Notes under the pieces: model-generated | What the model saw: the letters and a program-made list of their open reading frames with translations, nothing else | Told to the model about the DNA's origin: nothing | The model's database searches: none | Program-made: the position numbers and the translations under genes | Assembly (NCBI GenBank): GCA_038998335.1 | Contig: JAVZHQ010000001.1 | Coordinates: forward strand, 448,001-512,000 | Source: Candidatus Aenigmatarchaeota archaeon | GTDB taxonomy: Archaea; Aenigmatarchaeota; Aenigmatarchaeia; CG10238-14; SCSR01 | Length of the DNA stretch: 64,000 bases | Reading direction: 5' to 3' | Part shown: one piece after another, positions 1 through 64,000 of the stretch | Position numbering within the stretch: the first letter of the stretch is position 1 | Layout of the letters: every line of letters begins with the position of its first letter

Positions 1-1
1 C

Positions 2-952
2 TCAAATTGTTTGCAAGATTGTCCCTGTCCAGGCTCGCCAGGATGCTGCGGAAGCTCTTGCGGCTGTGGAGCAGGAGAAGTTTGTGAAAATGATGTTTGT
101 GTAACTCCAACTCCCCCTCCCTCTGGTGGAGGACCAACACCTTGTGATCCAAGAAGAGATATAAGTTGTTGTATTCAAACATACGGCCAATGTTGCGATT
201 GTGCAGGTCTAGGTTATTCAAACTGTTATATAGTTCCTTTTAACACTATCTATAAAGATTGTAAAGATCAGTGCATGCATGTTTGCCCTGGAGGTTGTAC
301 ACAATTTACCGATTCTTCAAAATGTTTAAACGTAGGCTGTAAATGGTATAATAATGCTTGTCATGAAACTTTTACTGGAAGCTGTTCAGAGTTAACTGAT
401 TATGAAAGCTGCACTAATGTTGGTTGTAAGTGGTGTGAAGGAATTTGCAAGGATGAATGTAAATTAGACTGGAACTTAACTATTTCCAAGTATCTAGAGA
501 CTTTTGTCAATACTCCTATTAACGCTATTGTTGAGATTAAAAATATAGGAGATAAAAGTGTAACAAACGTAAAAGTAAATATTCTCAATGTTTCTTCTGA
601 TATAGAATACCAAGTTTCTCCAAGCTCTTATTCAAGAATTTCTCCTGGTGAAACAAAAAGTTTTGTTATAACTCTTAACCCAAAGAAAGTGGGAAATTAT
701 GAGATTAGAATTAATATAACTTCAAACGAAGTTTTTCATTTTACTGAAATTAATTTGATAGCAAATGAACCACCTTCTTTCCATCCCGAACTTTTAACCA
801 TGATTATTTTATTATGGATTATTGCTGGCTTAACAATAATGCTTACTTTCGTTTCCTACAAGCTTTATATGAGAAGAAAAATGAAAAAAATAAAAGTTGT
901 AGAAAAACCTAAGGAAGAACATAGGGAAGAAGAGGCTGAATACTTAGAGTAA
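2..952 (+). CDS. Cys-rich cell-surface protein with CARDB/Ig-like domain and C-terminal TM anchor (5'-truncated by window edge)
   Basis: Frame open from position 2 (SNCLQDCPC...). Many Cys motifs, an Ig-like segment (VEIKNIGDKSVTNVKV...ISPGETKSF), then a hydrophobic helix and a basic/acidic tail. Confidence 0.75.
   Translation, partial: SNCLQDCPCPGSPGCCGSSCGCGAGEVCENDVCVTPTPPPSGGGPTPCDPRRDISCCIQTYGQCCDCAGLGYSNCYIVPFNTIYKDCKDQCMHVCPGGCTQFTDSSKCLNVGCKWYNNACHETFTGSCSELTDYESCTNVGCKWCEGICKDECKLDWNLTISKYLETFVNTPINAIVEIKNIGDKSVTNVKVNILNVSSDIEYQVSPSSYSRISPGETKSFVITLNPKKVGNYEIRINITSNEVFHFTEINLIANEPPSFHPELLTMIILLWIIAGLTIMLTFVSYKLYMRRKMKKIKVVEKPKEEHREEEAEYLE
296..448 (+). repeat. Two tandem Cys-rich peptide repeats CxxxTDxxxCxNVGCKWxxxxC
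   Basis: CTQFTDSSKCLNVGCKWYNNAC and CSELTDYESCTNVGCKWCEGIC in the first ORF. Confidence 0.7.
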
Positions 953-1008
953 AGCTTTTCTAATTTTTTATATAAAAGTTAAAAGAATAAACATTAAAAG
1001 TGTTGATT

Positions 1009-2580
1009 ATGGAAAAAGTATCAGTCCCGAAAAAGGAAAATAAGAACATAGAATTTAAGGAAAAGTTAATCTCTTCTGTACACTTGAAAGAAGATAAAAA
1101 ACAACATCTAGCATCGCAAATGAAGTTTAGGCTTGAGGTAGGTGATGGAAAAGCAGTTTATATTCTTGGAGTTGATGATAAAGGAAATGCAAAAGGCTTA
1201 AGCGAGATAGAGTTTGAAGAAAGCTTAAATGTTTTGAAAGTGATAGCAAGAGAAATTAATGCTGAAATCGAGAAAGTTGAAAAATTTTTAGAAAACGGAA
1301 AAATTATCGGAAGAATTCTAATAGTAAAAAAATATGAGAGTAAAGGAAAACAACATATAACTATAGGAGTTTGCGGACATGTAGCACATGGAAAATCAAC
1401 TTTGATAGCTACTTTAATGACTGGTAAGCCAGATAAAAATGGAAAAGCTTGGCTTTACTTGAATGTTTTACCTCACGAAATTGAAAGAGGTTTATCTGCT
1501 GATTTACATTATGCTTTGTATGGTTTTGAAAAAGGAAAACCTTTACATTTGAATAATCCTTTGGACAAGAAAGAGAGAGCAAAAATTGTAGAAAAAGCTG
1601 AAAAAATAATCAGCTTTGTTGATACTGTAGGGCATGAGCCTTGGTTAAGGACTACTATTCGCGGATTAGTAGGACAAAACTTAGATTATGGAATACTCGT
1701 TATAGCTGCAGACGATGGTATAACTCACATAACAAAAGAGCATTTGGGAATAATGTTAGGAATGAATTTGCCTATAATAATTTGCTTGACAAAAGTAGAT
1801 AAAGTAGGGGAAAAAAGGATAAAGGAAGTTGAAGAGCAAATAGAAGAATTATTGAAGTATGTTGGAAGGGTTCCATTTTCGATTAAAGAAGAAAAGGATA
1901 TTGAATTAATAGTGGATAAAGTTGAAACTATAGTGCCTATAATTAAACTATCTTCTAAAACTCTTGAAGGGTTTGAATTGTTAAACAAGCTTTTATACTA
2001 TTTGCCTGAGAGGGAAAAAGAAATTAAAAAGCCTTTTCTCATGTTTATCGATAGAATATATAATGTGAGTGGAGTTGGAACCGTTGTTTCTGGAAGCATA
2101 AAACAAGGAAGGCTCAAAGCTGGTTCAGAATTGTTGCTTGGCCCTGATAGTTCGGGAAACTTTAAAAAAATAAAAGCAAAAAGTATAGAGATGCATTATT
2201 GTCCTTTGGAAGAAGCTAACGCAGGCCTAGTTGTTGGAATTGCTGTTCATGGAGTTAAACATGAAGAAGTTAAAAGAGGAATGATACTTTGTGATAAGGA
2301 AATGCAACCAAAAGCTGTAAGAAGTTTTGAGGCAGAAATCCTAGTTTTAAATCATCCTACTCGCATAGCTTCGGGTTATGAGCCTGTTGTTCATTATTAT
2401 ACTGTAGCAGAAGTAGCAAGGATTGAATGTCTAGATAAAGAATACTTAAAATCAGGAGACTCAGGAAAAGTTAGGTTTACTTTTAAGTACTCTCCCCACT
2501 TCCTTGAAGAAGGGGGAAACTTTGTTTTTAGAGAGGGGAAAACAAAGGGAATAGGTACCATTACCAAAATAATTGGCTAG
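1009..2580 (+). CDS. Archaeal GTPBP1-type translational GTPase (EF-Tu/SelB superfamily)
   Basis: G1 GHVAHGKST, ERGLS, G3 DTVGHE, G4 TKVD, EF-Tu-like domains II/III (FVFREGKTKGIG), N-terminal NIEFKE extension. Confidence 0.88.
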   Translation: MEKVSVPKKENKNIEFKEKLISSVHLKEDKKQHLASQMKFRLEVGDGKAVYILGVDDKGNAKGLSEIEFEESLNVLKVIAREINAEIEKVEKFLENGKIIGRILIVKKYESKGKQHITIGVCGHVAHGKSTLIATLMTGKPDKNGKAWLYLNVLPHEIERGLSADLHYALYGFEKGKPLHLNNPLDKKERAKIVEKAEKIISFVDTVGHEPWLRTTIRGLVGQNLDYGILVIAADDGITHITKEHLGIMLGMNLPIIICLTKVDKVGEKRIKEVEEQIEELLKYVGRVPFSIKEEKDIELIVDKVETIVPIIKLSSKTLEGFELLNKLLYYLPEREKEIKKPFLMFIDRIYNVSGVGTVVSGSIKQGRLKAGSELLLGPDSSGNFKKIKAKSIEMHYCPLEEANAGLVVGIAVHGVKHEEVKRGMILCDKEMQPKAVRSFEAEILVLNHPTRIASGYEPVVHYYTVAEVARIECLDKEYLKSGDSGKVRFTFKYSPHFLEEGGNFVFREGKTKGIGTITKIIG

Positions 2581-2587
2581 GTGTGAG

Positions 2588-3526
2588 ATGAAGATAACTC
2601 TGGAAAAAGCAGCAGAAAAGCTACTTAAAGAAAATTTAAAATTGAAAAAAGGCGAAAGGGTAGTGGTCGTAACTGACAGAAAAAATTGTCAGATATTTAA
2701 AGCAATTTGTTTTGCTGTTAAGTTAAAAGGAGGTAAACTAAAAAAGATAAGATTGAAAAGAAAAAGACAGCACAGTGAACCTTTACCTTATCTGAAAAAA
2801 GTTTTTAGTGAAAGTGATGTGATAGTTGGTATTACTGACAAAAGCATTTCTCACTGTCCTGAAGTAAGAGTTGCTAGAAAGAAGTTTGGCGCTAGGGTAA
2901 TTTCTATGGTTGAAGTAGATGAAAAATTATTTTTGAAAGGTATAAAAGCGAATCAAAAAAAGATAAAAGCTATTGGAAATAAACTTGCAAGGAAATTAAG
3001 AAAATGTAAAAAAGTTAAGATTCTCACTAAGAAAGGAACTAATTTAGTGGTGAATGTTATTAAAAATGCTATAGGTATAGATGACGGCGATTCCACTAAG
3101 AAAGGAAAACTTAGCAACTTCCCTTATGGAGAAGTAACGATAGCACCAATAAATGTTGCAAAAGGAATTGTTGCTATTGATTTTTCTAGGATTGGGATCG
3201 AACCAAAAGATAATGCTCAAATAATACTTAAAAAAGGAAAAATTGTAGATTATAACGAAAAAGCCAAAAAGTTTGTTGAATTTCTTAAAAGAGTTGATGG
3301 TGAAAAAGCTTTAAGAATAGTTGAGCTGGGTTTTGGTATAAACCCTGGGCATAGAAACTTGATAGGAAAAATAATCCATGATGAAAAAATTATTGGCTCA
3401 GTTCATGTAGCTTTTGGAGGGTTTGGAAATAAAAGGAAATGTAAAATTCATGAGGATGTGATTTTGCTTAAGCCAACAGTATTTTTTGACGATAAAATGG
3501 TAATTAAAAACGGAAAAATAATTTAA
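2588..3526 (+). CDS. Aminopeptidase, M29/thermophilic metalloprotease-like
   Basis: NFPYGEV, ELGFGINP, DEKIIGSVHVAFG and IHEDV motifs. Confidence 0.8.
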   Translation: MKITLEKAAEKLLKENLKLKKGERVVVVTDRKNCQIFKAICFAVKLKGGKLKKIRLKRKRQHSEPLPYLKKVFSESDVIVGITDKSISHCPEVRVARKKFGARVISMVEVDEKLFLKGIKANQKKIKAIGNKLARKLRKCKKVKILTKKGTNLVVNVIKNAIGIDDGDSTKKGKLSNFPYGEVTIAPINVAKGIVAIDFSRIGIEPKDNAQIILKKGKIVDYNEKAKKFVEFLKRVDGEKALRIVELGFGINPGHRNLIGKIIHDEKIIGSVHVAFGGFGNKRKCKIHEDVILLKPTVFFDDKMVIKNGKII

Positions 3527-3536
3527 GGCTTTTATC

Positions 3537-4667
3537 TTATTTTTCTTCTTCCTTAACTTCTTTCTCCTTCAAAACTTTTGCTAAATCGCGAATTAGTTTT
3601 CTTACATATTCCCTCATTTCATAAACTTCTTTATCAGGAATTTCAGTTATTTTCTTTTCGTCAGCAAGCTTTTTCATGTTTTCAATTTTCTGCCAAATGT
3701 CCCAGTAATAGTTTTCTATAAGCTTAGCATCGATAAATTCTTTCTTAAAAGTTAAAGGAATTTCTTCTTCCTTTTCAGGCATCTTCTTCAAAGTTTTTAA
3801 AGCAGTTATTGCTGCTTTGTGCATAACTTCATAAGTTCTTTCCAAGATTTTTTCTTTTTTCCTCAGCTCTAAAGCGTTAAGTAAGCCAAACATTTTTTCA
3901 ACAAATTTTTCTGCTTTATTTATCCATTCATCGACAAAAGCTCCGCTTACATCAGTAAGCTCTTTGTGCTCAATCTTCTTCCTTATTTCAATAATTTCTT
4001 TTAACCATTCAGCATACTCTGGCTCTAAAATTCCTGGCTCAACCAAAAATTTTTTCACTTCATCATAAGCTTTACTTGGAACAGGAGGAGCTAGTCCCAT
4101 AAACATCAAAACTGCTTGGGCAGTGTTGAGCATAGCATAATAACAATCTTCGGCAAGCATTAGTAGCTTAACAGTTTTTGCACGCATTATTTTTTTGGGA
4201 GCACCTTCCATGTAACTTTCTATAGCCTCTCTTGTTGCAGGTATTCTTCCCATTTCTAAAAGCTTTTTTATTGGAGCAAAGAAGCCAGTATCGTAAATTG
4301 GTATTCCTTCCTTTATGAAATTATAAATTATAGGGTGACAAACTCTTGCATAATCCCAGAATTCAGTTAAAGTATAACTTGGTTGAACAGAAATTCTTTC
4401 AGAAATCTTTTCTGCAATTTTTTCTAAATCTTCATCTATTTTTTCTTGTTCTTCAGGGGTTATTTGAAAAGAAGTATCGTCCAAAACAACAAAAACATCA
4501 ATATCACTTTTTGGTTTAAACTCTTCTCTTGCAACGCTTCCCATCATAACTATGCATTTTATGTATTTCCCGTATTTTTCCAAAACTTTTTGGGCAAAAT
4601 CTTTAACTTCTTTAAGCCTTTTCTCTTTTGTTTCTTCTTTTTCTTGATTTTTCTTTTTCGACATCAT
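3537..4667 (-). CDS. Nucleotidyltransferase (Pol beta/MNT) - HEPN fusion protein
   Basis: GSVAR...SDIDVFVVLDD NTase motif; HEPN helices CYYAMLNTAQAVL with R-x4-H (RKKIEH); extra helical C-terminal domain. Confidence 0.8.
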   Translation of the reverse strand: MMSKKKNQEKEETKEKRLKEVKDFAQKVLEKYGKYIKCIVMMGSVAREEFKPKSDIDVFVVLDDTSFQITPEEQEKIDEDLEKIAEKISERISVQPSYTLTEFWDYARVCHPIIYNFIKEGIPIYDTGFFAPIKKLLEMGRIPATREAIESYMEGAPKKIMRAKTVKLLMLAEDCYYAMLNTAQAVLMFMGLAPPVPSKAYDEVKKFLVEPGILEPEYAEWLKEIIEIRKKIEHKELTDVSGAFVDEWINKAEKFVEKMFGLLNALELRKKEKILERTYEVMHKAAITALKTLKKMPEKEEEIPLTFKKEFIDAKLIENYYWDIWQKIENMKKLADEKKITEIPDKEVYEMREYVRKLIRDLAKVLKEKEVKEEEK

Positions 4668-5518
4668 TCTTCCTCCTCTGGCAACTCCTCGCCAATTATT
4701 TCTTTTGGTAGTAAACTCTTAAACCTCTCGATTATTTCTTTTGTAAGTCTTAAGGCTTTTTCTAAATGTTCAGTAGTTACTTCTTTTATCACTTTATGGT
4801 CTACATCCTTCCAAAGCTTGTCTAATTCTTTAAATTTCTCTATGTATTCTTTTTCAAGTTTATTCTCTGCAACAAGCTTTTCCAAGTATTCAGGAATAGC
4901 TTTTTGGTCGGGCTGAGCCTTATAGTAATACATAATCACAGCTTGGCATATGTCTGTAGCAGAGTACCTTAACTCAAAAATCATTGACTTTATATCTAGC
5001 TTAATTTTTCTGAACCTTGCTTCGCTTGCTCTTGCTTTTAGACTAACTGTTTCCTCGCTAGGAGGAATCAAACCCATTTGAAGCATTCTTTGCACAGGCT
5101 TGATAAAACCTGTGTCATAAATTACTAAACCGTATCTTAAAAAGTTTACAAGCTCGGGAGAACCCATCTTAACCCAGTTCCAAAACTCTGTTAGAGGAGT
5201 AGTTTGAACATGTAATTCTTTGAGCTGATGGGCAATAAGATAAAGATGAGTTGTTACTTTTTCTAAATCTTCTGAACTTTTAGTAGCTGTATCGTCAAGA
5301 ATAACCCAAACATCTGCATCACTTCCTTTAACCATCGTACCTTTAGCTGCAGAACCAAAAATCAAAACTGACTTTATTAAATCGCCGTACTGCCTTCTTG
5401 CTTCGTTAGTAAAAGCAACAACTTTTGAATAAATTTCTTTTGGAGTTTTGATTTCCTCTTTTTCTTCCTTTTTCACAAGCTTTACTTCTTCTAACTCATC
5501 TTCCAGCTTTTCTATCAT
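4664..5518 (-). CDS. Nucleotidyltransferase - HEPN-like fusion protein, paralog of 3537-4667
   Basis: FGSAAK...SDADVWVILDD; shares YDTGF..P...L.MG.IP motif with its neighbour; HEPN motif degenerate (WKDVDH). Confidence 0.78.
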   Translation of the reverse strand: MIEKLEDELEEVKLVKKEEKEEIKTPKEIYSKVVAFTNEARRQYGDLIKSVLIFGSAAKGTMVKGSDADVWVILDDTATKSSEDLEKVTTHLYLIAHQLKELHVQTTPLTEFWNWVKMGSPELVNFLRYGLVIYDTGFIKPVQRMLQMGLIPPSEETVSLKARASEARFRKIKLDIKSMIFELRYSATDICQAVIMYYYKAQPDQKAIPEYLEKLVAENKLEKEYIEKFKELDKLWKDVDHKVIKEVTTEHLEKALRLTKEIIERFKSLLPKEIIGEELPEEEE

Positions 5519-5581
5519 TTTCTCACATTTAATAGTTATACAGGTTAAATATTACCTTTTGTATTTAAATAATAAAAGTAA

Positions 5582-7369
5582 CTATTTTAACTCTTCCTTC
5601 TTCCACTTTTCTGGTGTCATTCCAGGCTTTTGCAAAGCTGCACCACCTAGAAAAGTATATTCTTCTTCTGGAACAACTATTAATCCTTTTATTGGGTCGA
5701 AAGCATGCTCCCTTATGATAACTCTTTGTCTTTCAGGAGATGCAATTTCTTGAGTTGCAACTCCAAAAAACTCTGGTTTGTTTATAAGCTCTTCTGGAGG
5801 AGTATCTTTTTGCAAGAAGTCAGCCATAATTCTTATCGCAGTAACACTTCTTTTGAAAGGGTCATCACCACCTCCTCTTTCATATATTAGATAAACAGTG
5901 TGATGCTTTCCCAGGCCAGCTTTTCTTAAAGTCCAAAGAAGCTTGTAAACTTCTACATCTCCAGGCTCAACCTCAATATGATGGTGCAAAGGAGAAGGTT
6001 TTGTAACGTGTAAAGTTAAAATGTATTTACCAATATCTGGAACAAGTTTAATTAGCTCTGAATATTCGTAAAGCGGGTCAACGCCTTGAGTCGAAAGATG
6101 TTCGCTATCTATAATCATAAAAATCTTTTCTGCCCAATCTTTTGTTTTAGGGTCTTTTGCTAATTCTTCTCTTAAAACTTTAATCGCAACATAAATTTGC
6201 TTAGGATGCCATAAAGGATATAAACCAGCATAAGTAGGTGATCTAGCATCAGGGTTTTCTATAGCAATCTTAAATTCTTTAATTATTTTCTCAAAATTCT
6301 TTTTTTCTTCTTCTATTTTGCCAGGAGATAAAACTTTAATCTTTTCTTCTATTTCTTTTGGCAATTCGTTGATAATAAACTCGATTAACTTTTTTATATG
6401 CCCACAAAGATACTTTGCACTAACACAAGCGTAGTAAAACTCCTTGAACTTTCTTTCATCAGGACCAGAAGCCTTTTTTGCTATTTCAAACATCTCATCT
6501 ATATAATCTTTCCCTCTTTCTATATCATCTATAACAGGTGAAAAGGCTCTTGATTTGATTTCAGGAGGAAGCTTTTCTTCTAATCTTTTCAAAACATCTT
6601 CGTAAAGTTTTGCCATTTCTTTCCAAATAGGGTCTTGTGTATAGTAAAGATAGTGAAACATTATTTTGTAAATTACGTTCAAATTCCCCACTTCTTCTAT
6701 AAACCATTTTTTTCCTTCAGCCAAATGCTGCTCAACAGCTTCTCTAATTCTTTTTTCTCTAACTTTGCTTACTTCCTCTAGCTTAAACTTTCCTTCTCTA
6801 ACTTCTTCTTCTATCATCGCCAAGATTTGTCCTACTGTATGGGGCCCGATTATTGCGTCATCATACTCTAAAGGATGCCTGCTTATTCTGCAAAACCATT
6901 TTCTTAAGGGTTCACACTCTTTCAACTTAGGACGAGAAATATGTTCTCCCGATTCGTCAACCATTATAACAACCATCCTTGCTTCAGCATAAGTCAAAAG
7001 CTCAACCCAAGGATAAAGGCAAGAATGAAAATCTATATATTTACAACCACCAAAAATCGCTGAAATAGTTGATTTTCTTAAGTGGTCATCAGCTTCTCTC
7101 CAATGCTCAGCGTCGCCCATTTCAATAGGCACGGTTAAGCTACCGTGAAAAGTTAGCTCTAAATTTTGCTTTTCTGCTATGTAGCGCAACTCTTTTCCCA
7201 TAGAATAATCTATTTCATGTGGAACGTCGCCTGCAATTTCGATAACGTTTGCTCCTCTTGTTAAAGCATAGCCTAACTTTCTAATAGCATTCGCTAACTC
7301 AGGAGCCGCTGCTACTGCGTGTAAGCCAGTTGTTACCCCAACTTTAAACTGTTCTTCCAAAAAAATCAC
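5582..7369 (-). CDS. Xylose isomerase/AP endonuclease 2-like TIM-barrel metalloprotein with large helical insertion
   Basis: Ordered metal-ligand-like motifs LTFH, IDFH, IAIEN, IDSEH, LHV, HHH, IYERG; about 250 aa helical insert between IDFH and IAIEN. Confidence 0.65.
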   Translation of the reverse strand: MIFLEEQFKVGVTTGLHAVAAAPELANAIRKLGYALTRGANVIEIAGDVPHEIDYSMGKELRYIAEKQNLELTFHGSLTVPIEMGDAEHWREADDHLRKSTISAIFGGCKYIDFHSCLYPWVELLTYAEARMVVIMVDESGEHISRPKLKECEPLRKWFCRISRHPLEYDDAIIGPHTVGQILAMIEEEVREGKFKLEEVSKVREKRIREAVEQHLAEGKKWFIEEVGNLNVIYKIMFHYLYYTQDPIWKEMAKLYEDVLKRLEEKLPPEIKSRAFSPVIDDIERGKDYIDEMFEIAKKASGPDERKFKEFYYACVSAKYLCGHIKKLIEFIINELPKEIEEKIKVLSPGKIEEEKKNFEKIIKEFKIAIENPDARSPTYAGLYPLWHPKQIYVAIKVLREELAKDPKTKDWAEKIFMIIDSEHLSTQGVDPLYEYSELIKLVPDIGKYILTLHVTKPSPLHHHIEVEPGDVEVYKLLWTLRKAGLGKHHTVYLIYERGGGDDPFKRSVTAIRIMADFLQKDTPPEELINKPEFFGVATQEIASPERQRVIIREHAFDPIKGLIVVPEEEYTFLGGAALQKPGMTPEKWKKEELK

Positions 7370-9120
7370 CAGTAAACTTCAAAACCTGGAACTTCAAACT
7401 TTGTTTTGAGAAAGTTTGCAACTAAACCAAAATGTCTTCCTGTAATTGTTTGATAAAATTTTGTTAGTCTGTCATTAGGAATAAACTCATAAGGTCCATA
7501 AGCTCTGAAAAAAGCCATTTCAAAACCTAAGCTTCTAAAGAGATTGCTAATACCTTCCTTAATCTTGTTAAATTGCTCGATAAACTTTTTTCTTTGGAGA
7601 TAAGCTTTATCGCTTGCCGAAATAAAAACTTTTGGCTTTTCTTTTTTCTCTTTTTCTCCGTAGATTTCAGGAAACTCTTCTTCCAGCAATTCTTTTATTG
7701 GTTTACCTTCTACAGCCTCGCCTAGCATTTGACTTATATAATTTTCAAGTTGTTTGTCTCTTGCTATTATTTCAAGACAATGACATATTATCAAATTTTG
7801 GGTTTGGGTGTAAGCTTTTAGTGTATCTACCATAATATTTTCAATTTCAGGTCCTGCTGGTGGTATTCTTACAACAGTTCTTGAAATTGGTATATCAAGG
7901 AAAACATAGTAAGGAGAAAAAACCCAGGCTTCTGTCATGCCTAAACCTTTTGTAGATTTTTCAAATTGATCTATAAGCATCTCTCTTGCTTTCAGAAGGT
8001 CTAAAGGATTGAACTTAACGTTATACTCTTTCTCTATTTCTGGGATCATTTTCCTTACTACACTATCTATCGAAGGCTCAACTGGTAAAGCCTTAACATA
8101 ACCGTCAAAATCTTCACCTTTTTTCTCATATATGAATGTTATTTCCTCTTCTGTGAAACCTGCTTTAGCCAAAGAAATCTTGTCAAAACTTTCTCTTACA
8201 ACTTTATACTTTTCTTCAACAGCAAAAGGTTTCCAAGCATATATTCTCATAAAATCTATCGATAAGGCTTGAGCGTCTGGTCTAAAAAATAGTTTAATCA
8301 TTCCTCTTCCTTCAGGACTTGAAAGCGCATCATTTATCATCTTATACCTTGCTATACTTGGCTTAAGCATTTCTTTGTATTCTTCAACAGATTTTCTTCT
8401 TGCCTCAACCAATTGCCTCAAACTTTTATACCTATTCTTAACAGTTTCGCCAAAAAGTCTGTCTCGCCATTCTAAGTAAAGTTTGTTTTTTGTAGCTAGC
8501 ACAACGCCTTCTGCTTCTGAAACGTTAAGCTTTTTTGCTATTTTTTCTGGCTCTGTATCTTCATCGCTTAACTTCATAAAATCTGCTATAATAGTTGGCC
8601 ATCTTATGGCAATTTCTCTTAAAGCAATTCCTGGGCCTGTATGAGCATCTACCAAATCTATAAAAACTGCTTTTAGAGATTGATCACCTTCTTTTACCAA
8701 CTTTTCCCCTTCTTCTTTTTTTCCTTCTTTAATCAGTTTTTTTCCTTTTTCTATTTTTGTATAGTAATCCAAAAACTCTTTGTATTTTCTTAAGTCGTGC
8801 ATTACTAATTCTAAATCAGAGATTGCAGTTGCTACGCTAGCTAAACCAGCTTTTATCGTAGCCTCTAAAGCCTCTTTTTGTCTTAAAGTTAACTCGTAGT
8901 ATTCTCTAAATACAGGAGAAACAAAAATAGATTCTTCTACTTTATACCTTACGAAACCCCATTTTGGTAGCTGGAACATTAAAGAATAGTAGACTCCTGT
9001 GCATCTTCCCAAAGGTGTAGTAAAATCTAGAAGCTCTTCTGCTTCAAAAGGCTTAGCGTTGATTCCTTGCCCTGGTGGAATTTCTGCCGGAGGAAACGGA
9101 CCTTCTGGATATTTTATCAT
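7366..9120 (-). CDS. Hypothetical coiled-coil protein (584 aa)
   Basis: Long ORF with host-like codon usage; GTGA overlap with the downstream gene; heptad-rich N-terminal half. Confidence 0.8.
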   Translation of the reverse strand: MIKYPEGPFPPAEIPPGQGINAKPFEAEELLDFTTPLGRCTGVYYSLMFQLPKWGFVRYKVEESIFVSPVFREYYELTLRQKEALEATIKAGLASVATAISDLELVMHDLRKYKEFLDYYTKIEKGKKLIKEGKKEEGEKLVKEGDQSLKAVFIDLVDAHTGPGIALREIAIRWPTIIADFMKLSDEDTEPEKIAKKLNVSEAEGVVLATKNKLYLEWRDRLFGETVKNRYKSLRQLVEARRKSVEEYKEMLKPSIARYKMINDALSSPEGRGMIKLFFRPDAQALSIDFMRIYAWKPFAVEEKYKVVRESFDKISLAKAGFTEEEITFIYEKKGEDFDGYVKALPVEPSIDSVVRKMIPEIEKEYNVKFNPLDLLKAREMLIDQFEKSTKGLGMTEAWVFSPYYVFLDIPISRTVVRIPPAGPEIENIMVDTLKAYTQTQNLIICHCLEIIARDKQLENYISQMLGEAVEGKPIKELLEEEFPEIYGEKEKKEKPKVFISASDKAYLQRKKFIEQFNKIKEGISNLFRSLGFEMAFFRAYGPYEFIPNDRLTKFYQTITGRHFGLVANFLKTKFEVPGFEVYW

Positions 9121-9145
9121 AATTTAATTTTATGTTTTTTTTCGC

Positions 9146-9304
9146 TTAAACTTTCATTAAAATTAGCCCGATTACCATTAGCAGAATCCCTATAAAAATT
9201 CCTGCCTTTGTCATTTCTTCAGGTTGATATTTTTCTATGTAAGGAAAAGAGATAATAATTAATAAGCCAAAAACAAAACAACCTGCGCCTATTATCTGAT
9301 TCAT
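9146..9304 (-). CDS. 52-aa two-TM membrane microprotein (below ORF-track cutoff)
   Basis: Hand translation MNQIIGAGCFVFGLLIIISFPYIEKYQPEEMTKAGIFIGILLMVIGLILMKV; ATG 9304, TAA 9146-9148. Confidence 0.75.
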   Translation of the reverse strand: MNQIIGAGCFVFGLLIIISFPYIEKYQPEEMTKAGIFIGILLMVIGLILMKV

Positions 9305-9308
9305 ACCA

Positions 9309-9455
9309 TCACTTCAATAATTCTAAACCTATATAAATTAAGCTTGGGCCAAATAAAATTTCTGCTAAGAAAATTTCTTTGCTTGAAGTTCCAAACGCAC
9401 CTAAAAAAAATAAAATTCCGAACAAAAGAAAAATTCCACCAATTATTTTTTCCAT
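9309..9455 (-). CDS. 48-aa two-TM membrane microprotein (below ORF-track cutoff)
   Basis: Hand translation MEKIIGGIFLLFGILFFLGAFGTSSKEIFLAEILFGPSLIYIGLELLK; similar to the adjacent microprotein. Confidence 0.7.
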   Translation of the reverse strand: MEKIIGGIFLLFGILFFLGAFGTSSKEIFLAEILFGPSLIYIGLELLK

Positions 9456-9521
9456 AAATTAAATTTAGAGAAAAGATTAAAATCTTTTTAGTTAGAAGCA
9501 CAAATAATATAAAGTGATAAG

Positions 9522-10076
9522 ATGCCTATATTTGCAAGAACTAAGCTTGTTATACATGACGATTGTTTGTCACCAGCTCCTGGAAGCCCTTATCCAGGAA
9601 TGGCCTATACAAAGCTAGAGTACAAAGGACCTAATCCTCAAAAACTTTATCACAAGATAAAAGAACTTTTTATAAGCATTTGGAAAATTGACCCGCATGA
9701 ACTGCAAGAAAGGGATGTTTCTTGGGACAGGAGCAAGGGGGAAGAAAGGTTTAAAGTTACTTTTGATATGGTAAAAGATTTGGACGTTTTCTCTTTCATT
9801 CAAGTGATAGTTGAGCTTAGCGGCTCAGCAAAACCCAGCAAAGAGTTTGGAAGTGAGGGTTCGGCAACAATAAGAATAGAGGGAAGGCTAAGAACAGAAT
9901 ACCCTCAAGATACTCTATGGCAGAGAAGCTTGCTTTATGAGATGTTTAGAGTTTTTTACCATAGAGTAATCTACGAAGGAACAAGGAAGAAATATTTTGA
10001 ACAATGCAGGACAGATTTGATGAAGTTTATCGAGGAAATAAAATCTTTCCTTAATATTCTTAGCAAGTCAAGCTAG
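9522..10076 (+). CDS. Hypothetical protein, paralog of 10084-10608
   Basis: Shared motifs I.DDCL.P, EY.G..P.K.Y, ERD..WD, GRLRTEY. Confidence 0.8.
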   Translation: MPIFARTKLVIHDDCLSPAPGSPYPGMAYTKLEYKGPNPQKLYHKIKELFISIWKIDPHELQERDVSWDRSKGEERFKVTFDMVKDLDVFSFIQVIVELSGSAKPSKEFGSEGSATIRIEGRLRTEYPQDTLWQRSLLYEMFRVFYHRVIYEGTRKKYFEQCRTDLMKFIEEIKSFLNILSKSS

Positions 10077-10083
10077 TGGTTGA

Positions 10084-10608
10084 ATGGTATCCCTAACTTG
10101 GAGGATTGAAGATGATTGCTTAGCACCACAAGCTAGAATAAGTGTTGAGTATGCTGGGAAAGACCCTTTTAAAGCTTATAAAATTGTGAGGGATACTTTA
10201 AGAAAGGTTTTGGAAGTTGAATCAAAAGATTTGTGGGAAAGAGACTTTAGGTGGGATATAAGCTCTGACCCTAGAGGGTTTTTTGTTAGAGTTTATGTGG
10301 ATAAAGGAATAGACGCTAGGTCAAAAGCTTTGATTGAAGTTATAATGCAGGGTGAAATACCTTCTGATCCAAACAAGGAAGGAAGAATAACAATCCAAAT
10401 TGGTGGAAGATTAAGGACAGAATATAAACTTGAAACAGGATTTCAACAGCTTCCAATCTATAGAGGATTGCTTTGGCTTTATCATAAACTTTTTTATAAT
10501 AGAGTAAGAAGAGGGTATCTCGGAATATGTTATGACTGGATTCAAAAGCTTAACTCTGCTTTTAGAGAAGTTCTTGAAATTTCTGAAGAAGCTTTGGGAA
10601 AAACTTAA
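10084..10608 (+). CDS. Hypothetical protein, paralog of 9522-10076
   Basis: Same motifs as the upstream paralog; 7 bp after its stop. Confidence 0.8.
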   Translation: MVSLTWRIEDDCLAPQARISVEYAGKDPFKAYKIVRDTLRKVLEVESKDLWERDFRWDISSDPRGFFVRVYVDKGIDARSKALIEVIMQGEIPSDPNKEGRITIQIGGRLRTEYKLETGFQQLPIYRGLLWLYHKLFYNRVRRGYLGICYDWIQKLNSAFREVLEISEEALGKT

Positions 10609-10639
10609 TTATTTTAACAGAAAAAACCAAAAAAATAGT

Positions 10640-10912
10640 ATGGGGATCTTTTCTTTTTTGAGGAGAAAGAAAGAACCAAGTATACCAACTGAACTCCCTG
10701 AGTTACCTCCTTTACCTCCCTCGCCTTCATTACCAAAACCAGAAGCAAGTGTTGAATCCTCTTCCATAGAAAATTTAAGAGTAAAGATTGACTTGGTTTT
10801 AACACATATAGATAGCTTAAAAACGCAGTACGAAACTTTAAACGAGAGAATAAAAAATATAGAGCAAATGGTTCAAGAGATTAGAAGCTATTATTATGTT
10901 TATAAGAAGTAA
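10640..10912 (+). CDS. Small protein: amphipathic N-terminus, Pro-rich linker, C-terminal coiled coil
   Basis: MGIFSFLRRKK-(PELPPLPPSPSLP)-LRVKIDLVLTHIDSLKTQYETLNERIKNIE; ATG at 10640 preferred over the overlapping upstream start. Confidence 0.72.
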   Translation: MGIFSFLRRKKEPSIPTELPELPPLPPSPSLPKPEASVESSSIENLRVKIDLVLTHIDSLKTQYETLNERIKNIEQMVQEIRSYYYVYKK

Positions 10913-10950
10913 ACACCTAAGAGTAAAGAAAAAGTATTTTTTATTTTATT

Positions 10951-11436
10951 TCAATCTTCTCTGCAGGATTCGCAGAGCCATGTTCCATTTTTTTTCTTCA
11001 AGTTTTCTGCTACTTGTCCACAAGCCTCACAAATCCCTATTTCGTCTAAATTTTCTTGATCTTCGTTGATAATTACTGGAGAAAGGTTTCGAGTTTTTTC
11101 ATGAACGAAAAAACCTGTGCCAAGAAAGTCAAAGTTGAAAAGGTGAGCAAATTTTTTTGCGAGTTTTATGTCTTTATTGAAAATCCACCAAAAGACTTCA
11201 TTAGTGTAGCAGTAAGGGCATAGAATAGTGTTAGACTTTCTTTTACATTTAACGCAAAACTCTTGCTCATCACTCGAAAAAAAAATTTGTAAGGAAAGAT
11301 GAAAAGCTTGGTATTCAGCTAATAAATTGTTGTTTTCGCTTGAAAGCCATCGAGAAATTGTTTGTCTAAGGCAATCTGTACAAAGGAAATTTATTATGGG
11401 CTCAAGGCAAATCCTGCAGATTATTGTCTCCTCCAT
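10951..11436 (-). CDS. Multi-Zn-finger protein (six CxxC pairs)
   Basis: CRIC, CTDC, CVKC, CPYC, CEAC, CESC. Confidence 0.8.
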   Translation of the reverse strand: MEETIICRICLEPIINFLCTDCLRQTISRWLSSENNNLLAEYQAFHLSLQIFFSSDEQEFCVKCKRKSNTILCPYCYTNEVFWWIFNKDIKLAKKFAHLFNFDFLGTGFFVHEKTRNLSPVIINEDQENLDEIGICEACGQVAENLKKKNGTWLCESCRED

Positions 11437-11438
11437 GT

Positions 11439-11460
11439 TATCCCTTCTTTTCTAGGGATA
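11439..11460 (-). promoter_or_regulatory. 7-bp inverted repeat covering the SD-like sequence of the Zn-finger gene
   Basis: TATCCCT-N8-AGGGATA ending 2 nt upstream of the ATG at 11436. Confidence 0.45.
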
Positions 11461-11548
11461 TATTATTGATTTTTTAGAATATTTAAGGTTTTCCCTCAAA
11501 AAGTAAAATTTAAATATTTTAAAATTATAAAAAATTAAGTGATTTTAA

Positions 11549-12097
11549 ATGAAAATTAAAAATATTTTAGATGATAAAAATCAGTACCTCATTTCACAGC
11601 TTCTAAAAGATGGAAGAATTAAATACACTACACTTGCAAAAGAACTTAAAGTTACACCAGCTGCAATAAAGGAAAGGGTTGAAAGACTTATAGAAAAAAA
11701 GATAATAAAAATAAGCGCTTTAGTTAACTTGCAAAAACTTTATCCTTTAACAGCTTGCATAGGAGTAGAAACTGACGCTGACGGAGTAAACATCCTTATA
11801 AGAAAACTGAGGAATTGCCCTCTCGTTTTAAACTTAATTAAAACTTCTGGAAATCATAATCTAATAGTAAATGTTGTAGGTACTGATATTGCTTTAATAG
11901 ACGAGTTTATAAACAAACAAATAAGGTCTGAGCCTGGGATTAAGCATGTGGAAGTTAACTTAGGGAATACTTTAACCTTGCCAGAATTTGCAAACATAAG
12001 GCTTTTTTACCCAAAAAACAACGAAACTGCACCTTGTGGTTTGAGGTATGATGATGAAACTAGATGCTTAAGATGCCCTGCTTTTTTAAAGGAATGA
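11549..12097 (+). CDS. Lrp/AsnC-family transcription regulator with C-terminal Cys motif
   Basis: L..DGR..Y..LAKEL.VT..AIKERVERL HTH; RAM domain (SGNHNL); tail APCG...CLRCP. Confidence 0.85.
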   Translation: MKIKNILDDKNQYLISQLLKDGRIKYTTLAKELKVTPAAIKERVERLIEKKIIKISALVNLQKLYPLTACIGVETDADGVNILIRKLRNCPLVLNLIKTSGNHNLIVNVVGTDIALIDEFINKQIRSEPGIKHVEVNLGNTLTLPEFANIRLFYPKNNETAPCGLRYDDETRCLRCPAFLKE

Positions 12098-12101
12098 AAT
12101 T

Positions 12102-12611
12102 ATGGAAGAAAAAATAAAAGAGTTAAAAGAGATTGAAGAAAGAGTTTACAAGAATTTTGACGAAAGAGAAAGGATGAAAATGCTGGGAAATATTGCTGGA
12201 AAAATTATATGCACCATGGCCAAGCACTTAGTTAAGGACACAGGCTATAGCGCAACAAAAAAAATAATAGAAAGGGAGTTGAGGGAAATAGGAAAGAGTG
12301 ATGCAGAAAGTATAGTAAAACTTCTTAACACACAGGAAAAAAACGCTGAAACTGCTTCTAAGGCTTTAAAGATTGCTGCCTTAATATTAGGTTTAAAGCT
12401 TGGTATAGTTAACAACCATACCGTAATTGTAGAATGTCCTTATGGAGCAGAAGTTATGAGGTTAAAAGATCCGTTTTTCTGTGCAATATGCCATGAGTAT
12501 TGCAAAGGAATAGTCGAAAAAATTGCTGGCGAGAATTATACTCTTGTCCAAAATTCAAGCTTAACAAAAGGCGATGAATTTTGTTCTTTTGACGTGAAGA
12601 AAAGATTTTAA
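12102..12611 (+). CDS. V4R-like ligand-binding domain protein
   Basis: ECPYG...FCAICHEYCKG...GDEFCSF pattern typical of V4R. Confidence 0.7.
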   Translation: MEEKIKELKEIEERVYKNFDERERMKMLGNIAGKIICTMAKHLVKDTGYSATKKIIERELREIGKSDAESIVKLLNTQEKNAETASKALKIAALILGLKLGIVNNHTVIVECPYGAEVMRLKDPFFCAICHEYCKGIVEKIAGENYTLVQNSSLTKGDEFCSFDVKKRF

Positions 12612-12643
12612 TCTTTAACTGTATCTAATTATTAGGGATAAGC

Positions 12644-13567
12644 TTGGTAGCTCAAAAAAATTTAAAGATTAGTCTTTATAAACTTCCTGACAGCAACTAC
12701 ATTCATAAAACTTTTAAGGAAGTTTGCAGAAAATTAGAGATTAAACCTTCTCAAGAAGATTTGGAAAGGCTAGTGGTTTATGACATGACTGATGGGATGA
12801 GAACAACTACTAAGCTTATAGGAGCTGATTCTTATTTTGACGGTGCAATTTTTGTGCTCAAGCTTGGACATATTTTAAAAGAATTAGGAAGTAAATGCTT
12901 GTACACTAATGTTGCAGAAGAGAAACATGCTCAAAGAAAAAATTGGCCTGACATTCTAGCTGCTCTAAAGCGTTGTCCAAGAATTTATGAGAATTATGCC
13001 ATGGAAAATGATGTTAGACTAATATTCTTGGGAGATTATCGTAAAATGGACCCTTCAGGAGATTTGGGAAGAGAAATAGATATGCTAATGGAAAAAACTG
13101 CTAATAACAAAAGTTTTACTTCTGTCTATCTCTTAGGCTATTCTCCTGAATGGGCAGAATTAAATCGAGAATTATGGGAAGGTTTGCCTGAAATAACAGT
13201 AACAATAAGACACGCGAAGCTAAGGTTTTCTACAGGAATGCAACTTCCTCCTGAAAAGTCAGAAAATACTGAATTTGTTTATGTTCAGCAAGGCTCAGCA
13301 GATTCTACTTGGAAAGATTATCAAAAGATTTGCTTAGCTGGAATTGCTTTAAGGAGCATGCTGATAAACGAGTTGGGAACGCAATATTGGAAGGAATACA
13401 CAAGAAAAGAGGCAGAAATGATAAGAAGGTTAAGAGAGGAAGAGTTGTATTATAGACGCTTTTATCTTTTTGAACCTCATCCTTATTGTGGGTTTACAAA
13501 GTATCCTCCTTTAACTAAAAGAGCTATAATAGGAAGTCCTTTTGGTCCTGAAGAGATTCTTTTTTAA
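12644..13567 (+). CDS. Divergent cis-prenyltransferase-fold enzyme (UppS/Rv3378c-like)
   Basis: DGMRT in place of DGNRR/DGTRR; VRLIFLGDYRK; TANNK...LLGYS; RFSTG. Confidence 0.65.
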   Translation: MVAQKNLKISLYKLPDSNYIHKTFKEVCRKLEIKPSQEDLERLVVYDMTDGMRTTTKLIGADSYFDGAIFVLKLGHILKELGSKCLYTNVAEEKHAQRKNWPDILAALKRCPRIYENYAMENDVRLIFLGDYRKMDPSGDLGREIDMLMEKTANNKSFTSVYLLGYSPEWAELNRELWEGLPEITVTIRHAKLRFSTGMQLPPEKSENTEFVYVQQGSADSTWKDYQKICLAGIALRSMLINELGTQYWKEYTRKEAEMIRRLREEELYYRRFYLFEPHPYCGFTKYPPLTKRAIIGSPFGPEEILF

Positions 13568-14619
13568 ATTAAACCAAACCTTTTGAAGAAATTAGCTTTT
13601 TCTTTCTTTGCTTGAGTTTCAATCATTAAAGCCAAGCCCTGATGAGTTCTTGGGTCAAACTTAAGTTTTTTTATTTCTTTCAAAGCTTTTTCCATTTTTT
13701 GCTTGTAAGGCTCATCCATCTTATCAAGAATTTTTGGGTCTTCTTTTATAAGCCTTCTTACTAGTTCTTTGTTTATTTCTTTAGCGTCTTTGAACTTACA
13801 AATTGCAGTTGTTATTATCGGGTTTGTTTCCAAATTTTCTATATCCTTTTCAATTTTCTGAACGTCGTTTACCCATAATTGTAAACGAGTTCCTCCAACA
13901 GTAAAAAATTCACTTTCTAATTCTTCTAAAACTTTGTTTTTTCCTCCGCTTTCTAAATAAGCTATACGAGCTGCGCATCCTCCCATCAATCCTAACTTCT
14001 CAACAAGAAGCTCCATACAAGCTTGATAACTTGGATACTTTTCTCTTAATCTTTCGAAATCGCCTCGAAGGTAGCACAAATGATCCTCTATATCTTTTTG
14101 TTGACCTTCCATAACTTTTTCTTTTTCTGAAAGATAGATTTGGAAAGAAGAAGGATTTAGCTTTCCAAATCTTTCGTTCACAAGGTTATCTAAATTGTTA
14201 ACTATATTCTTGTAAATTTCATGTTTATGAAGTTTTTCTTGTAAAGTTTTTTCGTCAAGTTTTTTGAAAGCAAGAACTCTTGGGTCATATTCATCATTAT
14301 CTGTATCCATTATATCGCCAAGACCAAAAGCAAGCCTTATTGTTGTCACAACCTCTAAAACATGAGGATTTTTTATAGCTTGCTTAAAGCCAAGATTTGC
14401 GCCACATATGGTTAAAGCTTCTACAGTTCCTGCAGCATAAAGCCTTGTTTGGTAGTTTAAAACTTCATGAATTTCTTCCTCTCTTGTTGGTGAATCTACA
14501 TCAAGATAATAGTTGAGAATGGCTTTTTCCATCCTAGGTTTAATTACTTGGGTATCTAGTTGCATATAAGTAAACAATCTTTTGTAGAGCTGTTTTCCTA
14601 ACCATTCTTTAAATTTCAT
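13564..14619 (-). CDS. Divergent class I isoprenoid synthase (polyprenyl synthase/terpene synthase fold)
   Basis: Asp-rich DIMDTDND, GQQKD, EKLG, LQLWVNDVQKIEKDIE in the order expected for FARM, GQxxD, KT, SARM. Confidence 0.6.
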   Translation of the reverse strand: MKFKEWLGKQLYKRLFTYMQLDTQVIKPRMEKAILNYYLDVDSPTREEEIHEVLNYQTRLYAAGTVEALTICGANLGFKQAIKNPHVLEVVTTIRLAFGLGDIMDTDNDEYDPRVLAFKKLDEKTLQEKLHKHEIYKNIVNNLDNLVNERFGKLNPSSFQIYLSEKEKVMEGQQKDIEDHLCYLRGDFERLREKYPSYQACMELLVEKLGLMGGCAARIAYLESGGKNKVLEELESEFFTVGGTRLQLWVNDVQKIEKDIENLETNPIITTAICKFKDAKEINKELVRRLIKEDPKILDKMDEPYKQKMEKALKEIKKLKFDPRTHQGLALMIETQAKKEKANFFKRFGLI

Positions 14620-14660
14620 AAATTAAAAGAAAATTAGTTAAAGATTTAAGCTTTTTGTAG

Positions 14661-15815
14661 CTATGCTGGAACAATTTTCATCTCAGCCAATATTTTTGCC
14701 GTAGTAACAGAATCAAGAGTATTGCCTTTTACTACATAACGCTCCAACACACCGTTAAACCTTCCTCTTTCTTCTTTTCTTAACCTTAAAGCTTCTTCAG
14801 GTACTTTAACCATTACTGTTGGTTCTATTCCAAGTTGTAAGGAATTAACTGGCATTTGCATGTATTCTAGTTTTTTAAGTAAATCGTACCATTTCACGTT
14901 TTCAACAGGATCCTCTAGTTGTTCGTATAAGTACATGACAAAAGAAGTCCATAAGGCAACTTGATGACCATGACGTGCAGGTTTTGGCGCAAGTCTATCG
15001 GTAGCGTGAGATAAATCATGTTCTGATCCAGAAGCTCCCAAGGTTGAGTTATTTATTATCATTCCTTCTCCACATTTTATACAAGCATCAACGACTTCTG
15101 GTATAACTTTTTCTTTATAAAAAAAAGATGTACTTCCAGAAGGTATGTTTTTCTCTTGCATTTCATCTATTAAACTTAAAAGTTTTTTAGCAGGTTGTAG
15201 GAATAAAGACAGGGCAATTTCTTCTTTGTAAGAATCAGGCTCTTGATATTTCCAATCTTTTACAGCTGTAAGTTTTCCTAGAACATCGCCAATAGCAGCG
15301 GTGATAGAAGAGTAAGGAGCTTCTTGAATTATCTTGAAGGGAATTATTAAGCCTATTGGCGGAGAAACATCTAACGATATAAACTCTTTGTTTTTAATAG
15401 AGCATCGAGGTGAAATCAAACCATCATGAGAAACTGTAGTTGCAAAATGGGTAAAATAAACTCTTTTTTCTGGTTTGCTTGCAAGTTGTACTGCATACTT
15501 AGTTACATCTTCTACTGTTCCACCACCAACACTTAAAACTAGGTTGTATTTTTTTCTTTGAATGAGTTGAGCAATTCTGCTCCCTTCTTCACTTGTCGCA
15601 GACTCAACAGCAAAAGGACCTTCAAGCTTATAACTAGAAATATTTTTACACAAATCTTGAGCAATGCCATAAGTTATTCCTTTTTCTCTTCCGCTTATCA
15701 CTCCTATGCTTCCTTTTGGAATCTCAATTTTATCAAAAAGTTTAGCTACGTTTTCGTAGATATCTTGATTGGGTTTAATCTTAACTATCTTCGGTAGTTT
15801 TGGCTCTTGCATCAT
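14661..15815 (-). CDS. egsA: sn-glycerol-1-phosphate dehydrogenase-like (Fe-ADH/DHQS superfamily)
   Basis: GGGTVEDVTK, TTVSHDGLISP, AIGDVLGKLTAVKDW, SGSEHDLSHA, HGHQVA. Confidence 0.8.
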   Translation of the reverse strand: MMQEPKLPKIVKIKPNQDIYENVAKLFDKIEIPKGSIGVISGREKGITYGIAQDLCKNISSYKLEGPFAVESATSEEGSRIAQLIQRKKYNLVLSVGGGTVEDVTKYAVQLASKPEKRVYFTHFATTVSHDGLISPRCSIKNKEFISLDVSPPIGLIIPFKIIQEAPYSSITAAIGDVLGKLTAVKDWKYQEPDSYKEEIALSLFLQPAKKLLSLIDEMQEKNIPSGSTSFFYKEKVIPEVVDACIKCGEGMIINNSTLGASGSEHDLSHATDRLAPKPARHGHQVALWTSFVMYLYEQLEDPVENVKWYDLLKKLEYMQMPVNSLQLGIEPTVMVKVPEEALRLRKEERGRFNGVLERYVVKGNTLDSVTTAKILAEMKIVPA

Positions 15816-15850
15816 ATCAAATACTTTTAGTAAAACTTAAATATTTGTTT

Positions 15851-17629
15851 TTAAACTTTCCAGTATTCACCTTTTTCCTTTTGTTCTAAATCAAGTTGAG
15901 AGTTAAGCTTGTTAGCTCTGGGTCTTCCTGTTTGAGGGTCTTTCCTGAAAGTTATTCCAACGTTTTTTAAAAAAAGGTTAAAAGCTTCTTTAATTCTTTT
16001 AACTTCCTCTACATAACCTTTTATTCCTGGTTCTCCCAAAAAAACCATTGCCCTACTTCCTACTTGACTTAGGAAAAGTAAATCATGGTCTATAACTATA
16101 CAACTTTTTTCTTTTAAATCAACTAGCTTGTTCAAAAGTTTGGCAAGGCTAAGCCTTTGCTCTACATCCAAGAAAGCAGAAGGTTCGTCTAAAAGGTAAA
16201 GGTCAGAATCCTTGGAAAGGCAATAAGCTATAGAAACTCTTTGAAGCTCGCCTCCTGAAAGCTCTTTTATCTTTCTTTCCAAAAGCTTTTCCAGAGCTAA
16301 AGGTTTAGCTATTTCTATTTTGTATTCATCTTTTTCAACATCTGCTACAGAGCTTAAGTATTCCTTGACTGTGCCTTCAAAATTTATTTCAATGTACTGT
16401 GGCTTGTAGGAAATTTTAACCGAAGAGCTAAGTTTTCCTTTATCAGGCTTTAATTCTCCTGCTAGAATTCTTGCAAAAGTTGTTTTTCCTAAGGCATTAG
16501 CTCCGAGAATTGCTAAAACTTCTTTTTTTCTTAAATCGCCTTTTTCTATTTCAAGAGAAAAGCCATTAAGCTTCTTTGAAATGTTTTCAAAAGAAACTAA
16601 AATTTCCTGTGAAATTCCTCTTTCAGAAATGCTTGAGAAAAAGGTTATTGGCTCTTCCCTAAACCTTACGTTATCTTCTTTTATGTAGCCATCAAGAAAA
16701 ACGTTTATTCCTACTCTTGTGCTATAAGGCTTAGAAACTATTCCATAAGCTCCTGGATAACCGTAAAAAATGTGAACTCTATCAGCTAAAAAGTCTAAAG
16801 TTGCTAAGTCATGGTCTACTATTAAAACTGATTTCTCGCTTGAATATTCTTTTATAATTTTTGCCATGCTTAGCCTTTGAAAAACGTCAAGAAAGCTTGT
16901 TGGCTCATCGAAATAAAAAATGTCTGCATCTTTCAAAAGACAAGCAATTATCGCAACCCTTTGAAGCTCGCCCCCTGAAAGCTCGTTAATCTCTTTTTCT
17001 ACTATACTTTCGAGGTTTGTTTTTTTGAGAAGTTCGTTTAAAATTTTTCTTTCGTCTATTTTTTCCAAGAGTTTTGAAACCTTTCCTTTGTAAAATTTTG
17101 GTATTTGGTCAACTCTTTGAGGTTTGTAAGAAACCCTTATTTTCCCTTCTTTCATTTCCTCAAGGTAAGCCTGAAGTTCTGTTCCACGAAAAATTTTAAT
17201 CAAACTTGAAAAATCTGCCTCGCTACCAAAATTCCCAAGGTTTGGCTTTATTTCTCCTGCTAGAATTCTTAGCGCAGTAGTTTTTCCTGTACCGTTTGGC
17301 CCAACTAAACCAACAATCTTACCTTTTACAGGAAAAGGCAACCTAAAAAGTGCAAACTCATTAGGGCCAAACCTGTGAATTGGTGCTTCCTCAAGCTCTT
17401 TTGGTAAGTTAACTATGCTTAAGGCTTTAAAGCCTGCTCTTTCACAAGCTTTAACGCATAAAGCACAGCCAATACAAATGTTTTCGTCTATTCTTGGAAA
17501 GTTAGTTTCTTCTTCAACTACTATACATTCTTCTCCACTTCTATTCTTTGGACAAACTTTTATGCATTGATAATTACATTTTTCTGGCTTGCATAGCTCC
17601 TTATCTACTACTGCTATCCTTTTTGCCAT
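15851..17629 (-). CDS. rli: ABCE1/RLI ribosome recycling ATPase
   Basis: N-terminal twin Fe-S Cys motifs; two ABC domains (GPNGTGKTT, GANALGKTT, LSGGELQR); RPRANK tail. Confidence 0.96.
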   Translation of the reverse strand: MAKRIAVVDKELCKPEKCNYQCIKVCPKNRSGEECIVVEEETNFPRIDENICIGCALCVKACERAGFKALSIVNLPKELEEAPIHRFGPNEFALFRLPFPVKGKIVGLVGPNGTGKTTALRILAGEIKPNLGNFGSEADFSSLIKIFRGTELQAYLEEMKEGKIRVSYKPQRVDQIPKFYKGKVSKLLEKIDERKILNELLKKTNLESIVEKEINELSGGELQRVAIIACLLKDADIFYFDEPTSFLDVFQRLSMAKIIKEYSSEKSVLIVDHDLATLDFLADRVHIFYGYPGAYGIVSKPYSTRVGINVFLDGYIKEDNVRFREEPITFFSSISERGISQEILVSFENISKKLNGFSLEIEKGDLRKKEVLAILGANALGKTTFARILAGELKPDKGKLSSSVKISYKPQYIEINFEGTVKEYLSSVADVEKDEYKIEIAKPLALEKLLERKIKELSGGELQRVSIAYCLSKDSDLYLLDEPSAFLDVEQRLSLAKLLNKLVDLKEKSCIVIDHDLLFLSQVGSRAMVFLGEPGIKGYVEEVKRIKEAFNLFLKNVGITFRKDPQTGRPRANKLNSQLDLEQKEKGEYWKV

Positions 17630-17633
17630 AACA

Positions 17634-18476
17634 TTAAGATTGTTTAGAAGAGATAAGTTTTTTTCTTGTAAGGAAAAGGAAGTAATAGGTTTTTGCTGTT
17701 GTTAGGAAAACATAAGAATAAGAAAGGAAAAAGGAAAGAACAGCTAAAGCTACTGTTATTCTTTCGGGATTGTTTGTTATTAAACCGATAATTTGAATTA
17801 AACCAGCCTGCGAAAGCTCGCCATAAGTTGAGAAGATTTGATAAACAAAAACTATTTGAGAGAAAAGAGGTGAAAGTGAAAGAATTACAAGGAAAAATGA
17901 AGAAAAAAGGATGGAAAAATAGATTAGATAGAGAAAAAGCCAAAATAGAAAAGATGTCAAAAGATTTTTAATAACTAGCGAATAACTTCTTTTCATAGCT
18001 TCAAGGAAGTCCTCTCTGTTTATAACTATTGATGGCAAGGAAAGAAGGAAAACAAAGCTTACAAGAAATCTTAGGAGCAAACCAAAACTTCCAAAAAAAT
18101 ATAGAAAAAGGTTGATAAAAGTTAGAAAAAAGAATAAACCCAAGATTTGAGGTAAAAGTTTTTTTGAGAATTTTAATCCAGCGTTTAAACCTTCTTTTCT
18201 CCAGACATCATAAACCAAAGCTCCTGAAAGCCAGCAGTTGAAAACAAAAACGATAAAAGAAATTGCCACAAGGATTGAAGAGTTTATAAGAATTAGATTA
18301 AGGTTTTCTTGAGTTAACTTTAAAATTAAAAAGTTTGGTAAAATGCTTATTAGTGGCAAAAGAAAGAAAAGAGAAATGAAAGAAGAAATGAAGTAGAGCG
18401 TAAAAAAAGGAAAAATTCTTTTAAACTTGAGAGAATCTGCTAAACTTTTTTTATAGATTTCAAGTGTCTTCATCAA
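17634..18476 (-). CDS. Polytopic membrane protein of unknown function
   Basis: About 6 hydrophobic helices. Confidence 0.75.
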   Translation of the reverse strand: MMKTLEIYKKSLADSLKFKRIFPFFTLYFISSFISLFFLLPLISILPNFLILKLTQENLNLILINSSILVAISFIVFVFNCWLSGALVYDVWRKEGLNAGLKFSKKLLPQILGLFFFLTFINLFLYFFGSFGLLLRFLVSFVFLLSLPSIVINREDFLEAMKRSYSLVIKNLLTSFLFWLFLYLIYFSILFSSFFLVILSLSPLFSQIVFVYQIFSTYGELSQAGLIQIIGLITNNPERITVALAVLSFFLSYSYVFLTTAKTYYFLFLTRKKLISSKQS

Positions 18477-18521
18477 TAAAAATTAGAAAGTTTGAAATAT
18501 AAGTAGCACAAATGTTAATTG

Positions 18522-19682
18522 ATGCAGATTGGTTTAGTTGGCAAGCCATCTAGCGGAAAATCAACCTTTTTTAAAGCAGCAACTTTGATAGATGTGAAAA
18601 TAACAGGAATACCCTTTTGCACTATAAAGCCTAATGTTGGAATAGGATATGTTATTATTGATTGCGTTTGTAAAGAGTTTGGTGTTAAGTGTAAGCCTAA
18701 AGCTGGTTTTTGCAAGAATGGGAAAAGGTTTGTTCCTGTTAAGCTAATAGACGTTGCAGGCTTAGTTCCAGGGGCTCATGAAGGTAGAGGCCTAGGAAAT
18801 CAATTCTTAGACGACTTAAGGCAGGCTTCGGTTTTGATTCATATAGTTGATTTTTCTGGTTTAAGAGATGAAGAAGGAAGGCCAACTTCTGGCTATGATC
18901 CTTCTCGCGACATAGAATTTTTGGAAGAGGAAATTGACTTATGGTTTGCAAGTGTTATAGAAAAAGCAATTAAAAAGTTTGAAAGAAGTTTAATAGGAAA
19001 GACAAAAGCAGATTTGATTGAAATCTTAACTCAGCAGCTTAGCGGTTTGGAAATTTCAAGAGAGCATGTTGAAAAAGCCTTGGAAAAAGCTTCGCTAGCT
19101 GACATAAAAAATTTTGCTAGAATTTTAAGACAAATTTCTAAACCAATTTTAATAGCTGCAAACAAGATAGATTTGAAAGAAGCGAAAGAAAATTTTGAAA
19201 GGTTGAAAGAGAAATATCCTAATGTAATTCCAACAAGCGCAGAGGCAGAAGTTGCTTTAAAGAAAGCTGCAGAAAAAAACTTGATAGATTACTTACCTGG
19301 GAATGGCTTTGAAATTGTTGATAGAAGTAAGCTTGATGAGAAACAGATAAAAGTTTTGGAGATGATAAAAAAAGAGATAGTAGAAAAGTATGGTTCCACT
19401 GGAGTGCAAACTTGCTTAAACAAAGCTGTTTTTGAGTTGTTGAATTACATAGCAGTTTATCCTGTTGCTGACAGCAAAAAGCTAAGTGATAATGAAGGTA
19501 ATGTCTTGCCGGATGTTTTTCTTGTTCCAAAAGGAATAACTCTTAAAGAGTTTGCTTTCAAAATCCATACAGAAATTGGGGAAAAGTTTATTTGTGGTAT
19601 AGACGCAAGAACAAAGAAAAAGCTTTCTGCTGATTATCAGCTTAAGGATAAGGATGTTGTAGAAATTGCCTTTGCTAAGTAG
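18522..19682 (+). CDS. ychF: YchF/Obg-family ATPase/GTPase with TGS domain
   Basis: GKPSSGKST, PFCTIKPN, DVAGLVPGAHEGRGLGNQFL, ANKID, C-terminal TGS. Confidence 0.93.
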   Translation: MQIGLVGKPSSGKSTFFKAATLIDVKITGIPFCTIKPNVGIGYVIIDCVCKEFGVKCKPKAGFCKNGKRFVPVKLIDVAGLVPGAHEGRGLGNQFLDDLRQASVLIHIVDFSGLRDEEGRPTSGYDPSRDIEFLEEEIDLWFASVIEKAIKKFERSLIGKTKADLIEILTQQLSGLEISREHVEKALEKASLADIKNFARILRQISKPILIAANKIDLKEAKENFERLKEKYPNVIPTSAEAEVALKKAAEKNLIDYLPGNGFEIVDRSKLDEKQIKVLEMIKKEIVEKYGSTGVQTCLNKAVFELLNYIAVYPVADSKKLSDNEGNVLPDVFLVPKGITLKEFAFKIHTEIGEKFICGIDARTKKKLSADYQLKDKDVVEIAFAK

Positions 19683-21297
19683 TTTGGGTTATGTTCATTA
19701 TTTTTTTCAAAATTTCTGTGAACAAACCTGTAATTGTAACGCGTGGCTCAGAAGTGTAACAATAGGAAGTTTTTTTAACCTTGTTTATTTCTAAATAGAT
19801 TGTGTAATATTCATTTCTCTTTAGAGGAGATGATAAAGTAAAGTTAAGGATTTTAACCTCTCTTTTCCTAGCTCCTTCAAAGGAAGAGCTTGCAGAAATA
19901 CTGGTTGTTTTGTACCCATAGCTATTGTATTCTTCCCAGCCTTGAAAAGTTCCATCTTCAAAATTGTAAATTGTTTTGCTTCCGTCTCTTTCTACCTCAA
20001 TATAATCAATAGCAGCATCCCAGTCATTATTTCCGTCCAAAGCAGAGTAAACTCCTATTCCTATCTTATGAGTGCCATTAAGTTCGAGCGTATATTCGTA
20101 CCATTTTCCTTTTTCAGCCTCGCGGAAATCCAAAACTTTTCTTCTTGTATCGTCTAACCAATAAGAAAGGTATCTAAACCCGTAGCAGCAAGCATCTTCG
20201 TCTACCATCCATCTCCACTTTATTTTTCCTCTGTTACCAAAGTCTATTGTTTGGTATATGTAATTTTCTTCGCCACCCCAATTATCATTCTCTGGGTTAA
20301 CGAAAACAGAATAAGAGCCGTTAAAAGCATAGGAAGAAGTGATGTATATGTCACCACTCGTGCCGTAAGTTGAGTATTTTAACGTTAAATTGGCTGCACC
20401 ACCAGGCATGTTTTTAAGCGCTTCTATTGCAATTTTTACTTCGTTAGAATTGAAGTCGCAGTAGGATTCGATTATCTCGAAGTTTGGAAGCCAGGTTACT
20501 TTTTCTAAGGGAACAGGAAGCTTTATTTGTGTTTCGTCAACATCAAACGCTAAGCTTTTTGCTTCATATTCACCCTTAAGACCTGAGACATAAGAATAAC
20601 TACCATAAGAAGAATTGCTCACCATTTCAAAAGAGTAATATAAAGGAAAGCCTGTTTCTTCGTCATAACAGCAATAAATTGTATAGTTTGCATTCGTGTA
20701 GCTATATAAAAATTCTGGTTGGTATTCTTGTAAAAGCTTGTTTAAATCGATTTTAAACTTGAAATAATCGCATTTTCTATTGATAAACTCTCTTTTTTCA
20801 AGGTAAGAGGCGGTAGCAATTTTTTTCTCCAGCAACTCTTTCAAATTCTTAATTTGATGACCAACATCTAAAGGATATGCTATCATCTTGAGCGGGTCGA
20901 ACTCCTCACAAGAATAGGTTGGGTTTATTATAGAAGTTTTTGTACATGCAATACTACCTTCAGGTATAGAATACATTTCTAGTTCATATTTGCCATAATA
21001 ATTAGCAAGTTCTGAAGAAGAAAAATAAAGGTATGGCGAACTTTCGATCTTTATTAAACTTTTATGGTTTCCGTTAGCGTAAATGAAATCTAAACTTCCG
21101 GAAGTTGTTCTCTCTAAACTTCCAGAGTAATAAGTAAGCGAAAGGGAGTAAGAAATTCCTATCTCATTAACTTTTTCTATTTTTTCAAAAATTTTGGTTA
21201 GCAAATCAGAAGTGTTAACAGGAGTAAAAAGAAAGTAAAACGTTATGCCTGCTAATATCCCCACAACTATTAAAAAAACCAAGAGTACCTTTTCCAT
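19675..21297 (-). CDS. Membrane-anchored extracellular protein
   Basis: N-terminal signal anchor; Ser/Tyr-rich beta segments; possible jelly-roll module (YNFEDGTFQGW). Confidence 0.72.
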   Translation of the reverse strand: MEKVLLVFLIVVGILAGITFYFLFTPVNTSDLLTKIFEKIEKVNEIGISYSLSLTYYSGSLERTTSGSLDFIYANGNHKSLIKIESSPYLYFSSSELANYYGKYELEMYSIPEGSIACTKTSIINPTYSCEEFDPLKMIAYPLDVGHQIKNLKELLEKKIATASYLEKREFINRKCDYFKFKIDLNKLLQEYQPEFLYSYTNANYTIYCCYDEETGFPLYYSFEMVSNSSYGSYSYVSGLKGEYEAKSLAFDVDETQIKLPVPLEKVTWLPNFEIIESYCDFNSNEVKIAIEALKNMPGGAANLTLKYSTYGTSGDIYITSSYAFNGSYSVFVNPENDNWGGEENYIYQTIDFGNRGKIKWRWMVDEDACCYGFRYLSYWLDDTRRKVLDFREAEKGKWYEYTLELNGTHKIGIGVYSALDGNNDWDAAIDYIEVERDGSKTIYNFEDGTFQGWEEYNSYGYKTTSISASSSFEGARKREVKILNFTLSSPLKRNEYYTIYLEINKVKKTSYCYTSEPRVTITGLFTEILKKIMNITQTT

Positions 21298-21328
21298 AGT
21301 TTATTTTTGATTTTTTATAAATAAAAAA

Positions 21329-21772
21329 TTAAACAACCCTAAAATCTTCTTTAATAGTTGTCAAAACTACATGAGTGTTTGTTCTTTCAACGTTTGGCAT
21401 TGCTAGCAAGCTCTTAACAAAGTCGCTAAGCTCTTGCCTTTTCTTAAACTTGGCTATTATCAAGGCATCTGTCAAACCAGTAATGTCATAGACTGCGCAT
21501 ACATTAGAAAATTTTGCTATTTCCTTTTCAACTTCCAAAAGCTTGCCTTTTGAAACTGTTATTTCTATTATTGCTGTAAGCTCATAACCAATTTTTTCAT
21601 GATCCAAAAGAACTGAATAGCCTTTAATTATCTTCTCGCTTTCTAGAATTTTTACTCGATTTATAATTGTCCCTACGGATAAACCTAAATGCCTTGCTAT
21701 TTCTCTGAAGGAAAGTCTTGAGTTTGAAAGCAAAAGCTTAATTATTTTAACGTCTGTTTTGTCTAGCTCCAT
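21329..21772 (-). CDS. Lrp/AsnC-family transcription regulator
   Basis: LDKTD.KI...L..NSRLSFREIA..LGLS HTH; VYDITG RAM domain; GGTGA SD upstream of ATG 21772. Confidence 0.92.
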   Translation of the reverse strand: MELDKTDVKIIKLLLSNSRLSFREIARHLGLSVGTIINRVKILESEKIIKGYSVLLDHEKIGYELTAIIEITVSKGKLLEVEKEIAKFSNVCAVYDITGLTDALIIAKFKKRQELSDFVKSLLAMPNVERTNTHVVLTTIKEDFRVV

Positions 21773-21787
21773 TTTTTTATTCACCTT

Positions 21788-21834
21788 TTGAATATTTGTT
21801 AATCAAATATAAAAATTTTTGGATTTTTGTTCAA
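21788..21834. promoter_or_regulatory. Putative Lrp-type operator pair in the divergent lrp/glnA promoter
   Basis: Imperfect palindromes TTGAATATTTGTTAA and TTGGATTTTTGTTCAA, about 31 bp apart. Confidence 0.3.
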
Positions 21835-21879
21835 ATTTTTAAGTTAAAACTTATATATTTGTAGTGAGAAAAAAGTAAC

Positions 21880-23250
21880 GTGAAAGAAGAAATTGTAACA
21901 GAAGAGGATATAGTTAAGAAGGTTAAAAGAGAAAAGATCGAAAGAGTTCATTTTCAATTTGTTGATATAGTTGGTAATTTGAAAAGCGTGAGCGTGCCAA
22001 CAAAAACAAAAGAAAACCTGGAAAATTTTAAGGAATATGTAGAAAATGGTTTGGGCTTTGATGGCTCTTCTGTTGAAGGTTTTGTAAGAATTGCAGAAAG
22101 CGATCTAGTTTTAAAGCCGCATATCTCAACTTTCAAAATTTTTCCTTGGAGAATCAACGAAATTAAAGAGGCAAGATTTTTGTGCGAAGTTTTGAGGCCT
22201 GGAGGATTTCCTTTTGAGGGCGACCCGATTTATGTTTTAAAAAATTGTGAGAAAAGACTTGAAGAAAAACTTGGAAAAGGAACAACTCCTAACTTTGCTT
22301 CAGAGATAGAGTTTTTTCTTTTTGAAATGAAAGATGATATTGCAGCCACTCCCCTAAAAACTGACAGGTATGGCTATTTTGATTACGCTCCTCTTCACAA
22401 AACAACTTTAGCGTTAAATAAAGCCATAAACTACATGGAAAACCTAGGCGTGAATGTTGTTAAGGAGCATCATGAAGTTTCTCAAGGACAATATGAAATA
22501 AACTACAAGCATAAACCTGCTTTAGAAGCGGCTATAGATTTTATAAATTACAAGCTTTGCGTCAAGGTTGCAAGTTATGAAAATGAGTTGTTTGCAAGTT
22601 TTATGCCAAAGCCAATTTACGGAATGAACGGCTCAGGAGCCCATACTCATCAAAGCATAATGAGGAATGGAGAAAACCTTTTCTTTGATGAAAAAGATAG
22701 TTATCATCTTTCTGATTTAGCAAGACACTTTCTTGCCGGACAGCTTAAATGTGTAAAAGAAATAGTTGGAATAACTAACCCTACTGTTAATTCTTATAAA
22801 AGACTAGTGGTTGGTTATGAGGCTCCTGTTTATATTTGCTGGGGAAGTAGAAACAGGTCAGCTTTAATAAGAAAACCAGAATATTTTCCTGGAAAGGAGA
22901 AAGAAACTAGACTAGAAGCAAGATGGCCTGACCCTTCGATGAACCCTTTTCTTGGCTATGCGGTAATGCTTGAAGCTGGTTTGTATGGAATAGAAAAAAA
23001 GCTCGAACCTCCTGACCCTGTGGAAGAAGATGTCTATCATTTTGATGATTCTAAACTCAAGAAATTTTATATAGAAACTTTGCCTCAATCCTTAGGAGAG
23101 GCAATGGAGCTAACGAGAAAAAGCAAAATAGTAGAAAAAGCTTTAGGTAGGTTTGTGAAAGAGAAGGTATATGAAATACTTAAAGCTCAGTGGGATAATT
23201 ACAGAAAACAAGTTCATCCTTGGGAATTGGAGAAATACCTAGCTCTTTAA
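21880..23250 (+). CDS. glnA: Glutamine synthetase type I
   Basis: FDGSS, EIEFFLF, HHEV..GQYEI, FMPKP..G.NGSGAHTHQS, NSYKRLV.GYEAP, NRSALIR. Confidence 0.96.
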   Translation: MKEEIVTEEDIVKKVKREKIERVHFQFVDIVGNLKSVSVPTKTKENLENFKEYVENGLGFDGSSVEGFVRIAESDLVLKPHISTFKIFPWRINEIKEARFLCEVLRPGGFPFEGDPIYVLKNCEKRLEEKLGKGTTPNFASEIEFFLFEMKDDIAATPLKTDRYGYFDYAPLHKTTLALNKAINYMENLGVNVVKEHHEVSQGQYEINYKHKPALEAAIDFINYKLCVKVASYENELFASFMPKPIYGMNGSGAHTHQSIMRNGENLFFDEKDSYHLSDLARHFLAGQLKCVKEIVGITNPTVNSYKRLVVGYEAPVYICWGSRNRSALIRKPEYFPGKEKETRLEARWPDPSMNPFLGYAVMLEAGLYGIEKKLEPPDPVEEDVYHFDDSKLKKFYIETLPQSLGEAMELTRKSKIVEKALGRFVKEKVYEILKAQWDNYRKQVHPWELEKYLAL

Positions 23251-23302
23251 AAGGCAAAAATTAATAAAAGAGTTTGCAATATTTATTAGGAAAGGTGAAC
23301 GC

Positions 23303-24628
23303 TTGTATTCTAAGGAAATAGAGTCACTACTTAAAAGTAAAAAAATTGAAGTTGGAGATAGAATAGTTGTTTCCAAAAAAGGAAAAAAGTATGAAGGAAT
23401 TCTAATGCCAAGAATAGAGCTTGGCAATACTTCTTGCTTAATTCTCAAGTTGGATAACGGATACAATATTGGAATCAAGCTTGAGAAAGGAATAAAGGTA
23501 AAGAAAGTGAAGAAGGAGTGGAGGCTTGAGGAGCCAAGAGTAGAAAAAGAAAAAGTTTTAATATTTGACAAAAAGCTTCCTTTGATTTCTATTCTTGGAA
23601 CAGGAGGAACTATTGCAAGCAGAGTAGATTATAGAACTGGAGGAGTCTATGCTTCTTTTTCTCCTCGCGATATAGTAGCACAAATTCCTGAGTTAAAAGA
23701 AATTGCAAACATAAAAGTTGAGCAAGTTATGAACATAATGAGCGAAGATATTACTCCAGAAAAATGGGTAGAAATAGCAAAAGCTGTTGCAAAAGAAATT
23801 AACTCTGGCTCAAAAGGAGTAATAGTTACTCACGGCACAGATACTTTGCATTATACTTCTGCTGCTCTAAGCTTTATGCTGAAAGATTTGCCTTGCCCTG
23901 TAGCTTTAGTTGGGTCGCAAAGGTCTAGCGATAGGCCAAGTAGTGATGCTGTAATGAATGTGAGCTGTGCAGCAAACTTTGTAGCAAATTCTGATGTAGC
24001 TGAGGTTTGCATAGTAATGCATGGCAGTATAAATGATGATTATTGCTTTGCCATAAGGGGAACAAGAGCAAGAAAGATGCATGCTAGTAGAAGAGATGCT
24101 TTTAAGGCAATTAACGAATTACCAATAGCAAAAATTTACTGGGAAAACAGAAAAATTGAAATTTTGAACCAAAATTACAGGAAAAGAAGCGAGAAAAAAG
24201 TAAAGGTTGATGAAAAGATTGAGAGAAAAGTTGCTTTGATTAAGTGTTATCCTGGTCTTAACCCTGAAATTTTTGATTTCTACTTAGAAAAAGGCTATAA
24301 GGGTTTTGTTGTAGAAGCAACAGGCTTGGGACATGTCCCTACTTTAGGAGAAAATTCTTTATTACCAAAAATTGAAAAAGCTGTAAGCCTAGGAATTCCT
24401 GTTGTTGTAGCTTCGCAATGCTTGTACGGAAGAACTCATCCAACAATTTACCATAATTTAAGGGAGCTTTTGAAAAGAGGGGCAATTTTTGCAAGCGACA
24501 TGCTTCCTGAAGTTGCTTACGTTAAGCTGATGTTTGTTTTGGGGCATGAAAAGAAAATGGAAAAAATAAAAGAGCTCATGCTTTCTAATTTAGCTGGCGA
24601 AATCTCGGAGAGAATTGAGTATGAGTGA
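23303..24628 (+). CDS. gatD: Glu-tRNA(Gln) amidotransferase subunit D
   Basis: KLDNGYNIG, TGGTIASRVDYRTG, HGTDT, GSQRSSDRPSSD. Confidence 0.96.
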   Translation: MYSKEIESLLKSKKIEVGDRIVVSKKGKKYEGILMPRIELGNTSCLILKLDNGYNIGIKLEKGIKVKKVKKEWRLEEPRVEKEKVLIFDKKLPLISILGTGGTIASRVDYRTGGVYASFSPRDIVAQIPELKEIANIKVEQVMNIMSEDITPEKWVEIAKAVAKEINSGSKGVIVTHGTDTLHYTSAALSFMLKDLPCPVALVGSQRSSDRPSSDAVMNVSCAANFVANSDVAEVCIVMHGSINDDYCFAIRGTRARKMHASRRDAFKAINELPIAKIYWENRKIEILNQNYRKRSEKKVKVDEKIERKVALIKCYPGLNPEIFDFYLEKGYKGFVVEATGLGHVPTLGENSLLPKIEKAVSLGIPVVVASQCLYGRTHPTIYHNLRELLKRGAIFASDMLPEVAYVKLMFVLGHEKKMEKIKELMLSNLAGEISERIEYE

Positions 24629-26084
24629 AGGAATAAATTATAAAAAAATTGGTTTGAAGGCTGGTTTGGAAATTCATGTTCAGCTTAACACTAAGCATAA
24701 GCTTTTTTGCAATTGCTCGACTGAGATGAAAGAAAAGGAGCCTGTAGCAATAATTAAAAGAAAGCAGCATCCTGTTCAAAGCGAGCTAGGAGAAGTTGAT
24801 GTAGCTGCTCAGTATGAATACTTGAGAAACAGAACTTTCTATTACCAGGTTTTTAGGAATGAAGTTTGCTTAATCGATTTGGATGAAGAACCGCCTTTAC
24901 CTTTGAACCAAGAAGCCTTAGAAATTGCCTTACAAATTGCTTTACTCTTGAATTGTTCTATTCCAGAAGAAATTCATGTCATGAGGAAAACTGTTATAGA
25001 CGGCTCAACCCCAATGGGCTTTCAGAGAACTGCAATAATTGGAAAAGATGGTTTTCTCAAGTATAAGGGAAAGAAAATTGAGATAAAGCATGTTTGTTTG
25101 GAAGAAGATGCGGCAGCGATAGTTAAGGAAGAAGATGGTAATGTAACCTATAGGCTAAGCAGGCTTGGTATTCCTTTGGTTGAGATAAGTACAGGCTTAT
25201 TAGAAGGTTTTTCTCCTGAGGAAATCCAGGAGATTGCTTATTTTATTGGGTTAACTTGCAAGTCAACAGGAAAAGTCAAGCGTGGAATAGGAACCATAAG
25301 GCAGGATTTGAACGTTAGCATAAAAAAAGGAAAAAGGGTTGAAATAAAAGGAGTGCAGGAGCTTGGTTTAATAGCAAAGGTTATCGAGCTAGAAGTAAAA
25401 AGGCAGCTAGAACTAATAGAAAAAGGACAAAAAATTGAAGAAGAAACAAGAGCTGCTTTGCCAGATGCTACAACAAAATTCTTAAGACCTTTACCAGGAG
25501 CTGCTCGCCTATACCCTGAAACAGACATTGCTCCGATAATAGTTTCGAAAGAGTTAATAGAAAAAATAAAGAAAAGTTTGCCTGAACCTTGGACAAAAAA
25601 ATTAGCAAGATTTAAAACAAAGCTTAAGCTTTCAGAAGATTTGGCAAAGCAAATAATAAGGTCTGATTATCTAGAAATTTTTGAAAAAATTGTTGAAAAG
25701 AAAAGAGTTGAACCTAGCATAGTAGCAAACACTTTTGTTTCCACTCTTAAAGATTTGGAGAAAAGGGAAAAGGTAAACGTTGAGAATTTAACTGAGAAGC
25801 ATTTCCTTGAAGTTTTTGACGCTTTAGCTAGAAAACAACTGATAAAAGAAGCTATTCCTCAAGTTCTAGCTTACTTAGCAAAAAACCCTGATAAAAGCGT
25901 AAGCTTTGCGGTAAAAGAGCTTGACTTAAAACCAATAAAAGTTAGCGAGCTAAAAGAAATAGCTAAAAGCATTGTTACAAAAGACATGCCTTTTGAAAAG
26001 GCTTTGGGCTTAGTGATGAGCAAAGTTAGAGGAAAAATAGAAGCAAAGGAAGTTATGAAAGTAGTAAAGAAGCTTCTAAAGTAA
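24621..26084 (+). CDS. gatE: Glu-tRNA(Gln) amidotransferase subunit E (short form)
   Basis: GLEIHVQL, MRKTVIDGS..GFQRT, RGIGTIRQDLNVSI, RPLPGAARLYPETD; overlaps gatD. Confidence 0.93.
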   Translation: MSEGINYKKIGLKAGLEIHVQLNTKHKLFCNCSTEMKEKEPVAIIKRKQHPVQSELGEVDVAAQYEYLRNRTFYYQVFRNEVCLIDLDEEPPLPLNQEALEIALQIALLLNCSIPEEIHVMRKTVIDGSTPMGFQRTAIIGKDGFLKYKGKKIEIKHVCLEEDAAAIVKEEDGNVTYRLSRLGIPLVEISTGLLEGFSPEEIQEIAYFIGLTCKSTGKVKRGIGTIRQDLNVSIKKGKRVEIKGVQELGLIAKVIELEVKRQLELIEKGQKIEEETRAALPDATTKFLRPLPGAARLYPETDIAPIIVSKELIEKIKKSLPEPWTKKLARFKTKLKLSEDLAKQIIRSDYLEIFEKIVEKKRVEPSIVANTFVSTLKDLEKREKVNVENLTEKHFLEVFDALARKQLIKEAIPQVLAYLAKNPDKSVSFAVKELDLKPIKVSELKEIAKSIVTKDMPFEKALGLVMSKVRGKIEAKEVMKVVKKLLK

Positions 26085-28469
26085 CTATTTTTTTCTCATT
26101 TTTTCAAGTCTTTCTTCAAGGTCTTTTATTTTTACCTGAATCTCTATAGTTTTTTTCTCAAAATCTTCCATCATTCTCTTAAAAGCTTCTTCTGGAATTT
26201 TTCTTTGGAAGTATTCTTTTTGAGTTACTTTTTGCATTTCTTCTATGTGCTCAAGCTCTTTCTTGTAATTTTCTATTTCTTTTTTAATTTTTTCTTCTTC
26301 TGAAACTTTTGCTCTCAAAAGTTTGTAGGCAAAGTAAAGCAAGATTGGAATAGGAATAAGAAAGCTCCACCAATAGCTTGAGAACATGTTTAGCTTAGAT
26401 TTTATCGTAAACATTTTTTCTAGCTCTCCTTGATTATTGTTAGAATCTTTTGCTGAGATTCTTGCAATAAACTGACCTTCTTCCTTAACTAGAAATTTGC
26501 AAGTATAATTCCCTTCTTCTGTTTCGCTCAAGGAAACCTGCTGGCCTTGAAAAGTTAAAAATACTGTAGCTCCTTCTACTGGCTTGTTATCAGAATAGAA
26601 AGCTCTAACAAGAAAACTTACAGTTTCGCCTGAAATAAGCTCAGTTTCTCTTGGGGAAAGAAGTTCAAGCATGATATTTGCTGGTTCAACAAGTATTGTA
26701 GCGAAAGATCCTCCTCTGTAGAGTTTACCTTTTTCTTCCTTTACAGCTTCACAAACGATATTCCAGCTTCCTATGGGGTCGCTAAACTTTATTTTATATT
26801 CTCCAGAATAGTTGCCAGAAGTTTGATTTAGTTTGATTGTTATACCATTAGGAAGGTTACAACTCACGACAGCATTAGTTTCTGAGGTATTTCCTCTTTT
26901 CACTTCAACCTCTATCTTAAGAGTATCTCCTCTTTTGTAAATTGAATCTTCTTGCGGAGATAGAAAGTTTAAGGAATAGTAGACTTCTGCCGGAGCTTTT
27001 ACTAAAACGAAAGTTTGGGCTTTTCCTACATTGCCAGAGGCATCGATAACTTCCACTGAAATTTTCCAACTTCCTTCAGGGTCGCCAAAGCTTATCGGAT
27101 ATTCATAATAAAACCTTCCGTAGCTGTCTGTATAGGTTTTAAAGTTTAACTTCCACTTGCCCAATTCTAGTGTTATGTAAACTTCAGCGTTTTGAACAGG
27201 AAGTCTTTCTTGAGTTAAAGCATTCCCGCTTATCAAAATTTTCTCACCTTTTATGTATTCTTTCTTGTCTGTTTGTAGAAAAACTGTAAGTTCTGAGACT
27301 TGCTTAACTTCTATCTCGCAAAAATCAGAGCTATCCTCCAAATCGCAAGAAGACCTTTCAGGTAAAGAAGAAGCGTAGCAGCTTACTTTAATTTTGTATT
27401 TTCCAGGGGTTAAAGGTGCAGAAATCGTCCTTGTTATAGTTTGAAGCGAGCATTGGTTAAAATCTTCGTTAAAATAGCACGCTTCTCTTGTTCCGTTTAT
27501 AAAAATTGCTTGAACGTCATAGCTGCTAGAAGCGTTTATTTGATAAGTTATTTGAAAGTTTGAACCAGCTATTACTTGAAGAGGACATTCTTTTATCTTA
27601 ACATAACATTTTGTACAAGTAGGCTGAATTGTTTCAATTGTTTCAGTTTTGGTAACCTTAACATAATCTTCTAAGAAAGAAGAATAGCCATTCCTATCAG
27701 AAACATTAATTTTTACTGTATAAGAGTTGCTTTCTGTTTCATCATAGTTTGCGGTTAAATCCCAAGTAGCTAAAAGAGCTTCGTCAGGAAGCAATTTTGA
27801 AAGGGTAGAGTTTACCCAGGAAGGGGAAGGAAGCGGAGAAGGTAACCAGTCTGGAAAGACTGACATTAAAGGGTTTAAATCGTAAGAAGTTCCTGAGTGA
27901 GTCGAATCTTTGATATTTTTAATCGTTGCGCTTACGTAAATAATTGCTTTTGGGTTAGTTGAATTGAGGATTACCTCCTTAGGTTGAATTTTTAGCTCGA
28001 CTATGTTGAGATTTGGGGCTAGAACAGAAAAATAAGTAGAGGCACTTCCTTCTATTCCTTGACGTTCTGCATAATAACATAGCCATTCATCTTTTCTGTC
28101 TTGGGGTGGTGTATCTAAAGTTGCGTTGAAGAAGAGAAGAACTGTAAATTGAGGAAAAGAGGTAGTCCATGACAAATTTATAGCTGAGATTTTTCCTTCG
28201 TAAGACTCGGTAGTTATCTGTGCCGAAAAAGAAGAACCAATCGAATTTTCATCAATATCGTAATATGGAGCGCTTGGGCAACCGCTTGGATTACATGGAG
28301 GGACATAAATTTTTATTGATTGGACCTTGGTATCTGGTGTGAAGGAAAAATTAAGTCTAAGGGTTGTGCCTGCATCTCCAGAGCTTGGAGTAACAGAAAA
28401 GGAAGCTGCAAAGGAAGAAGCTGGTAGAAAAATAAGAAAGAATAAAATTGAAAACAGCTTTTTCTTCAT
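26085..28469 (-). CDS. Large surface protein with Ig-like repeats, TM anchor and cytoplasmic coiled coil
   Basis: Signal peptide; repeated TDK..Y..GE and DP.GSW modules; C-terminal TM then EYFQRKI coiled coil. Confidence 0.8.
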   Translation of the reverse strand: MKKKLFSILFFLIFLPASSFAASFSVTPSSGDAGTTLRLNFSFTPDTKVQSIKIYVPPCNPSGCPSAPYYDIDENSIGSSFSAQITTESYEGKISAINLSWTTSFPQFTVLLFFNATLDTPPQDRKDEWLCYYAERQGIEGSASTYFSVLAPNLNIVELKIQPKEVILNSTNPKAIIYVSATIKNIKDSTHSGTSYDLNPLMSVFPDWLPSPLPSPSWVNSTLSKLLPDEALLATWDLTANYDETESNSYTVKINVSDRNGYSSFLEDYVKVTKTETIETIQPTCTKCYVKIKECPLQVIAGSNFQITYQINASSSYDVQAIFINGTREACYFNEDFNQCSLQTITRTISAPLTPGKYKIKVSCYASSLPERSSCDLEDSSDFCEIEVKQVSELTVFLQTDKKEYIKGEKILISGNALTQERLPVQNAEVYITLELGKWKLNFKTYTDSYGRFYYEYPISFGDPEGSWKISVEVIDASGNVGKAQTFVLVKAPAEVYYSLNFLSPQEDSIYKRGDTLKIEVEVKRGNTSETNAVVSCNLPNGITIKLNQTSGNYSGEYKIKFSDPIGSWNIVCEAVKEEKGKLYRGGSFATILVEPANIMLELLSPRETELISGETVSFLVRAFYSDNKPVEGATVFLTFQGQQVSLSETEEGNYTCKFLVKEEGQFIARISAKDSNNNQGELEKMFTIKSKLNMFSSYWWSFLIPIPILLYFAYKLLRAKVSEEEKIKKEIENYKKELEHIEEMQKVTQKEYFQRKIPEEAFKRMMEDFEKKTIEIQVKIKDLEERLEKMRKK

Positions 28470-28497
28470 AAATAATAATTTGTTAAAAGAAAAATTT

Positions 28498-28923
28498 CTA
28501 TTTTAGAGCAAATTTTCTCTCTTTCAAAACAATCTTTTTTGCTATTTCTACTTCTTTTGGAAACTCCTTTCCTCTTTTCAAAAAGTTTCTCTCAACTTTT
28601 TTTGCTTCAAAAGCTTCTACCAAATAATTTTCTATTTCTTTTTCGTTAAAAGGCTTACAAGAAAAAACATCTATGCTAGCAAAACCATAGCCAACAAAAG
28701 TGTGAATGCTTATGTGACTTTCAGCTATTAAAACAAAAGCAGAGATTCCTCCTTTATCAAAAGAGTTTGGATTGCCTTTGTGCAAAACAACTTGAGGAGT
28801 AGAAATCTTTCGCATTCCCATCAGTTCTGGAAGCTCGTCTAAGATTTTGTAAATAAAGTTTAGGTCAGAAAGCTTTTCTTCCTTGCAGCCGTATAAGTCT
28901 AAGGTTAAGTGCGGACCAAACAT
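28498..28923 (-). CDS. speD: S-adenosylmethionine decarboxylase proenzyme (pyruvoyl)
   Basis: GPHLTLDLYGC, LIAESHISIHT self-cleavage motif, DVFSC. Confidence 0.88.
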   Translation of the reverse strand: MFGPHLTLDLYGCKEEKLSDLNFIYKILDELPELMGMRKISTPQVVLHKGNPNSFDKGGISAFVLIAESHISIHTFVGYGFASIDVFSCKPFNEKEIENYLVEAFEAKKVERNFLKRGKEFPKEVEIAKKIVLKERKFALK

Positions 28924-28992
28924 TTCCTTTTGCCTAATGAAATAATTAGTATGCAACTTGTATTTAAACTTTTATGAAATTTTTTTCATATT

Positions 28993-30270
28993 TCAAGAAA
29001 TTATTTCTCCGATTAAGTAATTGCTTTTTGCTTCAATTATTCTAACATTTTTGAATTGGCCGAGCAAATTTTTCTCGCTTTTCACAACTATTGGCTTGTA
29101 AGCAAAGTTTCTTGCTATGAAAGTTTTGCTTTTCGCTCCTTTCTCATCTATTAAGCATAAGCCTTCCCAGTTTAACCATTTCTGATTTTTTTCGAAAGAA
29201 ATCCTTCTAACAAGCTCAAAAGCCTCTTTAGACCTTTTCTTTATAGTAGCTTGAGGAAGCTGCTTCATCTTTGCTGCTTCTGTTCCTGGTCTTGGGCCAA
29301 ACTTTGAAATGTTAACTATGTCTGGCTTAACTTTTTCTATAAATTTTAAAGTTTGTTGGAAGTCTTGCTCTGTTTCTGAGGGAAAGCCAACTATAATATC
29401 GGTAGAAAGAGTTAAGTTAGGGAAAGCTTCGTAGAACTTTTCTATAATTTCTAAGGCATCTTTTGGCTTATATCCTCTTCTCATTTTTTCTAGAACACTC
29501 TCGCTAAAGGATTGTATCGGTAAATGTAAAAACTTGAAGACTTTTTCATTCTTATAAGCTTGAATCAATTCTTCTAAAATTTTTCTTGTGTAGAAAGGGT
29601 TAATCATTCCTACCCTTACAAAAAATTTTCCTTCTATTTCACAAATTTTTTCTAGCAAGTTAGCTAGATTTTTTCCGTTGTAATTGTAAGAAGAGTTGTC
29701 TTGAGAAGTTATCCAAACTTCCTTTTTCCCTTTTTTTATTGCATTTTCAACATCTTTAACTATCAAATCAAAAGGAAAGGAAAACAAATTTCCTTTGTTA
29801 ATTCTTACAATACAATAGCTGCAAGCTAAGTTGCAGCCTGTAGAGATTTGGGTTATATGGATTACTTTACTTCTTTGAACCCTTGGCAAGCAAACCTTAG
29901 GCTCCTTTAAGTTTTCAAGAAAAACTATTTTTTTTCCTTCCATAGTTTCTTTAACAGCTTCAACAATTTTTGAAATAGAATTTGGGCCAAGCAAGCTTGC
30001 TTTTTGGTTAATTTTTTCTATTAGCTCTTTTTGCGTAGAAGGCATGCAGCCAGCAACTATCAAAGGCTTATTCAAGCTTGAAAACTTTTTTATTTCGTTT
30101 ATCATTCTTTTTTCAGTTGGTAGCTTAACGTTACAAGTAACTAAAATATTTAGATCGCTTTTTTCTTCTCTATCAACTATTTCAAAACCTTTTTCTTCTA
30201 GCAAGCCTGCCATTATTTCTGAATCCGAAAAGCTTGCTGAGCAGCCAAAAGCTTTGAGATAAACTTTCAT
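28993..30270 (-). CDS. MiaB-like tRNA methylthiotransferase (MtaB/e-MtaB type)
   Basis: UPF0004 (FGC, TCNV, AGC), radical SAM CNLACSYC, TDIIVGFPSET, C-terminal TRAM. Confidence 0.9.
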   Translation of the reverse strand: MKVYLKAFGCSASFSDSEIMAGLLEEKGFEIVDREEKSDLNILVTCNVKLPTEKRMINEIKKFSSLNKPLIVAGCMPSTQKELIEKINQKASLLGPNSISKIVEAVKETMEGKKIVFLENLKEPKVCLPRVQRSKVIHITQISTGCNLACSYCIVRINKGNLFSFPFDLIVKDVENAIKKGKKEVWITSQDNSSYNYNGKNLANLLEKICEIEGKFFVRVGMINPFYTRKILEELIQAYKNEKVFKFLHLPIQSFSESVLEKMRRGYKPKDALEIIEKFYEAFPNLTLSTDIIVGFPSETEQDFQQTLKFIEKVKPDIVNISKFGPRPGTEAAKMKQLPQATIKKRSKEAFELVRRISFEKNQKWLNWEGLCLIDEKGAKSKTFIARNFAYKPIVVKSEKNLLGQFKNVRIIEAKSNYLIGEIIS

Positions 30271-30339
30271 ATTTTAAATTGCAGAAGTTTAAGTTAAATA
30301 AGGTTTATTTTTCAGCTTTTGCTTGAAAACGCAAGCTAG

Positions 30340-31374
30340 CTAAATTTTCTCTAGCACAAAAACATGAGGATATAAACCTCCAGATTCTATAACTCTTTCT
30401 TCCACAATTTTAAACTTTTTTGTCCTTATCACAAAAGTTCGAAAAGAGTCTGCTCTTAAAGTTAAAGCTACAATTTTTCCAGAATCTTTTAAAACTTCGT
30501 AAGATGAAATCAAAAATTTCTCGTAGAGAGATTTTAAGTTTTTTCTTCTAATCCTTATTCCGTAAGGCAAATCTGTAATTATTTTGTCTATTGAATTTTT
30601 GGGAAAAGCCTCTTCAAGCTTTGTTGCGTCCAAAACCTTAAAATTTATGAAATTCTCTAGCTTATTAGCCTTAGCGTTTTTTATCGCTCCTTCAACAAAC
30701 TTTTTGTTTATGTCGCTTCCAAAAATTTTTATTCTATTTTTAAACAAGCTTGCTAACTCTAAAAGAATTGTTCCACCTCCGCACATAGGGTCAAGAACTG
30801 TTTCATTTTCCTTAATTTTTGCCATTCTTATCAAACCATAAGCTATTGTTGACTTTATCGCTGCTGGATGAACAAAAGGTAGCTTAAACCTTTTGTATAA
30901 AGATTCTTTTGTTAGTTGGGAAGAAATCAAAACATCTTTTCCAAAAACATCAACTCTTAAGTTAACATCAAAATTTTTAAGATCAACGCTTAGCTTGTAT
31001 TTTTCTTTTATAACTTGGCCAGCAACCTTTTGGATTTCAACAGAAGTGAAGGAATGCAAGCCTATTCTTTGGGAAGTAACCCTGAAACTTTTCTTATTTT
31101 TAAAAATTTTTGAAAGGTTTATTTTTTCAAGTTTTAGAGCTATTTCTTCTAGAGCATTTCTATCAAGAGTTGAAATTTGGAAAGAAGAGATTAGCTTTGC
31201 TATGTGATGAATTGATCTGAAAGAAAAAAGTTTTCTTGAGGATTTGGTTTCGATTAAAACTTTTCCTGGCAAGTTTTTTATCTTACCTAAGAACTTTGCG
31301 TTTTTTATTTTTTCTTTTAGCTCTAGCTTTACTATATCTTCTAAACCAGGATCGCAAGTAAGAATAAACTTCAT
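30340..31374 (-). CDS. THUMP-domain tRNA guanine N2-methyltransferase (Trm14/Trm11-like)
   Basis: THUMP (SFRVT...VDLKN), LDPMCGGGT, TDLPYG. Confidence 0.85.
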   Translation of the reverse strand: MKFILTCDPGLEDIVKLELKEKIKNAKFLGKIKNLPGKVLIETKSSRKLFSFRSIHHIAKLISSFQISTLDRNALEEIALKLEKINLSKIFKNKKSFRVTSQRIGLHSFTSVEIQKVAGQVIKEKYKLSVDLKNFDVNLRVDVFGKDVLISSQLTKESLYKRFKLPFVHPAAIKSTIAYGLIRMAKIKENETVLDPMCGGGTILLELASLFKNRIKIFGSDINKKFVEGAIKNAKANKLENFINFKVLDATKLEEAFPKNSIDKIITDLPYGIRIRRKNLKSLYEKFLISSYEVLKDSGKIVALTLRADSFRTFVIRTKKFKIVEERVIESGGLYPHVFVLEKI

Positions 31375-31492
31375 GTTTATTTATTTTTAAAGTTTTTTTA
31401 TTCAAATTTTTCTTAATGTTTGAGAAAAATGAAGAAGAATTTACTCTGAGAAAATTTTAAAATACTTATTTCTTTAAAGTAATTTCTAATTA

Positions 31493-34408
31493 ATGGCAAT
31501 TAGTGGTAAAAGAGAATCTAAGATTCAAGGAAATTTATTCTATTTATTAAATGAAGTTATAAAAAGGAATCCACGCTTTGACGATGTAGAATTTAAAGAA
31601 GCTGAAATAAATTATCCAGTAAACATAAGTGGCAGAAACTTAGAAGCTGACATAGTGATTTTTGACAAGAATGGTAGATGCTGGCTTGTCATAGAAACTA
31701 AAAGACTAGTTGAAGGAGGATATGATGAAAGATTTGACCCATACAGCCCATATGTTATACAGCAAGCAGCCCAGTACGCCATCGGCCTAGGCGCACCATT
31801 TTTTGCAACCTGTAATGGCGAAGTTTTAGTTCTTTTTGAAACATTTAAAGAGTTTGTACCTCTTCCACAAAGGAAGCAAAAGAGCTACTACCTTAGAAAA
31901 TTTATTCCAGAAGAATTTGCAGAAACATTACTCCAAGACTTAGTTAATCTTAAAAAGGGTATAACTAAATGGCCTCCGTTAGATGAAACTTTTGTAGCTA
32001 GGTTAAAAACATTACATCAATTTATATCAGGACCAATTTTAGAATCTTTGAAGAGAATTTTAGAGACAGATAGCAAATTTAGGAAAATTTATTCAGAATG
32101 GCTTGACAAACAAGGATTTTCTTATAATGAAGAAACTCATAATAAAATTGCTGTAGAAGCTGCTTATTTGCTAATAAACAAGATTCTATTTTACAAAATT
32201 CTCGAAACAAAGTATAAGGATTTACCAAGATTATCAAAAATTTCTCTTTTAGCTAAGGATACATCAAAATTAAAAGATAAATTAGAAGAGTGTTTTAACA
32301 AAGCATTAAAAATTGACTACAAAGCAGTTTTTCAGCCAGGAATATATGACGAAATACCATTACCACAACAAATTATAGAAACACTGAATGAGTTTTTAGA
32401 AGAAGTTTCTACTTATGATTTAGATAAAATCCCAAGCGATATTATAGGAAGAATTTATGAAGGACTTATACCAAAGGAAGAAAGACATAAATTAGGGCAA
32501 TATTACACCCCTCCACCTATATGCGAGTTAATAACTAAAATGTGTATAAATTCTCCGGATGCCTTTGTTTTAGACCCAGGATGTGGCAGTGGTGGATTTT
32601 TAGTTAAATCGTATTACAGAATCTTGGAGCTAATGGGTAAAAAAGAAGCCGATGAAGAAACTCATCAAAAAATTCTTAATCAATTATGGGGAATTGATAT
32701 AAACCAATTTGCGGCTCATCTTTCAGTTATTAATTTGAGTATGAGAAACATAAATGTCAAAAGTGATGTTGTAAACATTTTACCAATTGATTTTTTCAAA
32801 GTATTTCATACACAAAGAACTTTAAAACCTTACAAAGGTCTTACACTAGAAGAGGCAAAAGGCATACATTCTTTACCTTTAACTTTTGATGCTATAGTGT
32901 GTAACCCACCTTATACAAGACAAGAGCAGATTGGAGACAAAAAATATAAAGAATATATAAGAAAAGTTGCTTTAACATTTGACGGAAAGCAAATTAAGAT
33001 GAGTGCTAGAGCAGGAATTTATGCTTTATTTTTCACACATTCTACGCATTTCCTCAAAGAAAGAAGGATGATGGGGTATATAGTTTCGAATTCTTGGCTT
33101 GATGTAGAATTTGGTAGGGATTTACAAAAATTTTTCTTAGATAATTTCAAAATTCATTCAATCATCGAATTTGATAGAAGAGCGTTTGAGGAAGCAGCGA
33201 TAAACACAATAATAATAATATTGGAAAAATTAACTGGAAATGAGAATAAGGAAGAGAGAGATAATAACTTTGTAAAATTTGTTAGGATTAAGAAGCAACT
33301 TACAACAGATGAAATCAAAAGCCTAATAGAAAGAGCCAAAGAGGTGTGTGAAGACGAAACTGCTCGCGTAATTCTTAAAAAACAAGGGGATCTTTACCAA
33401 GAAGAAAAGTGGAGCAAATACTTAAGAGCACCTCCTATATTTTTCGAAATAATTAAGAACCCTAAAATTACAACTTTAAAAAATATAGCAAAAGTTACTG
33501 AAGCTATAAGATGCGGAGCTATACCATTTTTTATTTTATCAAAAGAGCGAGCAATGGAGTGGGGGATAGAAAAGAAATATTTAAAGCCAATTATTACAAG
33601 CCCCAGAAACATTAAAAACATAAAGTTAGAAGAGAATGAAGTAAAAGAATATATTTTTTTAGTTAATGAGCCAAAACAAAAATTAAAAGGTACTAATGCT
33701 TTGGAATATATAAAGTACGGCGAAAATGCTAAAATAAAAATAAAAAGAGGTTCTGAAGCAGGAAAAATAGTGATAGGTTATAATAACTTGCCGTCATTTA
33801 GAAATAAGAAAATTTGGTACAGTTTAGGTGAGAGAAAACCGGCACTCATATATTATCCTAAAACAATTTGGGAGAGGTCATTTGCAGTTTGGAACGTTAT
33901 AGATAGTTTTGCTACTGACAATTTCTGCGAAATACATACAAATAAAAAGGATATACTCGTATTATTAGGAATTTTGAATTCATCCCTAACTGCTTTCTTT
34001 ACAGAGCTTTATGGTAGAACAGCATTGGGAGAAGGGGCATTAGTAGTAAAGGTATACGAGATTGAAAACTTACCTGTTTTAAATCCTTCAAAATTATCAC
34101 AAAAAGAAAAAGAAAGAATTGAAAAAGCATTTATTAAACTCTGTGATGCACAGAAAAACTCTGAAAAGTTAGAGGAAGAAGCTAGAAAAGAGCTGGACGA
34201 TTCTATATTTGATACTTTAGGTTTAAACGAGAAAGAAAGGCAACAAATAATAGAAAGTCTTAACCAATTAAGAGAAATGAGAAAAAGAAGAAAAGAAGTT
34301 GAAATTTTAATCGAACACCCCGAAACTATAAAAGTAGAAAGACAGAAGAGAATAAAAGAATACAAAAAACCAGAAAAAGTTTCTCTTAAGAAATGGTTAG
34401 GTAGTTAA
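31493..34408 (+). CDS. Type IIG restriction-modification enzyme (nuclease + N6-adenine MTase + TRD)
   Basis: ADIVIF...IETK PD-(D/E)xK; LGQYYTP; DPGCGSGGFL; NPPY; LGILNSS and GEGAL in the TRD. Confidence 0.9.
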   Translation: MAISGKRESKIQGNLFYLLNEVIKRNPRFDDVEFKEAEINYPVNISGRNLEADIVIFDKNGRCWLVIETKRLVEGGYDERFDPYSPYVIQQAAQYAIGLGAPFFATCNGEVLVLFETFKEFVPLPQRKQKSYYLRKFIPEEFAETLLQDLVNLKKGITKWPPLDETFVARLKTLHQFISGPILESLKRILETDSKFRKIYSEWLDKQGFSYNEETHNKIAVEAAYLLINKILFYKILETKYKDLPRLSKISLLAKDTSKLKDKLEECFNKALKIDYKAVFQPGIYDEIPLPQQIIETLNEFLEEVSTYDLDKIPSDIIGRIYEGLIPKEERHKLGQYYTPPPICELITKMCINSPDAFVLDPGCGSGGFLVKSYYRILELMGKKEADEETHQKILNQLWGIDINQFAAHLSVINLSMRNINVKSDVVNILPIDFFKVFHTQRTLKPYKGLTLEEAKGIHSLPLTFDAIVCNPPYTRQEQIGDKKYKEYIRKVALTFDGKQIKMSARAGIYALFFTHSTHFLKERRMMGYIVSNSWLDVEFGRDLQKFFLDNFKIHSIIEFDRRAFEEAAINTIIIILEKLTGNENKEERDNNFVKFVRIKKQLTTDEIKSLIERAKEVCEDETARVILKKQGDLYQEEKWSKYLRAPPIFFEIIKNPKITTLKNIAKVTEAIRCGAIPFFILSKERAMEWGIEKKYLKPIITSPRNIKNIKLEENEVKEYIFLVNEPKQKLKGTNALEYIKYGENAKIKIKRGSEAGKIVIGYNNLPSFRNKKIWYSLGERKPALIYYPKTIWERSFAVWNVIDSFATDNFCEIHTNKKDILVLLGILNSSLTAFFTELYGRTALGEGALVVKVYEIENLPVLNPSKLSQKEKERIEKAFIKLCDAQKNSEKLEEEARKELDDSIFDTLGLNEKERQQIIESLNQLREMRKRRKEVEILIEHPETIKVERQKRIKEYKKPEKVSLKKWLGS

Positions 34409-34850
34409 GTATTCATCTTTTTAATTTCTTTCCTACTTTCTCTTGAATTTTCCATAAACATTGCATTCAGCTTAATAATCAAACATCAGAACTTTTGTTA
34501 TTGTCTTTTTCCGACAATGCTCTGAAGCTACTTTTCTTGATGCTAATAGCTCCAGGAATATACCACACTTGTATTTTTTTCTTTATCATAAAAAGAACAT
34601 AGCTTAATTCCACATACTTCCTCCTCTTCTAGATAAAAACTAGTCAGAAGAAAAAATTTAAAAGTTTGTTTACTCTTTCCTTATTAAGCTTGCAATCTTT
34701 TTTCTTCATCACTTCCCATATCCAAAATATAAAAAGAAGGAAGGTGTATGAAAAATGGTTAATGAAGCCAAGGTAGATTACGATGAAAAAACAACATTTT
34801 ATGGGTATATGCTCCAGTCCAAACAATTTCTACCTAAACTTTTTTATAAT

Positions 34851-35672
34851 TCAACTCAAATGCAACTCAACAACATCCTTATCCTTAAGCAAATAATTCA
34901 ACCCAACTTTCCTACCAGAAAATTCAGTTTCATCAAAAATTCTTGCAAACTTAAAACTTTTTAACCAATTTTTATTTATTCTTTCGATCAAATCTTTCAA
35001 GCTACTTCCTTTCTTCAAAACCAAAGCCTTTTCTTCTTTTGGCTTTCCAATTGGCTTAGTGAAAACCCTAACAATTTCAGCCTCTTCCAAAATTTTCTTT
35101 AGCAATTGCTTGTAATCCTTTCTTTCAATCGACCAAAAAATTTTCTTCTTTTCAATCTTATGCTCAGAAATAATCCTTTCCACTTTTGCTTTTTCTTCTT
35201 CACTATTAGCCAAAATTAAAAGCAAGTCAGCAGAATGAGCTATGCTTAAGTGCCTAGGCAAGAAAAAGGAGGGAATTTCCACAAGTTGAATTGCCACGCC
35301 TTCAAAAAAGCAAATTCCAGTTACAGGCTCTTTTGTAGTGTAAGGCTCTAAGCTAACTTCAGCCTTAGCATTAGTTAAAGCGTTAAGCAAGCTACTCTTG
35401 CCACTTTTTGTTAAGCCTAAGATTGCAACAAGCAAATCACCAGACTTTTTTATCGAAACTTGCTTCCTTCCAGGCTTCCTTGCTTTTTTCTCGAGCTGCT
35501 CTTCAAGCCTAGAAAGTTTTTTTCTTAAATCAGCCAAAAGGTTTTCTGTTCCTTTGTGCTTTGGTGTAACTGAAATTAACTTTTTCAAAAGCTCTATTTT
35601 CTTTTCCAAGTTTTTCTCTTCCAAGTATTCTTTTTGAACAGCAAACCATTCAGCTGGCAAGTTAGCAGGCAT
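34851..35672 (-). CDS. DRG/Rbg-like GTP-binding protein with TGS domain (shortened)
   Basis: TPKHKGTE, GLTKSGKSS, PYTT, C-terminal TGS (KVGLNYLLKDKDVVELH). Confidence 0.85.
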   Translation of the reverse strand: MPANLPAEWFAVQKEYLEEKNLEKKIELLKKLISVTPKHKGTENLLADLRKKLSRLEEQLEKKARKPGRKQVSIKKSGDLLVAILGLTKSGKSSLLNALTNAKAEVSLEPYTTKEPVTGICFFEGVAIQLVEIPSFFLPRHLSIAHSADLLLILANSEEEKAKVERIISEHKIEKKKIFWSIERKDYKQLLKKILEEAEIVRVFTKPIGKPKEEKALVLKKGSSLKDLIERINKNWLKSFKFARIFDETEFSGRKVGLNYLLKDKDVVELHLS

Positions 35673-35788
35673 AAGTTAAATTTATAAAAATAAATTTAAT
35701 TCTCTTCCTCTAAAAGCCATTCGCAAGACTTGCATTTTCTCTTTGAATTGCAAAACTAGCAAAAATTGCTGCACAATTCTTTTTCAAG

Positions 35789-36910
35789 TTAGCTTTTTCT
35801 AAAGTATAAAAGAAGCAAGAAAGAATAAACAAGGAAAATCAAGGCAGAAGAAATGAAGAGAAAAGAAAAACCAAGGAAAGAAATTAGAAAACCTGAAAAG
35901 ATTAGGCTTATGGTTCTTCCTGCATGAAAAGTTGTCATTAGCAATCCTATATCAGTGCCGTAAGCAAAATTGTTTGTAGTAACTCTTGAAAAAATTGCTT
36001 CTATCCCGCTTGTAATAATTCCGTTAGCTATGCCAAAAAGAATTAGAATTAAACCTGCCCAAAAATTTTTAAGGAAGCAAAGCAATAAAAGAAAAGCAGG
36101 GTAAAGAAATGCCCCGAAAATTATCGTTTTTCTGAAGCTAAGTTTTTTGGATAAATAATGGAGAGAAATTCCGGTAATAAAAACTTGAATTCCAAGAACA
36201 ATTCCAATACTTTCTATTTCGTAGCCGTTTTCTTTAAGGAAAAGAGGAAAAACATAATAAGCTGTTAGGCCAAGGGATAAACCAAGAACAAAAAATATTA
36301 CCAAAGCTTTCCTGAAAGTTTCAGTTTTTTTGGTTAAATTCAAAACCTCAAAAATTTCTTTTACATTAAGCTTTCTCTTCTTCTCTGGAATTTTTAGAGA
36401 AGTTGGAATCGAAAGAAAACTTACGAAAGTGCAGAAAATCAAAGCATTAGAGTAAAAAAGAAAAACTATAAGAAAACCTGCTAGCAAAGTGCCTAAGGCT
36501 TCTGAAATAAAGTCAAAGACTCTCATTTCTACCAAGCTTCTCCATTTTTCCTTGCTTTGCTCAAGGATAAAAGCCCTGTTAACAGCCCAGAGAGAAGCGC
36601 TGCTTGCTCCTTCTGCAATCTTTCCGAACAAAAATTCTAATGGAGAAAAAGCAAAGTAGTAAATCAAGTTGTAAAGAACTCTTAGAATCCCGTTTAAAAG
36701 GAAAAATATTCTTCTTCCTATAAAGTCTGAAAGAATTGCAAAGGCAAACCTTGTTAGTTGGAAAATTATTGGCAAGGCTGAATAAACTAAACCGATAGAA
36801 ATTATGTCTATTCCTCTTTCAAGCATTAGCAAAGGCAAAAGAACAGTAAGGATTCCACTAACAAAAGAGTCTACTCCTTGAATGAAAAAGGCTTTTTTGT
36901 TCTCGCTCAT
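35789..36910 (-). CDS. MFS transporter
   Basis: About 12 TM helices; LSDFIGRR motif A. Confidence 0.88.
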   Translation of the reverse strand: MSENKKAFFIQGVDSFVSGILTVLLPLLMLERGIDIISIGLVYSALPIIFQLTRFAFAILSDFIGRRIFFLLNGILRVLYNLIYYFAFSPLEFLFGKIAEGASSASLWAVNRAFILEQSKEKWRSLVEMRVFDFISEALGTLLAGFLIVFLFYSNALIFCTFVSFLSIPTSLKIPEKKRKLNVKEIFEVLNLTKKTETFRKALVIFFVLGLSLGLTAYYVFPLFLKENGYEIESIGIVLGIQVFITGISLHYLSKKLSFRKTIIFGAFLYPAFLLLLCFLKNFWAGLILILFGIANGIITSGIEAIFSRVTTNNFAYGTDIGLLMTTFHAGRTISLIFSGFLISFLGFSFLFISSALIFLVYSFLLLLYFRKS

Positions 36911-37359
36911 TCCTTGCCCTTTGGTCTTTTCATGCTTTCTATTCTTCTGTTTATCAGCTCGTAAACAGCTTCTGGGTTTTTTATTCCTTTCATTATTATA
37001 TCATCTTTAACTCCTTTCACTATTATATTGCCGTAATTGAAAATTCTTCCAACTATGCTTTTAACAACTCTAACGTCAGCAACGCTTTGGTAAGGGATTG
37101 AAATTCTTTTTTTAGTCAAGATTCCTTCTACTTTTATAACTTCCGCGTTTGTTATAAAATATTCTCTTATAGCTCTTTCTGCTTCTGGCTCAAGAATTAA
37201 AGCTAGAATGAGCAAAAGGAGAAAATAGTAAACTAAAAAACCAAAGGAAAAGTTAAGGTAAGGGATTAGCAAGAAAGTTAAGATTAAAACTAGAATTACA
37301 AGAAAATAGTTAAAAAGGAAGGAAATTCTGGAAGTTTTGTACTTGAGCTTTTCCTCCAT
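36907..37359 (-). CDS. Membrane protein with bacterial PH (bPH_2) domain
   Basis: Two TM helices, then Y.IT...V....GIL....IPY..V.DV.V.KSI.GRIFNYG.I. Confidence 0.8.
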   Translation of the reverse strand: MEEKLKYKTSRISFLFNYFLVILVLILTFLLIPYLNFSFGFLVYYFLLLLILALILEPEAERAIREYFITNAEVIKVEGILTKKRISIPYQSVADVRVVKSIVGRIFNYGNIIVKGVKDDIIMKGIKNPEAVYELINRRIESMKRPKGKE

Positions 37360-37379
37360 AATTTATATTGTAGTTGTAA

Positions 37380-37937
37380 TTAGCTTAACTTTTTCATCAT
37401 CCAAATGTCGTCAACATACTTTCCTTTGTAAATAAAGATTTTTGGGATTCTTGCCACTTGCTTAAAACCAAATTTTTTGTAAAGTTTTATAGCAACTTTA
37501 TTGTTAGCCATAACCCCAAGTAAAAGGTACTTAAATCCTAATTTTTCCCCAAAGTTTATCAGAAGTGAAAGCAACCTTTTTCCTATTCCTAAATTTCTGT
37601 AGGACTTAAGAACTGCTAACCTTATTTCACCAACATGCGGGCTCCTTTCCCCATTCCCTATTTCAACGCTTCCATGAGCTACAATTTTGTTTTTGTACAA
37701 GCCTACAAGCCAGACTCCTTTTCCTTTTTTCATCAAGCTTAAAATGTTCTTTAAGTATTCTTTTTCTTCTTTTATAGTCTTTCTCTTTGCTGTTAGAATA
37801 AAAGTATCTTCTTTCACTAAAGCGTTAATGAAGTTAAGCAATTGAAGTAGATCAGAATTTTTTGGAGTGCGAAAAATTATTTTTTTACCATCTTTTGCTT
37901 TGAATTCTTCTATTAATTGACCTGGCTTAATTTTCAT
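37380..37937 (-). CDS. GNAT-family N-acetyltransferase
   Basis: VLKSYRNLGIG, N..AIKLYKKFGF. Confidence 0.9.
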   Translation of the reverse strand: MKIKPGQLIEEFKAKDGKKIIFRTPKNSDLLQLLNFINALVKEDTFILTAKRKTIKEEKEYLKNILSLMKKGKGVWLVGLYKNKIVAHGSVEIGNGERSPHVGEIRLAVLKSYRNLGIGKRLLSLLINFGEKLGFKYLLLGVMANNKVAIKLYKKFGFKQVARIPKIFIYKGKYVDDIWMMKKLS

Positions 37938-37967
37938 ATAATTAATTTAAACAACAAAATAATTTAT

Positions 37968-38312
37968 ATGGCAACAGTTGAAATTTCTCACGCTATCCTG
38001 CCAGAAAAGCTTGAGATTCAGGAAGAAGTTAAAAAATTTTTGGAAAAATTTGAAGAAAGATGGAAAATCTCTAGCTTCAAGCTTGATGTTAGAACTTACA
38101 GCCCAGGAGGAAGAAAGAAGTATTCATTTCATGCAAAAGTTGTTGCTAGCGATAAAGTTTTTATAGCAAAGGCAAGCTCCTGGGATATCCCTTCAACGTT
38201 AAGCATTCTTTTAAAAAAATTGGAAAGGGAAATAGGAAAAAAATTGAAGAAAGAAAGGCTGAAGAAAATTTCTACTGCAAGAAAAATTTTGATGAAATCA
38301 CTAGAGGCTTAA
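37968..38312 (+). CDS. HPF/RaiA-like ribosome-associated domain protein (putative)
   Basis: beta-alpha-beta3-alpha pattern with FIAKASSWDI...LKKLEREI and a basic tail. Confidence 0.5.
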   Translation: MATVEISHAILPEKLEIQEEVKKFLEKFEERWKISSFKLDVRTYSPGGRKKYSFHAKVVASDKVFIAKASSWDIPSTLSILLKKLEREIGKKLKKERLKKISTARKILMKSLEA

Positions 38313-39041
38313 TTCCTTAATTCTTCCGAAGTTTAAAGCTCCTGTCTCTTTATCTAAAGCTATAGCTGAAAGGTTTTCAAAATCAACATCTTCTCTTAAA
38401 ATTGGTGAAAGCAATTCCTCTTTTGAAATTGCGTTTATTTCAACCCCAGAAGCTAATGGAGAAAAAGCAGGCAAGCAAATGAAATTTTTTCCTTTTTTTG
38501 TTTTTCCATAAAGCAAGCAAGGAACTTTTATTCTATCAAAACCTTTCCTCAAAATTAAAGCAGGCTGTTCATGACCAATAATCAAAACTTCCATTTCTTT
38601 AGGAAAATCTATTTTTTTATGCCCATGAGCAAACAAAATTCCTTGGGAAAAGTAAAAAGGTTGGAAAACTTTTAGCTCAAGCTTGCTCGCTATGGTAAGC
38701 AAATAGTTGTCATGATTTCCTCTCACCAAAACTATTTCCTCAACTTTTTTTCTCAAGAAATTTACCAAATCCTTTACTTCCCTCCATTCTTGTTGTGAAG
38801 CTTCCCCAAACTCATGCTTTAGATCGCCATTTATTATTACCTTTTTAGCTTTTGTTTTCCTTAGAATTTCTTTCAAATCAGCTTTCATTTCTTTTAGCTG
38901 GAATTGAGGAACAAAGATTCCCTGCTCAGCCAAATAAAGCTCTTCTCCTAGTTGTAAATCAGAAATAGCTATAGCTTTAAGCTTTTCTAGATAAATTGCT
39001 TTAAACCCATTTACGGTGAAAATTCCTTCAAAAATTTCCAT
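38301..39041 (-). CDS. Metallophosphoesterase (Lhr-associated MPE-like)
   Basis: SDLQLG, NGDLKH, RGNHD, HGH, GHEQP, PAFSP. Confidence 0.88.
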   Translation of the reverse strand: MEIFEGIFTVNGFKAIYLEKLKAIAISDLQLGEELYLAEQGIFVPQFQLKEMKADLKEILRKTKAKKVIINGDLKHEFGEASQQEWREVKDLVNFLRKKVEEIVLVRGNHDNYLLTIASKLELKVFQPFYFSQGILFAHGHKKIDFPKEMEVLIIGHEQPALILRKGFDRIKVPCLLYGKTKKGKNFICLPAFSPLASGVEINAISKEELLSPILREDVDFENLSAIALDKETGALNFGRIKELSL

Positions 39042-39042
39042 C

Positions 39043-39210
39043 CTATCTTTCCTCTAAATAGATTACAGCATCTTTATGAATGTACTTAATTTTTCCTTTA
39101 GTTTCCAGAGCTATCCATTTATCAACCTCTTTCAAAATTCCTTCTAGAGGAATTGTTGTGTCGCCCATTGCTATTATTATCCTAACTTTTTTGCCAACTA
39201 GCTCTTTCAT
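39043..39210 (-). CDS. 55-aa Sm/LSm-like microprotein (below ORF-track cutoff)
   Basis: MKELVGKKVRIIIAMGDTTIPLEGILKEVDKWIALETKGKIKYIHKDAVIYLEER; ATGA overlap with the lhr stop; ends 1 nt before the MPE start. Confidence 0.75.
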   Translation of the reverse strand: MKELVGKKVRIIIAMGDTTIPLEGILKEVDKWIALETKGKIKYIHKDAVIYLEER

Positions 39211-41924
39211 TTTTCTCCTCCTGTTTCCCCAACCCTTTCCATAACTTTTTTGTGTAGCTCCAATAATAATTTTTTCCTGTCTTCCATTAAAACTACGTCG
39301 CTTTCACCAAGAGCTATTAGCGAATGAGAGAAAGGACTTGGAACATTACTTTCAGGTAAAAATTCATACTTCATTCTTCCTTTTTCCACTTGCTCCAAAA
39401 CCCATTTTGCATGCTCTAAATCCATAAAATCTTGCATTACTTCACGATAAGTTTCTTCCACAACAGGAAAATTTTCAAATTTCTCGCAAACTCTTAGCAA
39501 GCGATCAGCATTCATTTGTTGCCTAGCAACTTTTATCTCGTAACCTTTATAATTTCTCAGAATCATCAAGCTTCGAGTAGCACAATGCCTGAAACGCCTT
39601 TTTATCAGCTCTGTTTGTCTTAAAGCTTTTCTCAAAACTTCTTCAAGCTCAGAAGATTTCAACAGCTTAACTAACTCCTTAGGATCAATTCTTTCTTCCT
39701 CTCTTCTCTTTATTTTTGCTTTTAAAGTTATCAAATCGAGCCACTCGCTTCCTATGCTTTCTGAAGGAATTGAAATTACAAAACCATTATCGCTAACCGT
39801 TAAGCCTACAGATTTTTTAATCTTTTTTGTTAGCAAATAACCAAAAGCTCTTGATAAAGCGTCGTTTATTCTTCTTCCAAACAAAGTGTGAAAAATTATG
39901 TTTTGGTTTCCTTTTTCATCGATATAATTTTCGATTAAAATTGTTTTTTCGTCAGGTAAATTCTTTGCTCCTAGCGATTTAAGGAATTTATATTCCCAGA
40001 GAAAGTATTCATAAATTGAATTTGCACTCCACTCGTCAAGATAATAATTTTTTAATAGCCATTTTATTACTTCTTTCTTGCTTTTGTTTTTTACTAGCTT
40101 GAACATTTTCCCTCTAAACTCTTGAATTTTTAGAGCAAGCTCAAAGCTTAGAGGAAGCATTTCTGAAAACCAGGCAGGAACTGTAGGTCTTTTTTCTTTT
40201 ACTGGTTTAACAAAAGCAGTCACTTGCCTTGCTTTAATAAATTCATAAGTTTTTCCTGCTAAAACAAAAATATCTCCTGGCAAAAGCCTTTGCAGGAATT
40301 CTTCCTCTATCGAACCAATATATCTTCCGTCTAAACTTCTAACTTTTATTTTCACTTCATCTGGTATTGTTCCTATATTTAAAGAGTAAATTACCCTTGC
40401 ATATTTTCCTCTTCTCCCAAACATCATATCCTTAGGATCAAACCAGATTTTTGCATAAACTTTCTTATCTTCTAGAGTATGGTAAGCTCCTGACAAAAAT
40501 TCTAAAACAGAAACAAAATCCTCCCATTTTAAGTTTCTGTAGCAATAAGAGTTTCTTATAAGGTTAAAAGCTTCCTTTACATTCCATTTCTTTTCCAAAC
40601 TCATTCCCATCAAGTGCTGAGCTAAAACGTCAAGACAATTTTCTGGGATTTGGATTTTGTCTAAGAAGTAGCGATAAGCTTGCTGAATCATTACTGCACA
40701 TTCTACCAAATCATCCCTATCCATGCAAATTATTCTTCCTTTTGAAACTTCGTGCAAGCGATGGCCTGCCCTTCCTATTCTTTGAATGCATCTTGTAATG
40801 CTTTTTGGGCTTCCAAGCTGGCAAACTAAATCTATATAGCCTATATCTATCCCTAATTCAAGACTTGTGCTTGAAACCACAACTTTTAACTTTCCGTTCT
40901 TAAGTTTATCCTCTATTTCTAGCCTTATTTCACGAGAAACTGAGCTGTGATGGGCTCCTATTTGCTCGTCTGTATAGACTTCTGGGAACATTTGTTTTAA
41001 GTGATGCACGCATCTTTCAGTTCCGCTTCGCGTATTAGTGAAAACTAGGGTAGTGCGATGCTGTTGAATTAACTTATCTAAAAGCTTGTACATGCTATTT
41101 GTTATGGTTTCGGCTTGTGTGTAAACTAAGTCTTTTACTGGAGAAAGAAGTTTTATGTCTAAAGGTTTAACAAATCTTGCATCAATTATTTTACAATCTC
41201 TCTCTTTCCCGTTTTCATAACCAACTAAAAACTTTGCAACCTCTTTCAAAGGTTCGAGCGTGGCTCCCATACCTATTCTTACAAAAGGTTTTCCAACAAA
41301 ATTTTGAAGTCTTTCTAAACTTAAGCTTAAATGTACTCCACGCTTAGAATTAGCTAACTCATGAATCTCGTCAACTATAACCCATCTTACTTTTTTAAAT
41401 TTTTCTTTAAACTTTCTTGTCGACAAAACTATTGCTATGGTTTCAGGCGTAGTCACAAGAATGTGGGGCGGAAGCCTAAGCTGCTTTTGCTTTTCATGAG
41501 GTGAAACATCTCCTGTTCTCACTGCAATCCTAACTTCAGGTAATTCTATTCCCATTTCTTTTGCTATTTCTTTTATTTCTTTCAAAGGAATTATTAGGTT
41601 TTTGTATATGTCGTTATCTAAAGCTTTGAGCGGAGAAATGTAAACGCAATAAATAACATCTTCTAATTCCTTCTTTTCACCAAGGATAAAAAGCTCATCA
41701 ATTATTGCCAAAAAAGAGCTTAAAGTTTTGCCTATTCCTGTTGGAGCAGTAATCAAAACATTTTCTCCTTTTTTTATTAAAGGGATGGAAAACTTTTGTG
41801 GCAAGGTTAATTGCTTAAAATTTCTTTTAAACCATTCTCTAACATAAGGTCTAAGTAAAGCTAAAACTTTCTCATCTTTCGGCAATTTTTTTGTGTTAAC
41901 AAAGCCTATCATGGAAACGCGCAT
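39207..41924 (-). CDS. lhr: Lhr-family ATP-dependent helicase
   Basis: APTGIGKT, SPLKALDND, DEIH, SKRG, SLELGIDIG, QRIGRAGH, GTIPD. Confidence 0.93.
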   Translation of the reverse strand: MRVSMIGFVNTKKLPKDEKVLALLRPYVREWFKRNFKQLTLPQKFSIPLIKKGENVLITAPTGIGKTLSSFLAIIDELFILGEKKELEDVIYCVYISPLKALDNDIYKNLIIPLKEIKEIAKEMGIELPEVRIAVRTGDVSPHEKQKQLRLPPHILVTTPETIAIVLSTRKFKEKFKKVRWVIVDEIHELANSKRGVHLSLSLERLQNFVGKPFVRIGMGATLEPLKEVAKFLVGYENGKERDCKIIDARFVKPLDIKLLSPVKDLVYTQAETITNSMYKLLDKLIQQHRTTLVFTNTRSGTERCVHHLKQMFPEVYTDEQIGAHHSSVSREIRLEIEDKLKNGKLKVVVSSTSLELGIDIGYIDLVCQLGSPKSITRCIQRIGRAGHRLHEVSKGRIICMDRDDLVECAVMIQQAYRYFLDKIQIPENCLDVLAQHLMGMSLEKKWNVKEAFNLIRNSYCYRNLKWEDFVSVLEFLSGAYHTLEDKKVYAKIWFDPKDMMFGRRGKYARVIYSLNIGTIPDEVKIKVRSLDGRYIGSIEEEFLQRLLPGDIFVLAGKTYEFIKARQVTAFVKPVKEKRPTVPAWFSEMLPLSFELALKIQEFRGKMFKLVKNKSKKEVIKWLLKNYYLDEWSANSIYEYFLWEYKFLKSLGAKNLPDEKTILIENYIDEKGNQNIIFHTLFGRRINDALSRAFGYLLTKKIKKSVGLTVSDNGFVISIPSESIGSEWLDLITLKAKIKRREEERIDPKELVKLLKSSELEEVLRKALRQTELIKRRFRHCATRSLMILRNYKGYEIKVARQQMNADRLLRVCEKFENFPVVEETYREVMQDFMDLEHAKWVLEQVEKGRMKYEFLPESNVPSPFSHSLIALGESDVVLMEDRKKLLLELHKKVMERVGETGGEK

Positions 41925-41974
41925 ATTATATGAAAAAAAGAAAAGATAAAGTTTACTGTTTTCTTATAGTAATC

Positions 41975-43081
41975 ATGGGAGTTTGTAAAATTTGCAAGAA
42001 AGAGTCTGAACTAATTTCTTCTTTTTTAGGGCTTTGTAGAGAGTGCATTCTTGGAAAAAAGGAAAAGGCAATAGAAATTGCTAAAAAAGCGCATGAAATT
42101 TCAAGAAAAAAATTTGGCTTAACTCCTTTTGTTCCTAAAGGCCCTGGATTGCAATGCTTTGGTTGTGGGAATGAATGCAAAATTCCTGAGGGAAGCAAAG
42201 GGTATTGTGGCTTGGTTGAGAATAAGAATGGAAAGCTAATAAGGTATGCAGGCGATGCTGAAAAAGGTTTGTTAGAATGGTATTATGATGCTTTACCAAC
42301 AAATTGCGTAAGCATAAACTTTTGTCCTGGAGGTACTGGAATAGGTTATCCAAAATATGCTAAGTGTAAAAGTGCGGAAATAGGTTATTATAATCTTGCG
42401 GTTTTTTATGGAGCTTGCAACTTTAATTGCTTGTTCTGCCAAAACTGGCATTTCAAGCATTTAACTCAGGAATTAAAACCATTAGTTTCTGCAAAAGAGC
42501 TTGCAAGCAAAGTTAACAAAAAGGTTAATTGCATTTGTTACTTTGGGGGAACTCCTGAACCTCAGTTAATTCATGCAATAGAAACTTCTAAGCTTGCTTT
42601 GGAAAAAAAGAAAAACGAGATTTTAAGAATTTGTTTAGAATCTAACGGAAACGCTAATTGGAAATTACTAAAAAAATTTGCTAAGATTTCTTTTGAAACA
42701 GGAGGGAACATAAAGTTTGACTTAAAGTTTCCTAAAAAATCAGCTTTAAACCTTGCTCTTTGCGGCATAGACAATAAAAAAACTTACGAGAATTTTAAGA
42801 AATTGGCAAAATTTCACAAGAAGAGAGAGATTCCTTTTTTAACAGCAAGCACTTTGCTTGTTCCAGGTTATGTTACAGAAGAAGAAATAAGGGAAATTGC
42901 AAGCTTTATTTCAAGCTTGGACAAAAGCATTCCTTATTCTTTGCTTGCCTTTTATCCTCATTTCATGCTAAAGGATTTACCCTTAACTTCAAGAAAATTA
43001 GCTGAGAATTGCTTAAAAATTGCAAAGGAAGAAGGTTTGGAAAATGTGAGAATTGGGAACGAGCATTTGCTTGTGGATTAG
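41975..43081 (+). CDS. Radical SAM protein (PFL-activating/AmmeMemoRadiSam-like)
   Basis: CNFNCLFC; N-terminal Cys clusters; LLVPGY; VRIGN. Confidence 0.85.
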   Translation: MGVCKICKKESELISSFLGLCRECILGKKEKAIEIAKKAHEISRKKFGLTPFVPKGPGLQCFGCGNECKIPEGSKGYCGLVENKNGKLIRYAGDAEKGLLEWYYDALPTNCVSINFCPGGTGIGYPKYAKCKSAEIGYYNLAVFYGACNFNCLFCQNWHFKHLTQELKPLVSAKELASKVNKKVNCICYFGGTPEPQLIHAIETSKLALEKKKNEILRICLESNGNANWKLLKKFAKISFETGGNIKFDLKFPKKSALNLALCGIDNKKTYENFKKLAKFHKKREIPFLTASTLLVPGYVTEEEIREIASFISSLDKSIPYSLLAFYPHFMLKDLPLTSRKLAENCLKIAKEEGLENVRIGNEHLLVD

Positions 43082-43082
43082 T

Positions 43083-43694
43083 ATGAGTATAAAAGAAGAA
43101 AAAGCAAAGTTAAGGGAAAAGATTTGGAAGATTATGGAAGAAAAAAATATAGCAAGATTTCCTCTTCCTGTTCGCGATAAAATACCAAACTTTGAAGGAA
43201 GTGAAAAGGCTGCAGAAAAAATTAGAGAATTAGAGGTTTATAAAATGGCAAAGATTATTTTTGCAAACCCTGATTATGCGCAGAAAAAGATAAGGGAGTT
43301 TGCTCTTAAAGATGGGAAATTGCTGATAATGGCAACTCCAAGGCTTAAGCAAGGTTATCTTTTGATAGAGCCAGAAAAGGTTAAGGGAAAGGAAGAGTTT
43401 GCTTCAACTATAAAAGGTGCTTTTTTGCTAGGAAAAAGAGCAAAAGAAATACCAAAACCTGATTTGTTAATTACTGGTTGTGTGGCTGTGGACAAAAAAG
43501 GGAATAGACTTGGTAAAGGTTATGGCTATGGAGATAGGGAAATAAAATTTTTTCTTGAAAAGTTTGGCAAGATTCCTGTTTTAACTACAGTTCATGATGC
43601 TCAAATAGTTGATTCTGTGCCTATAGAAAAAGAAGATGCAAAAGTTGATATCATAGTTACTCCTAGCAAAATAATTGAGGTGAAAGATGAGTAA
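43083..43694 (+). CDS. 5-formyltetrahydrofolate cyclo-ligase family protein
   Basis: KIPNFEGS, NPD..Q, TPRL, G.RLGKG.GYGD, VHD.Q, D.IVTP. Confidence 0.87.
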   Translation: MSIKEEKAKLREKIWKIMEEKNIARFPLPVRDKIPNFEGSEKAAEKIRELEVYKMAKIIFANPDYAQKKIREFALKDGKLLIMATPRLKQGYLLIEPEKVKGKEEFASTIKGAFLLGKRAKEIPKPDLLITGCVAVDKKGNRLGKGYGYGDREIKFFLEKFGKIPVLTTVHDAQIVDSVPIEKEDAKVDIIVTPSKIIEVKDE

Positions 43695-44472
43695 GGTTGT
43701 GATTGCAGAAGGAAAGGATATAGTAAAAAGAACTTACCTTGCTTTAAAAGAGCTCAAGCTAAAAATGCCAGAAGAAGGAGAAAAAATTTTGATAAAGCCA
43801 AACTTAGTCGAGCCTATGCCAAACTATTCAGGAGCAATAACAAGGAAAGAAGTGATTGAAGGGATAATTCAGTTTTTTGATGATAAGAAGTATGAGATTT
43901 TGATAGGCGAAGGTGCAGCAATTTTTGATACTGAAGAATGTTTTGAAAAGGCAAACTATTATGAGCTAGAAGAGAAGTATAAAGTGAAGCTTGTGAATTT
44001 AAACAAAGATGAGTTTATAGCAGTAAAAGGAAAATATTGGGATTTTGAAATTTCTAAAATTGCAAAAGAATCTTATTTAATTTCTGCCGCAGTCTTGAAA
44101 GAGCATGCTTTCAAAGTAACTTTAAGCCTGAAAAATTTGATGGGGATTTTAAAACCAAAAGGAAGTTATCCTGTAAAATCTTACATTCATAAGGAAAATG
44201 ATGAAAAAATTTGGGCAGAAAGGCTTTGCGATTTGATAAGAGTAGCGAAACCAAAGCTAGCAATAATAGATGCAACTACTGCAATGTTTGGCTCGCATTT
44301 ATACGGAAGGCTTAAGAGCTTAAACTTAACCTTAGCTAGTGAAGATGCCTTAGCTTGTGATTTAGTTGGAGCAAAGCTTTTGGGTTATGAAAAAGTTTTT
44401 TACTTGGACTTAGCTTTAAAAGAAAAACTTGGAAGAAAACCTTCAGAAGTAAAAGAGATAAAATTAATTTAG
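43687..44472 (+). CDS. DUF362 family protein
   Basis: ILIKPNLV, LKEH...TLSLKNLMG, D.LA.D. Confidence 0.85.
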   Translation: MSKVVIAEGKDIVKRTYLALKELKLKMPEEGEKILIKPNLVEPMPNYSGAITRKEVIEGIIQFFDDKKYEILIGEGAAIFDTEECFEKANYYELEEKYKVKLVNLNKDEFIAVKGKYWDFEISKIAKESYLISAAVLKEHAFKVTLSLKNLMGILKPKGSYPVKSYIHKENDEKIWAERLCDLIRVAKPKLAIIDATTAMFGSHLYGRLKSLNLTLASEDALACDLVGAKLLGYEKVFYLDLALKEKLGRKPSEVKEIKLI

Positions 44473-44867
44473 TAAAGAGATTTGGAGTAATCCTCAAAAG
44501 GAACGATCAAACCTTTTTGGATCATAGGCTTTACTACATGTTTGTACTCTATCCTTCTTCCTTCTTGGTTGATTTCCATCCCAAGCGTTAACAAATCTTT
44601 AGGTTGAAGGCTTAAAATTCTTAAGATAAGAAGTTCAAGTTGAACTTTTCTAACTTTTCTTGCCTTCATTTTGCCCATGTAAGGAAGATTATAAGAGCTT
44701 ACGCTGCTTGCAATTTTTTCCATGTATTCCTTACCTTTTTGTGTAATGAAATAGGGTATTTTTGGGTCAAGCCCTAGTTTCTCTAAAGCTTCTAACTTAT
44801 TTTTTAAGTTATACCACTCTTTAAGGCTAAAGCGCTTTTCTGACTTTGAAACACAAATCGACATCAT
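44469..44867 (-). CDS. Hypothetical protein
   Basis: 132-aa ORF filling the gap; possible winged-helix remnants (YFITQKG). Confidence 0.6.
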   Translation of the reverse strand: MMSICVSKSEKRFSLKEWYNLKNKLEALEKLGLDPKIPYFITQKGKEYMEKIASSVSSYNLPYMGKMKARKVRKVQLELLILRILSLQPKDLLTLGMEINQEGRRIEYKHVVKPMIQKGLIVPFEDYSKSLY

Positions 44868-44919
44868 TTTTTAATATACATTAAAAATTTAAGTTGATTT
44901 TGTGAGATTATTGAAGAAT

Positions 44920-45654
44920 ATGATCAATTTTCCTTTTAATCCAATAAAAAGAGCGGAAGAAGTTGAAAAAGTTGTAATGAAAGATTTGGAAAGGAAGTAC
45001 TATCGTTTTAGGTATGCTAGCTATTATGGAGGAATAGCAACTGCTGACACTATAGGATGCTGCTTTCTTTGCGCTTATTGCTGGAATTACTTTAAAAATT
45101 TAAAGCCAGAAAGATTCGGAGAATTTTATTCTCCAGAAGAAGTTAGCAAGAAAATTTTGGAAATAGTTGAGAAAAAAAGCTTGGATAGAGTTAGAATTAG
45201 TGGAGCAGAACCAATTTTGGGAGAAAAATCTTTTGACCATTTAGAAAAAGTGATTCAAGAAATTTATGAAAGAAAATCTAGCTTAGATTTTATTCTTGAA
45301 ACTAATGGCCTAATTCTTGGCTTGAACAAAAAATTTTGTTCAAGGCTAGCTAAATATCCTTTAGCTGTAAGAATTTCTGTTAAAGGTTGGGATGAAAAAA
45401 GTTTTGAGAGAATTTCTGGTGCAGAAGGAAAATTCTTTATTTATCAACTAAAGGCAATAAAAAACTTGCAGGATTTTGGTTTAGAAGCATGGCCTGCTGT
45501 CATGTATGAAATTTTTGGAAGAAAAGAGATTGAAATTTTGGAAGAAAAATTAAGAGAAATTGGAGTAGAAAGTAGAATAGAAGTTGAGTACTTAGAAAAA
45601 TATCCTTTTGTTGTCGAAAATTTAGAGAAAAGGGGGATAATTCTCAAAAGTTGA
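44920..45654 (+). CDS. Radical SAM protein
   Basis: YGGIATAD..GCCFLCAYCW, RISGAEP, ILETNG. Confidence 0.88.
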   Translation: MINFPFNPIKRAEEVEKVVMKDLERKYYRFRYASYYGGIATADTIGCCFLCAYCWNYFKNLKPERFGEFYSPEEVSKKILEIVEKKSLDRVRISGAEPILGEKSFDHLEKVIQEIYERKSSLDFILETNGLILGLNKKFCSRLAKYPLAVRISVKGWDEKSFERISGAEGKFFIYQLKAIKNLQDFGLEAWPAVMYEIFGRKEIEILEEKLREIGVESRIEVEYLEKYPFVVENLEKRGIILKS

Positions 45655-46177
45655 AGTTAAAATAAGAGTTTTGTTCCTTGAGAAAAAGTGAAAAGCTACT
45701 TGTTTCAAATTTTTTTGGATAATTTATCTTCATTCTTTTTGCTCTTTCCAAATCTTCAGGTTTGATATCGTCTGCTACTAAGGTTAAGTGAGGAAAATAG
45801 TTTTCCATTTCTTTATAGCTTCTATCTTTTCTGTCGCTGTATTTTTTAAGCGAAAGAACCAATTTTTTGTGTAGCTCGAGTAGCTTTTCACTTTTATTAA
45901 CAGAAATGTAGATTCCTGGTATATCTTCTCTGCTCCCGTAAAACCTTAAATTTTCAAGCTCGATCGAAAAAGGTTTTGTAGTTCTAGCTACATGTTCAAG
46001 CTCTTGCTTAATTTTCTCTAGTTTGCTTTCATTTATTTTTCCCAAGGATTTCAAAGTTATGTGAGGCTTGTAGTCTAGGGCTTTTGAAGTATTGAAAAAA
46101 GAATTTAGTTCTTTCATTAGTTCTTCCAACTCAGAGAGAATCGGTTCTGGAGGAATGATCATAACTACAGCGTACAT
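45644..46177 (-). CDS. 2H phosphoesterase (2'-5' RNA ligase family)
   Basis: Two HxT motifs (PHITL, PHLTL). Confidence 0.88.
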   Translation of the reverse strand: MYAVVMIIPPEPILSELEELMKELNSFFNTSKALDYKPHITLKSLGKINESKLEKIKQELEHVARTTKPFSIELENLRFYGSREDIPGIYISVNKSEKLLELHKKLVLSLKKYSDRKDRSYKEMENYFPHLTLVADDIKPEDLERAKRMKINYPKKFETSSFSLFLKEQNSYFNFNF

Positions 46178-46206
46178 AAAAAAGATTTAAATAAAAAAAT
46201 TTAAAT

Positions 46207-46956
46207 ATGGAAGTTTTTGTTGGATGTTGCGGTTTTCCAATTTCCATGAAAAAGTACTTTCAAGAGTTTTCTTTAGTAGAAATCCAGCAAACCTTTTATA
46301 AACTTCCTGAAATTAAAACTGTTGAAAAGTGGAAAAGAGATGCTCCTAAAAATTTTATTTTCACTGTTAAAGCTTTCCAAGCTTTAACTCATCCTATTTC
46401 AAGCCCAACTTGGAAGAGGAGCGGACTAAAAGAAGAGGAAATGAAAAAATTAAAGGATAAGGTTGGTTTTTTAAAACCTACAAAAGAAGTTTTTGATTTT
46501 TGGAAGAAAGTTTTAGAAATTTGTAAGGTTTTGTCTTCGCCTGTTTGTTTAATTCAATTGCCAGCAAGCTTTAAGGAAAATGAGGAAAATAAGAGAAATG
46601 CTGAAAAGTTCTTCTCAAAAATTGAAAGGGATAATATTTCAATTGCTTTAGAGTTAAGAGGCTGGAGCAAAGAAGGGTTTAAGGAAATTTGTAAAAAATT
46701 TGATTTGGTTTCTTGCGTTGATCCTTTAGCTTCTGAACCTTTTTACTTTTCTAGCAAAAAAATTGCCTATTTTAGGCTTCATGGGAAGTATGAGAAAGGA
46801 AGAATTGATTACAAGCATAAGTATAGCGAAGAAGAATTAAAAAGACTTAAGGAAATCGTTGAGAATTTGAAAGTTAAGCAAGCTTTTGTTCTTTTCAACA
46901 ATGTTTTCATGTATGAAAACGCTACCCAGTTTCAGAAGTTTTTCAAGAAGATTTAA
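46207..46956 (+). CDS. DUF72 family protein
   Basis: VEIQQTFY, FTVKA, QLPASF, YFRLHG, LFNN. Confidence 0.9.
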   Translation: MEVFVGCCGFPISMKKYFQEFSLVEIQQTFYKLPEIKTVEKWKRDAPKNFIFTVKAFQALTHPISSPTWKRSGLKEEEMKKLKDKVGFLKPTKEVFDFWKKVLEICKVLSSPVCLIQLPASFKENEENKRNAEKFFSKIERDNISIALELRGWSKEGFKEICKKFDLVSCVDPLASEPFYFSSKKIAYFRLHGKYEKGRIDYKHKYSEEELKRLKEIVENLKVKQAFVLFNNVFMYENATQFQKFFKKI

Positions 46957-46976
46957 AAACTAAAAAAATAAAAAAA

Positions 46977-47681
46977 TTAAGCCCCGTAAAGTATTTGCAA
47001 TCCTGTGATGTCTGGTTGCTCAAGAGTTCTTTTTTGGATTTCTCCGTAATCAGAGTAGCCATACATTGTTACTTCTGAGCAAGCATCCTGGTAAACGTCT
47101 CCTAAGCCAACTGCATGGCCTAGCTCGTGAGTTGCAATGTTTTGCAAATCCATTTTGCTTGAATCTTGAGTTGCGTCTCCCCATTCATAATCTGTATCAA
47201 ACATTATGTCAAACTCCACTATTTCCCTTGTTCTTGAGTTATACCAAACAGTTGTTACTGCTATCACTCCTGAAGTTGGGTAATTTCCAAAGGTTATCGC
47301 GTTTTTGTAATCTTGCACGCCATAAGCTACTGAATAATCTATAGAGGAAAAGTTGTTCATAAGCTCTTTGCTTGTTGCTGCGTCCCAAGTTTCTGCAGCA
47401 TCAAATATTGCAGATTTTATGAAATCTTCTGAAAGACCTTGAGGGTTTGTTGGGTTGATCACATAGCTAACTGTTGAAGGCCATTTTACTCTCAACGGTG
47501 AAAGGAACTTGTAGCAAGTAGGTTGTTTTGCTCTTGCGGTTATAGTGTTTCCTTTCCAGTGAATGAATTCTATTTTTTCTAAAGGTTCTCTAGGCTTAGC
47601 TTCTGCTTTTGCTGAAAAGAATACTGCAATTGCTGAAACTAATAGCAAGCTTACTAAAAATGCAAAAAGCAGTTTTTTCAT
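46977..47681 (-). CDS. Secreted metzincin (matrixin-like) metalloprotease
   Basis: Signal peptide; HELGHAVGLGD zinc motif; Met-turn TMY. Confidence 0.88.
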   Translation of the reverse strand: MKKLLFAFLVSLLLVSAIAVFFSAKAEAKPREPLEKIEFIHWKGNTITARAKQPTCYKFLSPLRVKWPSTVSYVINPTNPQGLSEDFIKSAIFDAAETWDAATSKELMNNFSSIDYSVAYGVQDYKNAITFGNYPTSGVIAVTTVWYNSRTREIVEFDIMFDTDYEWGDATQDSSKMDLQNIATHELGHAVGLGDVYQDACSEVTMYGYSDYGEIQKRTLEQPDITGLQILYGA

Positions 47682-47762
47682 TTTCTCACTTTAAGAAATT
47701 ATAAATGTTTATTTTTAAATAGTTTGATAAAACTTATTTAACTTGGAAACAAGAAGAAAATT

Positions 47763-48098
47763 ATGAAGAAAAAGTTTATTTCTTATTTCCTAACTTTTTT
47801 GCTTGGTTTAGTGTGTGTAATAACAATAGGATATACTCTTGGCTTTTTTCCAAAAACTTCTGTTGAAGAAAAAAATAAATTGTGCTTAAGTGAGAATGAA
47901 ACTTTATACTCGAGATATGAAGGGCCAGAAAAGGATAACGAATGCACAAAAGATGAAGATTGCAAGATAAGCGGTTGTAGTTCGGAAATATGCCATTCTG
48001 AACGTTTATTTTCAGCCTGTGAATTAATTACTACTCCTATAGATTTAGGTTGTACTGCTTGTAAGTGTGTTAAAGGAAAATGTAAATGGGTAAGATAA
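47763..48098 (+). CDS. Membrane-anchored eight-cysteine-cluster domain protein
   Basis: N-terminal TM; C..D.DC...GCS.EIC...CE...C..C.C..G.C.W. Confidence 0.75.
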   Translation: MKKKFISYFLTFLLGLVCVITIGYTLGFFPKTSVEEKNKLCLSENETLYSRYEGPEKDNECTKDEDCKISGCSSEICHSERLFSACELITTPIDLGCTACKCVKGKCKWVR

Positions 48099-48132
48099 TT
48101 TTTGCAATCAACAGAAGTGAATTTCCGTTAAA

Positions 48133-48160
48133 TTTATATAGAAGTGCCATACGTATGACA
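48133..48160 (+). promoter_or_regulatory. TATA box followed by a palindromic operator-like site
   Basis: TTTATATA at 48133-48140; TGCCATACGTATGACA at 48145-48160 with perfect core CATACGTATG. Confidence 0.5.
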
Positions 48161-48179
48161 TTCCTAAGGTGAACTAAAA

Positions 48180-48275
48180 ATGAATTTCATTTTAGCTTTT
48201 GACATCCCAAGAGAGAATACAACGCTAGAAAAGAGAATAAACGCTAAAAATTTCTTTCAAAGAAATAAAAAATAA
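48180..48275 (+). pseudogene. Truncated Cas2-like/PaaX-type ferredoxin-fold gene remnant
   Basis: GGTGA SD, then MNFILAFDIPRENTTLEKRINAKNFFQRNKK*; the hydrophobic-FDIP start resembles Cas2/PaaX domains. Confidence 0.45.
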
Positions 48276-48298
48276 AGAAAAAAAGACTTCATCCAAAT

Positions 48299-48655
48299 TT
48301 ATTCAGTCTCTTCTTCGGTTTCTTCTTCTGGGATTTCTTCCGGCTCTTCCTCTGGCTCCTCGGTCTCTTCTTCCGGAACTTCTTCAGGCTCTTCTGTTTC
48401 TTCTTCAGCTTTAGCCTCTGAAACCTTCTCTCCTATCGCAAACCTGTTTCTCACTTCTTTTATTCTTATGTGAGCCTTTTCTCCTTTCTTTGTGTTTCCC
48501 ACAAAGACTACAAAGTTCTTTATTCTTGCTATTCCGTCGCCTTTTGAGCCGACTTCATTTATTTCTACATCGTACTCTTCCCCAACCTTTATTGGTTTGG
48601 GAAGGTTTGTGCTTTGACCAAACCTTTTAAAACCCCTTCTTTCAAACCTTGGCAT
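48299..48655 (-). CDS. Single TRAM-domain RNA-binding protein with acidic tail
   Basis: P.KVGEEYDVEI..VGSKGDGIARI..FVVFV; GGAGG SD. Confidence 0.9.
   Translation of the reverse strand: MPRFERRGFKRFGQSTNLPKPIKVGEEYDVEINEVGSKGDGIARIKNFVVFVGNTKKGEKAHIRIKEVRNRFAIGEKVSEAKAEEETEEPEEVPEEETEEPEEEPEEIPEEETEEETE
48302..48406 (-). repeat. Low-complexity EEETE/EPEE repeats
   Basis: EEETEEPEEVPEEETEEPEEEPEEIPEEETEEETE. Confidence 0.75.
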
Positions 48656-48674
48656 TTTAAAACCTCCTTTCCTT

Positions 48675-48704
48675 ATCTACTCAGAAATAGAAATCTGAGT
48701 AGAT
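48675..48704 (-). promoter_or_regulatory. Perfect 11-bp hairpin in the TRAM gene leader
   Basis: ATCTACTCAGA-N8-TCTGAGTAGAT, just upstream of the SD. Confidence 0.55.
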
Positions 48705-48850
48705 TTAGTTAAGAAAAAGCATTATCCTTACTTCTCAACCTCCACTTATTTCTTCTTGTTTGATATATTTAAGCTTATCGCTACTTAAAAGTGAGTAGAT
48801 TTAAAAACAAGTTAGTAAAGTTTAAAGCTTTTACTTCCTAAGTTTTTTTG

Positions 48851-49408
48851 ATGCCCGAAAGCAATAAAGTAGAGGAAGTTTACATAGATGCTGTGAAAAA
48901 GCTAAGGGCAAGCTTTCCAAAGTTTGTTATCTTCTTGGGCTTAGCTTACATAGTATGGCTTCTTTATTCCCATTTCTTCTTCCAGCTAAGCAAAGAAAGC
49001 ACTTTGGGAAATATAGAAGTTGCAAGGCTTGATAGCTTAATAATAATCTCAGCAACTTTAATCTTAATTATTGCCTCTTTTATCGAGATAAAAAACGTTG
49101 CAGATGCTTGCGCAGGCTTAGTAACTTCTTACATTTCTTCAGAAGGAAAAATAGAAGAAATAAGAGTAGCAAAAGTAAGAAGAGCTTTCAGAACAACTTT
49201 TTACATTCTGCCTTTCACCATAGCTTACTTGATGTTTTCTAATCTTTTTGAGCAAGTTTTTCCTTTGCTAACAACCATAATTCCTTTGATTATAGTAATC
49301 TGGGTTGTTATAGCATCTATTATGCTAGCTATGGTTTTAGGTTTGGAATTGGAGGAGGCTGCAAAGAATTTTGTTGAAAGGTTAAGAAAAATAAAACCAA
49401 AAAAGTGA
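48851..49408 (+). CDS. Four-TM membrane protein of unknown function
   Basis: Four hydrophobic helices. Confidence 0.8.
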   Translation: MPESNKVEEVYIDAVKKLRASFPKFVIFLGLAYIVWLLYSHFFFQLSKESTLGNIEVARLDSLIIISATLILIIASFIEIKNVADACAGLVTSYISSEGKIEEIRVAKVRRAFRTTFYILPFTIAYLMFSNLFEQVFPLLTTIIPLIIVIWVVIASIMLAMVLGLELEEAAKNFVERLRKIKPKK

Positions 49409-49469
49409 CGAATAGAAAAACTTATTAGCTTATTTTTTCATAATTTATTTGATTAAAAATGAATAGAAT

Positions 49470-49528
49470 GCCCCATCTCAGGAAGTCATGGTATACTTTT
49501 TCTGGAAAAATTGACTTAGAGTTGGGGC
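49470..49528 (+). ncRNA. Putative structured RNA leader (multi-stem hairpin)
   Basis: GCCCCATCTC/GAGTTGGGGC outer stem, AAGTCA/TGACTT middle stem, T5/A5 inner stem. Confidence 0.4.
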
Positions 49529-49580
49529 TTTAAGGGATGATCCTTCTAAAAATTCTCTACTAAACGGGGACCATGCAACT

Positions 49581-49988
49581 ATAGACTTTTGTGAGATTTG
49601 CGAGCTTGAAACAGACGAGCTAATAAACGCAAATTCATTTGTAATCTGTAAAGATTGTGCAGAAGATTTCGATTTGAAAGAAGTTGAGTGCGATTCTTCT
49701 GAAAAATGTATAGTTTGCAACTGGCCTATAAACAGAAAGTTAAGCAAGGAAAACATAAAAAAATTCTTGGAAGGGATAAAGTCTTGGTTAAAAGAAAATT
49801 CCTCTCAAGAATTAAGAGAAAAAATTGAAAAAAAGCTAAAATTTCTAGAGAACAAAGAAATTAGTATTTGTAGGTATGATTTTTTCTTGACAGTAAAAGA
49901 AATTGTAGAGAGCGAAAGTGAAGAATTAAGCAAAAAATTCGAAGAAATTTTGAAAGCTTTTGATTTTGGAGGAAGCTTAATAAGCTAA
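49581..49988 (+). CDS. Zn-finger protein, permuted paralog of 10951-11436 (true start uncertain)
   Basis: Frame open from 49515; encodes CEIC...CKDC upstream of the first TTG (49674), then CIVCNWPI...SWL...ICRYDF...FDF. Confidence 0.65.
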   Translation: MDFCEICELETDELINANSFVICKDCAEDFDLKEVECDSSEKCIVCNWPINRKLSKENIKKFLEGIKSWLKENSSQELREKIEKKLKFLENKEISICRYDFFLTVKEIVESESEELSKKFEEILKAFDFGGSLIS

Positions 49989-50006
49989 AAGCTAAAATAA
50001 AAAAAT

Positions 50007-50699
50007 ATGACAAAAAAGCTTTTTTGGGAAGACTCTTACCTTAAAGAGTTTGAAGCAAGAGTCTTGAGAATAGAAGGAAATAAAGTTATTCTTGACCAAA
50101 CATGCTTTTATCCTAGGGGTGGAGGCCAGCCTTGTGACACAGGAGAAATAGAAGGGATAAAAGTTTTGGAAACTTTAAAGCAAGAAGAAGAGATAATTCA
50201 TGTTCTGGAAAAAGAACCTTTTTTTAAAGTTAACGATTTGGTAAGAGGAAAAATTGACTGGGAAAGAAGGTACAAGCTAATGAGAATGCATACTGCAGCT
50301 CACATCATAAGCGCAATCATCAATAAAGAAACTCAAGCTTTGATAACAGGGAATCAACTTGACTTGCAAAAGTCAAGAATCGATTATAGCCTAGAAACTT
50401 TTGATAGAACTTTAATAGAAGATTGTATAAGAAAAGCTAACGAAATAGCAGCTCAAGGCTTAGAGGTTAAAACTTACTTCTTAAAAAGGGAAGAAACGGA
50501 AAAAATCCCAAGCATTACTAAACTTGCAAAAGGTTTGCCAAATTTACAAGAATTTAGAATTGTTGAAATCGTTGGTTTAGATTTACAAGCTGACGGAGGA
50601 ACTCATGTTAAAAATACAAAAGAAATAGGAAGGATAAAAATTGAAGGGATGGAAAACAAGGGAAAAGATAACAGAAGAATTTACTTTTCTCTTGAATAA
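50007..50699 (+). CDS. alaXM: Free-standing alanyl-tRNA editing protein AlaX-M
   Basis: LDQTCFYPRGGGQP.D.G, MRMHTAAH, ADGGTHV. Confidence 0.92.
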   Translation: MTKKLFWEDSYLKEFEARVLRIEGNKVILDQTCFYPRGGGQPCDTGEIEGIKVLETLKQEEEIIHVLEKEPFFKVNDLVRGKIDWERRYKLMRMHTAAHIISAIINKETQALITGNQLDLQKSRIDYSLETFDRTLIEDCIRKANEIAAQGLEVKTYFLKREETEKIPSITKLAKGLPNLQEFRIVEIVGLDLQADGGTHVKNTKEIGRIKIEGMENKGKDNRRIYFSLE

Positions 50700-50752
50700 A
50701 GAATTTAAGCTTTTTCTTTCGATTTTTAATCATGAGTGAAGTTCCGTAGTGG

Positions 50753-50962
50753 ATGGAAAAGTCCGAGTTTAAAGAAATAGTCAAAAGACTTAAAGAACTG
50801 GAAAATTCTGAAGCTTATGAAAAAGCTGGAATTTACTGCGATATAATTTGCAAGAAATGGAAAGTTAACCCTATGAGTTGCGCTTATAAATGCGAGGTTT
50901 GGTTGTTGAAAAGTGAAATTTTAAACAAAAAGAAAAGTGCTCAAGTTTCTTCTTCAAAATAA
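50753..50962 (+). CDS. Small Cys-containing hypothetical protein
   Basis: 69-aa ORF with CDIIC...CAYKC. Confidence 0.55.
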   Translation: MEKSEFKEIVKRLKELENSEAYEKAGIYCDIICKKWKVNPMSCAYKCEVWLLKSEILNKKKSAQVSSSK

Positions 50963-53400
50963 CTTTCCTTAATCTCTGGCCTTACATAGCCGCATTTCTT
51001 GCACTCATACATTTCTATGTTTCTTCCAGAATATGTTTTTTCCATCTTCAAGAAACATCTTGGGCAGATAACTTCTTTTTCTAGCTTAATCTCTTTTTTA
51101 GGTTTGAAAAGTTTTCTAAGGTATAAAATGAGAAGAACTATCGGAACAAAAGCAAGTAAAGCTAAACCAATATAAAGCAAACTTAAACCCTCTTCCTCCT
51201 TTTTTTCTTCTTCACATTCTTGCTCTTCGGTATATTGTAAGCAAGTAAAGTTTGTTTCTTCGCTGCAGGTGTATAAAGTTCTGTTTCTTCTTCCTTCTTT
51301 ACATTCGCTCCATTCGCTTGCTCCAGGACAAATAGGGCATTGAGGCAAGGGTAAAACTACTTTTTCCTCTCCTCCTATAGTAAAAAGAGAAAACCCTGGA
51401 AGCTCTGATTCAAAGTAAAGAAAAGAAGAATCTTCATCTATCTTGTAAGTTGGTAATTTTTCCCAGGAAGTTGTAAGCCTATAAAGGCTTATTGTGCTTG
51501 CATTTATATTTTCAGAGTAAACCCAAGATTTTTCTACCCTAAACCTTGCTATTATTTTTGCTAGATTTTTCTCGTTCAAGTTTTCCCTAGAAAATTCAAG
51601 GTAGTAATAAACCTTTTTATCCAGCCTTATACTTTGATCTATGAGAGACTCAGACAATCTCTGAATTCTGATTATGAAATTGTAAGTTGAAACGTTTGCT
51701 TTTAAAGTCAGGTTATACAAAAGAAAGTTAGAAAAAGTGAAATTTCTTGTTTGATTCTTATCCATACATTTAACAACTAGAGTTGCATTTTTTTCTTCAC
51801 TTAAAGTTATAAAGTCTTGGGAGCATGTTGGTGGAGAAGGAATAGGAGAAGGTTGAGAAGGTTTTACACAATTATTATTTACACAAACATATCCTTCTGG
51901 ACAGCCGCACCTGCTACCACAACATCCTGGTGAACCTGGACAAGAGCAATCATCTAGGCAATTAAAACATGTTTCCCCTGAATCACATTTTCGATTTCCA
52001 CAATAAACTTCTGGAAATGTTGTGAAAGAATAGATTAAAGAGGAATTCCAGTAGTTGTTTGAGTTGTTAGCATGGAAACGAAAAGCAATTTTTGCTCCTA
52101 CTGTTGAGTTAATCACTTTTGTTACGTTAGACCAACACTCTTTATAAGGGTTTGAGCACACATCAGAAGTGAAAGGAACCCAGCTGTCAATTATCCAAGC
52201 ACTTTCTTCTTCACCAAAGCTTATTGTTGGTTCTGGATAAGAGTACTTCCTTATTCTTACAAAATCCCAGTAAGCATCGTAAGAAATTATTCCATCACAA
52301 CTCCACCAACAAGCTCCAGCGTTACTTACTAGTTGGAGCTTAAAAGGTAACTCAAAAATTCCTACGGGATTTCTGGTTGCAAAGTAATTACCTATCATCA
52401 TTAGAGTAACGCTTTCTCCAAGTTTTGTATAAGTAAAATTCTCTATAGCATTAGTGTAGTCTGAAGGATTAGAAGACCCTGAAGCTCCATCTTCCCACCA
52501 ATTAATCGCAACATAATTGTCTCCTTGCAAGTTTATTCCAATTCCCCAGTAATGGCTTTGATTATCTACAAGAATAGGAGCAATTACTGAACCAAATCCT
52601 CTGCAATAATCTAAATTTGAATAATTTGCTAAAACTTCTACTATAAAGTTTGAAGTTTCTATATCACTTGTGGTAAAAGTATAGCCGCATGGCCCTGGAC
52701 ATGATTGATCTAGAACAGGGTCTTGAGACCAGGAATAAACATGCAATTTCCCGTCTCTAACCTCATAATATTTATTGCAATTTTGCGTGGAGTATTCGGT
52801 AACGTTCCACTTGCTTAGATTCAAACTTGTACCAGCAAAATCTTCGAAAAAATCAAAAGTTTCTTCTGGGTTTGAGGCAGAGCTCATTTCAGAATTTCCG
52901 TAGTACAGATAAATTGTCTTTTTACTTGAAGCAGGAATAGAAGGAACTTTTACCCAGATTATTGTTTGTGAAGTATTGCAACCAGACTCTAACCAATAGC
53001 TTAAGAATTTATCATCATCCTTAAACCTTATATCCTCGCAATCGCTTTGCATTTTACCTTGCGAAATTAAAGCTTGAGTATCTAAAACTATTCTTACCTG
53101 ATAATCTGTTAAACCATTAGAGTTTGCAGTATTGTCTATTACTAAAGCTTTCCTGTATAAAAAATTTGGGTCAAAGCTTAAACAATGACTTCCGTTCCAT
53201 GTGCCGTTGCAAAATTGAAAAACAAAACCTGATAAACCAGAATCATCAAGCCATTTAAGACTAAACAAGGTAGGTTTTCCCGCTACTGTTGAGTTTGTTG
53301 AATTACAACAATATTGAGGATAAGACTCGGGAGAAGCATAAGACTTGATAAAGAAAAATAAGATAAGAGTTAAAGTAACGAGCAGCATCAACACTTTCAT
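50941..53400 (-). CDS. Surface glycoprotein with DUF2341, Cys-rich and PGF-pre-PGF domains, TM anchor and cytoplasmic Zn ribbon
   Basis: DYQV...DIRF...YW.E...IWVKVP.IP...IYLYYGN; FRVEKSW...PGFS.F.I; TM; CPRC...CKKC. Confidence 0.85.
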   Translation of the reverse strand: MKVLMLLVTLTLILFFFIKSYASPESYPQYCCNSTNSTVAGKPTLFSLKWLDDSGLSGFVFQFCNGTWNGSHCLSFDPNFLYRKALVIDNTANSNGLTDYQVRIVLDTQALISQGKMQSDCEDIRFKDDDKFLSYWLESGCNTSQTIIWVKVPSIPASSKKTIYLYYGNSEMSSASNPEETFDFFEDFAGTSLNLSKWNVTEYSTQNCNKYYEVRDGKLHVYSWSQDPVLDQSCPGPCGYTFTTSDIETSNFIVEVLANYSNLDYCRGFGSVIAPILVDNQSHYWGIGINLQGDNYVAINWWEDGASGSSNPSDYTNAIENFTYTKLGESVTLMMIGNYFATRNPVGIFELPFKLQLVSNAGACWWSCDGIISYDAYWDFVRIRKYSYPEPTISFGEEESAWIIDSWVPFTSDVCSNPYKECWSNVTKVINSTVGAKIAFRFHANNSNNYWNSSLIYSFTTFPEVYCGNRKCDSGETCFNCLDDCSCPGSPGCCGSRCGCPEGYVCVNNNCVKPSQPSPIPSPPTCSQDFITLSEEKNATLVVKCMDKNQTRNFTFSNFLLYNLTLKANVSTYNFIIRIQRLSESLIDQSIRLDKKVYYYLEFSRENLNEKNLAKIIARFRVEKSWVYSENINASTISLYRLTTSWEKLPTYKIDEDSSFLYFESELPGFSLFTIGGEEKVVLPLPQCPICPGASEWSECKEGRRNRTLYTCSEETNFTCLQYTEEQECEEEKKEEEGLSLLYIGLALLAFVPIVLLILYLRKLFKPKKEIKLEKEVICPRCFLKMEKTYSGRNIEMYECKKCGYVRPEIKESYFEEET

Positions 53401-53439
53401 GAATATTAATTGTTGTTTATTTGATTATTATTTTTTAGC

Positions 53440-53973
53440 TCAAAATATCCAAGAATACAAACTTCTTTGCTTTTCTGTTGCATACTCAGAAAATATTTCT
53501 GAGAAATCGTAGCTTGATTTTAAGTAATTTTTATTTTGTGAGTACTCCTTAAGCAAACTTTCCAGTTTTACCTTTAAATCATTTAATTCCTTGTATCTAA
53601 AAAATTTTTTTATAGCAGGGTTTCCTATTATTGTAACACTTACGTTAGCATCTTCTTTTGCTATGGCGATTACGTCAATATCGTATTCGTCACAAATTCT
53701 TAGTTCTGCACCAACACCAAAAGAAGGGTTTGTTAGTTCTGCTATAACCAAATCACAACTTTTAACCTTTTCTAAATCAAAGTTGTAAAGGTTCTTTACT
53801 ATTTCTTCTGCTTCTAGAAAAATTTTTTTCATCTCTTTTCTTGTGTCTCTGTGAGGAAGCCAAACCTCAAAACCTAGAGATTCACAAACTTCTGCAATAA
53901 TTTCATAAATTTTTTGATTCTCTGGCTTACTTTGGTCAAGTCTTCCTGCAACAAAAACTTTAACTCTTTCCAT
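53440..53973 (-). CDS. Nucleoside 2-deoxyribosyltransferase/DNPH1-like protein
   Basis: VFVAG, WLPH, D...V..CD.VIAE...PSFGVGAEL. Confidence 0.82.
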   Translation of the reverse strand: MERVKVFVAGRLDQSKPENQKIYEIIAEVCESLGFEVWLPHRDTRKEMKKIFLEAEEIVKNLYNFDLEKVKSCDLVIAELTNPSFGVGAELRICDEYDIDVIAIAKEDANVSVTIIGNPAIKKFFRYKELNDLKVKLESLLKEYSQNKNYLKSSYDFSEIFSEYATEKQRSLYSWIF

Positions 53974-54163
53974 AAAAAAGTGATTAAAATTAAAGCTTAA
54001 ATATAATTTTATTTTCTTTGAAAGCATCAAGATATCGAAAAACGATTTGATAGCAAATAAAATTTTTAGCTTATTTAAACTTTAAGAGAAAAAAGCAAGT
54101 TTATCCTCTTAAAATCTCAAGACTTATTTAAAAATTATTATTCGCTCTAACAACAATATAATT

Positions 54164-56674
54164 GTGAAATGGTGGACTAAAACAAGTGAAGATGTGATAA
54201 AAACTTTGAACACATCCCCCGAAGGCCTCAGCGAAGAAGTGGCAAAGGAAAGGCTAACAACCTATGGCCCAAACGATATTCCAAAGAGGATGGAAAAGTC
54301 AGCATTCAGCTTGTTTATTTCACAGTTTAAAGACCCCCTTCTACTAATGCTTTTAGCAGCAGCGATAATAGCTTACTTTACAGAAAGTGTTACAGAAACG
54401 GTCATCATAGTTTGTATACTTTTAGTGGATTCTTTGCTTGGCTTTTTTCAAGAATACAAATCTGAAATGGCACTTCGAAAACTTTGTAAATACGTAAGAT
54501 ATTGGACCAAAGTTTTAAGGAACGGGAACTTGTTGGAAATTGACACTCGAAACCTTGTGCCTGGAGACATAGTTTTGATTGAAAGTGGAGATAGAATTCC
54601 TGCTGACTTGCGCCTGATAGAGGCAGATGATTTGGAAATAGACGAATCCTTAGTTACAGGCGAAGCTTATCCAGTTCCTAAAGACACTGCTCCCATAATC
54701 GAAGAAAAAATTGAACCGCAAAGGATGAAAAACATGGCTTTCATGGGAACCTTGGTAACAAACGGAAAAGGAAAAGGTGTGGTAGTTTCTACAGGAATGG
54801 AAAGTACCTTTGGAAAGATTGCAGGCTACTTGAAATCTGAAGAGCCCGTAACAAGCTACCACAAAAACATAAGAAAGTTAAGTAAGTTCCTGATGGGAAT
54901 TGTAATAACTGGAGTAATTTTTATATTCATCTTTAATTCGATTACAGGAAAGAAAATTCTTGATTCATTTTTGTTTTCCTTAGCCTTAGCAGTTGGTATA
55001 GTTCCGGAAGCACTACCAATAGTCATAACCATAAGTCTGTCAAAAGGAGCAATTAAAATGACTAAAGTTGGAGTAATAACTAAAAAGCTTGCAGCGATCG
55101 AAGATTTGGGCAACATGGATGTTTTATGCATAGACAAAACTGGCACGCTAACTCAAAACAAAATAAAGCTGGTAGATTATCTTGATTTGGATGGAAAAAG
55201 AGATGTAGAGCTTGTGATTCTTGCATCTACAGCTTTGTCGGTGATAGAGAAAAAAGGAAAGTTCGTAGGGAATTCTATAGATATTGCGATAGGTGAATTT
55301 GCTAAAACTCTGCCGAACAAAAAATATGAAGTTGTGGATACCATACCTTTTGACTTCATGAGAAAGAGGACAAGTAGTGTTATTAAACAAGGAAAAAAGT
55401 ATTTGTTGATATGTAAAGGAGCTCCAGAGAACATAATTGCTGTCTGCACAAAGATGAAAAAGTCCGGTAGAGTTTCTAAATTGGAAAAAGATACGATTGA
55501 AAAAATGCTGGAAGAACTTTTCAAAAAAGGTTATAGGGTAATTGCAGTTGCTAAAAAAATAGTAGAGAAGAAAGACAATTATACAAAAGAGGACGAAAAA
55601 GATTTGGTTTTACTTGGTTTCTTATGCTTCACAGATCCTCCAAAAGCTGGAATTAAACAAACTATAGCTGAACTTAAAAAATTGGGAGTAGAGTTAAAAG
55701 TGCTGACGGGAGATAATGCTATAATCGCGAAAGATGTTATGAAAGAAGTTGGAATTGAAGTTAAAGGAGTTTTAAGTGGGATTGAAATCGATTCCCTGAA
55801 GGACGAAAGTCTTTGCGAAGCTGTAGAGAAAAACAATTTGTTCGTGAAGCTTACTCCAGAACAAAAAGTAAGGATAGTTCAAGCTTTGAAGAAAAATGGC
55901 CATACTGTTGGCTTTTTGGGAGATGGTGCAAATGATGCTCCAGCTTTAAGACATGCAGACGTTGGGATCTCGGTCGAAAATGGGGTTGATGTCGCTAAAG
56001 AAGCTTCTGATATAATTTTGACGAGGAAAAGTTTGAAAGTTATTTTGGATGGTATTGTGGAAGGAAGGAGAACTTTTGGCAATACAACAAAATACATACT
56101 CAACACGCTATCAGCAAATTTAGGAAACATGACAAGCTTAGCCATAGTTTCACCTTTCCTAAATTTCCTACCAATGCTACCATCCCAAATCTTGCTGACG
56201 AACTTGATAAGCGATGGACCATTGCTTTCAATTTCCACTGATGCTATTGATGAAGAAGAATTAAAAATGCCAAAACATTGGGACCTTAGTTTCATAATAA
56301 AATTCTGTGCTTTGTTTGGTTTCATTAGCTCCATTTTCGATTTCATCACGATGGGCATACTTCTCTGGTTTGGAAAAAGCGTCGAAATATTTAGAACAGG
56401 CTGGTTCCTGGAATCTGTGTTATCTGAAATATTTGTAACCTTTGCTATAAGAACAAAGAAAAGGTTTTACAAGAGCAAGCCAAGTGATGTTCTGCTTTTA
56501 GCGTCGATAATTTTCGGTTTATTAGCTTTTGTAATAATTTATTCTCCTCTAGGAGCATTTTTTGAGTTTGTTCAACTAGATATAACTTTTGTATTACTTA
56601 TAGGTTTGATTTTGCTAGCCTACTTTGCTCTAGCAGAAGTCAGTAAGTATATTATCTACAGGAAGTTTTTCTGA
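54164..56674 (+). CDS. mgtA: Mg2+-transporting P-type ATPase (P3B, MgtA-like)
   Basis: TGE, VPEALP, DKTGTLT, GDGAND, PMLP.QIL..NL..D, F.TGWF.ES. Confidence 0.88.
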   Translation: MKWWTKTSEDVIKTLNTSPEGLSEEVAKERLTTYGPNDIPKRMEKSAFSLFISQFKDPLLLMLLAAAIIAYFTESVTETVIIVCILLVDSLLGFFQEYKSEMALRKLCKYVRYWTKVLRNGNLLEIDTRNLVPGDIVLIESGDRIPADLRLIEADDLEIDESLVTGEAYPVPKDTAPIIEEKIEPQRMKNMAFMGTLVTNGKGKGVVVSTGMESTFGKIAGYLKSEEPVTSYHKNIRKLSKFLMGIVITGVIFIFIFNSITGKKILDSFLFSLALAVGIVPEALPIVITISLSKGAIKMTKVGVITKKLAAIEDLGNMDVLCIDKTGTLTQNKIKLVDYLDLDGKRDVELVILASTALSVIEKKGKFVGNSIDIAIGEFAKTLPNKKYEVVDTIPFDFMRKRTSSVIKQGKKYLLICKGAPENIIAVCTKMKKSGRVSKLEKDTIEKMLEELFKKGYRVIAVAKKIVEKKDNYTKEDEKDLVLLGFLCFTDPPKAGIKQTIAELKKLGVELKVLTGDNAIIAKDVMKEVGIEVKGVLSGIEIDSLKDESLCEAVEKNNLFVKLTPEQKVRIVQALKKNGHTVGFLGDGANDAPALRHADVGISVENGVDVAKEASDIILTRKSLKVILDGIVEGRRTFGNTTKYILNTLSANLGNMTSLAIVSPFLNFLPMLPSQILLTNLISDGPLLSISTDAIDEEELKMPKHWDLSFIIKFCALFGFISSIFDFITMGILLWFGKSVEIFRTGWFLESVLSEIFVTFAIRTKKRFYKSKPSDVLLLASIIFGLLAFVIIYSPLGAFFEFVQLDITFVLLIGLILLAYFALAEVSKYIIYRKFF

Positions 56675-56695
56675 GTTTTTATCATTTAGCAAGAA

Positions 56696-56833
56696 CGCCG
56701 GGGCTGGGATTTGAACCCAGAAGGGGCAAAGCCCCAGTAGGTTTCTCAGAATTCAAGTATCATCATTATTCAGATACCTCAGAGTTCCTCATTCACTCGA
56801 GCCTACCGCGTTACCTTGTTCCGCCACCCCGGC
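56696..56833 (-). tRNA. tRNA-Ser(CGA) with a 53-nt intron at 37/38
   Basis: Acceptor stem GCCGGGG/CCCCGGC with discriminator G; anticodon stem GTAGG/CCTAC; long variable arm GGGGC-TTT-GCCCC; T arm CTGGG-TTCAAAT-CCCAG; canonical BHB geometry (one G-T pair in the 4-bp helix); CCA not encoded. Confidence 0.95.
56743..56795 (-). ncRNA. tRNA intron with box C/D sRNA architecture
   Basis: TGA-ATGAGGA(C)-12 nt-CTGA(D')-ATA-ATGATGA(C')-10 nt-CTGA(D)-GAA. Confidence 0.7.
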
Positions 56834-56858
56834 TCTAATTAAAATTACTTTACTTAAC

Positions 56859-57254
56859 TTAAAAATTGTATTCTACTAATTCTCTTAAATCTTTTTCTCC
56901 AAAGTAAACCAAATGACTTTTACAATTGCAATCAGAAGAGCCAAATTTTTTAACTAAAACTTTTGCTCCAGGCAAACTTGAAACTATTTTGTTTAGCCTG
57001 CACTCAATTCTTTTTTTGCTTTGAAACCCAACCAAATGAACAATTTTAGCACTTTTGCTAGCTAACAAGTAATCTATATGCCAAAACTTTTTCTTTTTCT
57101 TCCTTTTATGTCTTTCCACTCTAGCTTCCAGATTTTTAAGAGCAGAACCAGAATAAACATAAAAACCTTTTTTGAAATTAAAACTTCCAAGCTTCCCAAC
57201 TTTAATTCTTTCATCTTTTTCAAGTTTTATAAAGAGCAAATAAGCTCCTTTCAT
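56859..57254 (-). CDS. GIY-YIG/DUF123 family nuclease
   Basis: KGAYLL...G.YVYSGSA...RVERH...WHIDYLL...FGSSDC.C.SHL. Confidence 0.88.
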   Translation of the reverse strand: MKGAYLLFIKLEKDERIKVGKLGSFNFKKGFYVYSGSALKNLEARVERHKRKKKKKFWHIDYLLASKSAKIVHLVGFQSKKRIECRLNKIVSSLPGAKVLVKKFGSSDCNCKSHLVYFGEKDLRELVEYNF

Positions 57255-57308
57255 AAAAAAATTAAGTTAAGAAAAGAATTTAACTTTTTAAAATTAAATG
57301 AAAATAGA

Positions 57309-57977
57309 ATGAAAGAGGAAATTGATTTTAAAAATGCGTATAAGGCTTTAGCTTATTCCCTCGATAAAAGTTACTCATTTTTAAGTGAGGTTTCGCTTAA
57401 AAGTAGTTTAACAATTGCAAACAAAAAAGACACAAAAATACAAAGAGCTTTCTTAGAATTTGCTAAATCTTTTTTTCAAAATTTACATAAAAATTTTTAT
57501 CAATATGGAGAGAGAACTCCTAAAGAGAGTAGATTAAGTTGTGCTCAATTTTATAAAAATGTAGATATTCTAGAAAAATATGGTTTGCCTCCAAATATAA
57601 GCGGGCGCTGGAAGCTGTCGTATGATTGTATTGGAATGTTTGTTAAAAATGCTTCTACATTTATCCATGAAATTCGTAAAGAACCGTCAGAGAGAATTAA
57701 AGATATATACTATTGTTCCTCTGCTATGAGAGACTTGAACTTAAAAGTTCGCTTGGATGTAGATAGAATGGGTAGACATAAACTAATAGAAAATAAACCT
57801 CTTTCACAATTTACTTCTTCTCTTTCATCCAACGATTTTTACATTTTAATTTATGACACAATTAAAGTTCTTTTAGACCACCAATTTGTAATTCCAAAAG
57901 GTTACGAGCATTACGAAAAAGTTTTTGGTAAAGATGTAGTAAAATTAGTTAAAGAAATTCTCGCTTTTGGTTTTTAA
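57309..57977 (+). CDS. Hypothetical protein
   Basis: ATG 57309 chosen because the upstream part of the ORF is antisense to the DUF123 gene. Confidence 0.6.
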   Translation: MKEEIDFKNAYKALAYSLDKSYSFLSEVSLKSSLTIANKKDTKIQRAFLEFAKSFFQNLHKNFYQYGERTPKESRLSCAQFYKNVDILEKYGLPPNISGRWKLSYDCIGMFVKNASTFIHEIRKEPSERIKDIYYCSSAMRDLNLKVRLDVDRMGRHKLIENKPLSQFTSSLSSNDFYILIYDTIKVLLDHQFVIPKGYEHYEKVFGKDVVKLVKEILAFGF

Positions 57978-58038
57978 ATTTCTATTAAAACTTAAGTTTT
58001 CAACAAAAGAATTATTTATTTAACACTTAAAACTATTT

Positions 58039-58449
58039 ATGAAAGTTTTCCAAGAAGAGTTTGAGGTTAAAAGTTCAAGAAGAAGGGAAGTAATTGATAT
58101 AACAGAAGAAATTGAAAGAATAGTTGAAAAAAGCAAAATAAAAAATGGTTTATGCCTAATTTTTCTTCCTCATGCAACTTCTGCCATAATTTTTGAAGAA
58201 GACGAAGCTGGTTTAATAGAAGATATAGAAAAATTTTTAGAGAAAAATTTCCCGAGAGGAGCAGGCTATAAGCATGATTTAATAGATGATAATGCTGACG
58301 CTCATTTGGCTAGTGGTTTTGTAGGACAATCGAGAATTTATCCTATAGAAAATGGAAGAATAGTAAGAGGGACTTGGCAACATGCTCTTTTAATTGAACT
58401 AGATGGCCCAAGAAGAAGAAGCGTGCATATAACAATAATTGGAGATTAA
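58039..58449 (+). CDS. YjbQ/UPF0047 family protein
   Basis: DIT, PHATSA, H...DDNADAHL, GTWQ...ELDGPR. Confidence 0.92.
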   Translation: MKVFQEEFEVKSSRRREVIDITEEIERIVEKSKIKNGLCLIFLPHATSAIIFEEDEAGLIEDIEKFLEKNFPRGAGYKHDLIDDNADAHLASGFVGQSRIYPIENGRIVRGTWQHALLIELDGPRRRSVHITIIGD

Positions 58450-59324
58450 TTTTTGAACAAATTAGCAATCAAATCAGCTAGAGAAATCTTGCTGAACTTT
58501 GTTTCTACGCTATCAGTAGAAATTATTTCTTTTATTCCAGCTTTTAAAATCTGTTTTTCGCTTTTTCTGTCTATTAAAGCATGAGTAACTACAGCATAAA
58601 TTTCATCTATGCAATTTCTCAATTCTTTAGCTACTGGTATTAAAGTGCTTCCTCCTGAAGCTAAATCATCAACTATAACAGCACGTTTTTCTCTTTTAAT
58701 ATTCTTTAGATTTTTCAAAGAAGTTTCGTCGAAAAACACTCTTCCATTTTTGTCTCTTCTTTTCTCTAAAGTAACATAACTAGAATCTAAAACTTTTGCT
58801 ATAGTTATTGCTTTTCTTTCAGCGTTTTTGTCTGGTGCTACTATTAAAGAATTGCTTAAACCTCTTTTCTTCAAATAGTTTGCTATAACATTGCTTGGGT
58901 CTAAACTACCTTTGTAAAAGGAATACTTTTGTAAAACAATTTCAGAGTGAGGGTCTACTGTATACAACTCTTTTATTCCAGAACTAGATAAAATTTTTAG
59001 AGCAACTTCAGCATTCCTGCTTTCATTTTTTAGTGGTTTATCCTGCCTTTGGAAAGCAAGATAAGGGATAACAGCTTTAATACAAGAAACCTCATTATTT
59101 AACAAAAGATCTGTTACAAAGCAAGTACGAACTATTGAACCAAATTGGTCTGGATAAAAGCTTTGAATGTAAACTATTTCTTCGTTCCTTAAATTTTTGT
59201 TCAATACATATTTCCCTTCACCATCTTTAAAAGGAATGTAAGGAATGCTAACACATTCTATTCCTAACTTTTGAGCAACTTTTGGGGCCAACTTTCTTGA
59301 AGTTAAAGTAACTACTTTCATCAA
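58446..59324 (-). CDS. prs: Ribose-phosphate pyrophosphokinase
   Basis: F.DGE, PYLAFQRQDK, VDPHS, VAPD, IVDDLASGGST, TH, TDSV. Confidence 0.88.
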   Translation of the reverse strand: MMKVVTLTSRKLAPKVAQKLGIECVSIPYIPFKDGEGKYVLNKNLRNEEIVYIQSFYPDQFGSIVRTCFVTDLLLNNEVSCIKAVIPYLAFQRQDKPLKNESRNAEVALKILSSSGIKELYTVDPHSEIVLQKYSFYKGSLDPSNVIANYLKKRGLSNSLIVAPDKNAERKAITIAKVLDSSYVTLEKRRDKNGRVFFDETSLKNLKNIKREKRAVIVDDLASGGSTLIPVAKELRNCIDEIYAVVTHALIDRKSEKQILKAGIKEIISTDSVETKFSKISLADLIANLFKN

Positions 59325-59365
59325 TTTTTCTTATAAAAATTAATTTTAAATATTCTAAACTAAAA

Positions 59366-60907
59366 TTGAAACTTGTGGAATTAAGCCTTTTGAGAAAAGA
59401 TTTGATAGAGCCAAGAGAATATCAGCTTAGAATAGCTGAAACTGCAAGCAGAAGAAATACCTTAGTGGTTTTACCAACAGGCACAGGAAAAACTTTAATT
59501 TCTCTTTTAGTTGGTTTACATAGATTGGAAAAATTTCCTCAGAGCAAAATCCTAATAACAAGCCCTACTAGACCATTAAACGCTCAACACAAAAAAACTT
59601 TTGAAAATTTTTCAAATATCGAGCCTGAAAAAATTGTTTTAGTAACCGGAAAGATCAAGCCAGAAGAAAGAAAAAAGTTGTATGAAGTTGGAAAGGTAAT
59701 AACAGGTACACCACAATGTTTTCAGAATGATTTGGAAAATGGGAGGCTTAACCTAGAAAACTTCAGTTTCATAACTTTTGACGAAGCACATAGAGCAGTA
59801 AAAGACTATTCTTATACTTTTATAGCAAAAAAGTATATCGAGCAAGCAAAAAATCCTTTAATCCTTGCTTTAACCGCTTCTCCTGGAGGAAGTTTTGAGA
59901 GAATAGAAGAAGTAAAGAAAAATCTTTTTATAGAAGCTGTTGAAATAAGAAGCGAAACTGATGAAGATTTAAAAAAGTATGTTCATCCCATAAAAAAAGA
60001 TTGGGTTTATGTCGAGTTACCAGAAGATTTCGAAAAAATAAAGGTTTTGCTGCAAGAAAAATTAAAAGAAACGCTTGTTTGGTTAAGAGACCATAACTTT
60101 CTTCAAACTCTTAGGCCAAGCAAAAAATCTTTGCTTATGCTTCAAGAAAAGTTTAGCTTAAGAGTAATGGAAGGGGCAAAAAACTATTATATAGCAGCAA
60201 TAATGAAGGTTGCGGAAGCGATAAAGCTTGAGCATGCTTTGGAACTTTTAGAGACTCAAGGAATTTCTCCTTTGCTAGATTTCTTTAGCAAGATAGAAGC
60301 AAGTAAGAAAAGGAGCGATAAGCTGCTAGCAAAAGATTTGAGAATAAAAGAAGCCATAAAAATTGCTCAACAACTTTATTCAAAAGGAATAGAACATCCT
60401 AAGTTAGAAAAACTTTTGTTTATAGTTAAAGATTTGCTGAAAGAAAATTCTTCTAACAGAATAATTGTTTTTGCAAATTACAGAAGCACTATTGACAAGA
60501 TAAATGAGACAATGAGAAAAAATGGAATTAAATCTGAAATTTTGATTGGACAAGCAAAAAGAGAAAAAACAGGACTAACACAACAAAAGCAGATTGAAAC
60601 ATTGGAAAGATTTACAAGAAGCGAGTTTAACGTGCTTTGCGGTACTTCAATTTCAGAAGAAGGTTTATCTATTCCTAATGTAGACTATGTCATTTTTTAT
60701 GAAAGTGTACCTTCAGAAATAAGAGCTATCCAAAGAAGAGGAAGAACAGGAAGGACTAGCCCGGGTAAAATCATTTATTTGATCACCAAAAACACTCGTG
60801 ACGAAGCTTATTATTGGGCTGCTTTCCATAGAGAAAAGAAAATGAAGGGAATTCTGTATAAAATGAAAGAGAAAAGAAGAACATTAAAAGATTGGTTAAG
60901 CTTTTAA
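59366..60907 (+). CDS. hef: Hef/FANCM-type SF2 helicase (helicase part only)
   Basis: PREYQ, LPTGTGKT, DEAHRA, LTASPG, HPKL, SEEGL, QRRGRTGR. Confidence 0.9.
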   Translation: MKLVELSLLRKDLIEPREYQLRIAETASRRNTLVVLPTGTGKTLISLLVGLHRLEKFPQSKILITSPTRPLNAQHKKTFENFSNIEPEKIVLVTGKIKPEERKKLYEVGKVITGTPQCFQNDLENGRLNLENFSFITFDEAHRAVKDYSYTFIAKKYIEQAKNPLILALTASPGGSFERIEEVKKNLFIEAVEIRSETDEDLKKYVHPIKKDWVYVELPEDFEKIKVLLQEKLKETLVWLRDHNFLQTLRPSKKSLLMLQEKFSLRVMEGAKNYYIAAIMKVAEAIKLEHALELLETQGISPLLDFFSKIEASKKRSDKLLAKDLRIKEAIKIAQQLYSKGIEHPKLEKLLFIVKDLLKENSSNRIIVFANYRSTIDKINETMRKNGIKSEILIGQAKREKTGLTQQKQIETLERFTRSEFNVLCGTSISEEGLSIPNVDYVIFYESVPSEIRAIQRRGRTGRTSPGKIIYLITKNTRDEAYYWAAFHREKKMKGILYKMKEKRRTLKDWLSF

Positions 60908-62310
60908 TCTTTAATAAACCATTTATTCGGGTTTGGAGGCTTTCCTTTAATGCAGGAAACTTTCGATTTTGACAACTTAAGTAACTCATGTAAATGTTTA
61001 GTTACTCCTCTCTTTCCAATTCCAAGCTGCATAGAAATTTCCTTAACTGTTAATGGTTTACCAGCATTTTTAAGTAGCCCAATTATTCTTTCTTTATTTT
61101 TAAAAGGAACCTTGTGTGAACTTAGAAGAATGAAACCCTCTTCTAGTCTTTTCTTCATCTCAGGGAGAAATTCAAATATATTAACTTCAATCATCTTTTT
61201 GAAATTCTTGAAACCGCATATCGTAATATCAGAACTCTTTTCGCTTTCCTCTCCCCCTATTCCAATTTTCTTTAATAAAGACAAAGTTAATCTTCTCCAT
61301 CTTTTTTCTTTTAAAGTTATTGTTACCTCATTTACAACACCTTTTCTTGTTCGTCCACACCAACCTTCTCCTGCAATAACTCCTTTTAGGAAGGACAACT
61401 CAGAATTTGGAACATTGTTAATAATATTTTCTACATTTGAAAGTAAGCCATCAATAAGCAATCTGGACAATAAGAAGTTGCATTCTAAATGAAATGTACC
61501 CATTTCCTTCACAGGAATTCTTTTTATTTTACTCCTATCTTTTTTTATTACTACACTTTTTATTTGTTCTTTCTTTAAACCAGTTACTTTAAGCCAAAAA
61601 TTTTTAACTTTAATTTTGTTATTCTTAAAACGCGATCTTGAATGAACTTGAACCCAACCTGTTAATTTTTCTTTATTTATGCCTATGTGTTCAAAAAACT
61701 TTATCGACTGCTGAATTATCAAGGGCTCACTATTTGAAACTTTTGGTCTTCTTTCACTTTTTGTACCTTCAGCCACCCAAATTCCTAGCCCGACTAGGAA
61801 GTCTTTATTTATCTCGATTAGTGCTGGCAATTTCAATGGTTGGGGATTCTCCTTATTTCTATTTTCAAAAAACACAACAATAAAACGATTAAGAAAAATA
61901 AACTTTATGTCTTTTCCATTAAAATCTCGTGGAAAAAGAAGTGGGGTATTTAAAAACCATTTACCATTTTTGAAAATAAGTACATCTTCCTCCATTAGTT
62001 CTGCTCTTTTTATACATTTCATTTTATTCAATATTTTATCATCTAAAACTAAAGAATTTTTAACTTTCTTTCCAAGCTTAAGTAACTCCTTCAATGGAAT
62101 TTTGTTATTTTTCACAAATGATAAAATCTTAAGTTGAAAATCTTCAGAAATTTCACGCTTTTTATTTAACCAAGAGGAAATGCTACTTACACTCACTTGC
62201 AAAATCTTGCTTAGCTCTCTTTCTGTAATTTTATGAGTAAACAAAATTCCCTGAAGTAAATTGCTCCAGTCTTCTTTACTTAATTTTTCAGCTTCCAATA
62301 TTTTCACCAA
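60904..62310 (-). CDS. HTH - double LAGLIDADG - winged-HTH protein (homing-endonuclease-like)
   Basis: N-terminal XRE HTH; LGIWVAEG and FLKGVIAGEG motifs; C-terminal wHTH (LTVKEISMQLGI....V.KHL). Confidence 0.75.
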   Translation of the reverse strand: MVKILEAEKLSKEDWSNLLQGILFTHKITERELSKILQVSVSSISSWLNKKREISEDFQLKILSFVKNNKIPLKELLKLGKKVKNSLVLDDKILNKMKCIKRAELMEEDVLIFKNGKWFLNTPLLFPRDFNGKDIKFIFLNRFIVVFFENRNKENPQPLKLPALIEINKDFLVGLGIWVAEGTKSERRPKVSNSEPLIIQQSIKFFEHIGINKEKLTGWVQVHSRSRFKNNKIKVKNFWLKVTGLKKEQIKSVVIKKDRSKIKRIPVKEMGTFHLECNFLLSRLLIDGLLSNVENIINNVPNSELSFLKGVIAGEGWCGRTRKGVVNEVTITLKEKRWRRLTLSLLKKIGIGGEESEKSSDITICGFKNFKKMIEVNIFEFLPEMKKRLEEGFILLSSHKVPFKNKERIIGLLKNAGKPLTVKEISMQLGIGKRGVTKHLHELLKLSKSKVSCIKGKPPNPNKWFIKD

Positions 62311-62342
62311 TTTTAAATGAATAAAATCTTTTTATATAGTTT

Positions 62343-62360
62343 CCGGGAGTAAACTTCCGG
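62343..62360. promoter_or_regulatory. GC-rich inverted repeat upstream of the LAGLIDADG gene
   Basis: CCGGGAG-TAAA-CTTCCGG in an AT-rich divergent intergenic region. Confidence 0.4.
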
Positions 62361-62401
62361 TGAATTTTTATAAATTAGAATTATCAAATTTGATTTGAAA
62401 A

Positions 62402-62665
62402 ATGATTGAAAAGTTAAAAGAAATAAGCCGATACACAAGAAAAATTCCTGAAAAGCTAAGCATAGAGGAAATTATAATGTTTGGAATAAAAATTTTAAGC
62501 AAGGAAGAAAATAGCAATCCTATTTGTCTAACTTCTGAGCTCAAGATGGAAAAACAAGGAAACTTTTTTATCATTGGCTTGTATAAAGAATTTTCAAACT
62601 ACTCAGAGCTTGAAAGAATATGGATAATAGACAAGAAAAAAGTTGAATTTTATAAGCTTGAGTGA
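62402..62665 (+). CDS. Hypothetical protein
   Basis: 87-aa ORF with host-like composition. Confidence 0.6.
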   Translation: MIEKLKEISRYTRKIPEKLSIEEIIMFGIKILSKEENSNPICLTSELKMEKQGNFFIIGLYKEFSNYSELERIWIIDKKKVEFYKLE

Positions 62666-62711
62666 AAAATCTTTATATTCTTGCAAAAAATCAAGAAATT
62701 AAGGTGAAATT

Positions 62712-63356
62712 TTGGACACACAAAAAATCCTTAAACCAAAAGAAAAAATTCTTATAGTTTGCGATTATAGAGAAAAAGAGGTTATAGAAGAATTGAAAAA
62801 ACTTGGAGCCTTGGTTAACGTTCAAAGCCTAGAAATTGGAGATTTTGTTCTTTCTGAAAAAGTTTGTGTTGAGAAAAAAACTCATTCAGATTTTATTTCT
62901 TCGATAATCGATGGAAGAATATTCGAGCAAGCTTCTTTGTTAAGAAAAAATTTTGAAAAACCGATAATTGTTATAGAAGGCTATTCAAACAGAGAAATAA
63001 GTGATAATGCCTTAAAAGCTGCTTTAGCATGCTTGCTAATAGATTTTGGAATTTCTCTAGTAAGCACAAAAAATTCTTTCGATACTGCTAAGCTTATTTA
63101 TTGGATTGCCAAAAAAGAACAAAGCGAAACAAAAAGTGAAGTAGCGATAAAAGTTGGAAAAAAACCTAAGGATATAAGAAAAATTCAAGAGTTTATAGTA
63201 TCTTCACTACCAGGAGTTTCGACAAAAACTGCTGTAAAGCTATTAAAAAATTTTGGAAGCGTTGAGAAAGTTTTTAGCGCAAGCGAAGAAGAGCTAAAAA
63301 AAGTTATAGGCAAAAAGGCTGAAAAGATTAAAAAGATTCTAAGCGAGAAATATTAA
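62712..63356 (+). CDS. ERCC4/XPF nuclease with HhH domain
   Basis: D.RE, GDF, VEKKT..DF..SIIDGR..EQ, LPGV...A..LL..FGSV; GGTGA SD before TTG. Confidence 0.9.
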   Translation: MDTQKILKPKEKILIVCDYREKEVIEELKKLGALVNVQSLEIGDFVLSEKVCVEKKTHSDFISSIIDGRIFEQASLLRKNFEKPIIVIEGYSNREISDNALKAALACLLIDFGISLVSTKNSFDTAKLIYWIAKKEQSETKSEVAIKVGKKPKDIRKIQEFIVSSLPGVSTKTAVKLLKNFGSVEKVFSASEEELKKVIGKKAEKIKKILSEKY

Positions 63357-63367
63357 TTGGTGTTTAT

Positions 63368-63874
63368 CTGACAAAAGGAATTATTGTTGGAATTGATATT
63401 GGCTTAACAGTTGGTATAGCAATTCTTGACACGAAAGGAAATATTGTTGAATTAACGAGCAAAAAGGAAGCTAAAAAAAGTGAAATAATAAGGCATATTT
63501 TAAAATTTGGAAAGCCTTTGGTAATAGCCTCTGATGTTAACCCTGTGCCAAAAACTATAGAAAAAATTGCAAGCTCTCTAGGAAGCAGGCTTTTTTATCC
63601 AGAAGTTTCCTTGTCAAACGTAGAAAAAGTAAAGATAATTCAAAAGTATGAAAAAATTATAAAAGATTCTCATCAGAAAGATGCTTTGGCCGCTTGCCTA
63701 AAAGCTTTCAAGCACTACCATGAACTTTTCTTAAGAATAGAGGATTTTTTGAAGAAAATAAATAAAAAAGAAATTTATGAAAAAGTTGTGGAAGAGGTTA
63801 TGAAAAGTGAGAGCGAAAATATAGTTAATGCTACAAAAAAAATTTTGGAGAGAAAGGATGAAAAAAATAAATGA
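63368..63874 (+). CDS. DUF460 family (RNase H-like) protein, probable CTG start
   Basis: In-frame IIVGIDIGLTVGIAILD upstream of the first TTG (63518); ASDV.P.P and HQKDALAA motifs. Confidence 0.8.
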   Translation: MTKGIIVGIDIGLTVGIAILDTKGNIVELTSKKEAKKSEIIRHILKFGKPLVIASDVNPVPKTIEKIASSLGSRLFYPEVSLSNVEKVKIIQKYEKIIKDSHQKDALAACLKAFKHYHELFLRIEDFLKKINKKEIYEKVVEEVMKSESENIVNATKKILERKDEKNK

Positions 63875-64000
63875 AAAACTCTTGAAAGTTCTTTTGTTTT
63901 TCATAAAATTGAACATCTTGGTTATTCCTCTTTATGTCATAATTTATCTTGATGTTTCCTTTCCTATGCTTCAAAACTTTTTAGCTTCAAGCTTGCATTT
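63858..64000 (+). CDS. Membrane protein, possibly archaeosortase/exosortase-like (3'-truncated)
   Basis: MKKINEKLLKVLLFFIKLNILVIPLYVIIYLDVSFPMLQNFLA... open to the window end; product call is tentative. Confidence 0.5.
   Translation, partial: MKKINEKLLKVLLFFIKLNILVIPLYVIIYLDVSFPMLQNFLASSLH

Follow-up and report, generated by a model that had tools for sequence, protein, structure and literature searches.

We describe here a gene cluster that is inherited across the whole phylum Aenigmatarchaeota, a group of tiny DPANN archaea, and most of whose proteins fit no known family. The cluster was analysed in a window of 64,000 nucleotides, corresponding to positions 448,001–512,000 of the forward strand of contig JAVZHQ010000001.1 from Candidatus Aenigmatarchaeota archaeon (GCA_038998335.1). 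Its conserved core consists of a putative TIM-barrel protein (C) paired with a predicted stalk-and-tip protein (D), a microprotein with two transmembrane (TM) segments (e), and a divergently encoded pair of paralogues (G and H). Dozens of diverged genomes show this arrangement, which is more than chance would give, and the cluster is very probably a real conserved functional unit. Regarding its role, we favour a phylum-specific, vertically inherited housekeeping cluster that would encode a membrane-tethered machine with a metallo-phosphoesterase at its centre, a reading to which we assign a probability of roughly one in three.

All nine open reading frames that a first-pass annotation had listed were found at their coordinates, six on the minus strand and three on the plus strand, in an ordinary chromosomal setting. 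The two 4-bp stop/start overlaps it had reported were located at the D/C junction (GTGA, 7366–7369) and at the B/A junction (ATGA, 4664–4667); unlike these, B and C are separated by a gap of 63 nt. Between the two arms lies a divergent intergenic region of 66 bp (9456..9521), AT-rich as read from the sequence, in which the promoters for both arms presumably sit. GC3 and codon usage of the cluster were the same as in the remainder of the window, and its neighbours included neither an integrase nor a transposase, in line with the host-like codon style and absence of mobility genes described earlier.

The cluster was compared with 80 related loci from species-representative genomes, the gene-order counts being restricted to loci with enough flank. 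The loci are labelled Aenigmat(arch)aeota (43), ‘uncultured archaeon’ (32), ‘archaeon’ (2), Nanoarchaeota (2), and Micrarchaeota (1), which bears out the DPANN affinity that had been suggested. C was present in 79/80 loci, with D directly upstream in 56 of the 61 that had enough flank. Microprotein e or f was present in 52/61 loci with room, and the G+H pair in 47/57. Gene order was conserved even in genomes whose C is only ~40% identical to that of the window, so that co-inheritance, the point on which the first-pass annotation had let its proposal stand or fall, was upheld. Other neighbours in the window (M29 peptidase, Lrp, and others) recurred in just 0–4 of the 80 loci. C is immediately followed by H in four loci and immediately preceded by G and H in four; these rearrangements tie both arms to C. 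The nine genes do not, however, form a uniform module as had been proposed. The core is conserved, whereas f was found in only 7 loci and I in 11 (9/50 with room), both being lineage-specific, and the genes for NTase-HEPN proteins (A and B) were found downstream of C in 37/66 loci.

Every major clade of the C tree includes loci with these NTase-HEPN genes. They were missing within 10 kb downstream of C in 29/66 loci, and were co-directional with C and directly adjacent to it (≤300 nt) in 25/66. In a tree built from 74 C proteins, loci with an adjacent NTase gene fell on either side of the midpoint root, and adjacency changed state at least nine times. Alternatively, the genes might be neighbours by descent, with C-D-e-G-H as one unit and the NTase-HEPN pair as an independent, DPANN-wide housekeeping gene that stays adjacent just as ABCE1 does. 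The similar frequency of adjacency for NTase and ABCE1 (37/66 and 23/44 loci) is consistent with this, as are the 63-nt B–C gap where other junctions overlap, and the occurrence of MNT-HEPN proteins DPANN-wide in varied housekeeping contexts, according to PMC6393860, as against the restricted distribution of D and G/H. On the other hand, the NTase genes run co-directionally close to C and none of the deep clades of the C tree lacks them, while ABCE1 is convergent to H and not co-directional. We regard this explanation as doubtful, though a serious one.

C (5582..7369, minus strand, 595 aa), the probable metallo-phosphoesterase, had been taken for a metal TIM barrel. When aligned relatives of C were searched, 20/27 matched the xylose-isomerase-like family PF01261 (AP_endonuc_2; E ≤ 0.01, best E 3.5e-10), but C of the window itself had no match to PF01261. 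In the six relatives examined, the match spanned only the N-terminal ~85 residues in every case (profile ~3–90 of 249), with scores of 26.6–36.5 bits against a cut-off of 31.1. The remainder of the barrel would lie beyond this N-terminal third.

Nine residues are invariant in the C family: H75, H115, E371, D421, H424, H454, H462, H464, and E497. They match, in order and approximate spacing, the nine metal ligands of E. coli endonuclease IV, Nfo (H69, H109, E145, D179, H182, H216, D229, H231, and E261); the residue identities at these positions were confirmed in the Nfo sequence. Seven of the nine correspondences were placed by an alignment program (hhalign or hmmsearch), with H75/H115 falling on H69/H109 and D421/H424/H454 on D179/H182/H216 in profile alignments. 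The other two, E371 with E145 and E497 with E261, come from local motif reading alone, outside the program's alignment. In a shuffle test, real Nfo ranked 80th and 27th of 3001 (itself and 3000 shuffles). Beyond the N-terminal third, the similarity of C to endonuclease IV was not statistically significant: against Nfo, the hhalign probability was 0.3% with the full profile and 1.0% and 0.3% with the two trimmed halves, and it was 6% against a bona fide local PF01261 family. A search of PDB sequences with the C profile returned no match. A helical insert of ~240 aa lies between H115 and E371. The conserved residues seem to point to phosphoester hydrolysis; the signalling, protein-modification, and division roles offered in the first-pass annotation are guesswork. 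That C is a metal-dependent phosphoesterase appears to us an even bet.

Several relatives of C are named ‘sugar phosphate isomerase/epimerase’ by JGI, and many members of PF01261 are sugar isomerases or epimerases. The cluster might then be a metabolic operon around such an enzyme, perhaps with a TrmB-type sugar regulator. A TrmB-family gene does lie directly after C, in convergent orientation, in 18 loci, and the closest solved sequence relatives of the NTase are sugar-modifying kanamycin nucleotidyltransferases. However, isomerases carry a four-ligand E-D-H-E set, whereas C keeps nine invariant His/Asp/Glu residues. Moreover, the window has no TrmB, no conserved sugar kinase, transporter, or other pathway gene was found near the cluster, and the partners of C, namely D, the microprotein, and G/H, are non-metabolic in character. 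A sugar-metabolic role is accordingly held to be improbable.

The 584-aa protein D (7366..9120, minus strand) had been described as a coiled-coil protein, and its AF2 model (pLDDT 79.7, pTM 0.74) indeed contains two antiparallel helices of 60 residues each. In the model these form a stalk between an alpha/beta base and a helical tip domain. The most conserved motif of the protein is in the tip (D155, D158, R173-W174-P175, and D180-F181). No relatives of D were found in Pfam, NCBIfam, PADLOC, PDB, or BFVD, and its family has 274 representatives in a set of 1.84 billion proteins. Weak Foldseek matches of D include the coiled coils of SMC, Rad50-type, and dynein-stalk proteins, all with TM below 0.2 and over coiled-coil segments only. 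D was also considered as an SMC/Rad50-type coiled-coil ATPase, and this was rejected, as no ATPase family of Pfam or NCBIfam was matched and the structural matches were of such low TM.

With C as an endonuclease IV-like AP endonuclease and D as a Rad50/SMC-like partner, the cluster could be read as a DNA-repair module. The resemblance of the C ligand pattern to that of Nfo, the base–stalk–tip architecture of D together with its weak matches, and the DNA ligase that neighbours the cluster in 13 loci would suit such a module. The missing ATPase family and the restriction of the matches to coiled coil speak against it, and a membrane microprotein would be unexpected there. We consider DNA repair highly improbable.

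Microproteins e (9146..9304, minus strand, 52 aa) and f (9309..9455, minus strand, 48 aa) have two hydrophobic segments each, as had been claimed, and none was found in the other seven proteins of the cluster. Members of the e family occur in 53 loci, and the microprotein gene nearly always sits immediately upstream of D; e is a candidate for a conserved membrane anchor. The membrane link postulated in the first-pass annotation is supported by this conserved 2-TM microprotein. The module had further been described as built from paralogue pairs. This is correct for A and B (32% identity, E 8e-36) and for G and H (32% identity, E 1e-23), but e and f are similar at E 0.02 only, and hence their paralogy is not demonstrable.

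G (9522..10076, plus strand, 184 aa) and H (10084..10608, plus strand, 174 aa) constitute an unnamed alpha+beta family. Neither matched a Pfam family, and among the 120 matches listed, every one with a source name was from Aenigmatarchaeota. G is the better conserved paralogue, with 14 invariant columns, many of them charged or aromatic (including R6, K8, E63, D88, E126, Y127, Q129, R135, R143, and H147), whereas the degenerate H has only five; each protein has two nearly invariant Cys residues. The AF2 model of G (pLDDT 87.8) shows a six-stranded sheet and a C-terminal helix of 45 residues. Its best Foldseek matches were Cyt1Aa, SRPBCC/Bet v 1, and Ups1, all weak (E 8e-5 to 1e-3); the superpositions gave TM 0.14–0.28 and rmsd 7–17 Å, and with TM below 0.3 the fold assignment is weak. 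It may be noted that, with a membrane anchor in the cluster and G/H resembling START/Cyt proteins, a substrate from lipids or the envelope is no less fitting than RNA.

The last gene of the plus arm, I, had been listed as 10532–10912. Its homologues begin with MGIF or MGL and an ATG is present at 10640; since the homologues start likewise, I most likely starts at 10640 (10640..10912, plus strand, 90 aa, MGIFSFL...). The Pro-rich coiled-coil protein that had been reported is present with this probable new start; an N-terminal MGIFSFLRRKK segment is followed in it by a linker rich in Pro and by a coiled coil at the C-terminus. In 13 other loci, the position of I is held by a 3–4-TM protein of 107–234 aa (median 119).

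Membrane-lipid or envelope phosphodiester remodelling or scavenging would offer another role for the cluster. Here C would cleave or remodel head groups or envelope phosphodiesters, G/H would bind the hydrophobic substrate, D would span from the membrane site anchored by e, and the NTase-HEPN genes would be only neighbours. The 2-TM microprotein in 52/61 loci, the presence next to H of other small proteins of membrane or amphipathic type (I in 11 loci, the 3–4-TM protein in 13), the phosphoesterase-like ligand pattern of C, and the lipid-binding or lipid-inserting nature of the best G matches (Cyt1Aa, SRPBCC/START, Ups1; E ~1e-4) are consistent with this. Yet the TM values for G are below 0.3, hydrophobic segments are missing from C, D, G, and H, no lipid enzyme family of Pfam or NCBIfam was matched, and the neighbouring genes belong to information processing rather than to lipids or the envelope. 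Such a role is, in our view, unlikely.

A (3537..4667, minus strand, 376 aa) and its short paralogue B (4664..5518, minus strand, 284 aa) had been annotated as two NTase-HEPN fusions. PF01909 was matched by A (E 8.6e-10, 39.3 bits) and B (E 3.2e-7, 31.1 bits) above the cut-off of 21, and by 38/38 NTase family members; G43, S44, D55, and D57 of the G-S...D-x-D motif are invariant, and B keeps intact NTase motifs. By profile and motif together, both are firmly predicted to be nucleotidyltransferases of the Pol-beta superfamily. The HEPN half of the description came out weaker. PF05168 matched B below its cut-off of 22 (E 1.1e-3, 19.5 bits), was not detected on A itself, and was found at E ≤ 0.01 in 13/38 family members (best 5.4e-6). 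The long type carries R-K-x-[IV]-E-H (Rx4H) in 37/37 sequences, and in the short type W-K-D-x-D-H replaces it in 20/20, with loss of the HEPN Arg. Beyond its HEPN-like helical domain, A has a helical C-terminal extension of ~110 aa. Close relatives of A carry the source name ‘nucleotidyltransferase/UPF0332’. Kanamycin NTase was the best PDB sequence match of A, over the N-terminal domain only (E 1.7e-7); that enzyme is not known to have Rx4H, whereas the long-type A has it.

When the cluster was searched against PADLOC-DB 2.0, as had been proposed for excluding known systems, PDC-S09 matched A (E 7.9e-14) and B (E 1.8e-10), and there were weaker PDC-M05A and CBASS-cyclase matches; all of these are confined to the generic NTase fold. 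Nothing there matched C, D, e, f, G, or H, and I had one weak match to LmuB (E 0.004). PHROGs gave nothing meaningful for the cluster. A known anti-phage system was rejected, because no full set of system proteins was matched and only A/B match NTase-type models. A HepT/MntA type VII toxin–antitoxin was likewise rejected: the domains are fused in one ORF, the distribution is phylum-wide in a housekeeping context, and the NCBIfam MntA antitoxin model gave 25.7 bits (E 7.7e-6) against a cut-off of 60. A defence or toxin–antitoxin island resting on a HEPN RNase and an MNT (HepT/MntA-like or PDC-S09/PDC-M05-like) with accessory effectors would draw on these PDC-S09, PDC-M05A, CBASS-cyclase, and MntA matches and on the Rx4H of the long form. 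But the matches cover a generic fold far under the NCBIfam cut-offs, toxin and antitoxin domains are fused, 7/9 proteins have no PADLOC match below E 0.004, and the conservation, native composition, and surroundings free of mobile genes are those of a phylum-wide housekeeping locus. A defence role therefore seems to us extremely improbable.

The genes neighbouring the relatives include ABCE1, an Obg-like GTPase, DNA ligase, Pus10, aIF5A, and ribosomal proteins. The median identity of A to its relatives was 46%, as against 50% for ABCE1. Conservation near the level of ABCE1, information-processing neighbours, and native codon usage support a housekeeping character. As a separate observation, NTase-HEPN adjacency is no commoner than that of ABCE1, and ABCE1 is surely no subunit.

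For the favoured membrane-tethered housekeeping machine, the following arrangement may be envisaged. It builds on the gene content, conserved gene order, domain assignments, and conserved motifs shown above, whereas the assembly of the proteins into one complex, phosphoester hydrolysis by C, and RNA as the substrate are inferred. C would be the catalyst, an endonuclease IV-like TIM barrel that probably binds three metals and contains a large helical insert. D, whose gene appears translationally coupled to that of C, could act as a scaffold or a substrate-positioning arm by virtue of its stalk and tip, and e, apparently duplicated here as f, would anchor the assembly at the membrane. G/H would pair one conserved ‘working’ subunit with one degenerate subunit and bind substrate or cofactor. 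The NTase-HEPN pair would be an ancient, frequently retained partner, of which A is, by motif, putatively complete for catalysis in both domains while the HEPN site of B appears degenerate.

The process that we put forward for this machine is an RNA-end pathway, although we think it rather unlikely. HEPN cleavage would leave a 2′,3′-cyclic or 3′-phosphate RNA end, C would heal the 3′ end in the manner of endonuclease IV acting on DNA, and nucleotides would be added by the NTase. The boldest form, a lineage-defining, membrane-anchored RNA end-processing machine without counterpart elsewhere, in which a heterodimeric A/B cuts and tails, an endonuclease IV-derived tri-metal C heals, D serves as scaffold, the 52-aa microprotein is the tether, and a G/H heterodimer selects the substrate, is distinctly unlikely. 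If true, the MNT-HEPN ‘dark matter’ gene found across DPANN archaea would receive its first function, and three protein folds or families would be new.

Compared with known systems, C appears to share with Nfo the ID-x-x-H and H...[D/H]-x-H motifs. Nfo is a compact single-domain barrel of ~285 aa, whereas C is twice as long and not compact, has the conserved insert, carries a His (H462) at one Asp ligand position, and is always paired with D; its C-terminal two thirds have no homology to Nfo/PF01261 detectable by HMM or profile–profile methods. Like the SRPBCC/START/Bet v 1 helix-grip proteins and Cyt1Aa, G is modelled with an antiparallel sheet packed by a long C-terminal helix. Unlike them, G/H always occur as a paralogue pair, and they have no sequence relationship to those proteins, the superpositions staying at TM 0.14–0.28.

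Like HepT/MntA and the kanamycin nucleotidyltransferase ANT(4′), A and B combine an NTase of Pol-beta type, carrying GS...DxD, with a putative helical domain of HEPN type, and the long form A has Rx4H as HepT does. In contrast to HepT/MntA, A and B carry both domains in one chain, their distribution is neither patchy nor mobile, and their NCBIfam scores are far under the family cut-offs. PMC6393860 (Makarova, Wolf and Koonin 2019) describes a DPANN-specific cluster, cls.004259 (NEQ050), as ‘MNT fused to HEPN, typically in house-keeping context’ and a top-priority unknown. This cluster and A/B share the domain fusion, the superphylum, and the housekeeping context, and are alike in a conservation unusual for a toxin–antitoxin-like architecture. 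By architecture and context, A/B probably belong to this DPANN-wide family. A/B are tied to the C-D cluster, of which section 5 and Table 1 of PMC6393860 make no mention, and, unlike cls.004259, the protein is duplicated here, within one clade, one copy (A) being complete and the other (B) degenerate in HEPN.

All nine ORFs that the first-pass annotation had assigned to a module between 3537 and 10912 were recovered where it had placed them. The minus strand carries two NTase-HEPN proteins, the long A (3537–4667, 376 aa) and the short B (4664–5518, 284 aa), together with the candidate metal TIM barrel C (5582–7369, 595 aa), the stalk-and-tip protein D (7366–9120, 584 aa) and the microproteins e (9146–9304, 52 aa) and f (9309–9455, 48 aa). 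On the plus strand lie the paralogous alpha+beta proteins G (9522–10076, 184 aa) and H (10084–10608, 174 aa), and the Pro-rich coiled-coil protein I. The last is present, but its start as originally listed (10532–10912) is probably wrong; homologues begin as the MGIFSFL form does, and the ORF most likely starts at ATG 10640 and encodes 90 aa. Both proposed 4-bp overlaps were observed, GTGA joining the D stop to the C start and ATGA joining the B stop to the A start. The microproteins e and f carry two hydrophobic segments each, as claimed, and no such segment was found in the remaining seven cluster proteins. As for paralogy, A/B (32% identity, E 8e-36) and G/H (32%, E 1e-23) are genuine pairs, but e/f gave only a short match (E 0.02). 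A host-like codon style had been noted, and in GC, GC3 and codon usage the nine genes indeed fell within the range of other window genes; likewise, the window is without integrase or transposase. Its remainder is ordinary archaeal chromosome (GatD/GatE, glutamine synthetase, ABCE1, GTPases, helicases, P-type ATPase, and others). No tRNA genes were found in the 64 kb, and no Rfam family reached its gathering score. A sigma-70 promoter scan of the window gave the shuffle level, the model not being applicable to archaea.

When GTDB representatives were scanned, with one genome per species, C relatives were encoded by 116 genomes, and the best 80 of these were taken for locus comparison. These loci were labelled Aenigmat(arch)aeota (43), 'uncultured archaeon' (32), 'archaeon' (2), Nanoarchaeota (2) and Micrarchaeota (1). 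Among the matches listed, the closest C relatives were 85–92% identical and came from Aenigmatarchaeota MAGs; the others among the 120 listed were 37–52% identical. The ORFs of the 80 loci were searched with iterated HMMs seeded by each window protein and ten flanking proteins. C matched in 79 of the 80 loci, D in 69, e in 53, G/H in 52 (102 matches, or two per locus), A/B in 42, ABCE1 in 28, I in 11 and f in 7. The M29 peptidase, aEF1A-like GTPase, Lrp, Fe-ADH and other flanking genes matched in 0–4 loci, mostly the two nearest relatives. Separate all-against-all clustering of the locus ORFs left the ranking of families unchanged, and no additional family appeared in more than 18 loci.

Adjacency was counted only at loci with sufficient sequence on the relevant side. 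D stood immediately upstream of C on the same strand in 56 of 61 loci (58/61 at any position), e or f was present in 52/61, and the G+H pair in 47/57. The homology and synteny search that the first-pass annotation had suggested thus shows the core genes co-inherited in relatives. An NTase-HEPN gene lay downstream of C in 37/66 loci, was co-directional and within 300 nt of C in 25/66, and occurred twice in 15/66; I was present in 9/50. The proposed nine-gene unit therefore stands for a core of C, D, e, G and H, but not for I, f or the NTase-HEPN genes at their lower counts. With C set to the plus strand, the commonest order was [ABCE1+] H- G- e+ D+ C+ (B+) A+. At four loci (L012, L037, L046 and L080) G and H stand immediately before C and co-directional with it, D or e being shifted to the divergent position at the first three; at four others (L022, L025, L028 and L056) H immediately follows C. 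Therefore, both arms track C.

A FastTree phylogeny was built for 74 C proteins, excluding six C ORFs below 480 aa and lacking L060, where no C ORF matched. NTase adjacency (36 of the 64 rows that could be scored) and G/H presence (47 of 57) are both spread over the two sides of the midpoint root, with at least nine and six state changes, respectively. Hence the arrangement is old, with repeated loss or relocation. A single-clade accident is ruled out by the same distribution. One of the main rival explanations is that the NTase-HEPN pair is merely an old neighbour. For the core itself, we put the probability that C, D, e, G and H truly form one functional unit of Aenigmatarchaeota, conserved since ancient times, at about 90%.

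In relatives, the genes conserved next to the cluster have housekeeping roles: ABCE1, Obg-like GTPase, DNA ligase, Pus10, TatD and DUF655, and further aIF5A, L21e, L35Ae, Rpb4 and diphthamide synthase. ABCE1 was found upstream in 23 of the 44 loci with room for it, on the strand opposite H and facing the H 3' end (e.g., L010:3485–5263); its distance from H ranges from direct abutment to ~1.7 kb. A PADLOC check for known systems, as had been suggested, gave matches that did not go beyond the NTase fold in A and B, and a PHROGs scan of the cluster returned nothing meaningful. A defence or toxin–antitoxin island, another main rival, is opposed by the housekeeping neighbours, the host-like composition and vertical inheritance across the phylum; taken with the PADLOC and PHROGs results, these speak against both a defence island and a mobile element.

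In the window, ABCE1/RLI (Fe-S plus twin ABC ATPase) lies at 15851–17629 (-), ~5 kb off and on the same strand as C. A TrmB-family regulator, convergent immediately after C in 18 loci (including L010:11830–12624), does not occur in the window; in the examples checked, such loci had no downstream NTase-HEPN gene. A LigT-type 2',5' RNA ligase/cyclic phosphodiesterase (45644–46177, -) and an Lhr-type helicase (39207–41924, -), both RNA/DNA end-processing genes, are unlinked to the cluster. The 971-aa protein at 31493–34408 (+) carries N6_Mtase, Eco57I and MmeI-type methyltransferase domains and is therefore a type IIG/IIL-like restriction-modification enzyme; its gene falls within the lowest-GC part of the window (0.30–0.31). 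Four ORFs matched no Pfam family at E<=1e-5: 12644–13567 (307 aa), 13564–14619 (351 aa), 17634–18476 (280 aa) and 19675–21297 (540 aa), the first two recurring in the closest relative (L005) only. Putative large surface or secreted proteins, of a kind typical of DPANN cell-surface repertoires, are encoded at 11–952 (CARDB/ASH), 26085–28469 (MG2/Big/CarboxypepD_reg, 794 aa) and 50941–53400 (DUF2341, 819 aa). The DUF123 ORF 56859–57254 (-) overlaps by 177 bp a 299-aa ORF without a Pfam family (57078–57977, +), and one of the two may have a wrong start or be a wrong ORF.

C had been called a metal TIM barrel. PF01261 (xylose-isomerase-like TIM barrel) matched 20 of 27 aligned C relatives (best E 3.5e-10), but Pfam gave no significant match on window C, and in six inspected relatives the match spanned just the first ~85 residues (profile 3–90 of 249) with scores near the gathering cut-off. 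When set against a genuine PF01261 family taken from these loci, the C profile aligned over the N-terminal part only (hhalign probability 6%, not significant). A sugar isomerase operon is a main rival here. In the C family alignment 66 columns are invariant, with His, Asp and Glu abundant. In E. coli endonuclease IV (Nfo), nine positions that we take to be metal ligands hold H, H, E, D, H, H, D, H and E. When hhalign and hmmsearch were run separately on the two halves of C against Nfo, the programs placed H75/H115 of C on H69/H109, D421/H424 on D179/H182, H454 on H216, and H462/H464 on D229/H231; E371 (I-E-N) and E497 (L-I-x-E) look like the motifs at Nfo E145 and E261 and were left unaligned. 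Among 3000 shuffles, real Nfo ranked 80th (N half of C) and 27th (C half) of 3001, which is suggestive and not conclusive of a likeness; hhalign of C against E. coli Nfo was not significant (probabilities 0.3–1%). From these alignments, we predict C to be a metallo-phosphoesterase with an endonuclease IV-like barrel and a conserved helical insert of ~240 aa, and give even odds to its being a metal-dependent phosphoesterase. A DNA-repair module is a further main rival.

Profiles of C, D and G/H found nothing below E 0.03 among PDB sequences. For D, no relatives were found in Pfam, NCBIfam, PADLOC or PHROGs, and among 1.84 billion representatives a profile search gave only 274 relatives at E<=0.001. 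In the AF2 model of D (59-sequence alignment, pLDDT 79.7, pTM 0.74), a small beta-alpha-beta unit is accompanied by two helices of 60 residues (72–131 and 202–261) flanking a helical sub-domain (135–198), and by an alpha/beta region from residue 285 on. The helical sub-domain also holds the best conserved motif (D155, D158, R173-W174-P175, D180-F181). Foldseek against PDB and BFVD returned generic coiled coils only (TM <0.2), and an ESM Atlas search no usable match. Some family members (P0240–P0264 and P0238–P0258 listing) are ~390–430 aa and comprise the base-stalk-tip (N) part only, others are ~240–270 aa with the C-terminal part only; in some lineages the gene may therefore be split or the contig truncated.

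For G, AF2 predicts (pLDDT 87.8) a six-stranded sheet together with a single short helix and a C-terminal helix of 45 residues. In Foldseek, Cyt1Aa and SRPBCC/START/Bet v 1 proteins were weak matches (TM 0.14–0.28, E no lower than 8e-5). G has 14 invariant columns, many charged or aromatic, and the degenerate H has five. Near-invariant cysteines occur in both (C15 and C162 of G, C12 and C149 of H), and a G/H heterodimer could unite the four in a metal or Fe-S site. A G/H profile search returned 335 proteins; the 120 matches listed had no Pfam domain, and those named by source were all 'hypothetical protein'. An ESM Atlas search with G found unnamed archaeal clusters only. A predicted D+G+H complex scored the same when an unrelated protein stood in for G, so that the score carries no weight on binding either way. 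D, G and H have a basic pI, as is the background in these genomes, and it is hence uninformative on nucleic-acid binding. Beyond H, 13 loci encode a 3–4-TM protein of 107–234 aa (median 119; e.g., L060:6677–7036). In the window's clade I takes the same relative position, a median of ~3.5 kb upstream of C, and the two may be functional replacements. The cluster components are predicted soluble, the microprotein excepted. A role in membrane-lipid or envelope phosphodiester chemistry, also a main rival, is favoured by the microprotein and the look of G/H.

The nucleotidyltransferase domain claimed for A and B is certain by family match. Pfam detected the HEPN domain in 13 of 38 A/B family members, and in a 57-sequence alignment the Rx4H motif, as R-K-x-[IV]-E-H, was present in 37/37 long-type proteins, whereas 20/20 short-type proteins had W-K-D-x-D-H in its place; loci with a single NTase gene hold the long type. 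At loci with C below 60% identity, median identity to the window was 50% for ABCE1, 46% for A, 40.5% for G, 39.5% for C, 35.5% for B, 32% for D and 30.5% for H. The conservation of A is comparable to that of ABCE1, and its best 120 database clusters were all at least 77% identical. We propose, with low confidence, that C acts with the NTase-HEPN proteins in the cutting, healing and tailing of RNA ends. Of the first-pass interpretation, then, the conserved core stands, while the functional claims stay conjectural.

DPANN archaea are a large, mostly uncultured share of archaeal diversity, and their lineage-specific genes are mostly without function. The cluster, conserved at housekeeping level in 116 species-representative genomes, ties the MNT-HEPN fusion (MNT being its nucleotidyltransferase half) to concrete candidate partners and a testable chemistry, metal-dependent phosphoester hydrolysis. 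Its function would reveal how Aenigmatarchaeota differ from other archaea. The labels of the close relatives point to hot-spring and hydrothermal assemblies; as, moreover, all but the microprotein are predicted soluble, biochemical and cryo-EM study is realistic.

The cluster corresponds to no described system. We found no published account of a C-D-e-G-H cluster, and the supplements or FTP tables of Makarova, Wolf and Koonin (PMC6393860) may list corresponding clusters. D, G, H and e, four of the six core families, match nothing known. The same paper, the one in the literature consulted to treat the MNT-HEPN fusion, names it a top-priority DPANN unknown and describes a DPANN-specific cluster, cls.004259 (NEQ050), in 36 of 67 DPANN genomes; A and B agree with this account and are candidate members. 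The His/Asp/Glu pattern of C is suggestive of Nfo, from which C differs in carrying the helical insert.

Follow-up and report, generated by a model that had tools for sequence, protein, structure and literature searches.

A candidate non-canonical route to archaeal ether lipids at a five-gene locus of Candidatus Aenigmatarchaeota

The window analysed here, a stretch of 64,000 nucleotides, carries five contiguous genes. The unit on the plus strand opens with a gene for an Lrp/AsnC-type regulator, identified by Pfam (11549..12097). After a gap of 4 nucleotides it is followed by the gene of a small Cys-containing, V4R-like (MetOD1/ATC_hydrolase-like) protein, labelled from sub-threshold Pfam matches (12102..12611), and by a gene for a soluble enzyme of the cis-prenyltransferase fold, here termed P3 (12644..13567). 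The minus strand encodes P4, a soluble enzyme of the trans-prenyl-diphosphate-synthase (class I) fold (13564..14619), and, upstream of it with a gap of 41 nucleotides, a divergent EgsA-like glycerol-1-phosphate (G1P) dehydrogenase (14661..15815), assigned by the model NF002022 and a structure-sequence match. P3 and P4, both assigned from predicted models and fold searches, are convergent and their stop codons overlap by 4 bp (13564-13567). A sequence-only reading had described this arrangement, overlap included, and had placed the DNA in a DPANN-like lineage. All five open reading frames were confirmed, and the nearest homologues carry the name Candidatus Aenigmatarchaeota.

P3 has no Pfam match, PF01255 included; its sole NCBIfam match is isoprenyl-transferase with 17 bits, and similarity to the UPPS profile is marginal (E 0.007). 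The fold emerges from the predicted model (pLDDT 81.7). Foldseek returned as best match Rv3378c of Mycobacterium tuberculosis (E 3.8e-9), an enzyme that transfers a prenyl group to an acceptor other than isopentenyl diphosphate, as PDB entry titles concur. VIA aligned the model with cis-prenyltransferases at Z 17-20 over about 190-240 residues, for example with 7cpm_B (Z 19.1, rmsd 2.8, 210 residues). Rv3378c is absent among the best 50 VIA rows, where ordinary cis-prenyltransferases are present. The divergent cis-prenyltransferase fold proposed earlier is thus borne out by both searches. P3 shares with the UPPS/DHDDS superfamily the Asp-Gly-x-Arg diphosphate loop, since the MTDGxRT loop kept in the P3 family aligns to the DGNRRW loop of UPPS. 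Across 30 distant members 25 columns are invariant, including a G51/R53/T54 loop and an H95/R98 segment that align to cis-prenyltransferase catalytic loops, and the neighbouring D50 is kept in at least 90% of these members. P3 differs from cis-prenyltransferases, however, in the missing PF01255 match, in an identity of just 10-18%, and in a C-terminal extension of some 55 residues, which is conserved and ends K-R...G-P-E. Neither an RXG-like C-terminal motif nor a TM-like segment was found in P3. With 51 archaeal species loci, this unannotated family is widespread in archaea and not the private oddity of one lineage, a point that the earlier reading had missed.

P4 matched no family, and PF00348 remained silent at E 0.1. 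Its predicted model (pLDDT 93.6) aligns over the whole length with trans-polyprenyl diphosphate synthases (Z 25.0, rmsd 3.4, 294 residues) and Foldseek agrees, in line with the divergent class I isoprenoid synthase fold first suggested from the sequence. Identity to the trans-isoprenyl diphosphate synthases (PF00348, with products from GGPP to decaprenyl) is 10-17%, and the nearest structures are chain-elongating synthases. Two acidic motifs are conserved, D102xxD105xDxDxxD112 and N251-D252...D259. The acidic cluster lies at the helix end where the first Asp-rich motif sits in trans-isoprenyl diphosphate synthases, whereas the second motif (DDxxD) is replaced by N-D-V-x-K...D. The P4 family is tiny, with 24 representatives among 1.84 billion proteins and a Pfam family in none of them.

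The EgsA-like protein is the only one of its kind in the genome. Its label holds, as it matches the solved G1P dehydrogenase of M. jannaschii with E 9e-21 over an alignment spanning the GGG, S-x-DG-x-x-SP, GD, SGSEH and HG-x-Q stretches, though the NF002022 score of 173 bits is far below the cut-off of 413. In archaeal lipids the first ether bond is made by the PcrB family (PF01884), a TIM-barrel geranylgeranylglyceryl phosphate (GGGP) synthase. A search of the genome, which is small and 90.4% complete, found neither PcrB, UbiA and CarS nor HMG-CoA reductase, CDP-alcohol transferase and GHMP kinase. The rest of the genome, to which the sequence-only reading had pointed, therefore lacks recognizable GGGP synthase, DGGGP synthase and mevalonate genes. 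It contains an IdsA/GGPP-synthase-like gene, an isopentenyl-phosphate-kinase-like (IPK-like) gene, a geranylgeranyl reductase and a complete canonical UppS (213 bits), so that we discarded P3 as an ordinary polyprenyl synthase. PcrB and UbiA are each found in 0/4 genomes of this genus. The genus is also without CarS and head-group enzymes, and the pathway has no known continuation there.

P3 is phyletically complementary to PcrB, and the two are almost never found together. Among 201 Aenigmatarchaeota genomes, 12 of the 13 P3 holders are without PcrB, and 126/188 non-holders possess it. The PcrB-less genomes of families f15 (15/16), f19 (21/23), f7 (1/3) and f9 (1/2) are exactly the P3 holders. 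In 121 Methanosarcinales genomes PcrB is missing in 13/14 P3 holders versus 7/107 non-holders, and these holders may represent a single event. Two sets of spot checks on P3 holders gave PcrB above cut-off in 0/5 and 0/5, and 22 further holders yielded one full PcrB and one marginal match; these sets overlap in part, and the genomes counted throughout include incomplete MAGs and kin that are not independent. The exclusion is not absolute, since full PcrB and P3 occur together in three genomes (G135, G239 and G545). CarS is present in the P3 holders Methanoperedens, Bathycorpusculum, Altiarchaeales SM1 and Hecatella and in seven P3-holding Aenigmatarchaeota, indicating that those genomes need a GGGP synthase. 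The weak PcrB matches in P3 holders were rejected for this role because they are TrpC, HisA/F and Fae-Hps, and no other candidate for the step turned up in these genomes.

The gene neighbourhood of P3, counted in 50 loci from diverse archaea, points in the same direction and lies among ether-lipid genes, not glycosyl-carrier genes. A UbiA gene is present in 29/50 loci, in 20 of them directly adjacent (within 100 nt), and the best NCBIfam model for 9/9 UbiA neighbours tested is DGGGPS or PRK12884 (181-252 bits). A G1P dehydrogenase gene occurs in nine loci; in L051 and L052 it shares the strand of P3, overlaps it and scores 458-460 bits against the cut-off of 413, and in Aenigmatarchaeota it is found beside or near P3. 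Hence the co-occurrence of such genes elsewhere, on which the original proposal depended, exists for P3 in other archaea. Some P3-UbiA pairs stand tail-to-tail with a 4-bp stop overlap (L024, L025), so that P4 occupies here the very slot of UbiA. P3 adjoins P4 in 9/9 P4 loci; four lineages have both genes on one strand, P3 first and P4 next, as in an operon. Among the 13 Aenigmatarchaeota genomes that hold P3, P4 is present in 4/4 genomes of the present genus, which are UbiA-less, and in 0/9 others, all with UbiA; the four P4-positive genomes thus represent one genus. Hecatella, with P3 followed by P4, has four UbiA genes, namely those for heme o synthase, a MenA-like and a DPPR-like protein and one weak match of 69-87 bits. 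This weak UbiA could still be the DGGGP synthase of Hecatella.

On balance, the locus appears to encode a non-canonical core route to archaeal ether lipids. Such a prenyl-glycerol-phosphate ether route in a DPANN genome without the two standard synthases was already the central proposal of the sequence-only reading, and it gains support from the agreement of complementarity and gene links. The EgsA-like enzyme would, judged by homology, convert dihydroxyacetone phosphate to sn-glycerol-1-phosphate. Prenyl units would come from the IdsA-like synthase and the IPK-like gene product; as the mevalonate pathway is absent, C5 precursors must be imported. P3 may bind geranylgeranyl diphosphate and Mg2+ in the donor site via its retained Asp/Arg diphosphate-binding loop, hold G1P where isopentenyl diphosphate normally sits, and prenylate the glycerol hydroxyl, yielding GGGP in place of the absent TIM-barrel enzyme. 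Based on phyletic complementarity and gene neighbourhood, we consider it likely that P3 is a GGGP synthase non-homologous to PcrB that shares with it the reaction, the pathway position and, as gene neighbours, G1P dehydrogenase and DGGGP synthase, and that its family probably stands in for PcrB in many other archaea. PcrB is a (beta-alpha)8 barrel, while P3 has the cis-prenyltransferase alpha/beta fold and no sequence similarity between them was found. A cis-prenyltransferase active site able to O-prenylate glycerol is that of MM_0014 from M. mazei, which does so in vitro, an activity judged non-physiological by the authors who described it (PMC8131916); it takes the place of MA1831, which had been named as precedent. 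P4 would most likely perform, in this genus, the step of the missing membrane-integral UbiA-type DGGGP synthase, and from its position and phyletic pattern we tentatively suggest that it forms the second ether bond. It differs from that enzyme in being soluble, with a trans-isoprenyl diphosphate synthase fold and no hydrophobic segments found, and we know of no precedent for a soluble enzyme in this step. Thus, two unrelated enzymes of the locus probably attach isoprenoid chains to glycerol phosphate in a genome without the standard pair, and geranylgeranyl reductase could saturate the chains. We found no published account of a P3/P4 route in the literature.

Alternatively, P4 could be a dedicated donor synthase (C20 or other length) that makes the prenyl diphosphate for P3 as GGGP synthase analogue, the genus making just a monoether or receiving the second chain from its host. 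Its nearest structures are chain-elongating, so that donor supply fits as well as ether formation, and the acidic cluster at the first Asp-rich motif, the P3-then-P4 order in four lineages and a pathway truncated anyway by the lack of CarS and head-group enzymes agree with this role. However, an IdsA/GGPP-synthase-like gene is already present in the genome, P4 has N-D-V-x-K instead of the second Asp-rich motif and gives no match to PF00348, and its occurrence coincides with the absence or weakness of a DGGGPS-type UbiA, whose tail-to-tail slot in other loci it takes. We therefore regard a donor synthase as possible, if rather unlikely.

That P3 makes another isoprenoid (such as an irregular prenyl diphosphate, hydrolysed terpenol or Rv3378c-type terpenyl-nucleoside) used by the UbiA neighbour, with a further enzyme covering the loss of PcrB, seems improbable. 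The top Foldseek matches are Rv3378c chains, P3 and PcrB coexist in three genomes, and cis-prenyltransferase relatives perform non-head-to-tail and hydrolytic reactions (PMC8131916). Yet the exact coincidence of P3 with the PcrB-less members of PcrB-rich families and the operon overlap with G1P dehydrogenase would stay unexplained, no alternative candidate for the step is at hand, and in VIA the ordinary cis-prenyltransferases, not Rv3378c, are among the best 50 rows. The terpenyl-nucleoside signal once considered has the Rv3378c fold match as the single observation in its favour. Highest in VIA are chains of the human heteromeric cis-prenyltransferase complex and the P3 sequence is very divergent, which might suggest a non-catalytic or regulatory subunit in the manner of NgBR/Nus1 in ordinary polyprenyl (glycosyl-carrier) metabolism. 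The invariant columns include residues that align with catalytic loops, however, a complete UppS is encoded separately, and glycosyl-carrier synthesis explains neither the links to G1P dehydrogenase and DGGGP synthase nor the complementarity with PcrB, making this role very improbable.

The regulator and the V4R-like protein had been read as an Lrp-V4R pair. The Lrp part stands, with AsnC_trans_reg (38.3 bits), HTH_AsnC-type (34.8 bits) and HTH_24 all above the Pfam cut-offs. V4R is the weakest label of the locus: the protein has no match to PF02830 and zero NCBIfam matches, and its relatives in Pfam are sub-threshold (MetOD1 with 21.1 bits, below the cut-off of 23.8, and likewise DUF6144 and ATC_hydrolase). 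Look-alike clusters in the Atlas are labelled ATC_hydrolase, MetOD1 or V4R (scores 0.90-0.91), and the protein is possibly a ligand-binding partner of the regulator. The pair is no general part of the locus, since the Lrp gene adjoins P3 in close kin only (L004-L007 and L056), and conservation of the V4R-like gene is likewise limited to close kin. The pair, which lies upstream of P3, probably controls it in the genus of this genome only.

GGGP synthase is regarded as a universal hallmark of the archaeal membrane and is used both for scoring lipid autonomy in MAGs and for reconstructing how the lipid divide arose. The locus described here suggests a known pathway in which one step, and perhaps a second, is performed by unrelated enzyme families. 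All five ORFs listed in the sequence-only reading are present in the window where it had placed them. On the forward strand, an Lrp/AsnC regulator (11549-12097) is followed after 4 nt by a gene for a 169 aa V4R-like protein (12102-12611) and after 32 nt by the gene for P3 (12644-13567, 307 aa), a cis-prenyltransferase-fold protein. P4 (13564-14619, 351 aa), a trans-prenyl-diphosphate-synthase-fold protein encoded on the reverse strand, converges on P3 with the described 4 bp overlap of the stop codons, and an EgsA-like gene (14661-15815, 384 aa) lies 41 nt upstream of P4, also on the reverse strand. The label of the regulator holds, with Pfam matches over cut-off for the HTH (PF13404, 34.8 bits, cut-off 27) and for the AsnC ligand-binding domain (PF01037, 38.3 bits, cut-off 25). 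Naming the 169 aa protein V4R is reasonable and is not established: the Pfam search did not match PF02830 and gave sub-threshold matches to MetOD1 (21.1 bits, cut-off 23.8), DUF6144 and ATC_hydrolase, and the look-alike clusters in the atlas bear ATC_hydrolase, MetOD1 or V4R, the latter in 43-52% of the members of part of the neighbor clusters (score 0.90). The Lrp/V4R-like pair is found ahead of P3 in close kin only.

The folds guessed from the sequence, cis-prenyltransferase (cis-PT) for P3 and class I synthase for P4, are borne out by the structural models. For P3, a model built on a 10-sequence alignment (pLDDT 81.7) has its best Foldseek matches to chains of Rv3378c (E 3.8e-9), with UPPS and neryl-PP synthases next in rank and a probability of 1.00 to Rv3378c/UPPS. 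VIA places cis-PTs at Z 17-20, among them 7cpm_B (Z 19.1, rmsd 2.8, 210 residues) and E. coli UPPS 1x06 (Z 18.6, rmsd 2.3, 195 residues); the superposition covers model residues 15-252 and the alignments stop near residue 252-270. By its structure P3 thus belongs to the cis-PT superfamily, yet it fails the sequence models of that superfamily. A Pfam search at E 0.1 was empty, PF01255 included, the best NCBIfam match is isoprenyl transferase (17.4 bits, cut-off 417), and the family profile reaches PDB UPPS at E 0.007. An alignment of 30 diverse members has 25 invariant columns. These include G51, R53 and T54 of the loop M48-T49-D50-G51-x-R53-T54, in which at least 90% of the 30 sequences retain D50 and which HMMER aligns to MDGNRRWA of the solved UPPS 3ugs, as well as H95 and R98, within a segment that aligns to the cis-PT catalytic loop. 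At the C-terminus, K292, G301, P302 and E303 are invariant and R293 is nearly so; this tail, compared with the RXG of homodimeric cis-PTs, lies beyond the structural superposition. PcrB, the canonical GGGP synthase, is a TIM-barrel protein, whereas P3 has a different fold and no match to PF01884 and therefore falls outside the PcrB family. Rather, P3 appears to fill the role of PcrB as a functional analogue.

The loops of UPPS, the DGNRRW-type loop and the catalytic loop, bind diphosphate and Mg2+. In the cis-PT active site, a donor site takes up the allylic diphosphate together with Mg2+, and basic residues of an acceptor site grip the diphosphate of IPP. By analogy, GGPP would occupy the donor site of P3 and the phosphate of glycerol-1-phosphate the acceptor site, so that the C3 hydroxyl could attack C1 of GGPP with departure of the diphosphate. 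Candidates for activating this hydroxyl are the invariant H95 and E93, which is nearly invariant. A precedent exists in the M. mazei cis-PT MM_0014: Okada et al. 2021 (PMC8131916) describe O-prenylglycerol in crystals of the enzyme, confirm O-prenylation of small alcohols, state that no O-prenylating enzyme of the cis-PT family had been known until then and judge the reaction unlikely to be physiological. This precedent makes the chemistry feasible in principle, and if P3 does catalyze O-prenylation of a glycerol phosphate, the reaction would join the physiological repertoire of the cis-PT fold. The terpenyl-nucleoside that the sequence-only reading had offered as another possible product has low odds.

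A role of P3 as GGGP synthase is supported by its distribution. Counting E below 1e-80 as presence of P3 and a score over cut-off as presence of PcrB, P3 was found in 13 and PcrB in 127 genomes of an even sample of 201 Aenigmatarchaeota: 12 genomes have P3 only, 126 PcrB only, one both (G135) and 62 neither, counts that come, as do those below, from related and non-independent genomes including incomplete MAGs. The replacement pattern covers several families. PcrB is present in 15 of 16 genomes of family f15, in 21 of 23 of f19, in one of three of f7 and in one of two of f9, and the PcrB-less genomes (G067; G187 and G206; G049 and G125; G013, respectively) are all P3 holders. Likewise, 121 Methanosarcinales comprise 14 genomes with P3 and 101 with PcrB (13 P3 only, 100 PcrB only, one with both, G239, and seven with neither); these P3 holders may represent a single clade. 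In 121 Bathyarchaeia, P3 occurs only in the two seeded genomes. PcrB was found in none of five P3 holders in one spot check and scored over cut-off in none of five in another (Methanoperedens nitroreducens with 3.2 Mb, Bathycorpusculum, Altiarchaeales SM1, a Micrarchaeote and Hecatella), while 22 further P3 holders included one with a full PcrB (G545, locus L046) and one with a marginal partial match; these sets overlap, with genomes recurring and three of the 22 already part of the Methanosarcinales sample, and their counts are not additive. CarS consumes DGGGP. Methanoperedens, Bathycorpusculum, SM1 and Hecatella all have it, as do seven of the 12 P3-holding Aenigmatarchaeota tested, which implies that these organisms need a GGGP synthase. 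Weak PcrB matches of 19-25 bits in P3 holders were considered as cryptic GGGPS and rejected, since they are TrpC, HisA/HisF and Fae-Hps. A full-length PcrB in addition to P3 was observed in three genomes (G135, G239 and G545), and in G239 it scores 128 bits compared to the roughly 200 bits usual in Methanosarcinales. Such genomes may reflect transitional states, contamination or incomplete redundancy of the two enzymes.

The gene neighborhood of P3 points in the same direction as its distribution. A word-index protein search returned only nine relatives, with Hydrothermarchaeales represented among them, whereas scanning one genome per species with a pattern gave 51 loci in Aenigmatarchaeota, Bathyarchaeia (Bathycorpusculum and Hecatella included), Methanoperedens, Argoarchaeum/Ethanoperedens, Altiarchaeales SM1, Thermoplasmatota, Micrarchaeota and others. 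When neighboring ORFs were clustered for the 50 loci holding a P3 ORF, a UbiA-family gene of about 278 aa was found in 29, and in 20 of the 50 it lies within 100 nt of P3. Its orientation varies, from same-strand after P3 to tail-to-tail, and in L024 and L025 the two genes share a 4 bp stop overlap exactly like that of P4 and P3 in the window. In nine out of nine cases tested, this UbiA is best matched in NCBIfam by NF009521, the model for DGGGP synthase, or by the sister model PRK12884, with 181-252 bits on NF009521 and thus below the equivalog cut-off of 296. Nine P3 loci, all Aenigmatarchaeota-like, contain a gene for glycerol-1-phosphate dehydrogenase (G1PDH); in L051 and L052, where it is on the same strand as P3, it overlaps the P3 start and scores over cut-off (458-460 bits), and in L050 the order is G1PDH, P3, DGGGPS. 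In the P3 tree, the Aenigmatarchaeota sequences split into three separate clades, which points to repeated acquisition. The P3 of the Micrarchaeota locus L044, which is adjoined by a DGGGPS-type UbiA, nests among those of Thermoplasmatota (support 90/90). This placement is reminiscent of the mevalonate-pathway genes that, according to an earlier study (PMC8975820), were transferred from Thermoplasmatales hosts. Other neighbors of P3 also occur. In the Methanoperedenaceae loci (L018-L023, L026, L027, L031, L033, L038, L040), an HGSNAT_cat-type membrane acyltransferase is encoded upstream of and divergent from P3 (13 loci), in most cases preceded by a gene for an NmrA/NAD(P)-binding protein (10 loci), and in Hecatella a tandem pair of zinc-type alcohol dehydrogenase genes (L008:5839-6897) lies directly upstream of P3-P4 on the same strand.

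The sequence-only reading had proposed a non-canonical route to ether lipids, and the gene content of the organism can be compared with this idea. Close homologues of its proteins bear the name Candidatus Aenigmatarchaeota. In the 1.01 Mb assembly, which is 90.4% complete, PcrB/GGGPS, UbiA, CarS, HMG-CoA reductase, CDP-alcohol phosphatidyltransferase and GHMP kinases were not found. Thus, GGGPS, a DGGGPS-type UbiA and the mevalonate genes are missing from the assembly, and a canonical UppS (213 bits) is present, as is an IdsA/GGPP-synthase-like gene. Outside the window, at G000:C1:660858-663390 (L066, L001), an isoprenoid cluster combines an IPK-like gene (274 aa; NF040647, 115.9 bits, cut-off 120), a convergent gene of the geranylgeranyl reductase family (345 aa; TIGR02032, 215 bits, cut-off 158.8) and, next to it, UppS. 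With HMG-CoA reductase and GHMP kinases both absent, the C5 units must be external, and the cluster therefore looks like salvage of C5 phosphates and not de novo synthesis. The glycerol-1-phosphate backbone would be accounted for by the EgsA-like gene, the only one of its kind in the genome. Its product matches the G1PDH model NF002022 at 173 bits, below the equivalog cut-off of 413 but as top family by a wide margin, and aligns with the solved M. jannaschii G1PDH (4rgq/4rfl) at E 9e-21. The stretches GGG, SxDGxxSP, GD, SGSEH..SHA.D and HGxQ, which presumably carry the metal and nucleotide ligands, are in register between the two. Taken together, the inventory describes an organism that has retained the building and saturation of prenyl chains as well as the glycerol-1-phosphate backbone and is devoid of both canonical ether-forming enzymes and of the mevalonate pathway. 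In this genus, searches for CarS and head-group transferases likewise found none.

What P4 contributes is a matter of two readings. Its model (pLDDT 93.6) aligns along the whole chain with 4jyx_C in VIA (Z 25.0, rmsd 3.4, 294 of 351 residues); all 50 VIA matches listed are prenyl diphosphate synthases, and Foldseek likewise returns trans-polyprenyl diphosphate synthases. An acidic cluster, D102-x-x-D105-x-D107-x-D109-x-x-D112, occupies the site of the first Asp-rich motif of trans-IPPS, but the second site reads N251-D252-V-x-K...D259 and not DDxxD. By its structure P4 hence belongs to the class I/trans-IPPS superfamily, but it lacks the second motif and fails the sequence model; neither PF00348 nor PF01040 was matched in the Pfam search. 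These nearest structures fit a role as prenyl-donor synthase for P3, a reading that we consider possible but rather less likely than not. Position and phyletic pattern fit the second ether bond being made by P4 instead of by DGGGPS, which we regard as a real possibility, at somewhat less than even chances. P3 adjoins P4 in all nine P4 loci with flanking DNA, and the pair recurs outside the window. The two genes are convergent in the window's genus or its close kin (L004-L007, L056), and P3 is immediately upstream of P4 on the same strand in Hecatella (L008/L055) and in the metagenome loci L057, L058 and L059 (47-53% identity); P0004/P0022 and P0005/P0015 are two further putative pairs on short contigs that, going by their length, are shared. 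The 13 P3-holding Aenigmatarchaeota fall into two sets, with P4 but no UbiA in the four genomes of this genus and UbiA but no P4 in the nine others. P4 was found only in Hecatella among 201 Bathyarchaeia genomes, and the four UbiA genes of Hecatella encode a heme o synthase (259 bits), a MenA-like protein, a decaprenyl-phosphate phosphoribosyltransferase-like protein and one weak 285 aa protein with 69-87 bits on DGGGPS-type models. As a candidate second prenyl transferase, P4 would differ from the membrane-integral UbiA/DGGGP synthase in lacking hydrophobic helices as well as PF01040: P3 and P4 have no membrane-like hydrophobic window, and in P4 no 19-residue window exceeds a hydropathy of 1.6. 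The family is small, with 24 representatives at E <=0.001 among 1.84 billion proteins, seven of them below 1e-30; Pfam families were matched in 0 of 21 relatives scanned, and every named member is a hypothetical protein. In L057 (4394-5789), P3-P4 is followed on the same strand by genes for a 267 aa protein without Pfam family and for a 182 aa cytidylyltransferase-like protein (PF01467, 74 bits), which may be a head-group activation step tied to the pair.

In its widest form, the proposal would make P3 and P4 a complete, soluble two-enzyme replacement for GGGPS and DGGGPS, and would cast P3 by itself as the genuine GGGP synthase in Methanoperedens, GoM-Arc1, several of the Bathyarchaeia, Altiarchaeales SM1, some of the Thermoplasmatota, Hydrothermarchaeales and many DPANN. 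Taken as a whole this seems unlikely to us, and it is offered tentatively. If it were true, the first committed step on the archaeal side of the lipid divide would have been invented at least twice, the P3 gene would have been transferred between lineages, including into Micrarchaeota from the host lineage, and certain DPANN now counted as lipid auxotrophs would assemble lipid cores themselves out of C5 units taken up from outside. A second, unrelated enzyme for the GGGP synthase step would by itself account for the PcrB-less methane- and ethane-oxidizing Methanoperedenaceae and further lipid-making archaea, and it would alter the way in which DPANN genomes are judged to miss lipid synthesis. 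In their available text, reviews of 2022 (PMC9385802) and 2026 (PMC13691511) name only the TIM-barrel GGGP synthase. The literature outside subscription journals and supplements yielded no link of GGGP synthesis to a cis-PT-fold enzyme and no remark on the absence of GGGPS in Methanoperedens.

Several further features of the window were observed. Two adjoining paralogous ORFs without Pfam family (9522-10076 and 10084-10608; 184 and 174 aa) are kept in close kin, with about 30% identity to each other's orthologues in L056, and so is a 161 aa Cys-rich zinc-ribbon-like protein (10951-11436) that has sub-threshold Pfam matches only and is encoded divergently from the Lrp gene. Two big neighboring ORFs on the reverse strand (5582-7366 and 7366-9120; 594 and 584 aa) likewise have no Pfam family. 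At 21329-23247, a second Lrp/AsnC regulator (150 aa) is divergent from a glutamine synthetase gene and followed by GatD/GatE-like genes, and a 971 aa Eco57I/MmeI-type restriction-modification methylase fusion is encoded at 31493-34405.

Follow-up and report, generated by a model that had tools for sequence, protein, structure and literature searches.

A tRNA-Ser(CGA) intron of an Aenigmatarchaeota archaeon as a probable box C/D guide RNA with a predicted target in 23S rRNA

We propose that the 53-nt intron of a tRNA-Ser(CGA) gene from a Candidatus Aenigmatarchaeota archaeon is a box C/D guide sRNA, for which the tRNA gene would serve as promoter and processing cassette, and whose D' guide is predicted to direct 2'-O-methylation of 23S rRNA at E. 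coli position 2441. On the strength of sequence comparisons, we put the probability of this reading at about three in four. The gene lies in a stretch of 64,000 nucleotides (contig JAVZHQ010000001.1, positions 448,001 to 512,000, assembly GCA_038998335.1), hereafter the window, and the genome is referred to as G000. A sequence-only reading had singled out the intron as a guide candidate, and this suggestion is now backed in silico by the presence of the core proteins, by the conservation of the boxes and of the D' guide, by a 23S target that displays a compensatory change, and by a stand-alone copy in the congener G005. The features of the gene, in window coordinates, are as follows.

56696..56833, minus strand: long-variable-arm tRNA-Ser(CGA) gene of 138 nt, intron included (Rfam tRNA model, 42 bits; ARAGORN; MFE cloverleaf)
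56796..56833, minus strand: 5' exon, 38 nt, whose 3' end is the anticodon loop CUCGAG (sequence, ARAGORN)
56743..56795, minus strand: BHB intron, 53 nt, at the canonical 37/38 position, the candidate box C/D sRNA of "family A" (sequence, Rfam, ARAGORN, pattern scan)
56786..56792, minus strand: C box ATGAGGA, U5 to G (sequence)
56774..56785, minus strand: D' guide ACUCUGAGGUAU, 12 nt, predicted antisense to 23S rRNA 5'-UACCUCGGGG-3' (target search, comparison)
56770..56773, minus strand: D' box CUGA (sequence; CTGA in 27 of 28 homologues, the box being inside the search pattern)
56767..56769, minus strand: loop ATA of the C'/D' K-loop, 3 nt (sequence; length 3 in 22 of 28 homologues)
56760..56766, minus strand: C' box AUGAUGA (sequence, homologue alignment)
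56750..56759, minus strand: D spacer UACUUGAAUU, 10 nt, with no credible target (sequence, comparison)
56746..56749, minus strand: D box CUGA (sequence)
56696..56742, minus strand: 3' exon, 47 nt (sequence, ARAGORN)

The tRNA finders recovered the intron as the sequence-only reading had anticipated. The Rfam tRNA model gave 42 bits, against a gathering score of 29, for minus-strand positions 56696-56833, with a 57-nt insert in the anticodon loop, and ARAGORN in intron mode called tRNA-Ser(cga) with a 53-nt intron, i(37,53). Without intron mode, ARAGORN called no tRNA in the 64-kb window, and an Rfam scan at gathering thresholds returned no match anywhere in the window. Within the intron, letters and coordinates match the order previously read at 56743-56795, namely C, 12 nt, D', 3 nt, C', 10 nt and D. 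The D'/C' unit CUGA-AUA-AUGAUGA consists of perfect boxes, and the C box AUGAGGA shows a single deviation from RUGAUGA (U5 to G) that leaves G3A4 and G6A7 of the K-turn in place.

The BHB motif can likewise be read directly from the sequence, with the CTCG/TGAG helix, the AGT and AAA bulges and the GAAT/ATTC inner helix that had been described. It comprises, at position 37/38, GUAGG/CCUAC, CUCG/UGAG, the bulges AGU and AAA, and the inner helix GAAU/AUUC. The CUCG strand of the central helix corresponds to anticodon-loop nucleotides 32-35, its partner is TGAG, and the splice points fall between AG and U and between AA and A. The MFE fold of the gene gives a cloverleaf (z = -4.06) and reproduces the anticodon stem, a CUC/GAG helix and the AAA bulge, the inner helix being absent. 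Folded in isolation, the intron was no more stable than its shuffles (z = -0.96; 25 of 200 shuffles at least as stable). The UGA of the D box and the next G (56745-56748) pair with the anticodon-loop CUCG in the BHB, so that BHB and K-turn are mutually exclusive. The AUU at the 3' end of the D spacer, together with the C of the D box, forms the inner-helix strand whose partner is GAAU.

To estimate how rare the layout is, both strands of the 1,009,365-bp genome were scanned with a regular expression of the form C-(10-14)-D'-(2-9)-C'-(10-14)-D. With at most one mismatch, the only match was the tRNA-Ser(CGA) intron; with at most two, a second match appeared, in the intron of tRNA-Ser(UGA). Ten second-order Markov genomes yielded no match at the first setting (0 of 10) and one match in total at the second. 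A relaxed expression tuned to the lineage matched both tRNA-Ser introns and a single AT-rich site of the genome, three sites in all, compared with three in total in ten random genomes. No other full C/D layout in the 1.0-Mb genome is as good as that of the tRNA-Ser(CGA) intron, and the genome seems to hold just two such RNAs and not dozens. Among Rfam models, sR12 (RF01147) spans the intron end to end with 25.2 bits against a gathering score of 38 (E=0.003 in a 551-nt search), as does snoPyro_CD (RF00095) with 22.5 bits against 45. No curated Rfam C/D family reaches its gathering score on the intron, sR12 being the best, but because these are species-specific guide families, the sub-threshold scores bear on family and not on class membership.

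Conservation was examined across the order. When the entire gene was used as a BLAST query, tRNA-Ser(CGA) genes with an intron were recovered from 11 genomes belonging to four families. The boxes, whose loss in relatives had been put forward as evidence against a guide, are kept along with the D' guide in relatives with exon identity down to 72-75%. A retrieval pattern was built from the 3' part of the D' guide (positions 1-7 included), the D' box, the loop and the C' box. It had exactly one match in each of 29 out of the 118 genomes of this order of Aenigmatarchaeota; the reversed pattern, used as a control, gave three matches in two genomes. Outside the order, 4 of 253 genomes of the phylum contained a match, counting the pattern match alone. 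In 28 of the 29 matches, a C box lies 12-13 nt upstream and a D box of the form NNGA is present, and ARAGORN places 27 inside a long-arm tRNA gene. By assignment, 26 are tRNA-Ser(CGA) introns, one is a tRNA-Ser(UGA) intron and one is a free-standing BHB cassette. The match in G019, which has neither C box nor tRNA, is probably due to chance and was left out of the family alignment, which hence contains 28 homologues.

In this alignment the C box, which lies outside the retrieval pattern, has a mean pairwise identity of 0.85 (AUGAAGA 14, AUGAUGA 5, AUGAUAA 5, AUGAGGA 2, GUGAAGA 1, GUGAUAA 1). The D box is more variable in its first half (CAGA 12, CUGA 8, AAGA 5, CGGA 2, GAGA 1), with only GA constant, a dinucleotide under additional constraint from the BHB helix. 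The D' and C' boxes belong to the retrieval pattern and their conservation is not independent of it. The D' spacer measures 12 nt in 24 homologues and 13 nt in four; the D spacer measures 12 nt in 16, 10 nt in eight, 9 nt in three and 11 nt in one, and its mean pairwise identity is 0.35, with variation even among close relatives. D' guide positions 1-7 were used for retrieval, which makes it partly circular that they do not vary among the 29 matches. Positions outside the pattern are also constrained: position 9 is C in 27/28, position 10 is C or U in 28/28 and position 11 is C in 22/28, all three lying opposite the target GGGG. Position 8 is A in 4/28, opposite G, which implies a mismatch or a bulge. 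G005 has a tRNA-Ser(CGA) gene without the sRNA, which is found instead 49 nt upstream, in a stand-alone BHB cassette of 70 nt; the cassette keeps the BHB geometry (CUCA/UGAG and CCGAG/CUCGG).

Under the N+5 rule, the methylated nucleotide pairs with the fifth guide nucleotide upstream of D or D'. In the study genome, the D' guide can form a 10-bp run on 23S rRNA, with 8 Watson-Crick and 2 G.U pairs, at 5'-UACCUCGGGG-3' (C1:415345-415354), directly 5' of the peptidyl-transferase-ring sequence GGGGAUAA. The N+5 nucleotide is a C at C1:415348, E. coli position 2441, engaged in a G-C pair. Taken in this one genome, the match is not significant: out of 2000 shuffled guides, 322 also attain a 10-bp run with 8 Watson-Crick pairs somewhere on 16S/23S. 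The numbers of shuffles reaching the guide's own score, out of 2000, were 322 for the D' and 1821 for the D guide of family A, and 188 and 1244 for those of family B, the sRNA of the tRNA-Ser(UGA) intron. As none of the four guides in the two introns has strong single-genome statistics, the case for the target rests on comparative evidence. The D' guide forms 9-11 pairs with the 23S rRNA of its own genome in 13/13 genomes where both sequences are known, and the N+5 pair is Watson-Crick in all 13. In genus g24 (four genomes), target nucleotide n6 is C for U and guide position 6 is G for A, a compensatory change, while G104, from the same family, retains A:U at this pair; the covariation amounts to one evolutionary event within one genus. 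Pairing of the D' guide with its host pre-tRNA was considered and rejected, the best match being 6 bp within the intron. Several genomes carry inserts close to the 23S target. In G012 and G037 the insert begins immediately behind GGGGAUAA, in G019 within the region, and in G000 27 nt downstream; G015 has the target itself interrupted by an insert of 33 nt.

The sequence-only reading had advised searching both guides against host RNAs, and only the D' half of that search bore fruit, with the conserved 23S target. For the D spacer of the study genome, no credible 16S or 23S target was found; its best match in the 23S locus, a 10-bp run with 4 G.U pairs, lies 3' of the 23S gene and was discarded. 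Elsewhere in the order, D guides do match 23S domain V: that of G037 with 9 Watson-Crick pairs on ACAUCGACG, where n5 corresponds approximately to E. coli U2479, and those of G015, G025 and G006 with 10-11 pairs on AUCAAGGGCG. In these other clades, the domain V matches of the two guides lie about 40-240 nt apart. Judging from these sequences, the 10-nt D spacer is probably no longer a guide in this genus, and would act as a spacer that also contributes one strand to the inner helix of the BHB.

The genome encodes the proteins that such an RNA would require. The absence of fibrillarin and Nop5 had been named as a possible argument against a guide; both are encoded (281.9 and 230.3 bits), as is L7Ae (109.3 bits), all above the Pfam cut-offs. 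Nop5 and fibrillarin are encoded side by side (ORFs 405-1478 and 1483-2151 of L001). Also above the cut-offs are the EndA domain of the splicing endonuclease (95.1 bits) and the RtcB ligase (547.2 bits), the latter with two TAA codons inside the matched stretch.

We infer the following pathway, from excision and circularisation through RNP assembly to methylation. The pre-tRNA would fold into the BHB, which would mask the D box along with some of the C box. The splicing endonuclease would then excise the 53-mer, and RtcB would ligate the exons and probably circularise the intron. The released RNA could refold, with C/D forming a K-turn (or, in a circle, a K-loop) and C'/D' a K-loop, and bind L7Ae, Nop5 and fibrillarin, whereupon the 12-nt D' guide would pair with 23S UACCUCGGGG and place a 2'-O-methyl group on the C at E. 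coli position 2441. As the BHB and K-turn folds exclude each other, events would follow a simple order, splicing first and RNP assembly second. Of 22 sequencing runs with the region, a single one is recorded as true RNA-seq (X10, share 0.19); it provides one 269-nt contig at depth 4 that covers the intron-containing gene and its upstream flank, and from which neither splicing nor accumulation can be read. Logan contigs from X10, X9, X14 and X1 show no spliced or circular joint for the gene, and are uninformative either way, as contigs cannot show RNA ends or levels. One joint in the contigs, marked "skips 77", involves 36 other letters and comes from another tRNA-Ser, one whose intron is short.

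Other explanations of the intron deserve consideration. It is unlikely that it acts as a purely structural L7Ae-binding element, in which a K-turn or K-loop shapes or stabilises the pre-tRNA or the intron for splicing and the "guides" are mere spacers. Such a role would agree with the single K-loop-like motif borne by other, shorter tRNA introns of the genome, with a D spacer that is short and without target, and with the non-significant target score in the single genome. However, the D' spacer sequence is kept across four families, in contrast to the drifting D spacer and loops; where guide positions 8-11 change, the substitutions are almost always C or U facing a G; a compensatory change follows the 23S target in one case; and the RNA persists outside a tRNA in G005. 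Moreover, the K-turn could not assist the BHB fold, because the D box is base-paired in the BHB. The sequence-only reading had itself cautioned that the two spacers might form a K-loop hairpin, and in G000 they can pair over 5 bp; this caveat fares poorly in the family, where an in-register stem of at least 5 bp occurs in 5 of the 28 homologues and is absent (0-1 bp) in 13.

We regard as equally improbable that the RNA is an rRNA-folding chaperone that holds the 23S strand beside the PTC ring during assembly or rRNA-intron removal, with methylation absent or incidental. The target region is indeed crowded with insertions (G012, G037, G019, G000 and G015), and the paired domain V matches of the two guides in other clades would suit a chaperone. 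Against it stand the complete methylation machinery, a D' spacer of the canonical 12 nt in 24/28 homologues and the Watson-Crick N+5 pair in 13/13 genomes. Chaperoning and methylation may also coexist.

Improbable too, and slightly more so, is a retargeting of the D guide in this genus to the tRNA T-loop, where it would direct Cm56 and replace a lost Trm56; Pyrobaculum offers a precedent for guide-directed Cm56 in place of Trm56. The guide UACUUGAAUU sets N+5 on C56 of GGUUCAAAUCC, with 7 pairs including 2 G.U on most tRNAs (hand count) and 9 pairs on two tRNAs with GGUUCAAGUCC or GGUUCGAGUCC. Trm56 was not found in G000 (90.4% complete), and is present in 0/6 genomes of the genus and 3/69 others of the family, versus 21/23 in family f4. 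Nevertheless, the C56 pair is not conserved within the genus, since guide position 5 is A or U in G004, G005, G059 and G062 and the spacers of G002 and G012 are unrelated. The duplex is also short, the 10-nt spacer is below the canonical 12, and 1821/2000 shuffled guides equal it against rRNA, in a control without tRNAs. Finally, chance resemblance in an AT-rich intron, which a genome of 33% GC and sub-threshold Rfam scores might suggest, can be considered effectively refuted by conservation: at one mismatch or fewer, the layout turns up nowhere else in the genome and never in the random ones, and it recurs in relatives across the order with its spacing preserved.

The guide reading of the tRNA-Ser(CGA) intron can be set beside other introns of the order. 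In family B, both guides are conserved in 30/30 loci examined, and in the study genome the predicted guide target of the tRNA-Ser(UGA) intron is 16S A1408. The shorter introns of the study genome fit a self-targeting feature, with a guide to the host pre-tRNA and N+5 on nucleotide 34 or 39. A broader reading, which we hold only tentatively, is that tRNA introns are a general expression and processing platform for methylation guides in this order. The rRNA repertoire would then come down to about two sRNAs (the first for a site next to the peptidyl-transferase ring, the second for 16S A1408 and the anti-Shine-Dalgarno end), housed in tRNA-Ser introns or portable BHB cassettes and matured by the splicing endonuclease, and the short introns of tRNA-Leu, Trp, Met(CAU) and Cys would be one-K-loop "half-mer" guides for their own nucleotide 34 or 39 before splicing. 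If so, the persistence of tRNA introns in reduced genomes would be tied to guide-RNA function. The data suggest that a 1-Mb genome keeps the fibrillarin machinery for just about two rRNA guides, which would make it a natural minimal system to ask which ribose methylations the ribosome cannot spare, and why tRNA introns persist.

A box C/D sRNA in the tRNA-Trp intron was reportedly described by Clouet d'Orval in 2001. Our literature search, with subscription journals and supplementary tables outside its reach, found no C/D sRNA in a tRNA-Ser intron or in Aenigmatarchaeota. The sole mention of tRNA-Ser encountered, in the accessible part of PMC7994747, concerns an sRNA gene downstream of tRNA-Ser in Ignicoccus. 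After tRNA-Trp (known) and Nanoarchaeum tRNA-Met (suspected), tRNA-Ser would become the third tRNA host, in a different DPANN phylum, with a conserved predicted trans target in 23S rRNA beside the catalytic centre.

The background on tRNA-Trp and Nanoarchaeum equitans tRNA-Met introns invoked by the sequence-only reading is confirmed by the available portions of PMC7994747 and PMC3491384. Free-standing archaeal C/D sRNAs, circular forms included, are covered in the former (PMC7994747), and rRNA near the PTC is portrayed as a methylation hotspot in the accessible text of PMC4644070 and PMC7994747. As far as these extracts go, the tRNA-Ser intron resembles free-standing sRNAs in its size of about 50 nt, box order, 12-nt D' spacer, 3-nt C'/D' loop and predicted near-PTC rRNA target; unlike them, it lacks both a terminal stem and its own promoter, and its ends would derive from BHB cleavage.

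The elongator tRNA-Met of N. equitans contains a stable 66-nt intron with C and D box elements, one of them deviant, for which the part of PMC3491384 available to us suggests a potential guide role and names no target. Within the limits of that extract, both cases involve a DPANN archaeon with a reduced genome and a tRNA intron with C/D elements, one box being off consensus; the tRNA-Ser case is built on sequence conservation over 29 genomes and guide-target covariation. A further parallel is the euryarchaeal pre-tRNA-Trp intron (Haloferax volcanii; Pyrococcus sR50), which houses a box C/D sRNA that guides Cm34 and Um39 of its own pre-tRNA, according to the accessible text of PMC7994747. As described there, it shares with the tRNA-Ser intron a full C/D and C'/D' guide in an anticodon-loop BHB intron, the Trp one being released by the tRNA splicing enzymes. 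In contrast to this self-targeting, the tRNA-Ser D' guide forms at most 6 bp with its own pre-tRNA and its conserved predicted target is 23S rRNA; set against the same description, the host is tRNA-Ser, the lineage is Aenigmatarchaeota (DPANN), the intron is just 53 nt long, and its D box is shared with the central helix of the BHB.

The tRNA-Ser(CGA) gene of the window is interrupted by a 53-nt intron, which a sequence-only reading had proposed to be a complete box C/D guide RNA; the intron coordinates obtained here are identical to those it had put forward. ARAGORN in intron mode called a tRNA-Ser(cga) with a 53-nt intron, and the Rfam tRNA model scored 42 bits, a value that requires a search tolerating 57 inserted nucleotides within the anticodon loop; neither ARAGORN without intron mode nor Rfam at gathering thresholds reported anything in the window.

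Parts of the tRNA-Ser(CGA) gene (window coordinates)
56696-56833, minus strand: tRNA-Ser(CGA) gene (Rfam tRNA 42 bits; ARAGORN intron mode)
56796-56833, minus strand: exon 1, 38 nt
56743-56795, minus strand: intron, 53 nt
56696-56742, minus strand: exon 2, 47 nt

The intron reads UGA-AUGAGGA-ACUCUGAGGUAU-CUGA-AUA-AUGAUGA-UACUUGAAUU-CUGA-GAA, and both the box order claimed for it (C box, 12 nt, D', 3 nt, C', 10 nt, D) and the bulge-helix-bulge (BHB) described around it were found again in the sequence. Next to the anticodon stem of the pre-tRNA, GUAGG/CCUAC, CUCG (nt 32-35) and UGAG form the central helix, which two 3-nt bulges (AG-U and AA-A) separate from its neighbours; the inner helix is GAAU/AUUC. 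The minimum free energy fold contains the cloverleaf (z = -4.06), a CUC/GAG helix and the AAA bulge, and lacks the weak inner helix. Because the BHB draws two of its strands from the boxes themselves, UGA from the D box and the AAU that starts the C box, the splicing fold and the K-turn fold are mutually exclusive.

Such a layout is rare in the genome under study (G000), which was scanned on both strands (1,009,365 bp, 9 contigs, 90.4% complete) with a regular expression for the full C-D'-C'-D arrangement. At most one mismatch left a single match, the tRNA-Ser(CGA) intron, and at most two mismatches added the 59-nt intron of tRNA-Ser(UGA) (C1:281225-281370), while ten second-order Markov genomes yielded none and one in total, respectively. 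Once loosened to box variants seen afterwards in the lineage, the expression matched three genomic sites (the two Ser introns and an AT-rich site) and three sites in total in the ten random genomes. Several archaeal Rfam C/D models align end to end with the intron, all below threshold, the best being sR12 (25.2 bits for a gathering score of 38). Fibrillarin (281.9 bits) and Nop5 (230.3 bits), whose absence had been named as counting against a guide, are both encoded, in adjoining genes, along with L7Ae (109.3 bits), a splicing-endonuclease domain (95.1 bits) and RtcB (547.2 bits). The RtcB match (C1:120751-122073) includes two TAA codons within the matched stretch, the open frame being listed as 494 aa; an intein, some other insertion, splitting of the gene or an artefact could be responsible for them.

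A BLAST search of 41 genomes (G000 and 40 relatives) with the whole tRNA-Ser(CGA) gene retrieved full-length intron-bearing genes in 11 of them, belonging to four families, with identity down to 72-75% (G000, G001, G002, G004, G012, G015, G025, G031, G037, G028 and G033). A pattern that runs from the final six bases of the D' guide through D' and the loop to C' was used next and defined the sRNA family of this intron, hereafter family A, with exactly one match per genome in 29 of the 118 genomes of the order; the reversed pattern gave three matches in two genomes, and outside the order the pattern matched in 4 of 253 genomes of the phylum. Outer boxes accompany 28 of the 29 matches: a C box, located 12-13 nt before D', and an NNGA box 9-12 nt past C'. 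The match in G019, with neither C box nor tRNA, was left out. The C box, which lies outside the retrieval pattern, has a mean pairwise identity of 0.85, against only 0.35 for D-spacer bases 1-9. By ARAGORN, 27 of the 29 matches fall within a long-arm tRNA gene, labelled Ser(cga) in 22 cases, Ser(tga) in one and Leu or Ala in four. Since CUCGAG lies 5' of the C box in these last four, we infer that they are Ser(CGA) genes with wrongly set intron borders, and by our reading 26 genomes would have tRNA-Ser(CGA) as the host and one, G006, tRNA-Ser(UGA).

In a congener, G005, the sRNA is found without a tRNA body.

Stand-alone copy of family A
Locus L043 (G005:C1:33450-33911), positions 197-266, reverse strand: family A sRNA in a 70-nt cassette

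This cassette forms a perfect BHB (CCGAG/CUCGG, CUCA/UGAG, bulges AGA and AGA, GAAU/AUUC) and is followed, 49 nt downstream, by a tRNA-Ser(CGA) gene, the sole intron of which, of 12 nt, is in the anticodon stem. The cassette looks like what remains of an anticodon arm or, alternatively, like a portable BHB cassette. Together, the varying hosts and the stand-alone copy mean that the conserved unit is the family A RNA rather than its tRNA host.

The D' guide is constrained beyond the bases used for retrieval: the invariance of positions 1-7 is partly circular, as the pattern fixes them, and positions 8-12 lie outside it. Among the 28 sequences, C is found at position 9 in 27 and at position 11 in 22, every sequence has C or U at position 10, and position 8 has U in 21, C in three and A in four, the C/U variation at positions 8-11 facing a target GGGG. 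In G000, the guide pairs with 23S rRNA at 5'-(C)UACCUCGGGG(A)-3', directly 5' of GGGGAUAA, in a 10-bp run of eight Watson-Crick and two G.U pairs. With E. coli numbering anchored on K-12 rrlH, where GGGGAUAACAGGC begins at 2444, the duplex covers positions 2438-2447, on a strand which we take to be part of helix 74, bordering the PTC ring. The nucleotide paired to the fifth guide position upstream of the box (N+5) is C2441, corresponding to C1:415348 and to position 2735 of the 23S gene as delimited here.

In a single genome such a match is nothing out of the ordinary, as 322 of 2000 shuffles of the guide equal it somewhere in 16S or 23S; it is the comparative data that carry the case. The target site was readable in 55 of the 118 genomes and both guide and target were known in 13, all of which form a duplex of 9-11 pairs, G015 being counted once a 33-nt insert splitting its target site had been removed by eye. 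In the four genomes of genus g24, target n6 is C for U and guide position 6 is G for A, while G104, of the same family, retains A:U; the change amounts to a single compensatory event. Where position 8 is A, in four homologues, that position is mismatched or bulged, and among these the target sequence is known for G025 only. PTC-proximal domain V is described as a hotspot of predicted archaeal methylation (PMC4644070, PMC7994747), in passages that name helices 90-93 and not the 2441 site.

The 23S gene of G000 (C1:412614-415875) has 3262 nt for a model of 2987 positions and diverges from its relatives starting 27 nt past GGGGAUAA, which suggests an insert or intron. Inserts in relatives (loci L050-L073) occur directly after GGGGAUAA in G012 and G037, inside this region in G019 and, as the 33 nt already mentioned, within the sRNA target in G015. 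These genomes have GGGGAUAAUGGGC in place of E. coli GGGGAUAACAGGC, so that the bases at E. coli 2452-2453 differ.

A search of both guides against host rRNA and tRNA, as had been suggested, led to the 23S site for D' and to no credible rRNA target for the G000 D spacer, whose best match was equalled by 1821 of 2000 shuffles. In the genus of G000 and its neighbours, this spacer has 10 nt and drifts (UACUUGAAUU, UACUUAAAUU, UACUUUAAUU, UGUUGGGCUU), except for a constant 3' AAUU, for which the BHB inner helix accounts. Other clades have a D guide of 12 nt that is kept within each clade. Four genomes of genus g28 share UACGUCGAUGUU, which in G037 forms nine Watson-Crick pairs with 23S ACAUCGACG, with n5 at about E. 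coli U2479; G015, G025, G031, G006 and, as a slight variant, G063 share A(C/G)GCUCUUGAU(U/G), which in G015, G025 and G006 forms 10-11 pairs with AUCAAGGGCG, ~240 nt upstream of the D' site.

It is improbable that the G000 D spacer instead guides formation of Cm56 in the tRNA T-loop in place of a missing Trm56. Its best tRNA match does put N+5 on T-loop C56, and Trm56 (PF01994) was found neither in G000 nor in any of the six genomes of its genus; the rest of the family (f1) has it in only 3 of 69, against 21 of 23 in f4 and 9 of 19 in f5, in MAGs that are 56-97% complete, so that single absences are no proof of loss; however, the key G-C56 pair is gone in G004, G005, G059 and G062. As for the K-loop hairpin that pairing between the two spacers had been thought to allow, it is present in G000, with five in-register pairs beyond the K-loop, but is not conserved (a stem of at least 5 bp in only 5 of 28 homologues, 0-1 bp in 13), and the intron by itself does not surpass shuffled sequences in folding stability (z = -0.96). 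The feature under selection is not this hairpin.

For the guide RNA, the tRNA gene would supply transcription, and the BHB would fold first, with the boxes sequestered in it. EndA cleavage would be followed by exon ligation by RtcB, which probably also closes the intron into a circle, a form that a review describes for both tRNA introns and C/D sRNAs (PMC7994747). The freed RNA would adopt a C/D K-turn and a C'/D' K-loop, D-GAAUGA-C turning into a second K-loop in a circular form, and assembly with L7Ae, Nop5 and fibrillarin is predicted to direct methylation of the 23S ribose at E. coli 2441. The only true RNA-seq run (X10) provided one 269-nt contig, at depth 4, across the unspliced tRNA-Ser(CGA) gene; no splice or circular junction of this gene was seen in four runs, all available as contigs rather than reads.

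The other Ser intron singled out by the scan defines a second family, B.

Second C/D sRNA
G000 C1:281225-281370, minus strand: tRNA-Ser(UGA) with a 59-nt intron, family B

It reads AUGAUAA-AAUGGCUUGACU-CUGA-CUA-AUGAUGA-GUCGGAGGUGAG-UUGA, and its D'-side pattern occurs in 39 of the 118 genomes, with no control match. Forty places matched and 30 loci were examined, all with the D guide GGAGGUGA, which lies outside the pattern; the D box was parsed as UUGA in 28, is GUGA in G025, and UUGA was not parsed in G073. Position 6 of the C box is A, whereby the usual G6-C1 pair becomes A-U where the D box is UUGA. The two guides of the family pair with 16S, nine Watson-Crick pairs being formed with CGUCAAGCCA, N+5 being A1408 (E. 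coli numbering), and eight with the 3'-terminal UCACCUCC, neither match being significant within one genome by the shuffled-guide control. Methylation at the A1408 equivalent has been predicted in S. acidocaldarius and N. equitans, according to PMC4644070. ARAGORN found a tRNA around eight of the 30 loci (six Ser(tga), two labelled Thr with the context CCUUGAG), and the other 22 are free-standing, with inverted repeats on their flanks. Contigs with a free-standing copy often also hold the 23S target site, at 4-8 kb from it (positions of the pair: G010 C1:159136 and 164324; G021 C4:584 and 5006; G073 C20:6945 and 11985), a distance at which they may be within or beside the rRNA operon and co-transcribed with their target.

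Shorter tRNA introns of G000 (31-46 nt) carry one K-loop-like motif each (NNGA, 3-6 A-rich nt, (A)GAUGA), the corresponding expression matching seven introns for ~0.05 expected from the genome-wide rate.

Short-intron tRNA genes of G000
C1:569471-569588: tRNA-Leu(CAA)
c[785187-785307]: tRNA-Leu(UAA)
663523-663634: tRNA-Trp
405024-405132: tRNA with anticodon CAU
371540-371646: tRNA-Cys
c[556995-557113]: tRNA

The Leu(CAA), Leu(UAA), Trp and CAU introns form 6 bp with anticodon-loop nt 32-37, read by hand, such nearby pairings being skipped by the script, and a D'-like box follows 2 nt on, so that the N+5 rule points to wobble nt 34; the tRNA-Cys intron forms a 9-bp duplex with N+5 on C39. The arrangement seen in Leu(CAA) is shared by 17 of 118 genomes, from 14 genera, with no control match. 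These introns may be minimal cis-acting half-mer guides.

A literature search, which left aside supplements and subscription journals, found no C/D sRNA described for a tRNA-Ser intron or for Aenigmatarchaeota. Known cases of C/D RNAs in tRNA introns are those of tRNA-Trp (PMC7994747) and of N. equitans tRNA-Met (PMC3491384). What is unusual in the tRNA-Ser(CGA) intron sRNA is its predicted trans target, in rRNA, and the seemingly small guide repertoire around it.
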